NCBI RefSeq assembly: GCF_004010195.1
Contig: NC_057714.1
Location: forward strand, 13,154,176-13,218,175
Direction: 5' to 3'
Length of the DNA stretch: 64,000 bases
Origin: Chiloscyllium plagiosum
Taxonomy: Eukaryota
Shown: positions 1 through 64,000 of the stretch, piece after piece
Position numbering within the stretch: the stretch's first letter is position 1
How the letters are laid out: every line of letters starts with the position of its first letter
Made by a program: the position numbers and the translations under genes
Notes under the pieces: model-generated
Databases searched by the model: none
The model's input: the letters and a program-made list of their open reading frames with translations, nothing else
Told to the model about the DNA's origin: nothing

Positions 1-1310
1 TTTAAATCTAATAGAATTATGGTCGCTGGACCCAAAGTGCTCCCCCACTGACACCTCAGTCACCTGCTCTGCCTTATTTCCTAAGAGTAGGTCAAGTTTT
101 GCACCTTCTCTAGTAGGTACATCCACATACTGAATCAGAAAATTGTCTTGTACACACTTAAGAAATTCCTCTCCATCTAAACCCTTAACACTATGGCAGT
201 CCCAGTCTATGTTTGGAAGGTTAAAATCCCCTATCATAACTACCCTATTATTCTTACAGATAGCTGAGATCTGTAAGTTTGTTTCTCAAGTTTGTTTCTC
301 AATTTCCCTCTGACTATTAGGGGGTCTATAATACAATCCCAATAAGGCTATCATCCCTTTCTTATTTCTGAGTTCCCCCCAAATAACTTCCCTGGATGTA
401 TATCCAGGAATATCCTCCCTTAGCACAGCTGTAATGCTGTCCCTTATCAAAAACGCCACTCCTCTCCTCTCGTGCCTCCCTTTCTATCCTTCCTGTAACA
501 TTTGTATCCTGGAAAATTAAGCTGCCAGTCCTGCCCATCCCTGAGCCATGTTTCTGTAATTGCTATGAAATCCCAGTCCCATGTTCCTAACCATGCCCTG
601 AGTTCATCTGCCTTCCCTGTTAGGCCCCTTGCATTGAAATAAATGCAGTTTAATTTATTCGTTGTACCTTGTCCCTGCCTGCCCTGATTGTTTGACTCGC
701 TTCTGTTCTCAACTGTACCCATCTCAGATTGATCTCTTTCCTCACTATCTCCCTGGGTTCTTCCCACCACCCCCCACCCCACCCTGCCCTTACTAGTTTA
801 AATCCGCCTGAGCAGTTATAGCAAATCTCCCTGTCAGTATATTAGTCCCCTTCCAATTTAGGTGCAATCTGTCCTTCTTGTATAGGTCACTTCTAACCCA
901 AAACAGATTCCAATGATCCAAAAATGTGAATCCTTCTCCCATACACCAGCTCCTCAGCCATGCATTCATCTACTCTATCCTCCTATTCCTCACTAGCTCC
1001 TAGCACTGGTAGCAATCTGGATATTACTACACTTGAGGACCTCCTTTTTAAATTTCTGCCTAACTCTCTGTAATCTCCCTTCAGAATCTTAACTTTTTCC
1101 CTTCCAATGTCACTGGTTCCAATGTGGACAATGACCTCCTGCTGGCCCCTCTCCCCCGTGAGAACATTCTGCACCCTCTCTGAGACATCCTTGATCTTGG
1201 CACCAGGGAAGCAACACACCATTCTGATTTTTCGCTGCTGGCTACAGAAACATCTGTCTGTACCTCGGACTAGAGAATCCCCTAATACAATTGATCTCTT
1301 GGAACCCGAC
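1..1310 (-). mobile_element. CR1/HER1 LINE 5' part: ORF1 SGNH-esterase domain and start of ORF2 APE endonuclease
   Basis: ORF 983-1417 has IVLGDSLVRG...CFPGAKIKDV...VIVHIGTSD (GDSL/SGNH blocks). ORF 447-782 has IYFNARGL...IAITETWL...YRKDR (APE endonuclease N-terminus). Confidence 0.9.
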
Positions 1311-1399
1311 ATATCCCATGTTGCACTGCTTCCAAAAGTTAAGCAAGTGGCTGGACTTAATGCAAGTCCTTTTGAATTTGTGAATGGCCAGCTACTCAC

Positions 1400-4300
1400 C
1401 TTTAAGCAAAGTAACATTAAATCTCAAGGAGAAAGTGACATATTGAAATCTTAACCTCAATACTCTTGACTGCAGAAGAGCATGTTATTCTTTGCATAAA
1501 ATATTCTAATCCATCTGAATCTTTTCAAAATGTTAGTCAATTTAACAAGTCACTTTCCTTATTTGAACAAAGCCCTATTACTAATACCTGTTTTAAAAAC
1601 ATATTTATTATACAGCATTACACTATGACATGTGGCATTTTTGTTACATTTTGAACTTAGTTGTGAATTGATTTTTGACTACAGACTTTGCTTAACCTCA
1701 CAACTCAGTGTAATTGCTTTGAAGTGGATTGAAAATGCCTGGTCCCATAATGGTGAAGACAAAGGCAGGATTGTTGTGAGCAGACCCACTAATAACCACA
1801 CTATTCTGGGTCCATAATAATCCTATATGACAGGAATGGGTCTGACTTAGCTGTGACTGGAATATTCAATCTCCACTGCACTTTGAGAAGGGCGCACAGG
1901 CTTTAGCGAGTCCACAGAATACTTTGCTGAGAATAGTTTTAAAGACAAAGGATTTCCATTTTGTGGGTAGATTGTTTTCCTTAGAGAAAAGGCAGTTGAG
2001 GGGCACTTTGATAAAAGGGTTCAATGCCATCAAGGATTTGGAAACGGAGAAACAGTTCCTATCTGTGTAAACCATTGGACTCTGAGTTAAGGTGAATGGC
2101 AAAAGAGTCAATGTTGACATGGGTTCCAATGATTTTTACCCAACGTGTGTTTAGGAACTGGAAATGAGCCTAAGTGTGTGGCGGAGGCAAACTCTGTTTC
2201 ATGTGATGCATAAAATGTCTACTGATGTGAAGGATGAAGAAACAGATGATGTGGGAGAAAGAAATTGATTATGCTGGTTTGATGCATTGATTTCATACCT
2301 ATCATATGTCTCCAGGAAACCACTGTGTACCAAGTTATTTATCCAAACATTTCCCATTCATACCATCACCTCCCACTCCTACTTTGTATAGAAAAAAAAT
2401 TAAAAGAAATCTTAGGCAACAGTATATTTACACGACAACATATAATTCTTTATATTTTTGAAAAAAAATAAGAAAAGTGTGCAAATTTTACATCCATTGA
2501 GAAAGGAAACTCCTACCGAGCTTCAAATTGCAGTTAGTGTATACAGAACTCTGCAATGTACAACCGTGTAACACTGAACACAAAGATAAAGCAGACTTAT
2601 TAATCTCTTTAATGAGGTTTGATTTTCCATGCTTGAGGACTCACCTATGAATCCTCCTAATTTACCGTGGCTCTTACAGCACTTCCAAAGCCTTGATTAC
2701 TTCCCTGGCTTTCACCCTTCGGTCAAGCGAAATCAAATATTATTTTGCAATTGTGAATTACTTCTTCATCCATTACTTTCCTCTGTGATATTGATCGTCC
2801 TCTGAATGGAAATCCACCAAGTCAAAACATTTTGATCTTCTAGATATTCCCGGTGAGTTGCAATTCTAGCTCTGTCAGTTTATTTAAATAATAGTTTCAA
2901 AATTCTTAAAGACACAATTGTTGAGACTATTGTCCTCTCGGTTGCTGAAATCCAACCTCACTGTTCTACTTTTGGTTTCTGCATTATTGTAATACTCAAA
3001 AGTTTCTTTAGCATTCTCAAGTTCAAACATCTCAAAAATGCCTTTTTTAATCTGCCATTTTGATCAATCTTGCGAAAGGATTTCCCATGTTGCAGAATAT
3101 GCCAAGTTATTTCCCCAGACAGAGTACACTGAATTATGGTTGAATTTGTGAACTACAGTATTTACATTTTAACGTGCTGTTATCCTCAGTGAAATCAATG
3201 AGTGATAGCCCTTGACTTCAATGTTTTGTTTCTGTTCCCATGTAGTTACCTGTGACTGTCATGCTCAGAAACCCTGAAACTTCATGAAAAGCAGGAATTC
3301 AATAGTATCCTCAAAAATCTCTTTGCAGCCACCTTGAGTTATCATGGAATAGAAATTTTTGACAAACATTGCCTTATAATCCTTTTTCTCTTTTGCTTTC
3401 TGCATTGCTTTAGTCTGCTCAGTCAGACTTTACTACACTTTGTTTCCATTGAGTCTCAATGCTTTTTCCAGACTTTTGGTTTCGAATATTATGTAACCAC
3501 ATTCTTGGAGATCCAATTCAGACATTTGTGATTGAAGGTTTTAGTTTTGGTGAAGAGGTTATTTTCAGAGTTTAGGGGCAAAATTTTCCGTTATGCAATT
3601 TAGGTTCAGCATTGAGCACAGAGTGAATACCACTTCTGCTTGTGGACAGGTCTTTTCTCATACGATTACGTGGTTTTCACCTCCTTACAAAAACTTGCAT
3701 GAATACCTCAGCAAATCTTGCAATGGAGACAGGTAGGAAATTTTCACTGGCGATGTTACTTCATGGGGTTGAAGATCCTGTGCCACACTTAAAGGTACCC
3801 AGACGGGCATTCACTCACTGCTAGCCAGCAGCATCTACTCAGCCTGCTCACGACCCAATCTCCTCGCAGAGATACCACACACAGGAAACAAATTGCTCCA
3901 TTTTCCTGCAACTCTTCACTACCTGACAATTAGTAGAAATGCAGGTTTTATTTGTCCCAACTCTACATTTGTGAGGCGATAGATGTGAAGAAATGGCAGG
4001 GATCGAACTGTTCAGCATTGTCTTTGGAACTTTCCCTCTGTCCCTGTCTCGGATACAGTTAATGCCCTTCATTTCAAACATCAATGCATTTTCTGATATC
4101 GCTAGGATTTCAATGTCATGGGAATGCCTGAACTATGGAGCAAAAGTGTTGACCTGTTGACTTCTGAGGGACATGCATTCCTGCCACCTCATTTAAAAAA
4201 AAAATTAACTCATGTTGCTAATCAACCCCTTTGGAGATGTTATTACACACCTCTGCAGCAGGAGGGACATGAACCCAGGCTTTCCAGTTCAGGAATAGGG

Positions 4301-4600
4301 ACACTACCAATGTACCCTAAAGGAAATCTGACCTGCCACAGCATGAACCTAAACTTTTCTATTACACTCAGGCTCAGATTAGAAAAATCTGCTGCATTCA
4401 ATTCAGTGAAAGGATTTTTCCATAATATGTGTTAATCTTTATCACCTAACTCTAATAAAGTTAGCACTTCCTATTCTCACTGGCCTATTCAAGATTCGTG
4501 CTCTTAATGTTGTAAAAATCTCACCTTCAACTCGGTTTACTCTATTTCCCTTACAGTGTATTATTTCCCACGACTGTTTTTTGTAACTCACTGTGCTGAT
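1400..4600 (-). pseudogene. Unidentified decayed gene: one large exon plus small exons
   Basis: Large purine-rich minus-strand segment ends at donor AG|GTGAGT (2645). It is followed by AG..GT-bounded segments 2517-2573, 2299-2378 (EWEVMV*MGNVWINNLVHSGFLETYD) and 1400-1469. Many stops. Confidence 0.35.
1930..2200 (+). mobile_element. CR1 LINE 3' fragment
   Basis: LFSLEKRQLRG-like ORF2 C-terminal motif, degenerate. Confidence 0.6.
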
Positions 4601-4864
4601 TATATTTTTTTTAAATTCCTTTAGAGGGACATCAAAAGCAAGCATTTATAGCCAGTTCCTAATTTCCCACAAAGTGATGGTGGTTATAATGGTAAACTGC
4701 CAAATTGAACTATTGCAGTTCATCTGGTGAAGGTACACCCACAATGGTACATTTCAAACATCAGTCAAAGCATTCATTAACTTTCTAAATTCTTGAAGAC
4801 ACAACCCTAGGTTGTACAAGAACTGCTTATAATTTAAACCTTGATGTCCAGGTGTCATTCATAT

Positions 4865-5152
4865 AATTGCAGTGCAGAAAGAGGCCGTTCAGCCCATTAA
4901 GTCTGCACCAACCCTACATAGAGCATCCCAGACCCACCCACACCACCCATAACCCCACAGCTACCACGGCTAATCCACCTAGCCAACACATCTTTGGACA
5001 GTGAGAGGAAACTGGAGCACATAACAGAAACCCAGGGAGACAAGGGAAGAGTACACAAACTCCACACATACAGTCACCCTAAGCTGGCCTCAAACCTAGG
5101 TCTCTGGTGCTGTGAGGCATCAGTGTTAACCACTGAGCCATCGTGTCACCCA
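4865..5152 (-). mobile_element. HE1-type V-SINE
   Basis: Reverse complement of tRNA-like head (gtggttaacactgatgcctcacagc), V-domain (tgtgtggagtttg) and CR1-derived tail. Confidence 0.85.
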
Positions 5153-6191
5153 ATTGTGGCAAATATACATTGCACTCCCTCTAATGTCAGTATATCCCTC
5201 CGTATGTGGGTTCCAGAACGGTCCAAAATATTCATAGATTGGTATAGCTGTGGCATGACTACTGCTCCCTTTTATTTTAAATATATAAGTAAGCATTCCA
5301 TTAGCCCATGTATATGATTTGCTGTAACTGTTTATGACATTGTAATAATCTAGTTACTTGCATGCCACATCTCCTTCCATCTCTATTAATTCTAGCCTTT
5401 TACTATTGGGAAAGAAAGGATAGATGAAACATCACAGATTTGAAACATTAGCTTCTCACATTGCAGATGCTGCCAGACCTGCTGAATTATTCCAATATTT
5501 CCTTTATGCATTGGAGAAGGAGTGAGGAGGAGGCCTGTGTAGGAATAGAACAAAGAATGCTCTGCTCAACTTACATAAAGAACAGCTGGGATCCACGGGG
5601 TGGATTTTGAGGTGTTGTTCAGAACGAACAGGGGGCAGAGTGGATTAAGAGCAGAGAAAAAAAAAAGAGTCGGATTCTTTGAGTGGAGTTATGGGCGATG
5701 TAATTCCTCAATCCATTTTAGAAAGGCGGGAGGCTTGGAAAGCATCACTCTCATTTACCGGAGCTGGAGATATTCTCCAAGAATTAGGCAGCTGGTTGCT
5801 GTACATTGACTGGGTCAATTGAACTCATCTGGACTGGGCGATCCCATGAAGAAAGCTATTTCTTGCAACATCAATAGCTTTGGAGATAAGTTGCCAACAA
5901 CAACATTTCAAGGATTCCTTGGTATGTTTGGTGTGATTAGACCTAATTTATTACAGCTCAATTGCCATGCAAAAGCTAGTTCCCAGTATAAATGACATGG
6001 CAAGAATACATTTTTAATGCCTTCGTTTACTCTCGATTAGGAGATAGAATATGTGTCAGATGTGAGTCAGTGCAAGGAAGTTCACTGAGTCACCTGCTGC
6101 AGGTTTGTTTAAGGACTGAGCTATGATTAAGTGAGGACCATCTCAATCCCAAAATGCAATCAGTTCTATTACCCTGATGCACAGTATGATT

Positions 6192-6518
6192 TTAGATTAG
6201 ATTATCTACAGTATGGAAACAGGCCCTTCAGCCCAACAAGTCCACACCAACCCTCCGAAGAGCAACCCACCCAGACCCACTCCCCGACCCTATTTACCCC
6301 TGACTAATGTACTTAATGCTATGGGCAATTTTAGCAAGGCCAATTCACCTGGTCTGCACATCTTTGGATTGTGGGAGGAAACCAGAGCACCCGGAGGAAA
6401 CCCACGCAGACACAAGGAGAATGTGCAAACTCCACACAGATAGTCATCCAAGGCAGGAATAAAACCCAGGTCCCTGGTTTGTGAGGCAGCAGTGCTAACC
6501 ACTGAGCCACCATGCCAC
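6192..6518 (-). mobile_element. HE1-type V-SINE
   Basis: Full-length copy with (TTAGA)n tail and tRNA-like A/B box head. Confidence 0.9.
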
Positions 6519-8699
6519 TCAGTTTGTCTGGTTGGCACTTAAAGCAATACTTTTCACTGTATCTCAGTACATGTAACAATTATAAATCAAATCTGATCAA
6601 ATCAAATCTCAGGAAGCTCACCTGGACAGAAAGCAGCTAACACCTCCTGCCTACCTACAATTGAATTAATATTATTTAGGAATAATTAATGTTAACATCA
6701 CGAACAGACTCTTTTTGGAAATGGATGCATTTAAACATTGGATTGTAAATTGTGTTGTGAAAGATAGCTTGATCTCAGAGCAGACACCTACATACTTGTT
6801 TTCCTAAGTGAGAGTTTAATGGTTGCTTTAAGATGAAAGCACCATGGTAACTTCCAGAGTGAGTTTTGTTATGTGGTGCTACTGATCACAAAGAAGCTGA
6901 TTATCGTGAGATTTGAAAGTTTTCCTTTCTGACGACATTAATAAAGGAAGGTGATGATGGATGAACGTGTCAGTACAATATCCCATTTCCTTGAAGTGTG
7001 GAGGATCTTGTAAACTGCATTGTCCTGTCTTGCTGCAACAGAGGACTGGGATAAATTGGCTTGCTGAAGTAAACAATACAGTTTTATACAGCTGTGCAGA
7101 GCTGGTTGGCTGGTGTGATTGATGGTCACCTGGAATGACCCTGTGGAATTATAGTTCAGTATTTCTGACCTCTCCAACCAGTGGTTCAGAAGCTGAGCAG
7201 GTCTAGTGACAATACTTCACAGGGCTGATTAATGGCTCAGTCTCCGATAATCCACTGTGAAAAGCATTCAATTTCTATTTTTAAAAGCACCTGCTGAATC
7301 ATTAAAGTCAGCTCTACATTTTCATCAAGTTATGGATTATGGTGGCTGTGCTTTATCTATTAATGAGGTGGCAATGTTAGCTAAAAAGAATAGGTGTTAA
7401 TGCACCATGTAAATAATTTATTGACATACATTTTCGGCCAGCTACCTCTGACATCATTTGAAGGTGGCATAAAGACACCTCAATTTCTAATCCACATTTG
7501 TACAGTATCCAAGATTGAGAGGTGGAGAGAAAGAAAATGCTAAGAATCTTACTTAACCATTGCATAAGACCCTGCATCCCAGTTTGAGGTAACAGTTTTA
7601 AGTGTCCATATATTACAATATTACAAGAACATGAGAATTATTCCTTAGTATATCTGTACAGATAATGAATGGATGAAATGTATTACTACTGGAGATTTGC
7701 TCTGAATAACCTAAGAATTGACAAGAAGTTGAATGGATAAGGGGGACTGCTGTGAAGTATTATTAATCACTGATTTATGCAACCTATTTGAATTCAACTC
7801 AGTGATACAAAAAGAACCTCTGATAATGAAGCAGACTGGTAGCTTAGCTAAACATATTTAAATCTGATGAGCATAGTCATTTCTCAGTTGGATTGCTGGG
7901 TCAGACAGCTTGAGGAGGTGGAGCCTCTGACCTCAGAGAAAGGAGCTCAGCCTGTTGGAAGCTTTCCTTCTGCCAGTTGTGTAAGGGGCTATACTGATGT
8001 CAAGCCTAGTTCACTGGGAAGCATCTGCCCTGTCTGTCCATTTGTCTAGCGATGGGAAGGTGCGCGGACCTCTGGGAACTTTTCACCCCTTGAATATTGA
8101 TTTGCCAATTTATCAGAATTGCTTATATTATAGCATAATGAACCTGGTAACATTACATTTCCACAATCTCTAATATTCAATCCTGACAAAGGGATTTTGA
8201 CAATCCTTTGAAGCAATTTACTCAAAATTTGGAGAAAAATGTTGTAACAAGTAGACTTTTGCTCCTTCAAGCAGAAAAGTAATTCACCAGTACAAAACAC
8301 AAACATGTATATATGCAAACATATAATGGTCTTAAATGAGGTAGTTAAACTGACCTGTAAAACACACCAAGTCCAGCATGTATGCTGTTAGCATAACACA
8401 AGCACTAATGTTAAGAATATTGCTTAAAGACCACACAGCACCCCCTGCACTTTTAAATAGCCTTTGGTTCCATAAAGAAAATAAGAAATCTCCCTTTCTT
8501 ATGTTCTTCCCAAACCTCAGGTCACTCATCAAATTCTCAGATTTTTGGCAGTAAAGCTTTTGAGTCAAATCATTGCAGGTTGTGTAGAGGTTTTCTGGAG
8601 TGGCTTGACCTCAAGTATTTTCCTTTCTCCTATTAGAAGAAGGCTCATCCAGTCCAGCTCAAAAAATTCTTGCCTGGGGAAATCACGTACACAGCTACT

Positions 8700-8945
8700 T
8701 CTAGTTCTCACTCCATTACACCACAGCAAGTTCCTCTCCAAATGACATACTATCCTGAGTTGTAATTGTACCACTGTTCCTTAACAGTCTTGGGGTCAAA
8801 GCCCTGAAACAACATGGTGGATCTCCCTACACTCCAAGCGATTCAAGAAGACACCTCACCACAACGTTCTTCAGAGCAATTAGGGATGGTGGAATAAATG
8901 TTGACCTAGCCAATGATGCACATGCCCCATGTACAAATAAAGAAC
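8700..8945 (+). mobile_element. L2/CR1-group LINE 3' end
   Basis: Tail gcaattagggatgg..aataaatgttgacc, shared with copies at about 24860, 34128 (reverse), 48495 and 58530. Confidence 0.7.
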
Positions 8946-10012
8946 ACCAACCTATTGTATACCACTCAAATCACAAAACACCTCTCAATTATATTTTTTC
9001 TTTGAGCAGTGAGGCAAAGGCAAACGTATTAATTTTACCAAGTCAATAATATAGAGGCGTATCTCCAATCTAAAACTATTTGCTGGCAAATTTCAAAAAC
9101 ACAGATAGGGTAATGCTTCTAACAAGTTTTAAATGCATTGGGAACAACTAAACATTTTCAATATGTTTAATCAATCTGTATAGGTATGTCATGACTCACA
9201 TTTGGGACTTGAACATCGGCCCACTGGCTCAAAGGTAGGGGCACTACACTGCACCAAACTGGTTAACAGTTTGTGATTGTTTCACCGTGATCTTAGTACC
9301 ACAGCTGATAGGCTTTCTGACAACTTTTTTGTGATTGTCATCCTGCTTTGAGCTGTCAGTGTCTTCCCGTTACTTTTGGAGAAGGGACCTAAAGTGAGAG
9401 CTTGAAAACAGTGGGAAAATGCATTACCTATTTGAACACTAACTCCTCACACCAATTGAAAATCTTGGTGCATGTACACACAATCTGTGCATGTGCCAAG
9501 GCAATCATCATATTTTCAAAATGTGCCTTTTTTCCCTTCTGTGGCCCAGGTTAAAAAGAAAGGTCCCAGCTTATCCAACCTCTCCTGAAAACTAAAAACC
9601 TGCAATTCTGGTAACATGTTTGTACTGCAGCTTCTCCTTTGCCAGTACCCATTCAAAAGATCATCTGCACGTGTGTGCAAAGACACCATAACATACAAGC
9701 GGTTATGTTCTTAGGCTCCTGAACCCTTCCTGTGGACCTAACTCTCACCCACTCCCTTTCCGTCTCCCAGCTCTGCAAAACTAAGTTTGGCAGCAACCTG
9801 GTCAATAGGCAGGTTAATCTGAACCACTCTGTAGCTTACGTTAAATTTATAAAGAAGCTGCCAGCAAAAAGATTCTTCTTGCCATGTTTTGGTCACATTT
9901 ACAGCTCACTCCAGACCGGATGACCTGCCAAAGCAGCAGGGAATGTAAGATGATTTTTGAGAAAATTAACTGCTAGAAAATCTCATCCTTCAGAAGGAAG
10001 CGAATGTACAGT

Positions 10013-10304
10013 GGGCGGCACGGTGGCACAGTGGTTAGCACTGCTGCCTCACAGCGCCAGAGACCCGGGTTCAATTCCCGCCTCAGGTGACTGACTGTGT
10101 GGAGTTTGCACGTTCTCCCCGTGTCTGCGTGGGTTTCCTCCCACAGTCCAAAAATATGCAGGTAAGGTGAATTGGCCATGCTAAATTGCCCGTAGTGTTA
10201 GGTAAGGGGTAAATGTAGGGGTATGGGTGGGTTACGCTTCGGCGGGTTGGTGTGGACTTGTTGGGCCGAAGGGCCTGTTTCCACACTGTAATGTAATCTA
10301 ATCT
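10013..10304 (+). mobile_element. HE1-type V-SINE (young, CpG-rich)
   Basis: gggcggcacggtggcacagtggttagcactgctgcctcacagcgcc...gggttcaattccc (A/B boxes), V-domain, tail ...taatctaatct. Confidence 0.92.
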
Positions 10305-11177
10305 TACAGAAATAAATAATCGTATATTTGTGGAGGAGTGAGATGCACATAATGTTAGCAGACAGTAACTCCCATCACAGCTGGTGGAGATCAAACATTA
10401 GTTTGACCGCGTAAAAAACACACTGCCGTAATATTTACAGGAATAAGTGGGAGGGTCTCTGACACTCAGATATGCATTGAGTTTTAATTATCAAACAACT
10501 GCAATTTTCATCACTGACTGTTTATAGCAAAGGGCAAGGAGAAATATTCAGCATTGGGCTAATACTAGAGTTTGCCTGTTGAACCCAGTGATAGAAAATG
10601 ATAAGCTGTTCAATTTGACAGGGAGAACAAAATAAAGTTAAACAGTGGTCAACTGTTGAAAACATTTAGAGAGATTTAAGTATTCTAGTGCACGCGTCAC
10701 AAAACATTCGTCTGTAGACACTGCAAATAGGAGACCGTGAGGACTGCAGATGCTGGAAAGTCAGACTCCTCCATAAAGTGTGGAGCTGGAAACTGGCCAA
10801 ACAGCATCAGAAGAGCAAGGGAGTCACACTTCAGGTCGAAAGTTCATTCCATATAGGCACCACCCTCTGTGTGAAAAGGTTGTACCTCAGGTTCCTTTTA
10901 AATCTTTCCCGTCTCACTGTAAACCTATGCCCCCTAGTTTTGAACTCCCTTTCCCTAGGGAAAATACCTTTGCTATTCACCTGATCAATGCCTCTCATCA
11001 TTTTATGAACCTCCATAACATTACCCCTCAACCTCCTATGATCCAGGAAAAAAAAGGTCCCAGCTTATCCAACCTCTCCTTATAACTAAAAACCTCCAAT
11101 CCTGGTAACAGCCTTGTATTCTTTTTTTACACCCTGTCCATTTTAATAATATCCTTCCTATAACAGGGCAAACAGAG

Positions 11178-11312
11178 CCATTCCTGATGAAAAGGCTTTT
11201 GGCCGAAATGTCGATTATCCTGCTCCTCAGATGCTGCCTGACCTGCTGTGCTTTTCCAGCACCACTCTAACCTTGACTCTAATCTCCAGCACCTGCAGTG
11301 CCCACTTCCACC
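11178..11312 (+). mobile_element. Short PLE-derived unit with hammerhead core
   Basis: ttcCTGATGAaaaggcttttggccGAAAtgTCgat (core at 11184-11208), followed by the pLTR tail seen on GIY-YIG-bearing copies at 26880-27320 and 37005-37715. Confidence 0.8.
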
Positions 11313-11323
11313 TGTACGAAGTA

Positions 11324-11541
11324 CAGTCAGTTCTACTATAACACCTAGTTCTGTTCTTGTGCAACCCCGTGTTATAAGAAAATTGCATATTAGCAGCATC
11401 ATTTAAACTAATAGGGCCAGAATCGCATTATAACCAATATACACTTCAAACGTTTGTGCTTTAGAAACAGTATCCCCAATTTGTCAATCGTGTTACAGCA
11501 AATTCGCATTAGCGAAATGCGCGTTATAGCAGAATGACCTG
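11324..11541. mobile_element. Tc1/mariner-pogo type MITE
   Basis: Imperfect TIRs cagtcagttctactataacac / gcgttatagcagaatgacctg, TA on both sides (11322-11323, 11542-11543), 218 bp. Confidence 0.8.
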
Positions 11542-11624
11542 TATTTAAAGTGTGACCTCACAAATGTCCTGTACAGCTACAACATGATGGCCCAACTCCT
11601 GTACTCATATCCTTCATTGTGACA

Positions 11625-12310
11625 GGAATTGAACATTACGTAAGGATGTTGTGCTTCAGGAGCATTGCTGAGATCAGATCGCAAAATCTGTGAAATTTTG
11701 GCCTCCATATTTAAGGAAGGATGTAAATACATTGGTAATGGTTCAGAGGAAATTTACTAGATTGGTTATCTTATGAAGAAAGATTGGGCAGGTTAGGTTT
11801 GTCTTCACTGGAGTATATAAGAGCAAGGGGTGATTTGATTGAAGTTCACAAGATCCAGAATGGTCTTTACAGGGTGGATGTGGAAAGAATATTTCTCCAT
11901 GTGTGTGAGAGACCAGAATTAGGCAAGTTTTAAAATTAGGGGTAGCCCATTTAGGATCGAGATGGGGGAATTTTTCTCTCACACGGTTTTGTGACTTTGG
12001 AACTCTGTTTCAGAAGTGGTGAAGAAGGGTCAGTGAATACTTTTAACTTGGAACACATTCTGATTATTTGGTGCAGTGGGTTTCCACTAGTGTTACCTTC
12101 TATTGCTAGATGAGTGAATATTAGGCAATAAAATGAGGCTTTTAACATGGAGGTACACAGATTCTTGGTAGGCTGGAGAATCAAAGGCTATCGTTGTCAC
12201 TGGGAAGACGGAATTCGAACACAAACAGATCAGCATTGATTTTATTAAATGATGGAACAGACTTGAAGGGTAGAATGGCCTATTTCTGCCTCTAATTTGA
12301 ATGTTCCTAC
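11625..12310 (+). mobile_element. CR1 3' fragment containing a 91-bp insertion
   Basis: CR1 ORF2 C-terminal and 3' UTR sequence. The insertion at 12048-12138 is flanked by cttttaac repeats. Confidence 0.75.
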
Positions 12311-12942
12311 TCCATAAGATGATGTGGAGACGCTGGAGTTGGACTGGGGGTGGACAAGGTCAAAAATCAAATGACACTGGGTGATAGTCTAACAGGTTTA
12401 TTTGAAATTGCAAGCTTTTGGAGCTCTGCTCCTTCCTCAGGGCGTGGTTATTTATGGTACCATCCAAATTTATTTCTTATTTACTACCTTACACTGAGAA
12501 GAACTGTAATGTTGAACTTCTAACTATTTTTTAATTTTTCTACTTTTTACCTAGGTACCTTGTATCTAAGATGGTGCCTTGAATGACGACGTTGTAAACT
12601 TTTCACTGTATCCCTGTACTTGAGTGCCCGCGACAATAATTGGCTAATTCTAACTTGAAGTGCAGGCAGCTATTTGGAGCATGTTACAGAGTGCTGCTGC
12701 TTTTGTGTGCAAAGTGCTCCCTCTACAGTTGTGGCAAGGAAACTCAAAAATGGTGTTAGTCAGGACACATCGAAAGGGAAGACTACCTGGAACATAGCCT
12801 GTATTACTCCAAATCAGCTCCTTCTGACTCATTCCAGAGGGAATTCCCTCTCAGTGCCCTGACTGGAATATGTTCTGATTATTTGGTGCAGTGGGTTTCT
12901 GCTATTGCTACCTTCTCTTGCACTAGGCCACAAAATTTGGCT

Positions 12943-13154
12943 AGGTGAAAGTGAGGACTGCAGATGCTGGAGATTAGAGTTGTGGTGCTGGAAAAGCACA
13001 GCAGGTCAAGCAATATCCAAGAAACAGGAGAGTCGATGATTTGGGCAAAAGCCCTTCATCAGGAATGATGAAGAGCTTTTGCCCGAAATGTCGACTCTCC
13101 TGGCTTCGGATGCTGCCTGACCTATCGTGCTTTTCCAGCACCACACTCTCGAAT
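12943..13154. mobile_element. Fold-back PLE-derived element with 11-bp target site duplication
   Basis: Inverted arms meet at about 13060-13066 (ttcatcagg/atgatgaag). Perfect direct repeat aaaatttggct at 12932-12942 and 13155-13165. Confidence 0.88.
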
Positions 13155-14319
13155 AAAATTTGGCTTCCTGCCTAAATTTGGAAAAGCAGGGCAGTGGGTG
13201 TCATGTTGAAGGTTGTGGCGTAAGCTTCTCAGATCACTCATCTGGGGTGCTTCATTCTTTTGATGATTTAAAAGATATATTGGTAGAAGTTTTACAGGCA
13301 AGTATATTTGCAAATCAGGCCTTTTAAAAAATAAGAAGGTATGATTTGAGTAGTAGAGAGACTTAATGATTATAAGTTAAAGTTAAATCATTATAAAGTT
13401 GCAGCTTAAAAGTCTGGATAAGAAGGTCAAATATTTGATGATTAAATATAAATACTTCATCAGTCATCACAACACAGTTTGGATCAATAGGAGTATAACT
13501 TCCTGTCTGAAATGATCTGATTCCCAGATGCAGAAAGGAGTGTCATGCTGGAAGGTAGTGGTTTGTCATTATTTCACTTGAAGATCACAGATTCCTGCAC
13601 AAGCACTTAAGCAGTTAAAGCTTTGCTGAGCCATTTGAAACCCTCCTGTCTGCAGCATATATTCATAAAACACCCCCTATGCAAGTGCTAGAGTGCCCTG
13701 CCGTGCAGCCAATGTATCCATGGAAACAAAGAGACGGATGCCAGAGTGAGATTTGATAAATGCACAAAAGTTGTAGGGAGCACATGATGCTGCTGCTGCC
13801 AAACTACAACAAGACAACTGTCAAGGCTTGAAATTAGATTTGAAGTCATGAAAAGGAACATTTCTGTCGGGACTACTCTGCTTCTCACCATTGCAAGATG
13901 AAGTATTCCAGTTTTTGGTGGGGTGGCCTGAACACTGATAAATCACAGCAGCAACAGAACACAATGAGAAAAAAAAAACTAAGCAATATCTGAAGGACTT
14001 AAGTGCTACATGGGAACATGATATATAGAAAAACATACCTGAGCTCATCGAGGCACAGAGTGATGGAATCTCAAAAAGACATCTCGCAAAAATGCAGAGT
14101 ATTTTAACATAAGTAAAAAATGGAATTGCATTTAAGGAGAGCTAAGTAAATACATGAAGGACAGAATAACAGAAAGTTCATGCTGGTGGTGTTCGATGAG
14201 AAGGACTGGGAGGACTCATGTATAGAATATGAACATAAGCACAGAAATTTGATGAGAATGTCTTGTTCTGTTCGTGTGGACTCAATCCAAGTTGAGGTCT
14301 CAGCCAATGTGACCCTGTG

Positions 14320-15490
14320 ACTTTTTTATGTAAAGAATGAGAGATTGCAGCGGTCTGAGATGCAGTGAGATCTGGTGCATGAATCGCAAGACATTAGTAT
14401 GCAGATTCAACAAATACTTTAAAAAGCAACTAAAATATTATTGTGCATTGTGAGGGGAATTAAATATAATAGCAGGCAGTTTATGGTTCAGTTATAAAGG
14501 GAATTGGTGAGACTACATTAAGAATTCTGCATACAGTGGTGGTCTCCTTAGTTAAGGAAGGATGCAACTGAAATGGAAGGAGTTTAGAGAAGGTTTACTC
14601 GACTAATACCTGGAATGGCACGTTATCTTATGAGGAAATGTTGGCTAGGTTAGTTTTGTATCTGTTGGAATGCAGAAGGGTAAGATGTGACTTTGATCCT
14701 GAGGGGTGTTGACAGGATAGATGTAGAAAGGAGACTTCTTGTGGGAGAATCTGGAACTAGGGTCTCTCGTTACAGGGTTTTACTTGCACAATCATGAGTT
14801 TGGCTTCAAGATAGACTGGTCGAGAAGGCAATGTCAAGAGCTGTTTTCAGACTCAGGCGTCTTTTGAACTCTATTTATTGCATATTCATTCTAACAACTA
14901 CTATACAAGGTAAGCAGAGATATACCAGGCTGTACTCTTGCTACTACATTATTGAAAGATGATTTGCTACATGTGCTTCTTTCTTCAGTCCAACTTGAGG
15001 CTGCCCACACTGTCCTATTTATGTCCAGTGGGAGCAGCCTCCATGATACCATTGCAATGCCTGGGACAATATTTCCTCCAAGGTGCCAACTCATTTGTCT
15101 CTGCATTTGGAAGCTGCTGCCATGCGCGGACCTCAGAGGTCCACACAGCGGACAAAGATAACAGTGAGAACATTACCTCAGGACTGAAAACCCTTCAACA
15201 ACAAAGGGAATACTATTAAAAAATAAAAGTTCACCCACTTAAGACAGAGGTGAGAGATTTATTTCTTACACAGGGTCAAAAGTCTTCAGAATTCTAAAAT
15301 GCAAAGTCTGGCAGAGGCAGCGTCTTTGAATATTTTCAAGGCAGAGGTAGTTAGATTCTCCGTAAATATTGGTTATTGGAGGTAGGTAGAAATGTGGGTA
15401 ATCAGATGGGTCACAACCTTATTGAATGGCCAAGTAGGTTCAAGCAGCCAAGTGGCATCTTCCTGCTCCTACTTCATACATTCACATATA
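14320..15490 (+). mobile_element. CR1 3' fragment split by an LTR-like insertion
   Basis: Degenerate ORF2 C-terminal and 3' UTR sequence on both sides of 14768-15200. Confidence 0.7.
14768..15200 (-). mobile_element. Candidate solo LTR (Gypsy-like)
   Basis: Short terminal inverted repeats (c)gttacagggtttt / aaaacccttcaaca. Minus-strand ATAAATA near 15015-15023 and AATAAA at 14874-14879. No clear TSD. Confidence 0.45.
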
Positions 15491-15544
15491 ACATGGCCCA
15501 GCAACAAACCAGAAAATAACAGATCTTGGCTGCTGTTGGCTATC

Positions 15545-15722
15545 TGAGTCAAGAATGTGGTGCTGGAAAAGCACAGCAGGTCAGGCAGCATCCGAGGAGC
15601 AGGGGAATCGCCATTTTGGGTAAAAGCCCTTTACCAGAAAAGCACAGTCTGACCTGCTGTGCTTTTCCAGCACCACACTCTCAACTCTAATCTCCAGCAG
15701 CTGCAATCCTCACTTTCGCCTA
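15545..15722. mobile_element. Fold-back PLE-derived element, internally deleted
   Basis: Inverted arms gtggtgctggaaaagcacagcaggtc / gacctgctgtgcttttccagcaccac. Flanking near-duplication gttggctatc / gttgggctatc. Confidence 0.8.
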
Positions 15723-16043
15723 GTTGGGCTATCGGAATCCCACTAAACACATAACTCATCAGGAAAACGCAGCAAGTGTGGGAAATCACTCCCGATAATT
15801 TTGGAGGTCTCTATAAACTGTGATACATTGGCAGAAGATCAGTAACAAAAATGTTCGGTTACATAATACACTTATGGTGATGCGAATATTGGCAGCAAAT
15901 TCACTGATACATTTTTAAAGTTACAGATTGTAAGGATGAACACATTATAAACTAGGCTTGATGAACAGAGTTCACAATGTGCAGTCCCAATGGCCTATAG
16001 TTTCCACCAAGGTTTCTCTTCCATGATGAGCACTAACTCATCA

Positions 16044-16294
16044 GGGTGGCGTAGTGGCTCAATGGTCAGCACTGCTGCCTCACAGCACCAGGGACCTGAG
16101 TTCGATTCCTGCCTCAGGTGACTGTCTGTGTGGGTTTCCTTCCACAATCCAAGGATGTGCAGCCCTGTTAAATTGCCCACAGTGTTAGGTGCATTAGTCA
16201 GGGGTAAATATAGGGTAGGGGAATGGCTCTGGGTGACTTAGTCTTTGGAGGGTTGGTGTGGACTTGTTGGGCCGAAGGGCCTGTTTCCATACTG
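16044..16294 (+). mobile_element. HE1-type V-SINE
   Basis: tRNA-like head and HE1 body. Abuts an opposite-strand copy tail-to-tail. Confidence 0.88.
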
Positions 16295-16592
16295 ATTAGA
16301 TTACTTACAGTGTGTGGAAACAGGCCCTTCGGCCCAACAGGTCCACACCGACCTGCCGAAGCGCGACCCATTCCCCTACATTTATCCCTTCACCTAACAC
16401 TACGGGCAATTTAGCATGGACAATTCACCTGACCTGCACTTTTTTGGACTTGTGGGAAGAAACCGGAGCACCTGGAGGAAACCCATGCAGACACGGGGAG
16501 AATGTGCAAACTCTACACAGTCAGTGGCCTGAGGCGGGAATTGAACCCGGGTCTCTGGCGCTTTGAGGCAGCAGTGCTAACCACTGTATACC
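16295..16592 (-). mobile_element. HE1-type V-SINE
   Basis: Reverse-complement HE1 body and head. Confidence 0.88.
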
Positions 16593-17053
16593 TTCATTCA
16601 TACAACATTTTTTTCTCCATTCAGATAAAATAGATGGTAATTGAAGAAAAAGCACTACAGATAATGGACACAAAGTATGATGAATCCAATGTGGTTGAAA
16701 TTGGTATCTTTAAATGCAGGTTAATGATTTTTTTTTAATTTTAAAAAGTAAGTAACGTTTGAGCATGTTATGACATATTTTTGAAATCAGTGGCTCTTGA
16801 ATTCAGACATTCTGATTAGAAATAGAAACACATATATTGTGCTATGAAACCTTACTTGAAGAAGCTGACCTGAATCCAGCACCTTTAATTACACAAGAAC
16901 AGCAGTCAGCAAGAAGAGCAGCAGTTTTATCCCTGAATCCAGATGTTCCAGATTATTCGTTAAAAAAGATCCCCTTCTGAAATACTTTCCCTTCAGTAAT
17001 AGATTTGAATTTCTTTCCTTTCAAAACCCCCAATAAGCAGCCATCTGTCTTTT

Positions 17054-20000
17054 TAGAGTCATACAGCATGGAAACAGAGCCTTCGGTCCAACTGATCCAT
17101 GCTGAACGTAATCCCAAACTAAACTAGTCCCACCAGCTTGCTCCAGGCCCATATCCCTCCTAACCTTTCCTATTCATGGATCTATCTAAATGTTTTTTAA
17201 ACATTATAATTGTACCCACATCCACCACTTTCTTAGGAAGTTCATTCCACATGCGAACCACCATTTGTGTAAAACATTTGCTTCTCATGTCGTTTATAAT
17301 CTCTCTCCTCTCACCTTAAAAATGTGCCCCCAGTCTTGAAATCCCTGTTCTTGGGAAAAGGCAACTACCACTAACTCTATCCATACCTCTCTTTATTTTA
17401 AAAACTAGTATCAGATCCCCTCTCAACCTTTGATGTTCCAGTGAAAATTGTCCCAGTCTATCTTGCCTTTCTTTACAACTCAATCCTTCCATACCAGGCA
17501 ACATCCTGGTAAATCTCTTCTGAGCTCTCTCTCGCTTGATAATATCCTTCCTATAACTGGGCAACCAGAACAGGACACAATATTCCAGAAGAGGCCTCAT
17601 CAATGTCCTGTACAATCTCAACATGACTTCCTAACTGCTATACTCAAAGGACTAAGCAATGAAGGCAAACGTGTCAAACACCATTTTAACCACACTGTTA
17701 TATGTGATGCAAACTTCAAAGATTTATGTACCTGTACTTCTAAGTCCCTCTGTTCTACAACACTACCCAAAGCCCCACAGTTAATTACATAAGCCCTACA
17801 CTTGTTCGTATTACCAAAATGCAATATCTTGCATTTATCCAGGTTGAACTCCATCTGCCATTTTTCAGCCTATTGACCCATTTGCTCAAGATCCCTTTGT
17901 AATCTTAGAAAATCTTCTTCACTATCTACAATGCCATTAATTTTGGTGTCACCTGCAAACTTACTAACCATGCCTTCTATTTTCTCATCCAAATCGTTTA
18001 TGTAAATGACAAACAAAAGAAGACCCAGAACTGATCCCGACAGAACAACGTTGGTCATAGGCCTCCAGTCAGAAAAGCAACCCTCCACCATTATTCTCTG
18101 TCTCCTGCCATTAAGTCAATTATATATCCAATTGAATCCCATGTGACTGAACTTTACTAATAGTCCAACATGTGGAACCTTGTCAAAAGCTTTCCTAAAC
18201 CCAAATAAACAATATTTACTGCTCTGCCATCATCAATCCTTTTGGTAACTACTCAAAAAACTCAATCGAGTTTGTGAGACATGATTTTCCTCACACAAAA
18301 TCATGCTATCTTTAATCAATTTTTGCCTCTTTAAATGTTAATAAATCCCATCTTTTAAAATCACGTCCAATAATTTACCCACAACCAAAGTCAGACTCAC
18401 GGATCTATAGTTCCCCGGGTTCTCCTTATAATTTTTTTAAACAAAGGTACAACAGTGACCACCCTCCAGTCATTAGGCACCTTACCCGTAGATAAAGATA
18501 ATGCAAATATTTCTGCAAGAGGTCTCCTAATTTCCTCTCTTACTTACCCCAACGTTTTGGGATACATTAGATCAGGTCCCAGAAATTTATTCACCTTTAT
18601 ACTCTCTAATATCTCCCAAATTTCCACTGCTGGAACGTGAACTGATTTAAAACATCAGAGTTTATTTCTTTGCATTCCCTGGACTCCACTTCTTTCCACA
18701 CTGTAAATACTGATATGAAATATTCATTTAATATCTTTCCCATCTCCTGGGGTTCAACACAAAGATGACCTCCTTAATCTTTAAGAGGTCCTATCCTCTC
18801 TAAAGTTACCCTCTTGCTCTTAATGTATTTATAGAATCTCTTTGGATCATCCTTAACCTTATCTGCCAATGCTATCTCATATCCCCTCTATGCCTTCCTG
18901 ATTTCTCTCTGAAAAATGCCCCAACACTCTTTATATTGATTAAGAGATTCAATTGAACCAAGTTGTCTATATCTAGAATACTTGACTAGAACTTCAATAT
19001 CTTTATTCATCCATTGTTCCTTAATCTCACCAGCCTTACCCTTCACTCTAACAGGAACAACATTTCTCTGAACTCTCATCATCACATTATTGAATGCCTC
19101 CCACTTGTCTGACATCCCTGACTGTGAACATTCTACTCCAATCAACTTTTGAAAGGTCTTGTCCCATACCATTAGCATTTGCCTTACTCTCGTTATAAAC
19201 TTTAACATTTATGGAAGGCTTATCCTTTTCCATAACCATAGAATTATGATTGCTATGGACCCAAAGTGTTCCCCCACTTTTACTTCAGTCACCTTCCCTG
19301 TCTTATTGCTGAAAAGAAGGTCTAATTTTGCTCTTTCGCTAGTAGGAGCATCCAAATATTGCTGAGAAGCATTTTCTTGAGCACATTCTTCACCATCCAA
19401 ACCTTTAAAACTCTGGTAGCCCCAGTCACTGTTTGGAAAATTAAATCCCCCATTATTATAACCATAATATGCTTACATATATGTGAGATCTCCCTGCATA
19501 TTTGTTTCTCAATTTCCCTCTTACTTTTGGGGGGCCTATAGTACAATCCCATCAAAGTGAACTTTCCTTTCTTATTTATAATTTCCACCCAGATATTTTT
19601 ATAGGCGATTTTTCAGAAATATCTTCTGTAGTTACAGCAGTAATGTATTCTTTAATCAAAAATGCCACCACCCTCTCCTTTCTTGCTTCCTTTTCTGTCC
19701 TTCCTATAAAATTTAAAACCCAGAACATTGAGCTGCCTGTGTTATCCATCTCTTCGCCTAGTTTCTGTAATAGCTATGATGTCCCAATCCCATGTTCTTA
19801 AACCTGCCCTGAGTTCATCAGCTTTCCCTGTAAGACTTCTTGCATTGAAATAAAGGCAATTTAGATCTTCAGTTACTTATACTCTAATTCTCTCTTGTTT
19901 TTCTTTGATAATTGCTCTCCTCACATTCAGAACCTTGCTCATCAATCCTTCTGATTACACTGCTACTTCAAATTCCTCCTCTCACCCTCTCTGTCGGTAA

Positions 20001-21390
20001 AAAGTCTTCCTTAATGAAACGAGCAAATCTCCCTGCTAATATATTGGTCCCTTGCCAGTTTAGATTAGACCCATCCTTTTTGAACAGGTCTTTTCTGTCC
20101 TAAAAGACATTCCAATTTCCAAAAACCTGAATCCCTGAACAATATACCAGCTCTTCAGCCACTGATTAATCTACTTTTAACTTTTGGTTCCTTCCCATGC
20201 TTGAGTTTGGCATTGGAAATTGTAGGAAAAGATCTGCCACCTTGCCTACCCACAGCATGGCCACACAGAAAACAGAAAGTCAAACCTGTCCAAACCATAC
20301 AAGGAACAGCCAGAATGCCTCAGCATCGATGAAACAGGCTGACCAGGGAAACCAGACCTGACCACAGTCACTCGCAGACCAGGGAATACACTTGCCAAGA
20401 CAACCTGATAATAAGCGTTCTGGACCCGATAAACACCACTGTCCCAAAGCACCTAATGCAGTCTTGTATCCCAGTGATAACTAAGACACACAAAGGACAG
20501 GTCAGATGGAGAGACACCAGAATACCCCGCTCACAGGAGAGCAACAATGGAAACACCTTACTGCCAAGAAAAGAGACATTCTCACCGACCCTCGAAGAGA
20601 ACTGCTGTCTCCCAATCCCATTAAGAATTGATTGATGCTGCCAGATGCTTCATTGTATCTACATTCCAGATACAATGATAACTGATAACTGCTTTGCGAT
20701 TATCACCATCGTAACTTGATTACTTGATGATCAAGACCATTGTATTTTCACTATTTTTAATTAGCATCATTGTACTGTATGCCTAGAAAAGGTGGCTTGA
20801 TTCTCAGCTCAGGGAAGAGAACCCTTGATCTACCTGTACAGACTGTCAGTTCTGTGTCAGCTTAGTCAATTTCTATTCCAGCCATATGGCTTGTAATAAA
20901 CAGCTTGTCAATTTCACACGATCTGGCTCCTGTAGTCTCTGTTCAATTGGGCTCACTTCTCTGACGGAAGTAAGTCAGAAATTATTAGTTTTAAGGTTCC
21001 ATTTTTTAACCTTCCATCTAACCTCTTAAATTCACTCTGTACTGTTTTAATCTTTTCCCTAAAAATGTCTTTCCTTCCAATGCGTACAATAATTACTGGC
21101 TTCTCAATCTCATCTTTAACAATATGCTTGAAACATTTAGAGATGTCCTTAATCCTAGCATCTGGAAAGCAATAAACTATCCTAAATTTATGCTCACTGC
21201 CACAGAATCTCCTGTCTATGCCCTTGATGGGAGAGTGCCCAATAACAATAATTATATTAAATTGCTTCTTTAAGCAAATCAATTAACCATAACTCTTTCT
21301 GATGAGACCTGCGTTTTCTTTCAGCTCTTTATTACAAAATCACAGTTCAAAGTAAATACGAAAACACATCTCAATTCACTTACAGAGACT
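17054..21390 (-). mobile_element. Near full-length degenerate CR1/HER1 LINE (ORF1 esterase, endonuclease, RT) interrupted by a solo LTR
   Basis: ORF fragments in collinear order: VIGHSPIKGIDRRFCG (20953-21282), GLYYRPP (19322-19588), GSVLGLLLFVIYINDLD..SKFAGDTK (17870-18091), LYRTLMRPLLEYC (17316-17624). Confidence 0.9.
20221..20966 (+). mobile_element. Solo LTR of a retrovirus-like element
   Basis: 746 bp starting TGTAGG and ending ..CTGACG. Flanking duplication gaaat/gaagt (20216-20220, 20967-20971). TATA-like tagaaaa at 20784-20790 and AATAAA at 20895-20900. It cleanly splits CR1 ORF1. Confidence 0.75.
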
Positions 21391-21673
21391 TACTCTGTCT
21401 TCGTCGTTGTAGCCATTCGATTTCAATGATAGAATATTTCATCACTTCAATGATTTTCTGGTCAAGGTCAGCATGTTCAACAATATGTTTCAGCAATATT
21501 TTCAGCTTATCACTCACTTTTCTAAATAAATGTGCACAAGATAACAAGTAATGTTCTTTTCATACAATCCACTGGGAACGCTGTACATTATCAGGAAAAG
21601 ACCTTGAGGATCAGAATCTTGTCTGGTGTTAAAGAAAATCCTCAAACACATTTTCTCACGTCTGAATATGTAC

Positions 21674-21764
21674 GTCTATATTCCTTTTTACAGGCAATGT
21701 ACTTCAATTTATCTTGTATTCTTGAAATTTAGACACTGTCTCTGCCTCACATACAGAAATTATG
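21674..21764 (-). pseudogene. DUF4211-like pseudo-exon (best-conserved block)
   Basis: ctctcatttcAG|HNFCM*GRDSV*ISRIQDKLKYIACKKEYR|GT. GR, RI and KLK fall at the same spacing as in recalled CCDC82 [26 protein letters not shown]. Confidence 0.65.
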
Positions 21765-21922
21765 CTGAAATGAGAGGTACACAACTAAAAGACAGTGATG
21801 GGTGTTTAGAGGGTAAAAGCCTAATTAGTTTATGCCTCAACTCTCATTTCATCCACTGCCTTGAATGTCAACATTAAAAATCACACAACACCAGGTTACA
21901 ATCCAACAGGTTTATTTGGAAG

Positions 21923-21957
21923 CACTAGCTTTCGGACCGCTGCTCCTTCATCAGGTG
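21923..21957 (-). ncRNA. Minimal type I hammerhead ribozyme motif
   Basis: CAC-CTGATGA-A-GGAGC-agc-GGTCC-GAAA-GC-TA-GTG: helix I CAC/GTG, helix II with one mismatch, palindromic AGCT helix III, UA cleavage site. Confidence 0.7.
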
Positions 21958-22296
21958 ACTATGGAGCAGGGTCATAAGACACAGAATTTATTGCAAAAGA
22001 TCACAGTGTCATGCAACTGAAATGATATATTGTACAAACCTAGATTGCTGTTAAGTCTTTCATCTTGCAGATTTCAATTCATTAATATGTAAATCCCAGA
22101 ACTTCTTTTAAATCACATTCTTGAGGTAATGTAAGGTTTTATAAAAAAACAGGTGACATCTCAGCTCAGACAATGCATTAAAGGTGTGAGGTTAGAGTCT
22201 ATCTGTATCCCAATCTTGAGTCAGACTGGCTCTATTTCCAAAGTAGGAATTTATAAAATTTATATAATTCTATGTCTTATGATCCTGCTATACAGC

Positions 22297-22331
22297 CACC
22301 TGATGAAGGAGCAGCGCTCTGAAAGCTAGTA
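22297..22331 (+). ncRNA. Minimal type I hammerhead ribozyme motif
   Basis: CAC-CTGATGA-A-GGAGC-agc-GCTCT-GAAA-GC-TA-GTA: helix II fully paired (one G-U), helix I with one mismatch. Confidence 0.68.
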
Positions 22332-22433
22332 CTTCCAAAAAAAATCTGTTGGACTCTAATCTGGTGTTGAGTGATTTTTAACTTTGTCCACCCCATTCTA
22401 ACACCAGTACCTCCACATCATTTAACTTCAACA

Positions 22434-22634
22434 TATGTCGTTTTGTTATAACACCAACGAATTTGCTGTAACGCGATTAACGAATTGGGGGATGCTGTTT
22501 CTCCAGCGTAAACTTTTAAAACATGTTTGGGCTGTAATGTCAACACAACGCCAACACTTTAAGCACTAAAGCAGTTTTTCTATAATGCGAGATTGCACAA
22601 GAACACAACCATCACGCTATTGAAGAACTGACTG
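22434..22634. mobile_element. MITE, same family as 11324-11541, opposite orientation
   Basis: Ends gaactgactg|ta. Internal sequence is reverse-complementary to the 11324 copy. Confidence 0.75.
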
Positions 22635-24859
22635 TATTGGGCAAAAGAATTGTGTGCCCCATTTTCTTGTGGGCATTTTGATGGCTTGCTGATCCATGAA
22701 GCAGCATCACTGAATACAGCGTGCAACTTTTTAATGGTTTTATTCCCAGTTGAGGCCATTAATAGATAATGGTTTACTTTTTCCTTCCCTGTGAGATGAC
22801 AGCTTATTCATTCACATCTGGCAGGCACTTAGAGCTCCTTTCTCTTGTTTGAGAGAATGTTTACAAGATTACCTGTTTCATTCTAAAAAAAGACATATCT
22901 TCATACATCACAACAGTAGATGCTAAAAAAAAAATCACTGATTGATTGCACTCATTTCAGATATTTCTCTGCAGTTGGAATGCAGAGAAAGTTTCTGATT
23001 TGGGGTCAAGAGAGCATTAATAAATCCTATCACCTTAAAATTGTTGCAAGTGATATTTGCAGATTGTTATTTAATAAAGTATCAAATAAAATGGATTAAA
23101 CCCTCACAGAAAAGACAAAGAAATGTGATGAAGTACAGTATTGCTAATATTACTGTCATTAACATTGCCATCAGATATTTCTATTTTTAAGCATAATATA
23201 TTCCCTTTCTGCCATTTTTAATATTTTCATTATCGTGAGAATCCATAAACCAAAACAAGTTATCTTTAACTTAGGAAATAACTGAACAAGATTTCATCTG
23301 CTTTTAACTTATGCAAGTATAATAATCTACATAAACATAAATTAACAAGAAAATTGACAGCTGCTATGAAACTGTAAATTACATATGGAAGCGAAGAGAG
23401 AGATTTCAAAGATATTCTATGCACTCTATTCTCCCTGCCATCAATCTCAGCTCACAGTTCTTATCAGTTTGGATATTTTTTGTGCAGAATCCAAAGATTA
23501 GACTTCAAAGACTAGTGAATTCTCCATAGGCAGCTGTCTCTGTGAAAGCAGAGTTTTGTCCGTACAGTTTTCCAGATGATCACACTCTGCTCTCTGGTGG
23601 ATTCTTAATTCTCAGCTCCCATCACTAGAACTGTCTTTGTCTTCTCAGGACATGACTGACTATGGTCATTCTATGATCTGGAAAGGAATGAAACAGCAGC
23701 AGCAGTTCTCAACATAATCTCGGACGGCTCAGAATCCAGTTCTTTGACTTAGCCTCTTGACTGACTCCTCTAATTGTAATTTTTCACTTTCTTCTTTCTC
23801 TCTCCACCGAATGCCCCCATACTTTAACTTCCTTCCTGTTGATTTTGCTTCCAGGTCATGGGGTTTGCCTAGGTTGTATGTCAAATGAAGTAGTATTTAT
23901 CATCCAAAAATTAAAATCGATCCATTTACAAATGAGAGAAACATTTAAAAAGTCCTTTTCAATCGTTAAACAAAATCACAGTCCCCAAATGATTTAAAGT
24001 TATTAAAAATCTTCCTGTTGCTACTGCTTTTGAATCAAAGGCCACTACATTTTTCATACGATGTATAGTTTTGAAATATTTTTCAGAGGATACAAAATGA
24101 CATATTTATGTTCTCAACCAGCTAAATTTGATTGTTACATGCTTGAAACAACAATGGATTTTGGTATTTACTTCTAATATACATATACAATTTAGTTCAG
24201 ACATCCTTGCAGTTCCATCTCCTGAAATCATACTTATTCATTCTACTGGGTGACATAATAACAGTAAGCTACTGACAGTCAGCAATTCTGCTTTATAACG
24301 GTTCTCTTAAAAAAGTATTCTTCTCAGTTAAAAATGTCAGCTTCTTGTGTGTATTGATTATATCAAGCTTGTAATTGATCAGCAGATGCCTTGTGAGAGA
24401 TAGGAATTAATTGAATTGTGTTAATAGTGAACAGATTTGTTCATATCTTGTCAGTATGCAGAGACCTGCTCAGCTTCCAAATGTGGATGACCTTCAGTAA
24501 ACCTAATAATTGAACTAAGGCAGGAACTGTTAATGTCATTTCTTATAAATGGAAGATTGCAATTTTTTTTCAAATTTCTCAAAGATGTACACTGTAACAT
24601 CTATTGTGTTTAAATTTCTATTTCCTCTATTCGACATCATCAACCAATTAGGGTTGTTCAAGTTACATTCAATTAATTCTCTTTTTTTTAACATGGAGCT
24701 ACCTAGAAAGGTGCTCCATTATATAAAGTCCTTCAGCTTGAATGTAGTAGTTGTTCAGATAATAATTACATCACAATTGTAACTTTGTTCCTTAGCTTTG
24801 GTTACAAAATCCATTAGAAATGACATTCAGTGTTTGATTAACTTAAATGAACAAGACAC

Positions 24860-25165
24860 ATTACATGAACTTCACCAAGGCACATTACACAGCACCTCCC
24901 AAACTCATGACCTCTATCAGCCAGAAGGACAGGGACAGTAGATATATGGGGACACTTCTACCCGCAAAGTTCCCTCAAAGCAACTCACCCCCATCCCGAC
25001 TTTCAAATGTATCGCCATTCCTTCAATGACACTGGATCAAACCCCTGGGACTCTAATGGTATTTTGGCTGTACCTGCAGCAAATGAACACCATCTCAAGA
25101 GCAAGTAGGTTGAAACAATAAATGCTAGCATAGCCAGAAACACCCATTTTCAATGAATTAATGAA
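24860..25165 (+). mobile_element. L2/CR1-group LINE 3' end
   Basis: Same 3' tail family as 8700-8945, ending aataaatgctagc...atgaattaatgaa. Confidence 0.7.
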
Positions 25166-26253
25166 AGAAAACAATCCTTCCCAGAATTAGTCGTCATTCA
25201 GCTTATAACCCAGGTAATGTAGAGATTCAAGTATTCAGTCTATTATAATTTAAAAGCAAGTAGTGATCAATTTCTGCAATATACACTAACGTTTATCAGT
25301 TTCAAAAAAGCTGATTGGCTAGTTTAACAAAAATCTCAGTTCTTAAATGGTATGCAGCAAAATAAATTACATGATGAGCTACATTAATATTTGAATCTGG
25401 ATAACTTGTTTGTCGATGATACTAACATCATTCTCAAGTTGATTAGAGGAATTCAGTATTAAAACTAGCCTAATTAAATGTCAATATCTCAATTTTTAAC
25501 CTTATTAATACTGAATTTAGATAGCAGCCACAGCATAAATTTAGACGTAGGTTGGCATTAACGTTTGATAAGGTAACTTTCTTGAAGTTATTTAGAAAGA
25601 AAGAAGAGTCCTCTCAAACTGGCAGTTGCGAGCCAGTACATTTTTTTGGAAACATATTTTATTAACCCTATTTCAGTTTATGTTTACTTCAAAGAAAATA
25701 TAATTGTGTGTAAAAGATGTTTCCATCTCTTCAGCTTCCCAAGCTCCCTGATTGATCATCAGAATCACTCGAAACATGAACTTGAATCCTTCTGCAGCTG
25801 AAAGAATTCAGATTAATGTACTATTGAAAGCTACAGATGTGGCATGAGATGGCTATAGCTGTAGTAATCACAGTTTAATGGGATTAGTGCTCTTAAACTT
25901 CTCAACAACATGAATAAATGTGATTGGAACTTAGGAACGAGCACTTAAAGTAATTTAAAATTTGGATCATTTAGCATTTACGGTTCACGAAAAGGATTAC
26001 CCAACTCAGTAAAGTCCTCAAGATAGTGGGGGAAAATTGGTGTGTAGTGATCTTTGGGTGTGATTTGCGAGGTGGGACATGCTTATGCTGCTTATGAATA
26101 GCGTATAGTTTGATCCCATATATACATATTATATTTTATTCATTCATTCATGGGATGTGGGCATTGATGGCTAGGCCAGCATTTATTGCCCATCTGTAAT
26201 TATTCAGAGGGCAGTTAAGAGTCAATTACATTGCTATGGGTCTGGAGTAACAT

Positions 26254-26530
26254 GGGGTGGCACGGTGGCTCAGTGGTTAGCACTGCTGCCTCACAGCACC
26301 AGGGTCCTAGGTCCAGCCTCGGGTTACTGTCTGTGTGGAGTTTGCACATTCTCTCTGTGTCTGCATGGGTTTCCTCCCACAGTCAGGTGAATTGGCCATG
26401 CTAAGTTGCCCATAGTGTAAGGTGCATTAGTCAGAGGGAAATGGGTCTGGGTGAGTTACTCTTCAGAGGGTCGGTGTGGACTGGTTGGGCCGAAGGGCCT
26501 GTTTCCACACTCTAGCGAATCTAATCTAAA
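26254..26530 (+). mobile_element. HE1-type V-SINE
   Basis: ggggtggcacggtggctcagtggttagcactgctgcctcacagc head, V-domain, aatctaatct tail. Confidence 0.9.
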
Positions 26531-26879
26531 CTAAACATCCAAATACATCACCGCATCCCCAATGCTGCCAGCCTCACATATTTGTTGATTCCAAAATTCT
26601 TCACTTATTCAGCTGTGATAGACAGGTAATGCTATACAATCTCTAGTATTCTGCATTCTCTCTCTCATGCTGTTGCAGAAAATTGATAAAAATGTAGAAA
26701 CAACCCAGCGGAAGAAATAATCTATATTTACAGAGTCGAGCCGTGAAAATATTATAGAAAGGGTTTACAGGCAATTACTCTGCAGCGGTCATTAGCATTT
26801 TGAGGGATGGGCTAACTGTGGTTACTGTTTAGGATATTTCTGATATTAATGCTTGGTGCACCACCTTGCCTCCTGCAAC

Positions 26880-27320
26880 TCTGCTAATTGCTCACTGGAG
26901 GAAGAACGCTTCATCTCTTGCCTTGGGACCCTCCAACCACACAGGATCAATGTTGATTTCACCAGTATCCTCATTTCCCATGCCCCTACCTCATCCCACA
27001 TCTAATTCTCCAACTTGGCACTGCCCTCTTGAACTGTCCTACCTTTCCATCTTTCTTCCCACCTATCGTCTCCACCCTCCGCTCCAACCTATTACTTTCA
27101 CCCCCACTTTCATCGCATTTCCAGCTTCTTCCCCCCCACTCCCTCCCATTTATCTGTCAGCCCCTTGGGCCTCCCCTCCCTTCCCATTTCCTGATGAAGA
27201 GCTTATGCTCAAAACATTGACTCTGCTGCTCCTTGGATGCTGCCTGACTGGCTGTGCTTTTCTAGCACTACATGTTTCGACTCTGATCTCCAGCATCTGC
27301 AGTCCTCACTTTTCTCCTTA
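26880..27320 (+). mobile_element. Penelope-like element 3' end (GIY-YIG remnant plus pLTR with hammerhead core)
   Basis: LEEERFISCLGTLQPHRINVDF-like endonuclease C-terminus, pyrimidine-rich spacer, then cCTGATGAagagcttatgctc. Confidence 0.8.
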
Positions 27321-27639
27321 TACAACTAGGAACCCCTATCCGTTCCTGCTTGTCATCCTCTGCCAAATCCAATGCTGAGGAGCACTGAATGCAATTGTAG
27401 TATGCAAAAGAAGCTCACCTCAGAGTAGAAGTTGCAGCTTTCACAGCATGTTCTCCAGTAACATTGGTTCCATTTGAGTGAGGTAAATTCATCTCATAAT
27501 CTAGGTGGTTGCTTTAAAGACTCTTAAATATCAACTAATTATCTAATTTCATTCGAACAACTAACATATCGTGTATCCTCAGATAAAATAATCTTGGACA
27601 GCAATTTTAAATGGGTGAGAAACAACTAGTAAAACAAAC

Positions 27640-28490
27640 ACTGAAATAAAACCATAAATTGCTGGAATGCTCAACAGATGAGGCTGAATCTGCGGAGAGA
27701 GAAACAAAAGTGAAAAACTCAGGCCAATGACCTTGCATCAATAAAGGGAAAACATTATAGCTATACAGTTTTAATTTTGAATCATGGAAGGGAGTAGCGG
27801 AGGAGGAATAGGATCAATGAAAGCATGGAAGACAGAAAAGATTAAATGACAGAAGGGATAAAGATGCAGGGAAGATAGGATGCAATGCGACAACAAACAA
27901 ATAATGGGTTTCGAGACACAGTGTAAATGGAAACAGCAGAGTTATTACTGGAAGGCTGTAAAAATCTTAACTGAAAGATGAGATGCTGTTCACCAAGTTT
28001 TTATCATGTCTCAGGGGATATTTAAGAGGGTAAAGATTAGAGACATCCGAATTGGAGCAAGGTGGAGGATTAAAATAACAAGAGAGCAGAAACCTGGGCC
28101 CAAACTGTTGACTGAACATAAGTACTCTTCAAAGCAAATACATTGCTGTTTCACTTACAATTAGTTTCTGAGGCCCTAGAAGGTGGGAAGGAAGGAGGTA
28201 AGGTTAACAGGAAGGTGCTCTGTGAAGGGGAGAGGCTCCTGGGAAAGTTTGAAAAATGATCCCATCTGAATGCTAAAAGAAGCACAGAGGGAGAAAGATA
28301 CGGTTGTTCGTGAAATCACATTACATGTAATGGCTATGACAGAGGGTGATCTATTGTATGCAGAGCCCGGCAAGATGGAAGGCAAGGTCGAGGGAATTTC
28401 GATCATATTTTGAGATAGAGGAGAAGGGAGGAGAGCAAAAGTACGGGAAATGGCCTATGTATGGTTGGGAATCCTGCCAGTCATGGACCA
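27640..28490 (-). mobile_element. Old Penelope-like element fragment
   Basis: Minus-strand KLGEQHLIFQ near 27970-28000, purine-rich plus-strand spacer and degenerate pLTR. Confidence 0.6.
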
Positions 28491-28776
28491 CAAGCTGTTT
28501 AATGCAAACTTAGAAAGTTTGAGGTTCACAAGCAGCCTAATACTCATATGTTTAAACCACATTGTGATCAAAGTTCAGCAACAACATATGCTGGGAAGCG
28601 CACTTATTTAACAACAATTTGTGGTAAGTAAAATATGCAGTGGCTTATTTGCATCTGCAAAGCTCTTTTCCTTCATAATTTTGTCCCCAAATCCTGGAAT
28701 ACCCTTCCTTAAACTCCTCTGTCTCTCTGCTACTCATTTCCCTTTATTGGATACCTCATGGTCATTTCCATATATG

Positions 28777-29063
28777 ATTAGATTAGATTAGATTCACTAC
28801 AGCGCTGAAACAGGCCCTTCAGCCCAACCAGTCCACACCGACCCTCTGAAGAGTAACCCACCCAGACCCTATTCCCCTCTGACTAATGCACCTAACACTA
28901 CAGGCAATTTAGCATCACCAATCCACCTGACCTGCACATCTTTGGACTGTGGGAGGAAACCAGAGCACCTGGAGGAAACCCACGCAGACACAGGGAGAAT
29001 ATGCAAACTTAGGACCCTGGCGCGGTGAGGCAGCAGTGCTAACCGCTGAGCCATTGTGCTGCC
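28777..29063 (-). mobile_element. HE1-type V-SINE
   Basis: (TTAGA)n tail and reverse-complement head, with an internal deletion. Confidence 0.9.
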
Positions 29064-30554
29064 CTATATGGCTTGGTTTCATAATATTCCTGTAAAATAC
29101 CTTATAATTTTTATTGTTAAAAGCACTATGCTAACTAGGTTAGCATGAAGTTAGGTAAATTAGGTAAGCACGAAGTTGTTGTTAAGTTGGTCTTAACTTA
29201 CAGGGAACTTAGTACCCATGATTTCTAACCACAGGTTTTGTGCAAATAGCCTTTATATTGATAGGTTAAAACACAACTATAAATCTGTTGGATTTTCAAA
29301 GGTTGTTTTATAGACAGAGCCAGCCAAAGATTGTCTTGTTTATTTTGAACTTGCCACTTTAAATCTTACAGAATATTGGCCCAATTTACTTGAAGTTATA
29401 TCATGACACAGACTACTTACTAAGCTTTTAATATACGACCGTAATCCATCATTAGCTCTTCTGTAGAGACAAAGGCAGTGCCACTGTGGTGTCGGTTGTT
29501 GCTCTATTCAGTTAGTTAAAATTTAATTAACTGCATTATCAATAAAGTGCTGAATGTTAGAAAGCACCAAGGACAAGTGACTATGCAGTAAGATAATGGA
29601 ATATAATTGATTTCAATACAACAAGCTTTAGTTCATGCTGAGAGTCCATGGTTTAGATCAAATAGTTCTTGCTGCTATATTGCTTGGTCATGGAAAATGT
29701 AATGATTTACTCTGTAGTACATGAAACAAAAAGTAAGCAATTCCTTATTCCCAATGTTGTATAAATACAAAAGGAACATGAGTTAGATTCAGGGTAACTT
29801 CAGTACTTACTTATTACAAACAGACTGCTATCACTTTACATGAAGTTGGAATTTAAGAGCATTAAATTGATAATCTGTGCCAGTATACATGAGATCATAT
29901 TAAAGTAATTTTATCAAACTAAAGCAGTTTATATTATTGCAATTTTCGTAACATTAAACAATGATTAAACCCAAATGAAATCAGAAAATTAGAAAACAGG
30001 TGTTGGCCAGAAAACAAATCTTAAAGAAAGAAGATAAAAGAAGCAGTCTAAAGGATGATTGAGATTCCTGTTAGGAATCTGAGAATTGAAAATCTACACT
30101 TAATGCTTAAAATTACTGAGAATGGAGTCAAAAATTGTTTTGCCTGATTTGAAAATCTAACCGATCAAAGTGGAAAAAAGATCATTAGACCTTAATGCTA
30201 TAACGTCTTGACAAGTACTATTATGACTGTGTGTGCACATTTGTCAGAAGAACAATATGTAGTTTTGGAAACTGTTAAAATAAATTCAATGCGCATGAGC
30301 TCGCTTCTGAAGATGATTGTTTAAAATGAATAAACCTAAATAGGCATTTGTAAGATTTGCAAGAGAAAAGAAGAATAATAAGATCAGTTGTTTTGATTAG
30401 TTTGAAATATTTGAAAAAATTTGAAAAATTAGGGAAAGTATGTCTTGTTAGAATTCAGAAATAGCATTCCTGCAAACCTAAAAACTTATTTAGACGAGCA
30501 TGAAATTTCAAAGATTCAAGAAGCAGTGGTTCAGGCAGATAATTGTGATAGTCA

Positions 30555-33130
30555 CACAAACATAAGAACATAGGGATCGGAGTTGGTTATTCAGCTCATC
30601 AAGATCGCCCTGCCATTCAATATGACTGTGGTGACAGATAACATCAATTCTGTTTACCACACTATCCATAACTGTGTATGCCACTTGTAATCAAATATCT
30701 ATCGATTTCTACCTTAAACATAATCAAAGACTGAGCTTCCAAGACCTCTGTGGTAGAAAATTTCAAAGGTTCATAACCTTTTGAGTGAAGAAGAGTCTTC
30801 TAATCTTGGACTGAAGTGGCATCCCCTTTATTATTCTTGCTATATAAGTGTGTTCCCTGCTTCTAGACTCCCTATCTCAAGGAAATATCTTAACTGCATC
30901 AATCCCGTCTAAATTTTAAAATATTTTATAAATCTCAATGAGATTACCTCTCATTCTTCAAAACTCCAGAGAATAGAGGCCCAGTTTGTCCACTCTCACT
31001 TCATAGGTCAGTTCCGCCATCCCAGGGACAGGACTGGTGAACCACCACTGTAATAATAATTCCTGAGGTAAGGATACCAAAACTGCACACAGTGTACCAG
31101 ATGTGATCTAACCAAGCTCCTATACAATTGAAGAAAGATTTCACTACCCCTTACTCAAATCCTTTTGCAATGATGTTTACATTCCATTAACCTTCCTAAT
31201 ACCTTGCTGCATCTGCATGTTAGCCTTCAGTGACGTGTCAACATCTAGATCCCTTTGTATATCTCCACTTTCCAAACTCTTACAGCTTAAGAACTGTTTC
31301 CTACCAAAACAGATAACCTCCCATTTTTCCACATTATACTCCACCTGTAATGTTCATGTCCATTCATTAACCCTGTCCAAATCTTTATGAGTTGCTTTGT
31401 ATCTTTCTCATAAAACCCATTCCTACTTAGCTTTCTAGCCCCTACAAATTTGGAAATAATACATTTGGTTCCCAACGGATAGAAACTCTATAGTATGGAA
31501 GCAGGCCAACACCACTCCTTCATACCCAACCTTCTACCCTATATTTCCCATAGTTAATTCACCTAACCTGCACACTATGGGCAATTTGGTAAGGCCAATC
31601 CACCTAACCTGCACAGCCCTGGACACTATGGGAAATTTAGCATGGCCAATCCACCTAACCTGCATATCTCTGGACAGTGGGAGGGAACCAGAGTACCCTG
31701 AAGGAAACCCATGCATAGGGAGAACATGCAAACTTCACACAGCCTGAGGATGGAATCATACCCAGGTCTCTGGTGCTGTGAGACAGCAGTGCTAACCACT
31801 GAGCTACCAGGCCACCCATTGATATCAAAATCATATAAATCATTGATATCTTTGTGAACAGTTGGAGCCCCAAGTACTGAACCATGCTATACCCCACTAG
31901 TGACAGCCTACTAATGAGAGAATGGCCCATTTAGTCCGAAGTTAAAAATCACACAACACCAAGTTATAGTCCAACAGGTTTATTTGCAAGCACTAGCATC
32001 TCCAAACCATTTAGTCCTGTTCTCTATTTTCTGGCTGTCAGCTCATCATTAATCCATGCCAGGACATTACCTTTTATTCCATTCACTTTAATTTTTCTAA
32101 CCAACCTCCTGTGGTGGACTTTAAGATGGGAAGAGAAAGATTTAAAACGGGGAAATTTTTTCACACAGAGGCTGTTTTGTGTGTGGAGTGAACTGCCTGG
32201 AGAAGTGATAGAAGCAGATATAGTTACAACATTTAAAAGACATTTAAACAGGTACATGAATAGGAAATATTTAAAGGGATATGGATCAAATGCAGGCAAA
32301 TGGGACTAGTTTAGTTTGGGAAACTTAGTTAGTATGGACAATTTGGAGCGAAGGGTCTGTTTCCATGCTGTATAACTCTTTGTCTCAATGACTCAATTTT
32401 CCATTCACAAATTCATTCTCACTGTGCTCAATCAATCATTATCAACAAGGTGGCTATTTATCCCATCCTTTATATGAGACTCTGTCATTTGCCCTACTAC
32501 TGATGTAAGGTTAGTAGGTCTGTGGTTTCTTGTTTTCTCTTTCACTCCCTTCTTAAATTGTGGGATGACATTTGCTACTTTGCAATCTGCGGGACTCATT
32601 CCAGAAGCAATAGAAATTTTGAAGATAACCACCAATGCATCAACTATCTCTATAGCCACCTCCTTCAACACTATAGGATGCATACCATTAGGTACTGAGG
32701 ATTTATCAATTTTCAGCCACATTAATTTCTCCAGTACAAACCTCTTATTGATACTAATTTCCTTCAACTCCTTATTCTTCCTCGTCATTTGGATCTCTAG
32801 TTCTGGGAGATTTCTAGAATTGTCCTCAGTGTAAACAGACACAAGTTAATCATTTCACTTCGCTGTCACTTCTCAGCTGCTCATTGTAAACTATCCTGAC
32901 TCTGTCTGTATCAAACCTACATTTGTTTTGACCAAGTGCTTCCTGTCTATATACATATTGATCAGTTTTTACAGTCCATTTCTACTTTTTGTTGTAAGAT
33001 TACATTTAAATTCTATTTTTCTTTTCCTTATCAATTCTCAGTCCCCCTTTATTGCATTCAGTTAACCTCCCAATCCACAGAATTACTGCTATTTCTAGTG
33101 ACTTTATAAGCCTTTTCTTTTAATCTTATA
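30555..33130 (-). mobile_element. Degenerate CR1 LINE (RT region) with nested HE1 (about 31490-31815), PLE half-unit (about 31939-32010) and opposite-strand CR1 tail (about 32118-32395)
   Basis: ORF 32432-32842 (PNGMHPIVLKEVA...KVANVIPQFKKG...NHRPTNLTSVVG) and HHRRLVRKIKVNGIKG are CR1 RT motifs. Confidence 0.85.
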
Positions 33131-33149
33131 GGATTTCGAATATATATTT

Positions 33150-33990
33150 TGTACAGAAACCGTCAGAAGGCATTGGGTAAAATACCAACTAATGGGTTTG
33201 GCAGCAAAGAGGAAGGCCATTGAACAAAAACTGCAGAGACAACATGGATACAAAGTTGATTGAGTGAAAGAGATAGTTCAGATTGGAAGAAGGTATGCAA
33301 AAGAGGTATCATCTCTTGATATTAATATATTTACATTGGAGATGTAAACTTGTGTGTGCCAAGCACAATTTTAAAATTCCAGATGACACTGACTTGAAAG
33401 TACTGTAAATTGTAAGGAACACCTTGATAGTGAAACCAGTTGAATGGGTTGCATGTAGCAGATGAAATTTACTACAGAGAAATGTGAAGCGATACATTTT
33501 GACAAGTAGATTGAGGAGATACTAAACAAAACAGTATAATTCTGTAGGGAGTGCAGGAACAGAGATCTAGGGATACAAACGCTGATCCTCGAAGGTGGCA
33601 AGTTAGGTTGGAAGTGTGGTTAAAAATGCAAATAAGCCCTGGATTAATGAACAGAGGCAGAGGATACAAGTGCAAGGAAATAACAATTTATATCTGAGCA
33701 GAGCAGGGCTAGAGAAAGACACTTAGAAGAGTGGTTGAGAATCAGGGAACGCAGATATAAGATGATTGAAAACAGAACCAAAGCTGAAATCTTTTTTAAA
33801 TAGAGTAGGTGTTTTGGTCTGAAATACACTCTCTGAAAGGATGGGTAGATGCACACTAAATTATGGCTTTCAAAACATAATCAGACCAGCACCTTAAGAA
33901 ATAAAATCTTCAAGTTATGGAGATAGAGAGGGAAATAGGTCTAGCTGAATTACTCTTACAAGGAATTGTGGTCTGGACTGACTCATTGAT
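33150..33990 (+). mobile_element. Old CR1 3' fragment
   Basis: Degenerate RT motifs (KIPDDT, QMKFTTEKCEAIHF) and 3' UTR-like end. Confidence 0.6.
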
Positions 33991-34127
33991 TTCCTGTGTT
34001 ACAATGATAACACAAGCTGTTATTAAAAAAAGAAGCCATAATTTCCACCATATGATCATAAACCATCATATTTAGTGAGTCAAGTCTGATATTTGCTTAT
34101 AATTCCTGTTAAGCAAAACTCAAAAAC

Positions 34128-36105
34128 TTTTATTCACTTGTGGGATGTGGATGTTGCTGGCTGGGCCAGCATTTATTGTCTGAGAAGGTGGTGAGCTGCC
34201 TTCCTGAATCACTGCAGTCCTTGCACTTGTAAGGAATCTACAATGCTGTTAGGGCATGAATTTCAGGATTTTGACTCAGTGACACTGAAGGAATAGTGAC
34301 ATATTTTCAAGTCAGGACAGTGAATGACTTAGAGAGGCACTTGCAGCTGGTGCTGTTTCCCATGTATCTGCTGCCCTTGTCCTATATGGAAGTGGTCATG
34401 GGTTTGAAAAGTGATGTCTAAGGAGCTTTGGTGATTTTCTGCAGTGCATCTTATGTACTGTACACTGCTTCTACTGAATGTTGATGGTGGAGGGAGCAGA
34501 TGTTATTCCAAATAAATAGGCTGTTTTGTCCTGGATAGTGTCAAGCTTCTTGAATGTTGTTGGAGCTGCACTCATCCAGGAAACTGGGGAGTAATTAATC
34601 ACTTTCTTGGCTTGTACCTTATATGTGATGGTCAAGCTTTGGGAAGTCAGGAGGTGAGTTACTCACCACAATATTTCTAGCATCTGACCTGCTCTTGCAG
34701 CCACTGTATTCACATCGCCAAACCAGTTGAGTTTCTGCTCAGTGGTAATCTCCAGTATGTTGACAGTTGGGAATTCAGTCATGGTAATGCCATTGAATGT
34801 CAAGGGAGGTATTTGGCTTGAATCTAACTGGAGATGATCATTTCCTCACATCTGTTTGGCGCAAATGTCACTTGCCACTTTTCTGTCCAAACCTGAAAAT
34901 TGTCCAGGTCTCACTGATTTTGAACATTCCATGCTGTACATCTCTATGACTGCTTCAGTGTATGAGAAGTTGTGAATGGTGCTGAATATTATGCAATCAT
35001 TGGCAAACATCCCCATTACTGACCTAATGATAGCAGAAATGTCATTGATGAAGCAGCTGAAGATGGTTGGGCTAGGACACTACCCTGAGGAACTCCTACA
35101 GAGATGTCCTGGAGCTGAGATGACTGACCTCCAACAACCACAACCATCCTCCTTTGTGCCAGGTTTGAAACTAAGCAGTGGAGAGATTTTTCCCAATACC
35201 CATTAACTCCAGTTTTGCGAGGGCTTTTTGATTCCACATATGGTCAAATTTGGCCTTGATATCAAGGGCAGTCACACTCACTTCACCTCTGATTTTTGTG
35301 TAAAGGAGATATCCTGGCAATTTTCCACATTGTTGGGTAGATGCTAGAGTTGTATCTGTACTGGAACAACTTGGCTAAGGGTGCAACAAGTTCTGGAATG
35401 CAATAGTGTTCAGTAGTATTACCAGAATGTCAGGACCCATATCTATGATTTTTGCAGTATCCATTGCCTCCAGCCATTTCTTGATATCACATGGAGTGAA
35501 TTCAATTGGGTGAAGAATTGCTGTTGCCCTCTGGAGGAGGCCGTGATCAATGATCCACACGGCATTTCTGGTTAAAATTTGCTGCAAATGCTTCATCCTT
35601 ATCTTGTGCATTGATGTGCTGGAATCCTCTATAATTGAGGATAGGAATATTTGTGAAGCCTCCTCCTCCAGTGAGTTGTTTAATTGTCCACCACCATTCA
35701 CAACTTGATGATGCACTTGATCTGATCCATTAGTCATGGGATCGCTTAGCTCTATCACTTGCTGCTTCTGCTCTTTCATACTCAATTAGTCCTGTTTGCT
35801 AGCTTCAGATTGGCACCTAAGTTTTAGGTATACACGATGCTGTTCCTGGCATGGCAGGATCGATGGTAGTGTCAGGTATATGGCAGGCTGTAAGTTTACA
35901 AATTGCTTTGCATTGCAATTTGGCTGTAGTCTTTCATGGATGCCCAGGCTTGAGTATTTTAAGTCTGTCCTATTTAGCACATTGAGGGTTTCTTTCTTCA
36001 TGTTTTGTGGCACTATCAATGTAAAGGTAGGACTTCTGTCTCCACCAGGTTGTGCAGCAGTCACTCTTGCTGTTATTGGCACTGTGTTATACCTATTTCT
36101 AAGAC
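34128..36105 (-). mobile_element. Degenerate L2/CR1-group LINE with RT
   Basis: ORFs 35016-35237 (QRRMVVVVGGQSSQLQDISVGVPQGSVL) and 35375-35785 (IEFTPCDIKKWLEAMDTAK..GPD). 3' tail at about 34128-34400. Confidence 0.85.
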
Positions 36106-36689
36106 TCATTAGTCATGACTAAGCTTATACATTTATTTTACTTAGTCCCGATTCCATCTTCCAAGCATGGTCTCCAGGATCAGTCTCTCTGTTGCTTCTG
36201 AAACACTTTCTCAAGCATATACAGAACAGATGGTTTATTTTAAAAATATCTGGGCAAGATTTTTTAAAAAATCATTGTTTTACTGATGGGTTCATTGTCT
36301 ATAACTAATTGTTCCTGCAAAGGTGGAGGTGAATCATGTTTTATCAACTGATTGCCTTTTGGGTCATTACAGAGACTGATTAAATAGAGAAAATATATAA
36401 AAGGCAACCACATTGCATTGGGTGTAGATCAGTAAGCTTCATCTATGAGCAGTTGGGAGAGAGCACATCCCCTAAGACACTACCTGAAAGAGTTTGTATA
36501 TCTGGGAATTCGGACACACTAGGCATTCAGTGCAGAGGGGCAGCAGTGCTTTTCCCTTATTACTTCTTTGGTTTGTAGTTTGGAAGATAGTCTTTGTGGC
36601 TAATAGTTCGTAAGGACTATATTCCATAATTACGAGGACCAAGCATCAGGCTCTACATTAATTGAAATGACTTTATATAAAGCAACTTC

Positions 36690-38490
36690 TAAAAGGTTTA
36701 ATTTGGAGGAGTAAGACATGGCAGGAGTCAGTGGCTTCTCCACTGACTATTGCCTTGCAAACAAATATACCACTTTGAATACTGCTGGGATAATAGCCCA
36801 AGTATCTCAGAGGAAAGCAGCAACAGCCAAATTCATTGCACCATGATTGCCTCTGCTACATAAAGGAGGAAGGAATGAGTTGGGAATGCAAGAGTAATTG
36901 GGTATTCATTTGTAAGGGGAATGAATAAGCTTTTCTGTGGCTGCAAATGAGATTCCAGGATGGTATGTTACCTCCCTGATGCTAGGTTAAAGGATGTCTC
37001 AGAGTTGGCAAAGTAGACAGGCAGGAGGCTGGAAGAACACAGCAAGCTACGCAGCATCAGGAGTCAACGTTTCAGGTATAACCCTTCTTCTGGACTGGGG
37101 GTGGATGTGGGGAGAGCTGCAGTTAAAGGAGGCGGCAGGGGGTGGTGAAGTGGGGATAGAACAAGACAGGTAGAGGGTACCACCTGGAGAAAGTGAAAAC
37201 TGCAGATGCTGGAGATCAGAGCTGAAAATGTGTTGCTGGAAAAGCGCAGCAGGTCAGGCAGCATCCAAGGAGCAGGAGAATCGACGTATTGGGCATGAGC
37301 CCTTCTTCAGGAACCACCTGGTTGATCAATAGGAGGAATGAATTTGGTTAGTGGCGTTGATCAATAGGAGGAATGAATTTGGTTAGTGGCAGGGAGCAGT
37401 GGAAGGAGGGGGAGGGGCTGGGAAGGGAATCAGGGGATGGTAAGGGAAGTTTTGAAATTGGAGAACTCAAAATGTTGAGTCTTCCAGGCTGTAGTCTGCC
37501 CAGGTGGAAGAGGAGGTGTTTTCCTCCAACTTGTGGTTTGATTTGTTGTGGCAATGGAGGAGGCCAAGGATGGTCATGTCAGAAAGGGAGTAGGAAGGGG
37601 AGTTGAAATGGCCGGCAACTGGGAGGTCTGGCCGGCCCGTGCAGACCCGGCTGCGATGCTCGGTGAGCCGTTCCCTAGATTTATGTTTGGTGCACCCGAT
37701 GTAGAGAAGACCACTAGACAAAGGACATTCTGGATGGGGAGGGTGAACAGCTAGTAGCTGTGGTACAAACTGGTACCAACAACTTAGGTTTAAACCTCAG
37801 GGCTCAGGTCCTAAAAGCAGAATATAAGGAGTTAGGAAGTAAGTTAAAAAATAGGACCTCAAAAGATAGTGCTTTTAGGATTACTGTCATTCCACATGCT
37901 GTGCAGCATGATGGCAGTGGTTAGCACTGCAGAATCACAGCACCAGGGACCCAGCTCAGATTCCAGTTTTGGCCGACTGTATGGAGTTTACAAGTTCTCC
38001 CTGTGTCTGCATGGGTTCCTGCTGTGTGCTCCAGTTTCCTCCCATAGTTCAAAGATGCGCAGGTTAGGAGAATTACTTATGGTAAACGTGGGGTTATGGG
38101 TACAGGTGGGGTCATGGTCTGTGTGGGATGCTCTTTGGAGGGTCAGTGCAGACTTGATGGACCAAATGGTCTCTTTCTGCACTGTAGTGTTTTATGATTC
38201 TATAAAATAGCAGGACATATACTAGATGAATATGTGGCTGAAGTGATGGCGTGATGGGGAGGATTTCAGATTCCTTGGATACTGGGACAGTAAAAACTGA
38301 ATAGGTTACACTTAGGCAGGAGTGAAACTGATGCCCTACAGGCAGTATTTGCTGTAGGTGGGGAGGCTTTAAACTAAAATGGCAGGGGGATGGGAATCTT
38401 TGCAATGAGTCAGAGGATGGGGAATCAAGGACAACAACAAATGACAGATAGGAGAATAAGTGATAGGCAGAGAAATCAATTTGCCTGAAT
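36690..38490 (+). mobile_element. CR1 ORF1 (SGNH esterase) remnant split by a PLE and an HE1 SINE (about 37903-38205)
   Basis: VIGYSFVRGMNKLFCGCK*DSRMVCYLPDARLKDVSE before 37005. It resumes after 37715 and again after 38205. Confidence 0.75.
37005..37715 (-). mobile_element. Penelope-like element 3' end with GIY-YIG endonuclease remnant
   Basis: ORF 37467-37721 GLLYIGCTKHKSRERLTEHR...PVAGHFNSPS...KLEE. pLTR has a hammerhead-like core near 37063-37095. Nested 125-bp unit at 37188-37312. Confidence 0.88.
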
Positions 38491-38729
38491 AGCTTAGGAA
38501 GAAAAACTGGATGTTAGGGAGTGAAACATAACATTTATGTTATTTTAAAATAGCATTTGTCATTGTCATGTGAATCTCATCATATCAGTGCTAATATGGA
38601 GGTGACTTTATGTAACATGGAAAATGAAAAGAAAAAACAACGTATTTGCCACTGACATGTTTCTCTCAAAATTTACTTCCTGTTTTCACTTCCAACTGAC
38701 ATATTAAAATACCAACCACAAACATACAA

Positions 38730-41370
38730 ATGTGATTCAATGTTTTACTTTAATATAAAATGCGTTGCACATGAAAATTCCAGAAGCATTTGTATAAAAA
38801 GTTATTAAAAAAACCTCAACAGAACAGTGTTATACATATTTACCTAGTATCTTTTTACACAACCCAAAACCTAAATTGCACCTGGTGACTTTTTACATAA
38901 TAAACATTCCCAAATGGAACAAAAATATCAGAAACAAAGTTTCATCTAATTACAAGCATTCACAGAAAAAAAAATCACATTTTTCACTATGAATAATCAT
39001 ATGTACACAGCTATAAGCAGGTCTCACTTTAAGCTAACATTTGCCAATCCAGGGACCTGAGAGACTTAACACAATATCTACATAGTTACTTCCTGTATAA
39101 GTTTGGCCTTGCTTCTCCCACAATTTAAAAACAAAGATAGCTGAATCATCAGAGTACATGAGCATAATCATTCAGCATTAAACAATTACATGAAATGGGG
39201 TCACTTTCAATTAGAATCTGTGGCCAGCAAATATTTAAAAATTGTAAGTTCCAGATTTTGTTTTGTGATTATTGCACCTTTCAAGTGTTAATGCAGCGTA
39301 ATCAGAAATGTCACTTAAAATAGTGGCATACTGGGAAATAATGTAAAACCACAGGAAGTGTTGTAGCCCACTTTGTCTGTTGGGTCCGCTCAAAATATCT
39401 TCAAAATGTCACTCAGTGGACTAATGTGCACACCTGACAATCTGTGCTTGGCAAAATGCTGCTCTTATGGGTCTAGACAGTAGAATTGGTAATGCACAAA
39501 AATATTTTTAACTTGATTCACTGAACATTGACCAGCAGCAGGTGAAGAATATAGAGGCCAACAGATCTTTTTATTTGAAGAGCTACGAAACTTGGAACTG
39601 TCTTATACTGAACAAGGCAACACATTTTCTCACTGACAAATACATATGTCAGAAAGCCATGACATGGAGGTGCCAGTGTTGGACTGAGGAGGATAAAGTC
39701 AGAAGTCATATGACACCAGATTATAGTCCAACAGATTTATTTGAAATCACAAGCTTTTGGAGAGGTGTGCTCTGAAAGCTTGTGTTTTAAATAAACTTGT
39801 TAGACTACAACCTGATATTATGTGACTTCTGACTTTGTGAAGAAGGGGTGTGGGTGAAATCCCTTTTCACCTAGACTAGATTGGTTGTGAAAAGTGTTGA
39901 GGTGAAAATTTTAAGACGACTGAATTTACTGCTGTGTGCTGGCCAGCTGAAATCATTCTCAGGAAGTCTGAGGGCATTAAAGACATTCTTTAGGACTGAA
40001 AAGGCAAATAACAACAAAATAAATAACACTGCATGTTAATGTGGCAAACAAACAGTAAATTGCAGACAAAATGGTCAATTATTTTAAGAGCACATGACTA
40101 AGGTAAAAGAGGAAAAAATCTCTCAGAATGGTAACGAGGTTTGAAATTATTTCCCAGTATGAAGACAAGTATATTAACTGGCTATTACTTAATGACTAAT
40201 CTTGCTCTGTTCGATTGACAAAATTATTTTAGTAACGTAGTTATAGTGAAAGACCAGGGAAGCAGAACAAATTGGACAACTTCATTCAAAGAATCATCAT
40301 TGGCACAATGGGATGACTGACCTTCTGTGTTGTAATTCTATTTACTGCTTTAGATCCTAATGGGCAAAGATATGATTTACAATCAACCCAAAATAGGGGA
40401 TAGGTGAAACTGAAAAAAAGTAGGCTAGTGTTGAGCTTCAGCATACTAGATTCAGCTGCACAACTCTTCTTGTTCTTGTTCAAAGACTGAAAGTGAAGAA
40501 TACAATTTGATATAGCATTGCTCTGCCCTGTTCTGGCTAAGAATGACCTGTTATAAGAATGCATGTTACTGCCATACTCAGTATTGTTTAAGCTACAAAC
40601 TAAAACATTGGAGGAATAGATAAGATTTAAAAGACTGCAAATACTGGCTAACCAAAATAAAAACGAGAAATGGCAGAATTATACAGCAGGTCTTCAGCAT
40701 TTGAAAAAATTTTTTTCATGTAAAAGCATTTACAGTTTTTATTTCAGGAGTGTGATTCAATTAAGGTCTAAATGAAGCTTTTCCTGCTTTGGAGTTAAAA
40801 AGCACCTGACTTTCAACATTTAGCCATTTTAAACATTTTAAAAACGCAATCAAGTGCTTGCACTCATCATTCAAAGCAGGCTTGGAACCTACAATTTAAA
40901 AGTTTACTGCAACAAATTGAACTTTTCATAGAAATAAAAATGTTTTATAATAATGAATATGGTCTGATCTTTTTAGTTTTAGGCACAAATTCAAAAACAA
41001 ATCTAAGGAAAAGTGGGATTTAAAATGTTTAAAACAAAAAAAGTCTGGCTTGGGGATACACAATGCATTGTACTGTAAATGTATCCTTATACACAGGTAA
41101 ATTACAGCATCACAACTCCAGGATGCATCAAAACTTGCTTCCCATCTCTCTAATAAGGTACTTTTTTGGTGGAAGGAAAGGGACTAGATTTAATACTAAT
41201 GTCATATTCAAAACTGTTAATACAGACATTGGTTTAATTATCAAATATAGTATGGTGTAACAGTTTATTACTTCCAAGTGAAAACACAATTTTTGAATAT
41301 TAGTTTCCCCAATAGTGATCACTTCTGGTTGACAACTACTTTCATTTCACAAACCTACTAGATACAATTC
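38730..41370 (-). other. ICE1: Putative ICE1 3' UTR (distal end uncertain)
   Basis: AT-rich, mostly repeat-poor sequence after the stop. Candidate minus-strand poly(A) signals: AATAAA at 40738-40743 and ATTAAA at 38749-38754. Confidence 0.45.
39662..39838. mobile_element. Fold-back PLE-derived element (same family as 51030), centre deleted
   Basis: aaagtcagaagtca...aagctttt / gaaagctt...tgacttctgacttt inverted arms. Confidence 0.75.
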
Positions 41371-41567
41371 TCACGGATTCTGTATTTCACAATTTAATCT
41401 TTCACAAAAAGTCTCAAGTTCCTTTATGCAGTTGCTTGCCTCAGGAGGGATTGCTTCAGTTACTGATGCCTTCCACCTATGTAGGGCCTCCATGGCTCCT
41501 CTAGGGTTACTAGGAGCAAGGTCATAAACCGCATAAACTGCTGCTAACTGTACAGGCCATGGAACAC
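41371..41567 (-). CDS. ICE1: ICE1 terminal coding exon including TGA stop
   Basis: Acceptor ttttcAG; 197 nt, phase 1 in. GVPWPVQLAAVYAVYDLAPSNPRGAMEALHRWK...QNP* resembles human DIPWGIQLAAVYALCDLSPSNP. Confidence 0.95.
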
Positions 41568-41899
41568 CTGAAAACATAGTAATCAGAAACCATGATCACA
41601 AACTGTTCAATATAAAACATAGAAAACAGTCTCTGTTCAAAATATCCGATACAGAACAGATTTTCTTCCTTCCAGAATTAGCAACGGCAACTTTGAACAA
41701 GATCATTTTCCCGCATATCATGCTGTAAAACAAAGTCTTGTTAAAGATTAATTAGATGAAGGCACAGAGCATCCAGATACTCCATCAGTTCTACCAAAGG
41801 TTGGCTTCAGCACTGTTCAGTCCTACATTCTTTATTAAATCAAATTTAATTTTAGGTGGTGAAAAGATCTTCCTTTACTTCCCAGCTTTCGATGAACTA

Positions 41900-42690
41900 G
41901 TTTTGATAATTTAAGAACAAAAAAGGAAACTGAACGTAAGAGCAACAGCAGCAAGGTATCTGACCTAGCCAATATGCTTTGCAAGTCCAAAAGATCATGG
42001 CTTATCTAATTGTGGCCGAGACTCTTGCCTGGCTCCATAACTCTTGATTTCTTTGTAGATTAAAAATCCATACAACACAACCTAAATCTATCATCTAGCC
42101 TCAGCTGTTCTCTGATGTACACAATTCCAGATTAACAGCCCTGTGAGAAAATACATTTCTCCTCACGATCTTAAAAGTGGGATATCCTTTTTTTGAAGCA
42201 ATGCCATGTGGTTCTAGGTTCCCCCAAAAGAGAGAGAATAAACTTTCAGCATCTATCCTATTGAACCTCCTGAGAATATTGTATGTTTCAATAAGATCTC
42301 CTCAATCTGCTAATTTCCAATCAACATAACAAATCACTCCTCAAAAAACAAACCCTTCATCTCACGAATCAACCTAGTGATCCTGCTGTGAACTCCTTCC
42401 AACTGAAGGACTTCTTTCCTAAAATAAGGAGAGCGAAACTGAGTGCAATACACTGGTGTGCTCTTACCTTGAGTAGTTACAGCAGCAGGAATTCCCCACT
42501 TTAATACTTCAGTCCTCTTGCAATAAAGGCCAAGATTCCAAGTGCTTTCCTAATTACCTGCTTTACCTACTTGATACCTTTTCTTTTAATTTGTGTGTGA
42601 GGGCACACGAATCTCTCCATCTATTTAAATAATATTCTGCTTGTCTATTTTTTCCATCAAATTGGACAAACTCTTAATTTTTCCACATTT
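41900..42690 (-). mobile_element. Old CR1 3' fragment in ICE1 last intron
   Basis: Degenerate similarity to the other minus-strand CR1 3' ends in the window. Confidence 0.65.
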
Positions 42691-43044
42691 TATTACAGGT
42701 TGGACTAAATTAGGATGACAGATTTCATTCCCTCGAGGACACCAGTGATTTGATTTGACTTGACTTATTGACTTATGACACGTTTTGTTTTGTAAGCAGT
42801 ACAGGTAGTTCATAGCAAACAAGGACATACAGATCATAGGGTGAACTGAACCAGACTGATTGGTGAAAAAGGCCTATGCTAGTTCTCATTGTCAACATTA
42901 GTGAGAATAGCTTTACAATCCACATTACTGCCTAATCTTGTTAATCAATATGCTTCCTTTTGCTGACTGTATACCCTCAAAACTTCTTGTCCTCCTTATA
43001 TTTGTTTCATTCGCAAATTTGGCTCCAATACAGTTGCTCTTTCA

Positions 43045-43258
43045 TCCACCAGTCTAAAGATATGCAGGTTAGGTGGATTGGTAATGCTAAATTGCCCATA
43101 GTGTCCAGTGACGTGGAGACTAGGTGGATTAGCCATGGGAAACGCAGAGTTACAAGGATGGGGCAGTGGGGCAGGTCTGGGTGGGATGTACTTCAAACGG
43201 TCGATGTGGATTCGATGAGCCGAGTGGCTGGATTCCACACTGTAGGAACTCTATGATT
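43045..43258 (+). mobile_element. 5'-truncated HE1-type SINE
   Basis: aaagatatgcaggttaggtggattggtaatgctaaattgccc V-domain and tail ctctatga. Confidence 0.8.
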
Positions 43259-44879
43259 ACTTTCTTTCATAAAATGCTTTCTGTTTGACTGTATTATCAT
43301 TTTCTAAATGGTGCAATGAACAGGTGAAACAAATCGAATAAGAACATAACGATGAAATATGAATAACAACAATGTGAACAATTCTATTCATTAGAATGAC
43401 TAAAAACAAAACATGCAAAATGAAAAACATAACACAACCTGACTGGGTTTCTTACACATGAAACCATATTTATATATTTGCTGCCCTAAGTTGTACGTGA
43501 AGAAATTTTAAATTTAAGTCCTGAATTTGGCAAGTTAGTGATGAAGTTTTGTTAGCTTGACACTTAAATGTCAGTTATATTGTATCTGATGTGTTCTCCA
43601 TGATAACGCCCCTACAAGTTCACTTTATAATCAGTCAGCGAAGTTCTCAAATATAAATTTTATTGACCCGTTACCTGATAAATTCTTGTGAATTGTCCCG
43701 ATGAGTACACAATGAAAAGCTTCAATTAAGTGTCTTTATTCAGCAACACAAGTTTTGTACCACAATCGCCTTGTTAGATATTAATCTTTACTGTTAGACT
43801 GTTGTGTCTCTCTCTCCAGATCTGGCAATGGGTTTGCCACTGATGTGTAAACAAGAATTATCTGGCAGCTACCCAAATTATGCCCCTTTGCAACTATTCA
43901 TCAAAATTTGGACTAATTTCCCTAGTTATTACATCTTCAGCCATTTTTTTGATGAATGCAGCTGCAGCATGAGATCACCTGAAAAGTCTAATTTTCCCTT
44001 CAGCCAAAGATTTTAGTTTTTCTTTTTTTGCAGTCATTCTAGATTATGTTTTCTGATTTTCAGGATTATAATTGCCTCTCAAAAGATGATTTCGTGACCT
44101 TTTATCTTCTTTTTTCATGTTATATGGGCATCACTGGAAATTTTTGCCAATCTCCAAAAGCCACTGAATTAAGTGGTTTGCGAGGCCATTTCAGAATCAA
44201 ACACATTGCTGTGGATTTTGAGTCACATGTAGGCTCGACCAAATAAGGATGACAGATTTCCTTCCCTAGAGGACACCAGTGATTTGATTTGATTTATTGT
44301 AGTCACAGGTACATAATTCCAGTGAAAAGCTTTGTTTTGTGAGCAGTACAGCAGACCATAGCAAACAAGGACATACAGATCATAAGAGTGAATTTAACCA
44401 GACTGATTGCTGAAAAAACCCTTATGCCACTTCTCAGTGTCAACATTAGTGAGAATAGCTTTATAATCCACATTTATGAGTTGAATTTCAATTTCAGCAG
44501 GTGCGTTATCATGACCCACCATCTCTGCACACCTTCCCTGTTTCATCGCTAGGACAAAATTTAACCTGTTCAATCCATCATCGTCTTTCTCGCCCTACTC
44601 TAGTCTTTTATTCCATCATTATGAAGGCTAATTCACTTGCCAGCTTCTATTACTGGTCAATGCTCAAGTTCAAGATTTTAACTTCACTTCTTTTTCTTTA
44701 CTGACAGCTCAGGTTGACTAAGCATCCCAGAATGTTCTGTTTTTAATCAAATTGATATCAGACTGAATGCTTTTCACTACAAAGGATAAAATCTAGTCTG
44801 ATCTGGAGTAGATAATGAATACATTCTTTCAAAGATAATACTCTCTCATCCTAAATTGATAATAACAGCAGAAACTGAA

Positions 44880-47460
44880 ATTCAACTCATTGCCTTCTTA
44901 CAGGACAGGAAACAATCCTTGAGAGCTGAGATGGGAAGGAATTTCTTCAGCCAGCGGGTGGTTAATCTGTGAAACTTAGTGCCACAGAGAGGGCTCTGGA
45001 GGCCAAGACAATGAATGTATTTAAGACAGAGACAGATAGGTTCTTGATTGGTAAGGGAATCAAGGGTTACGGTTAGAAGGCAGGAGAGTGGGGTTAACAA
45101 ACGTATCCGCCATAATCGTAGAGTCAATGGGCTGAGTGGTCCAATTCTGCTCCCATATCTCGTACTCTTAAGGACAGTATCAATTCAAGAAAAAATTGAT
45201 TTCCTGGAGGTCTCCATTGAAGAGGCTAATCTTGGCCAAATTGCACGTATTTAGGATCCACATCCCAGAGTGCAGAATCTATTGGGCCTCCAGTTTAAGG
45301 TTTGCAGGTAAGGAGGCCTGCACCATTTCTCAGACGATCTTCTATTCGAATTTACATGTGCTAATGACTTGTTTGCAATTTTACATGCATGGGGATGTTC
45401 ATATGAACAAATTAGGAGTACAAATCAGCCACTTCAATAAAGACACGGCTAATTGGATTACTCCACAGTCATGCACCTTCCCTACCTTCGACGTCACCCA
45501 CCACCAACCCTGATAGCTCTATGTTCATGTTAAAATATTCAAAGACTGCTTCCAATGCCTTTTGACAAAGAGACCTCCAAAAACTCAGGTTTTTGAGGTG
45601 AAAGCAAATTCTCAACTGTCTGAAACCCCTACTTTTTAAACAGTGACCACAAATTCCATATTCTCCAACAAAAGGAAAAATATTTTTCTACATCCACATT
45701 GTCAACACCCTAAAGACCTTATGTGTTTCAATCAAGTCACTTCTTACTCTTCTAATCTCCAGTAGATACAAGCTCACCCTGTTCAACAAGACAACTCACC
45801 CATACCAGGAATGGTCTAGCAAATCTTCTCTGAACTGCTTCCAATGCATTCTTCCTTAAATAAAGTTGACCAATATTGCACATAGTCTGTTCTCACTCAG
45901 CATCCGTAGCAAAGTGGTGGATGCACTACAGCATCTGTGGAGGGAGAAACAGAGTTAACATAGAATCCAAAATGACTCTCCTTCAGAACCTAGTGCCAAA
46001 GAAGAGTTATGTCGGACTCAAAGTTAACTCAACTTCTCTCTCTGCAAATGCTGCCAGACCCATTGAGCTTGCTGATTTTATTTCAGTTCGCAGTGCTTTG
46101 CTTTTATTCTTACTCCTGATGTGGACGCACAAATGCCCTTGTATAGCTGAAGCATTACCTCCTTACCCTTGTATTTAATTTCCCTTGCAATGAATGGGAA
46201 CATTCCATTAGCTTACAAATCAACCGTTCGTAATTCATATGAACATACAAATCAGGATCAGGAGTAACCCATTCAGCCCCTTAAGCCTGTTCTGCCATTC
46301 AATAAGATCACAACTGATGTGATTGGAACATCAAATCCATATTCCGACTGACACTCATAACCTTTCAATCTCTTGCTTAACATTAATCTGTCTATTCCTT
46401 TCTTCAAGATGTTTAACAACACTCCTCCCACTACCATTTCAGCAAGAGAGTGTTTGAAAAACACTCAATCTGCAGAAGAAAGATTTTGCCTAATCTTTTG
46501 AACAGTGACCTCAAGGTTCTAGACCCTTAGGTGGAAATATGTTCTCCATATCTATCCTGTCCAAGACCCTTCAGGATTTTATTTATTTCAATCAAGTTGC
46601 CATTTACTCCTCTATCTTCCAGAGAATACAAGTCTAGTCTGTCGGACTGTTCTTCATAAAACAGCCCTACCTCATTCAAGGTATTAGACTAGTAAATGTT
46701 TTCTGAATTGTCTTCCATACAGCTTTCCTTAAATAAGGTGATCAATACTGTGCACAATACTCCAGATGCAGTCTCACCAGTGCACTTTATAACTGAAGGA
46801 TAACCTTCCTACCTTTTTATTCTATTCTCCTTGCAATAAATGATAATCTCACTTTAACAAAATTAACAATAAACTACTTGCTAGATCTGCAAACAAATCT
46901 TTTATGATTCATGTACTACTACACTAACATCCCTCTGGAGCACAGAGTTCTGCAATCTCTCAACATTTAGATATTTCCTTACTTTTTCACTCTTGTGCCA
47001 TAACTGCCAATTTTGCATTTTCTCACATTATCCTCCATTTGCCTGATGTTTGCTTACTCACTTAAGCTATCAATACTCCTTTGTAGCCTTCTTATTTGCT
47101 CTTCTCAACCAACCTTTGTACCATGAGCAAACTTAGTAACCATATCTATGGCCCCTTTATCCAGGCCTTTATATAGATTGTAATGCATTGTGTGCCACAG
47201 ACATTAGTGTTTTCCACACCTTGCCACCAGAAAATGACCTGTTTATGCCTAGGCTTTTTCCTGTTAGCTATCTAATCTTACATCTATGCCAATGCTTTTT
47301 CTCCATTTAATAAGCAATCACCTTTGACATGGCACTTTATCAAAGCCTTCTGGAAATCTAAGTACAGTACATGCCACATTTTCCCTTTATCCACAGCACA
47401 TGTTTTTGTAAGGAATTTCAATATATTGGTTAACATGGTTTCCTTTTGAAATAAGCCACA
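44880..47460. mobile_element. Cluster of CR1 fragments (plus 44880-45160; minus 45395-47460) with nested fold-back PLE (about 45915-46095)
   Basis: CR1 3' UTR and RT-like sequence. Inverted arms gcatctgtggagggagaaacagagttaac / gttaactcaacttctctctctgcaaatgc. Confidence 0.7.
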
Positions 47461-47849
47461 TGGTCAGAGTGAAGGAGACTTTGCCAAATTGAGAGAGAGA
47501 TAGAGCGAGTAAGTAGCACTTTGGGTCAAAGTTAAGTCAAAGATAGGTTTACCGTTAAAAAAGGTTTCCAGGTTGAGATGACAGCAGGAGATGAATTAAG
47601 TCATGGATTGAGAGGCTTGCACAACCAAAAATGGTGTGATGTCACTACTGCAGGGAAAGCAGCCGATTAGAAATATAGTGACCAAACATGCTTGCCAATC
47701 TTCATAGTGAACATTGGGTACTTAGTTTGTGTTTAAACATGTCAATGTTTTTCACTCTCTTTTTGAGAAATAGTTCATTCAGTTTCATAGCTAGTTCTTT
47801 GAGAGTCCAAGAGTAACAAATAGTTTTTAAAATTCAGGCTGGCTAATTA

Positions 47850-49440
47850 GAAAGAAGTGGAGTGTACAACCTATGGTATGTGTGAAGTCATGGACATACT
47901 ATATGTCCCAGACAAAACATGTGCAGAGATGTCACTGTTATGAACCTATGAGGCATGGACTATGTGGATAGCACGTATAAGGAGGTCACTACACTGCAGA
48001 GTAGAAGCGTACTAGTGGAGAGGGAAATGGATGATTACTACGCAGTCTAGAAAAACCAGTCAAGTAGTGCAAGAGTTCCCAAGTCTATCTTGTTTGCTAT
48101 TTGTTATTCTACTTTGAAAACCGTTTAGAACCACGGTGTCTCAAGGAAGTGCAAAGAGAGCCAAGACTCTGGCACCATGGGAGAGTCAGCTGCAAAGGGG
48201 AGGAGAAAGGAAAACAGAAGAGCAACAGTTATACAAGATTCCATAGTCGGGAATCAAGCATGTGATTCCGAGATGGTGCATTGCTCCTCTGGTGCCAGGA
48301 TCACAGAAATCCTTCTGGGGGCTTTGGGTTGGGGGTGGGTTGGGTATTAGGCAGAAGTTCTGGTCCCTACTGGCACAAACAACATGGTAGGAACAGGAAT
48401 AAAGGTCCTGCAATCAGATCTCAGGGAGTTAGGAAGGAGATTAAAAACAGTTCCTCAAGTGTCTCAGGATTACACCTAGTACCACCTGTCAGAAGTGTGA
48501 AGCAATACTCTGCAGCTCCAACAACACTTAAGAAGCTTGAGACAATCCATGGCAAAGCAGCCCACTTGATTGGCAACACATCCACAAACATTCACTCTAC
48601 CACTGACATTCAGAGGCCTCAGTGTGTCCTACCTTCAATATGCAGTGCAGAGGCTCGCCAAAGGTCCTGAGACAGCAACTTCCACTGTGACCAGTACCAT
48701 TGAGAAGGACAAGGCCACCAGATATGTAGGAAGATCACTATCTGCAAGATTCCTTCCATGCCATTCACCATCCTGACTTGGAAATAAGATTGCTGCTCCT
48801 TCATTGTTGCTTGGTCAAAATTTTTCAATTCCCTTCCTGATGGCGTTATGAGTTTACTTACAGCATATGGGACTGCAGCAAACCAAGAAAACACAGCTTG
48901 CACACCCTCTCATGGGAAACTAGCAACAGACAATATACGCTGTTCCAGCCAGTGACACCCATGTCCCATTAGTGAATATGCTTGCCCCTTTGATGAGTCT
49001 AGAAATGGTGGACAAACTTAAAAATGAGGGTCATGGCACTTTGTTCCAACATGAGGAAGAAGTATTTTATCAGACTTTGGAATTCTCTACCACACAGGGC
49101 TGTGGAAACTCAGTCTTCCGAGTATGTCTAAGGTAGTGAGTGATAGATTTCTGATTACCTGTAGTGCAGACAGCTATGGGGGTGGGGTGGGTAAAAGACA
49201 TTGATGTGTTAGATTGGCCATGATTATACTGAATGGTGGGGCAGGCTCGATGGGCTGAATGGTTCAGTCTTATGTTTTCCTTTCATCAAAACCATATTAA
49301 TTTGGCCTGATTACTTTAAACATTTTTAAGTACGCAGCTAAACAACTTTAATAACAGTTTCTCTCATCTTTCCCCTATGACATGTGACCCTAACTGGCCT
49401 GTTATCTTCTACCCTCCGTCACCCTCCCTTTTATAAGATG
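47850..49440. mobile_element. CR1 ORF1 remnant (47850-48490), L2-like 3' end (48495-48975), CR1 tail (48985-49275) and CR1 RT fragment
   Basis: Similarity to better-preserved copies elsewhere in the window. Confidence 0.65.
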
Positions 49441-49924
49441 TCTAGGAAAGTCCTCCCACCAAGCCCTAACTGAAACTCTTGTGTAGCCAAACAGATTGGC
49501 TGACCCCAAAGTTACTAATGAATATGATTGGCTGGCAGCCTCAGAGATGGTACCTCCACTCATGCGAATAGTAAATGTCTTGCGTTCAATCACTGAACAG
49601 TTACTACATAGGTGGGAAGGACTGTGCGATAGTCCTGATCAATGGCAATGTGTTCCCATCAATCTCTATCAGCTTTGGCTTTTCCAGTGGTGGGATAGAA
49701 AAATTGGAAAAATTATGCCCTAAAATCCTTCTTGCTAAATAAAATGGTGAAGGTTTGTCTGCCTTTGGCATCAACCCAGAAAGAATATTGTGCAACAATT
49801 CAGTAAATAAACTCAAATGATTAAAGTGGATTTAAATCTATGACTGATTGATGTAAACTTCACTTTTAAGTCGGCAAGTGTGTCTATTAACAATTTAGTA
49901 AACAACATTTCTATGCTAAATACT

Positions 49925-50300
49925 AAATGCGGTGGAATAGTGTTAGCAATCCAGAACCCAAGCCTAATGTTCTAGGGGCATGAATATGAATTCCATACAT
50001 GTCAGCTGGTGGAATTTGAATTCAATAAAAATGTGGAAATGTATAAAAGCTAGTCTAATGGTGACCATGTAACCACCATCGACTGTCATAAGTACCCAAC
50101 CTTGTTCACTAATATTCTTTAGGGAAATAGATTGGTCAGCCTAACCCAGTCTGGTCTAGATTAGATTAGATTAGATTAGATTAGATTACATTACATTACA
50201 GTGTGGAAACATGTGACACCAGATGTGCAGCAATGCAGCCAATACTTAATTGCTCTCTGGTCAAGTAAGGATGGGCAATAAATGACGACAAAGCCAAACA
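49925..50300 (+). mobile_element. tRNA-derived SINE with L2-like tail, containing an inserted (TTAGA)n HE1/HER1 tail at about 50156-50210
   Basis: ggtggaatttgaattcaataaaa...ggtgaccatg body and aaggatgggcaataaatg tail. About 7 TTAGA units followed by cagtgtggaaaca. Confidence 0.65.
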
Positions 50301-50399
50301 CATGACAGAGAAAGGTAAAAAGTCTCAAAGTCAAGTGTTTGTTAAGATGCAAAATTTAAGCAACAAGTTCCTTTAACCGAAATATATGTGGACACTTAC

Positions 50400-50498
50400 C
50401 TTCTTGAAAAGCCTGCTGGAGAAACTGGTTCATCACTGCAGCCATGTTTCTTACAGCAACTAAAGATTCTTTCTTCAGTCCTTGCTGCCCCAGGTGTC
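50400..50498 (-). CDS. ICE1: ICE1 penultimate coding exon (missed by ORF track)
   Basis: Acceptor ctaaaAG, donor G|GTAAGT; 99 nt, phase 1 to 1. GHLGQQGLKKESLVAVRNMAAVMNQFLQQAFQE resembles human GRLGQLGLKEGFPSAVKNISSVIGMFIQHAHDE. Confidence 0.92.
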
Positions 50499-51029
50499 CT
50501 TTTAGTTAAATAAAACCCAGTAAAATATAAATATTTCTGACCACAATTCTATACTGTCTTACAGAACACTTATAATATTGAATACTTTAATGGGCAAAAC
50601 TGATACAGAATAGTCACTTATCTTAACCCCATTCTCCTGCCAAGAACCTCTTAAATATATTGGTCCTATTTCTGACTTACAAAAATGCAAACATTGCAAT
50701 TCCCCTCAGCAACGAGGATGCGCATCTGTTTCAGAGCAGAACCAGCAGGCACACAGGAGTGGCAGGCCCACTCCAATAGTGATGAACCCAATGAAACAGA
50801 GCAAAGTGTCAACACAGGACCATCATTCACTATAATAACCTAGCAGTGGCATTGGCCTGCCAGCTCTAAATATACACTATATATTTTGTTGCAAAACACA
50901 CACTGTATTGCTGCAACACACTATAACAGAAGAACAATATAAAAGCACCAAAATAAAAGAAAATAATCCACTCTTAGTTATTCATACTGAAATGGACAGA
51001 AATAAATGTAAACAATAGCAGTCAACTTT

Positions 51030-51235
51030 GTTAAAAATCACACAACACCAGGTTATAGTCCAACAGGTTTAATTGGAAGCACACTAGCTTTCGGAGCGAC
51101 GTTTAACCACCTGATGAAGGAGCGTTGGTCCGAAAGCTAGTGTGCTTCCAATTAAACCTGTTGGACTATAACCTGGTGTTGCGTGATTTTTAACTTTGTA
51201 CACCCCAGTCCAACACCGGCATCTCCGAATCATGG
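51030..51235. mobile_element. Young fold-back PLE-derived element in ICE1 intron
   Basis: Near-perfect inverted arms of about 65 bp (51030-51096 and about 51126-51194) plus unpaired 3' tail. Confidence 0.9.
51108..51142 (+). ncRNA. Minimal type I hammerhead ribozyme motif
   Basis: CAC-CTGATGA-A-GGAGC-gtt-GGTCC-GAAA-GC-TA-GTG: intact core, helix I CAC/GTG, AGCT palindrome. Confidence 0.72.
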
Positions 51236-51379
51236 CAGTTAACATTGTGTTTCTTTACTCACTGGAACCATCAATAAACCGGTGAGGGGATTTTTTAGAT
51301 ACCTAAAATGCATTTTAAATTCACTACAAATGCAGTTCAAATAGTAATAGTGAATACAAATGTTCATTGCTACAAAGTG

Positions 51380-51990
51380 CAAGAAAATTCTGCGGATGCT
51401 GGAAACGTGGACAGAAAAGCAAATGGTGGAAGTACTCAGGACAGACAGCATCCTTGGAGAAAGTGTAAATACCAGGTTATGATCTTTATCAGTAAAGAAC
51501 AGTACAGCTCATCAGCAAAAAAAAATTAGAGATTTAATAGTTCATGTGCAAATGGAAAGACAAGGCAGGAAAGGAGTGAGAGAAGGAAATAACTGAAAGG
51601 AAGGCTTTTGATAGGAGTTGCAATGAGGAGAGGCTAAGTAACAAGAAAAGGTGGTAGTGCACAGAAAGAAATGAGGTTGTAATGCAGATATAAACAAAAA
51701 GATGGGTCTGGAGGAAATTGTGAATGCAATACCAGATTAATTGCCATCATTTGCTTGGCACAGCAATAATGATGCTGAACTCAATGCTGAGGTTGGAAGG
51801 TTATGGCTTTACCATCACTCTTGTCCACACCCCATGACAAAGGCCTCCCCTTTGTTCCTTCCTTTCACGATACCTCCCATACTCCACCTGCCTCTAATCT
51901 GTTTTATCACTAAGTTCATCCAGTTCTGATGAAATGTCATCGCTCTCAACCTGATCTGTTTACAGTTTCCAGTATTTCCATTGTTGATTT
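51380..51990. mobile_element. Old Penelope-like fragments in inverted arrangement
   Basis: ctgcggatgctggaaac pLTR-like start, purine-rich then pyrimidine-rich spacers, gttCTGATGAaatgtca near 51923-51940. Confidence 0.55.
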
Positions 51991-52194
51991 AAGAGCAACA
52001 GAACCCAGCTAACAATTGCAGTCTAGTTAGGATATCCTAAATAAAAACACTCAAATATATTCCAGATTGCGTGAAAGAAAATGGAAACATTAGGCTGAAT
52101 AAAAATTAAGTTCAAGTGTGCTCTTCAACGAGATAAATATTCAAAGCTCCTTGCTTATTAATTATTCTCAACAGCGGATGAAATCAATAAAACG

Positions 52195-55100
52195 TATATA
52201 AGACCATAGACACAGGAGCAGAATTAGGCCATTTGGCCCATCAAGTCTGCTCCTCCATTCAACCATGCCTGATATTCCCCTTCTCCTGCCTTCTCCCTTG
52301 AACCCCTTACTAATCAAGAACCTATCTCTAAAGCAAAATCTGAAAGAACTTCAGATGCTGCAAATCAGAAACCAAAACAGATATTGCTGGAAAAATTCAG
52401 CTGGTCTGGCAGTTTACAGTTAACATTTCGGGTCGACTGATCTTTCCTCATGACCTGTTCTGAGGAAGAGACACTCAACCAGAAACATTAACACTGATTT
52501 CTCTCCGCAAATGCTGCTAGACCTGCTGAGCTTTTCCAAGAACTTATCTATCTCAGTCTTAAATACATTCATTGACTTGGCCGCCAACAGCATTGTGACA
52601 ATGAATTCAACAGATTAACCACCAACTGAATGAAGGAATTCCTCCTCTTCTCAGTTCCAAAGGATCATCCCTTCATTCTGAGGCTGCGCCCTCAGGTCCT
52701 AATCTCTCCTCCTAGTGAAGGCATCTTCTCCACATCCACTCAATCCAGGTCTGTCAGTAATCTTTAAGTTTCAATCGGATCACTTCTTGTCCTTCCAAAC
52801 TCCATCGGGAGGATATTGTGAAACTTGAAAGGGTTCAGAAAAGATTTACAAGGATGTTGCCAGAGGTGGAGGAATTGAGGTATGGGGAGAAGCTGAATAG
52901 GCTGGGGCTGTTTTCCCTGGAGTATCAGAGGCTGAGGGGTGACCTTATAGGAGGTTTATAAAGTCATGAGGGGCATGGATAGAATAAATAGGCAAGGCTT
53001 TTTTCCCTGGGGTGGGGGAATGCAGAACTAGAGGGCATAGGTTTATGGTGAGAGGGGAAAGATATAAAATGGACATAAGGGGCAACCTTTTTACACAGAG
53101 GGTGGTTTGGATTAGATTAGATTCCCTACAGTATGCAAACAGGCCCTACAGCCCAACATGTCCACACCGACCCTCTGAAGAGTAACCCACCCAGACCCAT
53201 TCCCCTACCTGATATTTATCCCTGACTAATGCACCTTACACTATGGGCAATTTAGCATGGCCAATTCCCCTGACCAGCACATCTTTGCATTGTGGGAGGA
53301 AACTGGAGCACCCAGAGGACACCCATGCAAACACAGGGAGAATGTGCAAACTCCACACAGTCACGCAAGGTGGGAATCGAACCCGGGGCCCTGGCGTTGT
53401 GAGGCAACAGGGCTAATCACTGTGCCACCGTACACATCGTGCGTGTATGGAATGAGCTGCCAAAGGAAGTGGTGGAGGTTGGTTCAATTATAGCATTTAA
53501 AAGGCACCTGGATGGGCATATTCATAGGAAGGTTTGAGAGAGATATGGGCCAAGTGCTGGAAAATGGGACTAGATCAGGTTAGGATATCTAGTCGGCATG
53601 GACGAGTTGGACCAAAGGGTCTGTTTCCGTGCTGTGTATGTCTATGACTAGATATACACACCCAGAGTCCTCGACTGTTCCTCATATGACAAGCCCTTCA
53701 TCTCTGGGAACATTCTTGCAAACCTCTTCTGGACTACCGCCAATGCCAGCACATCCTTCCTTAAGTATGGGACCCAAAACTGCTCACAATACTCCAAATA
53801 CAGTCTGACCAGTGCTGTATACAGCCTCAGCAGTACATCTCTGTCTTGCATTCTAGCCCTCTCGAAATGATTGGTAGCATTGCATTTTCCTTCCTAACTG
53901 CAACTGAACTGGTGTGTAAGAGAGTCATGAACTAGGATTCCCAAGATTTCAAAACCTTTCCCCATTTAGAAAATAGTTGACACCTCCGTTCATTTGTCAA
54001 AAGTGCATAACCTCACACTTTTCCACACTGTATTCCATCTGAGACTTCTTTGTCCACTCTCCTAGCTGGTCCAAATCCTTTTACAACCTGCTTACTTCCT
54101 CAACACTACCTGCCCATCAATCTATCTTTTGTGTTATCTGCAAACTTAGCAACAATGCCCTCAGTTCCTTCATCCACATCACCACATGCAACATGAATAC
54201 TTGTGGTCCCAACACAGACCACTTCAGAAGACTACTAGTCAATGGCCGCATTCCAGAAAAAAGATCCCTTTACCCCTTCTCTGTCTTCTACCAGTCAGCC
54301 AATTCTATAACCATGGCAGTACCTTGCCCTTAACACCATGGAGCTCTTGTCTTATCTAAGAACCTCCTGTGTGGCACCTTGTCAAAGGCCTTTTGAAAAT
54401 CCAAATAGATCATGTCCACAGGCTCTCCTTTGTCTAATTTGCTCGTTACCTCCTCAAACGAATTGTAAAAGATTTGACTCAGTCCTATTTTACCTTTCAC
54501 TTCCAAGTAGTCTGCAATCTCATCCTTAATATTGGACTGTAAAAATCTTACTAACTACTGAGGTCAGGCTAACCAGCCGATATTTTCTTGTCTTCTGACT
54601 TGATCTGTTCTTAAACAGGGGTGTTACATTAGCCATTTTCCAATTCTCTAGAATGTTCTCAGACTCCAATGATTCCCGAAAACAAAATCACCATTTTTGT
54701 CTCTACAATCGCCTCAACTATCTCCTTCAGAACTCTGGAGTTTCGTCCATCTGATCCAGATGATTTATCCACCTTCTAACCTTTCAGCTTCCCAAACACC
54801 TTCTCCTTAGTGATAGCCACTACACTTACTCTGCCCCTGACTCTTTTGAAGTTCTGATATGCTACGGAGCCTTCCACCATGAAAACTGTTGCAAAGTACC
54901 TATTCATTTCCTCTGCCATTTCTTGGCTCCCCAACCTCATCTCTCAGTGGTGCAGCCTTGCCTCTCTCTTACCTTTTACATACCTACAAAAACTCTTGAA
55001 ATCTTGGATTTTACTAGCCAGCTTACTCTCATATTTCATCTTCTATTTTCAGCCCTCAATTTTTTTTTTAAGTTATCCTCTGCTAGTTTTTAAAGGCTTC

Positions 55101-56940
55101 CCAATCCTTTGACTACCAGTAATCTAATCACATTGTATACCTTTCCTTTTGCTTTTTTGCTGTCTTTGACTTCTCTTGTCAGCCATGGTTACCTCTTCGT
55201 CCCCTTAGTATGCTGCTGCTTCCTTTTGATGGATCTCTGGCGTGCCTCCCCAGAAACTCCTTCCATTGCTGCTCCACCAACTTGCTTACTGGGCTTTCTT
55301 ACCAACTCTGGCCAGCACCTCATTTATGCCTTTGTAGTTATCTTTAATCAATAGTAATACCGTTACATCTGATTACAGCTTCTCCCCTCAAACTGCGGGG
55401 TGAATTGATCACTTACCCGCAAGGCTTCCTTCATCTTCAGCTCCCTAACAAAGTCCGCTTCATTACACATCACCAAATCCAGCACTGCCTGTTTCCCAGT
55501 GTGCTCTACCACAAGCTGAGCCAAAGAATCATCTGGTGAACTGTCCACAAATTCTTCTGCTTGAGATCTGCTACCAGCCTGATTTTCCCAGTCCACCTGC
55601 ATATTGAAATCCCCCAAGAGTATTGCCATAGTACCTCTTTTACATGCCTTTTCTATGTCCGGAGTTATTTTCTTCCCCATGTCCTGACTGGTGTTAGGAG
55701 ACCTGTACACAATTCCAATCAGACTGTTTTCTCCTTTATGGTTTCTCAACTCTACTCTCAGATTCTATGCCTTCTAACTCTATATCACTTCTTGCTATTG
55801 ACTTAAATTTTATTTCTTACTAACAAGCCATCTGTCAGTTCTTACTAACTGTCCCCTCTGTCATCTGCCTTCCTTTCGAAAGGATGTCTATCTTGGATAT
55901 TTAGTTCTTTGCCCTGATTCCATTACAGCCACGACTCTGTGATACCCACAATATTGTACCTGCCAATTTCAACCTGCGCTACAACCTCATTTATCTTGTT
56001 TTGTTTGCTCTACGCATTTAAGTACAACACCCTCAGCTCTGAGTTGACTGTCTCCCTTCTTATAGCTATCCCCTTATCTGCTGTGTCTGAAGTTAGATTT
56101 CTGAACTTTTCAGTTTTTTTCCATCCTATTACTGGTTATGGAAACAGCCTCAGAATGAAGGGATAACCCTTTGGAACTGAGAAGAGGAGGAATTTCTTCA
56201 TTCAGATGGTGGTTAACCTGTTGAATTCATTGTCACAGAACACTGTGGGAGGCCAAGTCAATGAGTGTATTTAAGACCGAGATAGATAAGTTCTTGGAAA
56301 AGCTCAGCTGAGCCGTCCCCCCTTTAACTATTTCCATAATTGCATACAACTGACTCTTTAATCTTGTTGGCCTATACCAATTTGCTCTTGACTCAGTTAA
56401 TACTCCAGAGATGATCACCTGTTCGGTTCTGCTTTTTAATTTAGCTCCAAGTTGCTCATATTCCCTCAGCAGAGCCTCTTTCCACTTTTACTGTTGGTAT
56501 CTATGTGGACCATGACAACTGTAGCTTGGCCTGACCACTCCAAAGTCCTCTGCAGCCCAGATGAGATTTCCTGAACCCAGGCAGGCAACACAGCCTGCAG
56601 GACTATTGATTATGGCCACAGTCTATTCCCCTGACTATACTATCCTTGATTACAATTACATTTCTCTTTTCTCCATCCTCTTGAATGGCTCCTTGTACCA
56701 TGGTGCTATGGTCAGATTGTTGATCCTCCCTACAGCCCCACTCCCAAACACACAGGGAGCAACAATCTCAAATCTGTTGGACAAGCTCAAAGGCTAAAGC
56801 TCCTTCAGCACTATCCACCTGCCTCATATGTAGTCACACCCTTCTGCCCCTGACCGAATTTGAGGTAAGTTAAGGGGTGTGAATGCCTTCTGAAACACAG
56901 AATCCAGGTAACTCTTCCACTTCCTGATACGTCGGTGAAG
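52195..56940 (-). mobile_element. Near full-length degenerate CR1 with nested fold-back PLE (52334-52540), opposite-strand CR1 tail (52808-53650) and HE1 SINE (53110-53430)
   Basis: ORFs 53648-53851 (LRLYTALVRLYLEYCEQFWVPYLRKD) and 55363-55749 (GIVYRSPN...LLGDFN...LDLVMCN). Esterase-like remnant at about 56330-56620. Confidence 0.88.
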
Positions 56941-57722
56941 AGTCCTGGGCCTAGCATTTCCATTATATGGTTCTTGATTTGTTTTTTTTTAAATTTTGTA
57001 TTGTCTTTTTAGTTTGTAGCTTGTTATTATTTCCACTATTTATCTTCAACTGAAAGAGGTTGATATAGACAAATTAGTAGCTGTTGCCAACCAATGAAAT
57101 TACAATTTACACTGTTTTGTGCTCGTCCCCTAATCCTGGTCTTCAATTTATCCTGTTTAAAAAATGCTTACAAGCTAAAAACATCAGCAAAAGCACCCCT
57201 TGCCCTCTGCATGACCTCTCACGCTGTATCCAAATTTCATGAACTATATATTCACTCGGGTAGAGTCTCATTCTGGAAGAGATTTCTCCTTCATGACCGT
57301 GCAAAACGTACAGGACAACCAAGTTCGAGATAGTGTTTGTTTTACTATTTACTTTCCTTTTGGATTTGAGAAAAAAATGTTCCTTTGTGTGAATGACAAC
57401 TTTTGAAAATGGGTTGGATGTTTTTCTTTGTTAAAAAAGATTCCCAAATTAATCTGATAACCTCAATAGAGAATTAAGAAAAAATTACACAGTATATTCA
57501 AAAAGATTGCCATAACCTACTGCCCTACAAAATAAATTTGATGCAAAAACAAGATATATGCTGCATAATAAAAGAAGAGTGAAGGTTAAACTTTAAATTT
57601 TATATAATTTTTACTTCATAAAATCAGAAGGTTGAAAAAGCCAATGTGGCATTACCTGTACCTCATAATTCACAGAATCTTCAACTATGTTAAGTATAGT
57701 TTTCCATAATCAAATTAATTAC

Positions 57723-57829
57723 CAATAAGTCTCATGACGCCTGCCACTGTAGCATCTGGAACATTTGGCATATTTGCTTGTCCTCTTCTGCGTTTCATCC
57801 ATTTATCCATTACAGGCCACACCTCTGTC
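57723..57829 (-). CDS. ICE1: ICE1 coding exon
   Basis: Acceptor ttttctttTAG, donor G|GTAATT; 107 nt, phase 2 to 1. TEVWPVMDKWMKRRRGQANMPNVPDATVAGVMRLI resembles human ELWPVMDKWIKYRKGHANIAYTPDIIIASILRLI. Confidence 0.95.
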
Positions 57830-58529
57830 CTAAAAGAAAAAAAAGCAGAGAAGTCAACAATAATAAAAAAAAGAGAATGCAAATTATAAACATTCCACCA
57901 AAATGATAGCAAAACAGCACTTTACTGAGAAATACTACCAAAGAAAAGCATTTCACTTCTGATATATTTGCCATCTCACTGGATTGGAAGTAGAGTGAAA
58001 GCATTAATTATATCATGCAAAAGGAAATGTCAGTGCCGTGCACCCCACTAGCTGCTCTTAATTTCCTAATGGTCTTTTGAGAGATTGGGGATCAGCCTCA
58101 AATATCAATTAAAACAAAAATAGCCTTTGGATGATTCTGTACTGCAATAAAATTTTGGTTTGACAAGCAAGGCAATTTTGAGTGCATTTCAGAAAACATG
58201 GTTCTTAATTTGATGCAGCCGTGTGACTATAGCCTTAAACATGCTAATAAAATATTAGAATTATTGTTTAAACTGGCTCGTGCTGGTTATGCCTCTGAAA
58301 GAAGACTTTCAAAACTTTCTATGTTCAATCCAGCAATCATCACTGACTAGCAATCATAAATTTGAACCACAGCTTATTTTAATCCCACTCAAGCCTGGGA
58401 CTGAGGATAATGTTAGCACCTAACTGAATTATCTAACTGTTCAGCTCAGTTATAAACTCAGATATGAAACAAACCGTACCATGCCTTTCATAGTAATCAG
58501 TGTTATGGTAGGAATGACTGGGCTGTATA

Positions 58530-58825
58530 CGTTAACTCACCACGATCTTCATCGCCTCGAAGATCAAGGGCAGCAGATACATGGGAATATCACCCAAAAG
58601 TCCCCCTCTAATTCTCCAGCACCCTGACTTGGGAGTTATTTCATCATCTGTTGGTGTCGCTGGGTTAAAAATCCTGGAATTCCCTTCCTAACAATGTTGC
58701 GGCTGTACCTACATTCCAAGTATTGCTGTAGTTCAAGATTAACCACTACTACTTCCAGGGTAACTACAGGTGGGCAATAAATGTTGGCCCAGATTGTGAA
58801 TCTCCATCCCATGAACAGATAAAAA
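58530..58825 (+). mobile_element. L2/CR1-group LINE 3' end
   Basis: gctgggttaaaaatcctggaattcccttcctaaca...gggcaataaatgttggcc tail. Confidence 0.75.
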
Positions 58826-58912
58826 AAAATTGATCCATCGAGTACATGGAATTATGCACACATTCAAATCATTTAAATGGTCATTTTAGAATCAAGCATA
58901 TCTCTGAATTAC

Positions 58913-59103
58913 CTTATGAAATTGTTGTGTGTCCATGACCACGGCTGTTGAGAACACAGCAAATCTATCGCGTAAATCAGCTCCCACATATCATCATTAA
59001 AATCCATGCCGTATTCATTACTTGTTCGGAATCCCACTTTAGGACTCTGCTGCATGGCAATAAGGAAACTCAAAACCAAAGGACTAATATCTAGGGGGGA
59101 ATT
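58913..59103 (-). CDS. ICE1: ICE1 coding exon (missed by ORF track)
   Basis: Acceptor tttttcAG, donor AG|GTAATT; 191 nt, phase 0 to 2. NSPLDISPLVLSFLIAMQQSPKVGFRTSNEYGMDFNDDMWELIYAIDLLCSQQPWSWTHNNFI resembles human ...WEYIFAIDLLCCHQKWIWTHDNII. Confidence 0.95.
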
Positions 59104-59616
59104 CTGAAAAATTAAATAAGTACATATGAGAATTAAATCTCTCTGCTTGTTGAAGACGCAGCTTCATCAACGATCTCCAAAGAAAGTGGACAGATCTGGC
59201 AACTGAATTCTAATAAACTGGCAAGGTAACATTTTCACTTTCTGCTGCGAGAACACTGAAAAGATCATTTGTGGCTTCCCTCTGCTTTAATTATAAAAAT
59301 GAGATTGTAATTTTGTGAAGGGAAAGGAGGAGGAACTCATCTAATATGTACTAGGAGCTTTCTTCATTTATGCATTTCTATCTCAGCAAGCAGGGAAGCA
59401 GTGCTGGCTTTAATTCTGGAGAAAGAGTAAAAAAAGTTTGCATTCACTAGAAAATACTGTTGCCAGTGTGGGAATAAAGGAGGAGGCGGTAGTCATTTTG
59501 CATTGGATAAAAATAAGGCACTTAAGAGACTGGTTGTCTTCAAAAGGGGAAAAAAAAATCCTGAACCAGATGGGATGCACCCCATTTGTGGCAGCCTAGT
59601 CAAAATCTCCTTAGAT

Positions 59617-60690
59617 ATACAACATAGAACATTACAGCAGAGTACAGGCCCTTCGGTCCTCGAGATTGCGCCAACCTAGGAAACCAATCTGAAGTCCATC
59701 TAACCTACACTATTCCATTTTCATCCATATGTCTATCCAATGATCATTTAAATCCTCTTAATGTTTGTGAGTCCACTACTGTTGCAGGCAGGGCATTCCA
59801 TGCCCTTACTACTCTTGACTCAAACTTCACTCAGTAATTCAACAAACCAAACTTCGTTTATTCATTAAACGAAACAAACTTCATGCATTCATTCAATTAA
59901 TCAAATTTCATTCATTAATTCATGGACTCAAACTTAATGAGTGAAGTTTGAGTCAATGATTCAAACTTCATTCATTAATTCACTGACTCAATCTTCACTC
60001 ATTCGTTCAATGAATCAAACTGTGTTCATTCATTCGTTGAAGCACACACACATTCATTCAATGGGGATAACATTTGCTATCCTCCAGTCTTCTGGCACTA
60101 ATCCTGTAGACAATGATGACATTAAGACCAAACCCAAAGGCTTGGCAATCTCCTCCCTGACTTCCCAGAGAACCCTAGGATAAATCCCATCCGGCCCAAG
60201 GGACTTATTTAATTTTTACACTTTGCAGAAATGCTAACACCTCCTCCTTATGAACCTCTAGTCAAATAGCCTGTATCTCAGTATTCTCCTTGACCACTGT
60301 CTTTTTCCTGTGGGAAGACTGACAGAAAATGTTCATTTAGTGCCTATCCTATTCTCTTCAGGCTCCGCGCACAACTTCCCATTACTGTCCTTTACTGGCC
60401 CTAATCTTACTCTAGTCATTCTTTTATTCCTGACATACCTACAGAAAGCTTTAGAGTTTTCCTTGATCCTACCTGCCAAAGACTTCTCATGTCCCACCTG
60501 ATTCTTCTTAGCTCCCTCTTTTGGTCCTTCCTGGTTAACTTGTAATTCTCATGCGCCCGTACTGAGCCTTCACGTCTCATCTTTACATAAGCCTCCATCT
60601 TCCTCTTGACAAGAATTTCAACTTCTTTAGTAAACCATGGTTCCCTCGCTCAACTACTACTTCCCTGCTTGACAGGTCCATACTCATCAA
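59617..60690 (-). mobile_element. CR1 fragments (3' UTR 59617-59815; ORF2 60061-60690) flanking a minisatellite
   Basis: catagaacat tail, and KSLGPDGIYPRVLWEVREEIA-type RT sequence on the minus strand. Confidence 0.8.
59817..60060. repeat. 27-bp minisatellite, about 9 degenerate units with one inverted partial unit
   Basis: caaactt-like anchors at 59821, 59848, 59875, 59902, 59929, then 59962, 59989, 60016. Inverted aagtttgagtc at 59944-59954. Confidence 0.9.
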
Positions 60691-61227
60691 GGACAAGGTG
60701 GACATATAGAACTGGTGCTGGAGAGCTAATGGATTCCAAATGTTACATCCCTCTTCAAAAATAGGAGATATGTCTACCTGTCAACTGTGAACCAATTAGC
60801 TTAAACATCAATATGGAGGAAATTTTGACAGGCAACAATTGAGGACACAGTAAACTATCATTTAGAAAAGCAAGATCACAGCTCTTTTTGATATAATGAC
60901 CTACACAGCATATTTTCAAAATTTACAGATAATGCCAAATTCAGAAATAAAGATGCAGTAAAAACACTTCAGAAGGACACTGAAGAAATGAAAAGAAACA
61001 GGTAGATGAGAATATGCCTCAATATGTTACAGAAATGATTTTTTTTGTAATGTGTCAGGGAAAATGGCAAGTATCATATGATGGAATCTTCTCACTGATT
61101 TCAGAAATTTATAAGCACTTAGTCTGATTGACCTCAATACCTGACAAAAGTGTATCTATAAAACCATTCACTTCTACACTGTCCCCTCCAATTTAGACTG
61201 TGACAAAATGTCATAAAGTAACTGTAC

Positions 61228-61388
61228 CTTTTCCCAATTGAGGTATGCACTCAAACAATTCAGAACATCTCCTTTGGCACGTTGCTTGGCAACAGCTTGC
61301 ATAGCTTTATTGACTGGTCCTTGCGTAGAAAATATGTTCTGCCAAACACTCAGGATGAGCAGCAACAATTTGCTTGAATCTGGAAAAT
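61228..61388 (-). CDS. ICE1: ICE1 coding exon
   Basis: Acceptor ttttttttccAG, donor AAG|GTACAG; 161 nt, phase 1 to 0. DFPDSSKLLLLILSVWQNIFSTQGPVNKAMQAVAKQRAKGDVLNCLSAYLNWEK resembles human DFPESEKL...INKAMQLVARQRAKGEVLNCLRAFLNWEK. Confidence 0.95.
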
Positions 61389-62275
61389 CTGGAAAAAAAA
61401 ACTTTATCAAATAGAAAATCTGGTACATGCTGCAATATAAATATTTGACCTATCCACATGTGAAATGCGGAATTGCAAAGAAAAAAGAATATTTTCAGAT
61501 GGAATGAAACAAAACAGAATTACATACTGCAAAATTCAGTATAATGAGATATCTGAAGAGGCACTATTTTGGATACCATTTTCACACTTTACAAAATTGA
61601 ATAATTCCAGTTGAATTTAAAAACATGAATTATTTCTTGTGAATTATTTTTGATACTATTTGAAATGTACTGTAGTCTCAAATATGAAAGATTGAGGCAC
61701 CTGGTTAAAAAGAAAACTTCAAAATTTCAATCTTTGATCATTCAAAAATTCTGCTTCTGGTTTAGAGTTACTCATCTACATTTGGAGGTTGCTTGCGTCT
61801 GTTACAGGGAAAGATAATTAGTGTTCATGAATTTCACCTCACATCAATGTGGTTGCAATGTTGTATTTTGACTTCAATGCTGGTGTGCTAGTCTCTTGAT
61901 CTCTAAAATGCGCTGCCTTGTCAGCATACAATATGGTATGTTCTCCTGTCTGGTGTCATGACTATGAGTCAGAACCCCAAGTTACCAAGCAAACGTTTCA
62001 TTTGTACTTCCAACGTTCGTTTTTGGAAAAAAGTGTGCTGATACACCCAAAAATGGTATATGTAAATTAATGGTTATTAGAGAGGGATCCACTGAATTTT
62101 AGATTTATGCATCCAAAGAGGACTTCAAAACCCTTCTCAACAGTAAGCAAAGCCCTGCAGATTTTGTCCTAATCTGCAGGCAGATTTTGCATTTTGAAGA
62201 ATACACAAGGACAGGGGCTAAAAAGTCAGGTTCAACTTTACTGGGGTGATGTTAGTGGGACTGAATGTGTAGAAT

Positions 62276-62582
62276 AGATTAGGTTATATTACCTACAGCG
62301 CGGAAACAGACCCTTCGGCCAAGCCAGTCCACATCGACCCTCCAAGAGTAACCCACCCAGACCCATTTCCCCCTGACTAATGCACCTAGCACAATGGTCA
62401 ATTTAGCATAGCCAATTCACATGACCTGCACATCTTTGGACTGTGGGAGGAAACTGGAGCACCTGGATGAAACTCATGCAGACACGGGGAGAATGTGCAA
62501 ATTCCACACAGACAGTCACCCGAACCTTGGACCCTGGTGCTGTGGGGCAGCAGTGCTAACCACAGAGTTACTGTGCTGCCCA
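62276..62582 (-). mobile_element. HE1-type V-SINE
   Basis: Reverse-complement head, V-domain and tail. Confidence 0.9.
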
Positions 62583-62720
62583 TAAGCCTGCATTCCAGCA
62601 TGAGCATACTGTACGGGTCACAGTTGAAGATCTAGTTACCCAAGTGAACATTGCAATACGACAGTGTCGCACTGAGTGACAGAAGTCAGCTAACTAGCAA
62701 CCAGACAAGACGACCTTGAG

Positions 62721-62975
62721 CAAAAACAGAAGCTGCTGGAAAAGCTCAGCAGGTCTGGCAGCATTTGTGAAGGAAAATCAAAGCTAATGTTTCAGGTCCA
62801 GTGACCCTTGCTCAGAACAGACGGGGGAAGGTAAGTTTCTCAGTCTGAGGAAGGGTCACTGGATCAGAAACATTAACTCTGATTTTTCTTTACAGATGCT
62901 GCCAGAGCTGCTGCGCTTTTCCAGCAATTCCTGTTTTTGTACCGGATTTAAACCATCTGCAGTTTTTTGGGTTTT
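62721..62975. mobile_element. Fold-back PLE-derived element with hammerhead-like cores on both strands
   Basis: Inverted arms of about 95 bp. Plus core CTGAGGAagggtcactggatcaGAAAcaTT from 62845. Minus core gttCTGAGCAagggtcactggacctGAAAcaTT. Confidence 0.85.
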
Positions 62976-63435
62976 TATAAAGAAGACCTTCCAATACTCA
63001 GTGTGCTACAAATCAGTTTAAAAAAAAACTAACTGAGACAGCAGAACTTCAGTCAGACCATAAAATCCCGAGTTGTGAAACCAATCGTTTGCCTACCAAT
63101 GTCGACGTTACCTATAGGACCTGCAACAACTACTGCCTCAAAAACCAAAGTGCTTGGAAACACTACAACTGACATCCCCTCCAACTCACGCAGCAAAATG
63201 CCATGGGACTATTTTGCCATTCTCTAAACTGTCGTTGGGTTACAATCCTGGAAAGGGTGATAAATGCCAGGCTTGTCAGCAATGCCTGCATCTCAAGGAG
63301 GAAAATGAAACTGCACTTACTAAGTTAAGATTTTACTCAGTGAAGACTATCGGTTTAATAACAGGAACTACAATTTCACTAGGAGATCCAGAACAACACA
63401 TTCTATTGGTTTATGTAATTTAGACTCAAACTTAC

Positions 63436-63604
63436 CTTCTTTTAAGATATTATAGGAGAGGATACGAGCTCTTTCGAGATCTCCTTGTTGTCGGCAGATT
63501 GCAACATAAACTCGAGAAAGTGCCTGAAGACAGTTACCATCCAGGGTCATTTGCTCAACCTTCAGTTTCTTGAGAATAGCCATCATTAAAGCTTCTGTTA
63601 ATTC
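63436..63604 (-). CDS. ICE1: ICE1 coding exon (first in window; gene continues beyond 64000)
   Basis: Acceptor caatAG, donor G|GTAAG; 169 nt, phase 0 to 1. ELTEALMMAILKKLKVEQMTLDGNCLQALSRVYVAICRQQGDLERARILSYNILKE matches recalled human ICE1 HALCRVYVGICRQLGDLERARLFCYSLLKE. Confidence 0.95.
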
Positions 63605-64000
63605 CTATTGTCAACAAGTGAAGAGATTACTGCATCAACAATCACCAATAAACTACATTTCAAAGAACCCGTACCATAGAAATAAGTCATTTGTCCTAAT
63701 TGGTTAATATCATTATAAATATTCCACGACAGCCCCCTCTTCCCCGAATTGCCTTTTAATTAACATGGCCTTTTATCTTCCATTGGTGTGCACAGACAGA
63801 TTACACGTATGACCCCATTAAATAGTTTTATGCAGCCACAATGGTTGTGCACTTACAGCCAAGCAGCTAAGAGGTAACACTTCCTTGATCAGAATCAAAA
63901 CCATGCAGTCTGGTCCAGCAATTAAAGAATAAGCAGGTATGACCCACCACAGTACCTTTACCGCCGAAAGTGAAAACCTGGCCTTAGTTGTCTCCACACA

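What the first reader, a model, noticed from the sequence alone, without database searches (positions are those of the whole stretch)
21394..25797. Unannotated DUF4211/CCDC82-like unitary pseudogene
Seen on the minus strand, in order: RRIQVHVSSDSDDQ (about 25.75 kb). Then REKEESEKLQLEESVKRLSQR and DKTLLSQRQLPMENSL (23383-23868). Then GFINAL, which becomes INALDP after a 2-nt slip, followed by AEKYLK*VQSISDFF, VIL*TFSQ, SACQM* and LSING (22718-23033). Then FCM*GRDSV*ISRIQDKLKY (21674-21764) and a fully open 128-nt exon ending EIEWLQRRRQ (21394-21521). Recalled references: CCDC82 [57 protein letters not shown]; PRR12/QSER1 TALDP, ELYLPPMRKID, LHTFPQ. Inference: an intron-bearing (not processed) extra DUF4211 paralogue outside the usual CCDC82 locus, now disabled.
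Basis: partly seen in the sequence, partly recalled or inferred. Interest (0 to 1): 0.8.

Follow-up and report, generated by a model that had tools for sequence, protein, structure and literature searches.

The report
Likely decayed DUF4211 gene behind ICE1
Behind the ICE1 gene of a shark lies single-copy DNA, full of stop codons and frameshifts, that is likely the long-dead remnant of a CCDC82-like (DUF4211) gene; the family match is too faint to prove, and it would matter only as a trace of a lost vertebrate gene.

Summary
The peptide motifs are at the stated places and in the stated order, on the minus strand, 16 kb past the last ICE1 exon of a carpet shark (inferred). The DNA is single copy.

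Spliced, frameshift-aware alignment to a QSER1/PRR12 profile is not significant in any setting tried, although simulation shows low power. No intact relative was found, and no CCDC82 sequence could be fetched to compare.

Three signs argue against pure chance:
- A CAG|GT junction falls on a QSER1/PRR12 intron position.

The exon model needs correcting. The last two 'exons' clash in phase and are likely one. The 'open' exon has a stop in both relatives, and divergence looks neutral.

Verdict: likely an old DUF4211 pseudogene (about 0.6). 'Extra paralogue' and 'unitary' are untested. Interest is modest.

The parts
25734..25797 (-). Possible first coding relic (RRIQ...SDSDD, basic then serine/acidic); weakest part
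   Evidence: Motif present; acceptor at 25791 in top 3.5% of AG sites, at 25797 in top 11%; no Pfam hit; no clear donor
23383..23868 (-). Possible long low-complexity exon relic, many stops and frame changes
22720..23033 (-). Middle block: likely N-terminal half of the DUF4211 domain, four frame switches, five stops
   Evidence: GFINAL, LDP, AEKYLK, TFSQ, CQM, LSING in order; 1-nt losses in B and C at 22925 and 22824 join three of the frames; gapless 40-residue match to QSER1/PRR12, 37 of 1,320,810 control positions as good; CAG|GTA at 22873 on the family's phase-0 intron
21869..22636 (.). High-copy short repeats (SINE-like) filling most of the spacer
   Evidence: Depth 1e5-1e6 in four DNA runs; masked intervals 21869-22259, 22261-22428, 22469-22636
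21394..21764 (-). Last block: likely one exon (not two) holding the C-terminal half of the domain
17060..21300 (-). LINE-like relic directly 3' of the last donor; any terminal exon is lost or lies beyond it
   Evidence: Reverse-transcriptase/endonuclease-like fragments in ORF list and sequence; family not tested
41440..61449 (-). 3' exons of ICE1, the upstream neighbour on the same strand
   Evidence: Pfam ICE1_C on 57700-57855, E 8.6e-11; further exons near 61.3, 59.0 and 41.6 kb by short recalled motifs

Best explanation
This single-copy stretch with many stops and frameshifts is likely the neutrally decaying remnant of an old DUF4211-family gene, likely of the CCDC82 type, that was likely already broken before this shark split from two related species. 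Shown: the motifs, their order, single copy number, the disablements, about 3-4% divergence to relatives with no extra conservation of the exon-like parts, and later repeat insertions. Inferred: the ancestor coded for a nuclear protein with a low-complexity N-terminal part and a C-terminal DUF4211 domain, in about four exons (a long N-terminal exon, a middle exon spanning three QSER1/PRR12 exons, and a 370-nt exon). It lost function, and has since gained stops, 1-nt indels and SINE/LINE insertions. It makes no full-length protein today.
For: (1) Out-of-sample check: organisms B (2 runs) and C (1 run) each lack one base at 22925 and one at 22824. Chance is 0.0003-0.003 if indels fall evenly and 0.004-0.012 if the T-run is a hotspot; my hand estimate given two indels in the block is about 0.025. 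(2) A third shared loss at 21608 puts the last two motif blocks in one frame (about even odds by chance). (3) In that frame a 40-residue block aligns without gaps to QSER1/PRR12 (37 of 1,320,810 control positions as good). Its Q|V junction is CAG|GTA, exactly where QSER1 and PRR12 have a phase-0 intron (AG|GT at 0.4% of positions). The ordered six-motif chain beats every control locus in 1.72 Mb of strands, narrowly (62.6 against 61.6). (5) A strong phase-0 acceptor at 21764 sits where QSER1/PRR12 have a phase-0 intron before F. (6) Simulated relics of 22-30% identity with 0.15-0.3 neutral decay score 40 or less in 7-90% of runs, as this locus does, so the negative profile tests have little power.
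Against: No Pfam DUF4211 hit on 0 of 7 pieces. The QSER1/PRR12 profile (21 sequences) finds nothing piecewise. In spliced alignment, control windows match or beat the locus in 6-62 of 90, 5-87 of 150 and 108-463 of 600, 57-194 of 330 and 27-115 of 300 cases. A fixed-spacing test finds at best 97 equal control loci in 1.44 Mb, about 9 per window. Stop density in the joined middle frame (5 of 92) equals background (6.1%). No protein relative of the open exon among 5.8 billion sequences (control found 15 of 20) or 1.84 billion representatives (one repeat artefact). The CCDC82 motifs are recalled and were chosen after seeing the DNA; without the best one, 41 control loci match the chain. Some look-alikes weaken in the relatives' states (CKKE, the SA of SACQM, the CT slip). 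Two different stretches of the last block compete for the same family motif. Most proposed splice sites are ordinary.
Confidence: 0.6

Rival explanations
1. The motifs are a chance chain in ordinary non-coding DNA, picked across six frames by a reader who knew three paralogues and could borrow from each.
For: All tool-derived family tests are at chance level; stop density is not reduced; no relatives found; five of six recalled motifs are individually common; rival alignments exist within the last block.
Against: It needs several coincidences at once: both 1-nt losses in relatives on predicted switches, one motif above 1.44 million controls, and AG|GT plus a strong acceptor at family intron positions.
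Confidence: 0.3
2. It is an old retrocopy, fully or partly processed, of a DUF4211 gene, later split by insertions, and was never a functional gene at this site.
For: The middle block runs across two intron positions shared by QSER1 and PRR12 with no intron, keeping an AG|GT junction. The last block is likely one exon. About 725 of 955 spacer bases are repeats.
Against: Unique AT-rich spacers of 350 nt and 1.9 kb separate the 5' blocks. A strong acceptor lies at a family intron position and a strong donor ends the last block. No DNA or protein likeness to the genome's QSER1 or PRR12.
Confidence: 0.1
3. Sub-reading of the best explanation: the relic is the shark's only CCDC82, moved next to ICE1 and then lost, rather than an additional fourth paralogue.
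For: No CCDC82 trace in 400 kb upstream of the MAML2-like exon. Four whole-genome motif patterns and the DUF4196 family gave no CCDC82 exon among the matches inspected.
Against: These searches are weak: recalled mammalian motifs, 9% N in the region, 18 of 29 matches inspected, and a family search with no control ringing. Spacing in the middle block equals QSER1/PRR12. That CCDC82 lies beside MAML2 is recalled.
Confidence: 0.2

Closest known systems
CCDC82 (Pfam DUF4196 PF13846 + DUF4211 PF13926)
   Same: Atlas lists a chordate CCD82 cluster with both families.
   Different: No CCDC82 sequence was available to align; no DUF4196 or DUF4211 hit; lies beside ICE1, not MAML2 (the usual place is recalled); broken.
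QSER1 and PRR12 (DUF4211 at the C-terminus; intact in this genome on C16 and C39)
   Same: Gapless spacing over the 40-residue block, one junction and one acceptor at their intron positions.
   Different: Similarity is at chance level overall; two shared introns absent; the phase-0 intron after the KE motif is not matched; no trace of their 1,270-codon exon.
Unitary pseudogenes (disabled single-copy genes with no functional duplicate)
   Same: Single copy, many disablements, neutral-looking divergence.
   Different: An intact orthologue in an outgroup, which defines the class, has not been shown.

Membership tests
DUF4211 (PF13926) | Pfam HMM score at or above 27 bits | tested here: not met
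   0 of 7 single-frame pieces hit at E up to 10; whole-genome family search did not report the locus. The joined reading was not scanned with the Pfam model.
DUF4211 (PF13926) | Significant collinear match to family members | tested here: inconclusive
   QSER1/PRR12 profile not significant but low power; one gapless block at 37 of 1,320,810.
CCDC82 subfamily | Closer to CCDC82 than to QSER1/PRR12 in alignment or tree | not testable with these tools
   No CCDC82 protein was returned; only recalled motifs scored.
CCDC82 subfamily | N-terminal DUF4196 domain | tested here: not met
   No hit on the 5' pieces; family search of the genome had 0 candidates and no control rang.
QSER1/PRR12 subfamily | Shared intron positions within the domain (four in both genes, one inferred from exon ends) | tested here: not met
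   Two absent in the middle block, one roughly matched at 21764, one not matched.
Pseudogene | Frame-breaking lesions and no purifying selection | tested here: met
   Stops and slips; exon-rich contigs differ 2.6-3.5% (B) and 5.0-5.6% (C), intron-rich ones 3.1-3.6% and 2.6-3.9%.
Unitary pseudogene | Intact orthologue at the same locus in an outgroup | not testable with these tools
   No other vertebrate genome is searchable; protein searches found none.
Unitary pseudogene | No functional copy in the same genome | tested here: inconclusive
   Single copy at DNA level; no CCDC82 found by weak searches.
Non-processed (intron-bearing) pseudogene | Introns retained at family positions | tested here: inconclusive
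   One strong acceptor and one strong donor; other sites ordinary; two family introns missing; spacer mostly repeats.

The most novel reading that the evidence does not exclude
Early jawed vertebrates had a fourth DUF4211 gene beside ICE1, with QSER1/PRR12-like spacing, CCDC82-like motifs and its own exon structure; it died in carpet sharks and may survive intact in other cartilaginous fishes. Or this relic is the lineage's only CCDC82, so these sharks live without a gene whose loss causes neurodevelopmental disease in people.
Probability: 0.3. Interest if true: 0.5.

Novelty: new member of a known kind. Interest (0 to 1): 0.3.

Why it matters
If real, it records a vertebrate DUF4211 gene not described in the papers searched. 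It would bear on how CCDC82 and the chromatin regulators QSER1 and PRR12 are related. Should sharks lack intact CCDC82, they would be a natural knockout of a recessive neurodevelopmental disease gene (PMC13570277, passages seen). It also shows that slowly changing shark DNA can keep gene relics below the reach of standard profile searches. It reveals no new mechanism, and the relic is likely inert.

Tried and rejected
Pfam scan of 7 pieces: nothing. Protein searches with the open exon: nothing; one hit that was a 65-residue repeat artefact. Atlas on the open exon: top score 0.76, uninformative. QSER1 tblastn on the window: nothing at the locus. PDB search with a QSER1 fragment: 0. Rfam 15000-42000: 0.

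Hunt for CCDC82:
- 400 kb upstream of the MAML2-like exon: nothing; one weak tblastn hit lay in what looks like a LINE fragment.
- Four genome patterns: 18 of 29 and 12 of 12 matches inspected, all judged chance.
- Two metagenome patterns: 0 and 64 matches, none with a profile hit.
- QSER1-region search for shorter proteins: 19 hits; the named ones are QSER1, PRR12 or DUF4211-domain proteins, none CCDC82.

A codon-bias model failed its ICE1 controls and was dropped. An internal duplication in the last block was not significant (50 of 500 and 64 of 1000 shuffles). The CKKE likeness to QSER1 was rejected because B and C share other residues there. No RNA holder was listed and no RNA reads were laid, so expression and splicing remain open. 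Three look-ups in earlier findings returned nothing. No fold prediction or tree was run.
Full report
Setting. The window lies on contig C5 of a 3.56-Gb genome. A QSER1 exon of this genome is identical to QSER1 of three carpet sharks, so the organism is inferred to be a carpet shark. The upstream neighbour on the same strand is ICE1: Pfam ICE1_C matches 57700-57855 at E 8.6e-11, and further exons lie near 61.3, 59.0 and 41.6 kb by short recalled motifs. The finding starts about 16 kb past the last of these. A LINE-like relic begins about 100 nt after the 21394 donor.

Observation. The motif-bearing blocks are single copy. A DNA search with 22690-23900 found only itself and two short matches to its 5' 70 nt, and depth in four DNA runs is flat except over repeats. 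Repeats mask 21869-22636 almost fully, so the spacer between middle and last block is mostly insertion. Using recalled consensus weights, the acceptors at 21764 and 25791 and the donor at 21394 are in the top 3-4%. The sites at 23868, 23383, 23033, 22718, 21674 and 21521 are ordinary (28-63%).

Family tests with tool-derived sequences. Pfam gave no DUF4211 hit on 0 of 7 pieces read with X at stops, while a QSER1 fragment hit at 4.7e-16. The family search of the genome scored 4 candidates and matched one QSER1 exon. The open exon found no relative among 5.8 billion proteins (8 candidates) or 1.84 billion representatives (1 hit, a repeat artefact). A profile was built from 21 QSER1/PRR12 sequences: 4 of 15 and 17 of 19, two partial ones dropped. 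It found nothing piecewise. A spliced, frameshift-aware aligner recognised single true exons easily (60-88 against 14-31 for other loci) but placed the locus within the controls. It scored 16-19 against a window mean of 18.5. Controls matched or beat it in 6-62 of 90, 5-87 of 150 and 108-463 of 600, 57-194 of 330 and, with a neutral-decay codon model, 27-115 of 300. A fixed-spacing test over the N-terminal half found at best 97 equal loci in 1.44 Mb of control strands. Simulated genes at 22-30% identity with 0.15-0.3 neutral decay exceeded the control 95th percentile in only 5-88% of 40 runs each. So these negatives neither establish nor exclude the claim.

Contigs of two related organisms differ by 2.9% (B) and 4.0% (C). 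The tool listed 40 of 272 substitutions and 12 of 29 indels, so the picture is partial. Four listed indels are shared by B and C against this genome.
- Two (22925, 22824) each remove one base at two of the four frame switches inferred in the middle block, giving one frame from AEKYLK through TFSQ and CQM to LSING. Chance is 0.0003-0.012 depending on assumptions; by hand about 0.025 if two indels in the block are taken as given.
- The third (21608; seen in one of two B runs and in C) puts 21764-21394 in one frame, which removes the phase clash and suggests one 370-nt exon.
In the joined middle frame, 40 residues align without gaps to QSER1/PRR12; 37 of 1,320,810 control positions score as well (block limits chosen after looking). 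Within it the CAG|GTA junction at 22873 coincides with the phase-0 intron of both genes. Against this, the joined frame has 5 stops in 92 codons, the background rate. B and C also add a stop near the end of the 'open' exon and remove the CKKE likeness. No indel is listed at the two switches near LDP, and B has extra frameshifts at 22722 and 23573. The gene, if it was one, was therefore likely broken before the three species split. Exon-rich contigs are no better conserved than intron-rich ones.

CCDC82. With a neutral-decay model, the 16-residue motif gives 17 bits at 21746-21699, above all 1,442,000 control positions. The other five are individually common. The ordered chain of six beats all control loci in 1.72 Mb (62.6 against 61.6), but without that motif 41 loci match it. 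The motifs were chosen after seeing the DNA, which inflates these figures. QSER1 and PRR12 are intact on C16 and C39. No CCDC82 was found in 400 kb upstream of the MAML2-like exon or by genome-wide patterns; these searches are too weak to show absence. The Atlas confirms that CCDC82 carries DUF4211 with DUF4196.

Reading. Most likely (0.6) this is an old, neutrally decaying DUF4211 gene with an exon layout unlike QSER1/PRR12. A chance chain keeps 0.3 and an old retrocopy 0.1. Within the best reading I cannot separate a fourth paralogue from a relocated CCDC82. It should be filed as a probable DUF4211-like pseudogene, not as a family member, because the Pfam criterion was tested and not met.

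Literature. Searches for DUF4211 (2 papers), CCDC82 (107 papers, 30 listed), CCDC82 with QSER1 or shark (1 unrelated paper each), CCDC82 with paralog and phylogen (0), QSER1 with PRR12 and evolution (2), unitary pseudogene with shark (9 listed) and shark gene loss (3) showed no report of such a locus in the listings. I read passages of PMC12648955 (QSER1 and PRR12 share DUF4211, 43% identity), PMC11050278 (PRR12 domains and QSER1 paralogy) and PMC13570277 (CCDC82 truncation in recessive neurodevelopmental disorder). Supplements were not opened, and subscription journals and genome annotations are outside the library; either could name this locus.

Noticed in passing
window 41440-61449 (-) and L156:4962-9902 (-): 3' exons of ICE1 in the window (Pfam ICE1_C) and a 1,647-codon open frame just beyond the window, likely its large exon.
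   Followed up: partly
window 17060-21300 (-), also about 32400-32900 and 34400-35800: Decayed LINE-like retrotransposon fragments with reverse-transcriptase-like frames.
   Followed up: no
G000:C39:8991879-9031000 and C16:22475348-22552000: PRR12 and QSER1 of this genome share their DUF4211 intron positions and each has one exon of about 1,270 codons.
   Followed up: partly
G000:C6:48437000-48837000 (L006-L065): No CCDC82-like exon was seen in 400 kb upstream of the MAML2-like first exon, where CCDC82 lies in human (recalled); 9% of the stretch is N.
   Followed up: partly
G000:C6 about 48475000-48481500 (L009-L010, -): Open frames that look like polymerase, integrase and envelope fragments of a retrovirus-like element; likeness judged by eye.
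   Followed up: no
L003, L004, L005: Three mastermind-like first exons on C14, C32 and C6, taken as MAML1, MAML3 and MAML2 by recall.
   Followed up: partly
window 23662: All four DNA runs, including the same species, differ from the window here and lack a stop codon; likely a polymorphism or assembly error.
   Followed up: no
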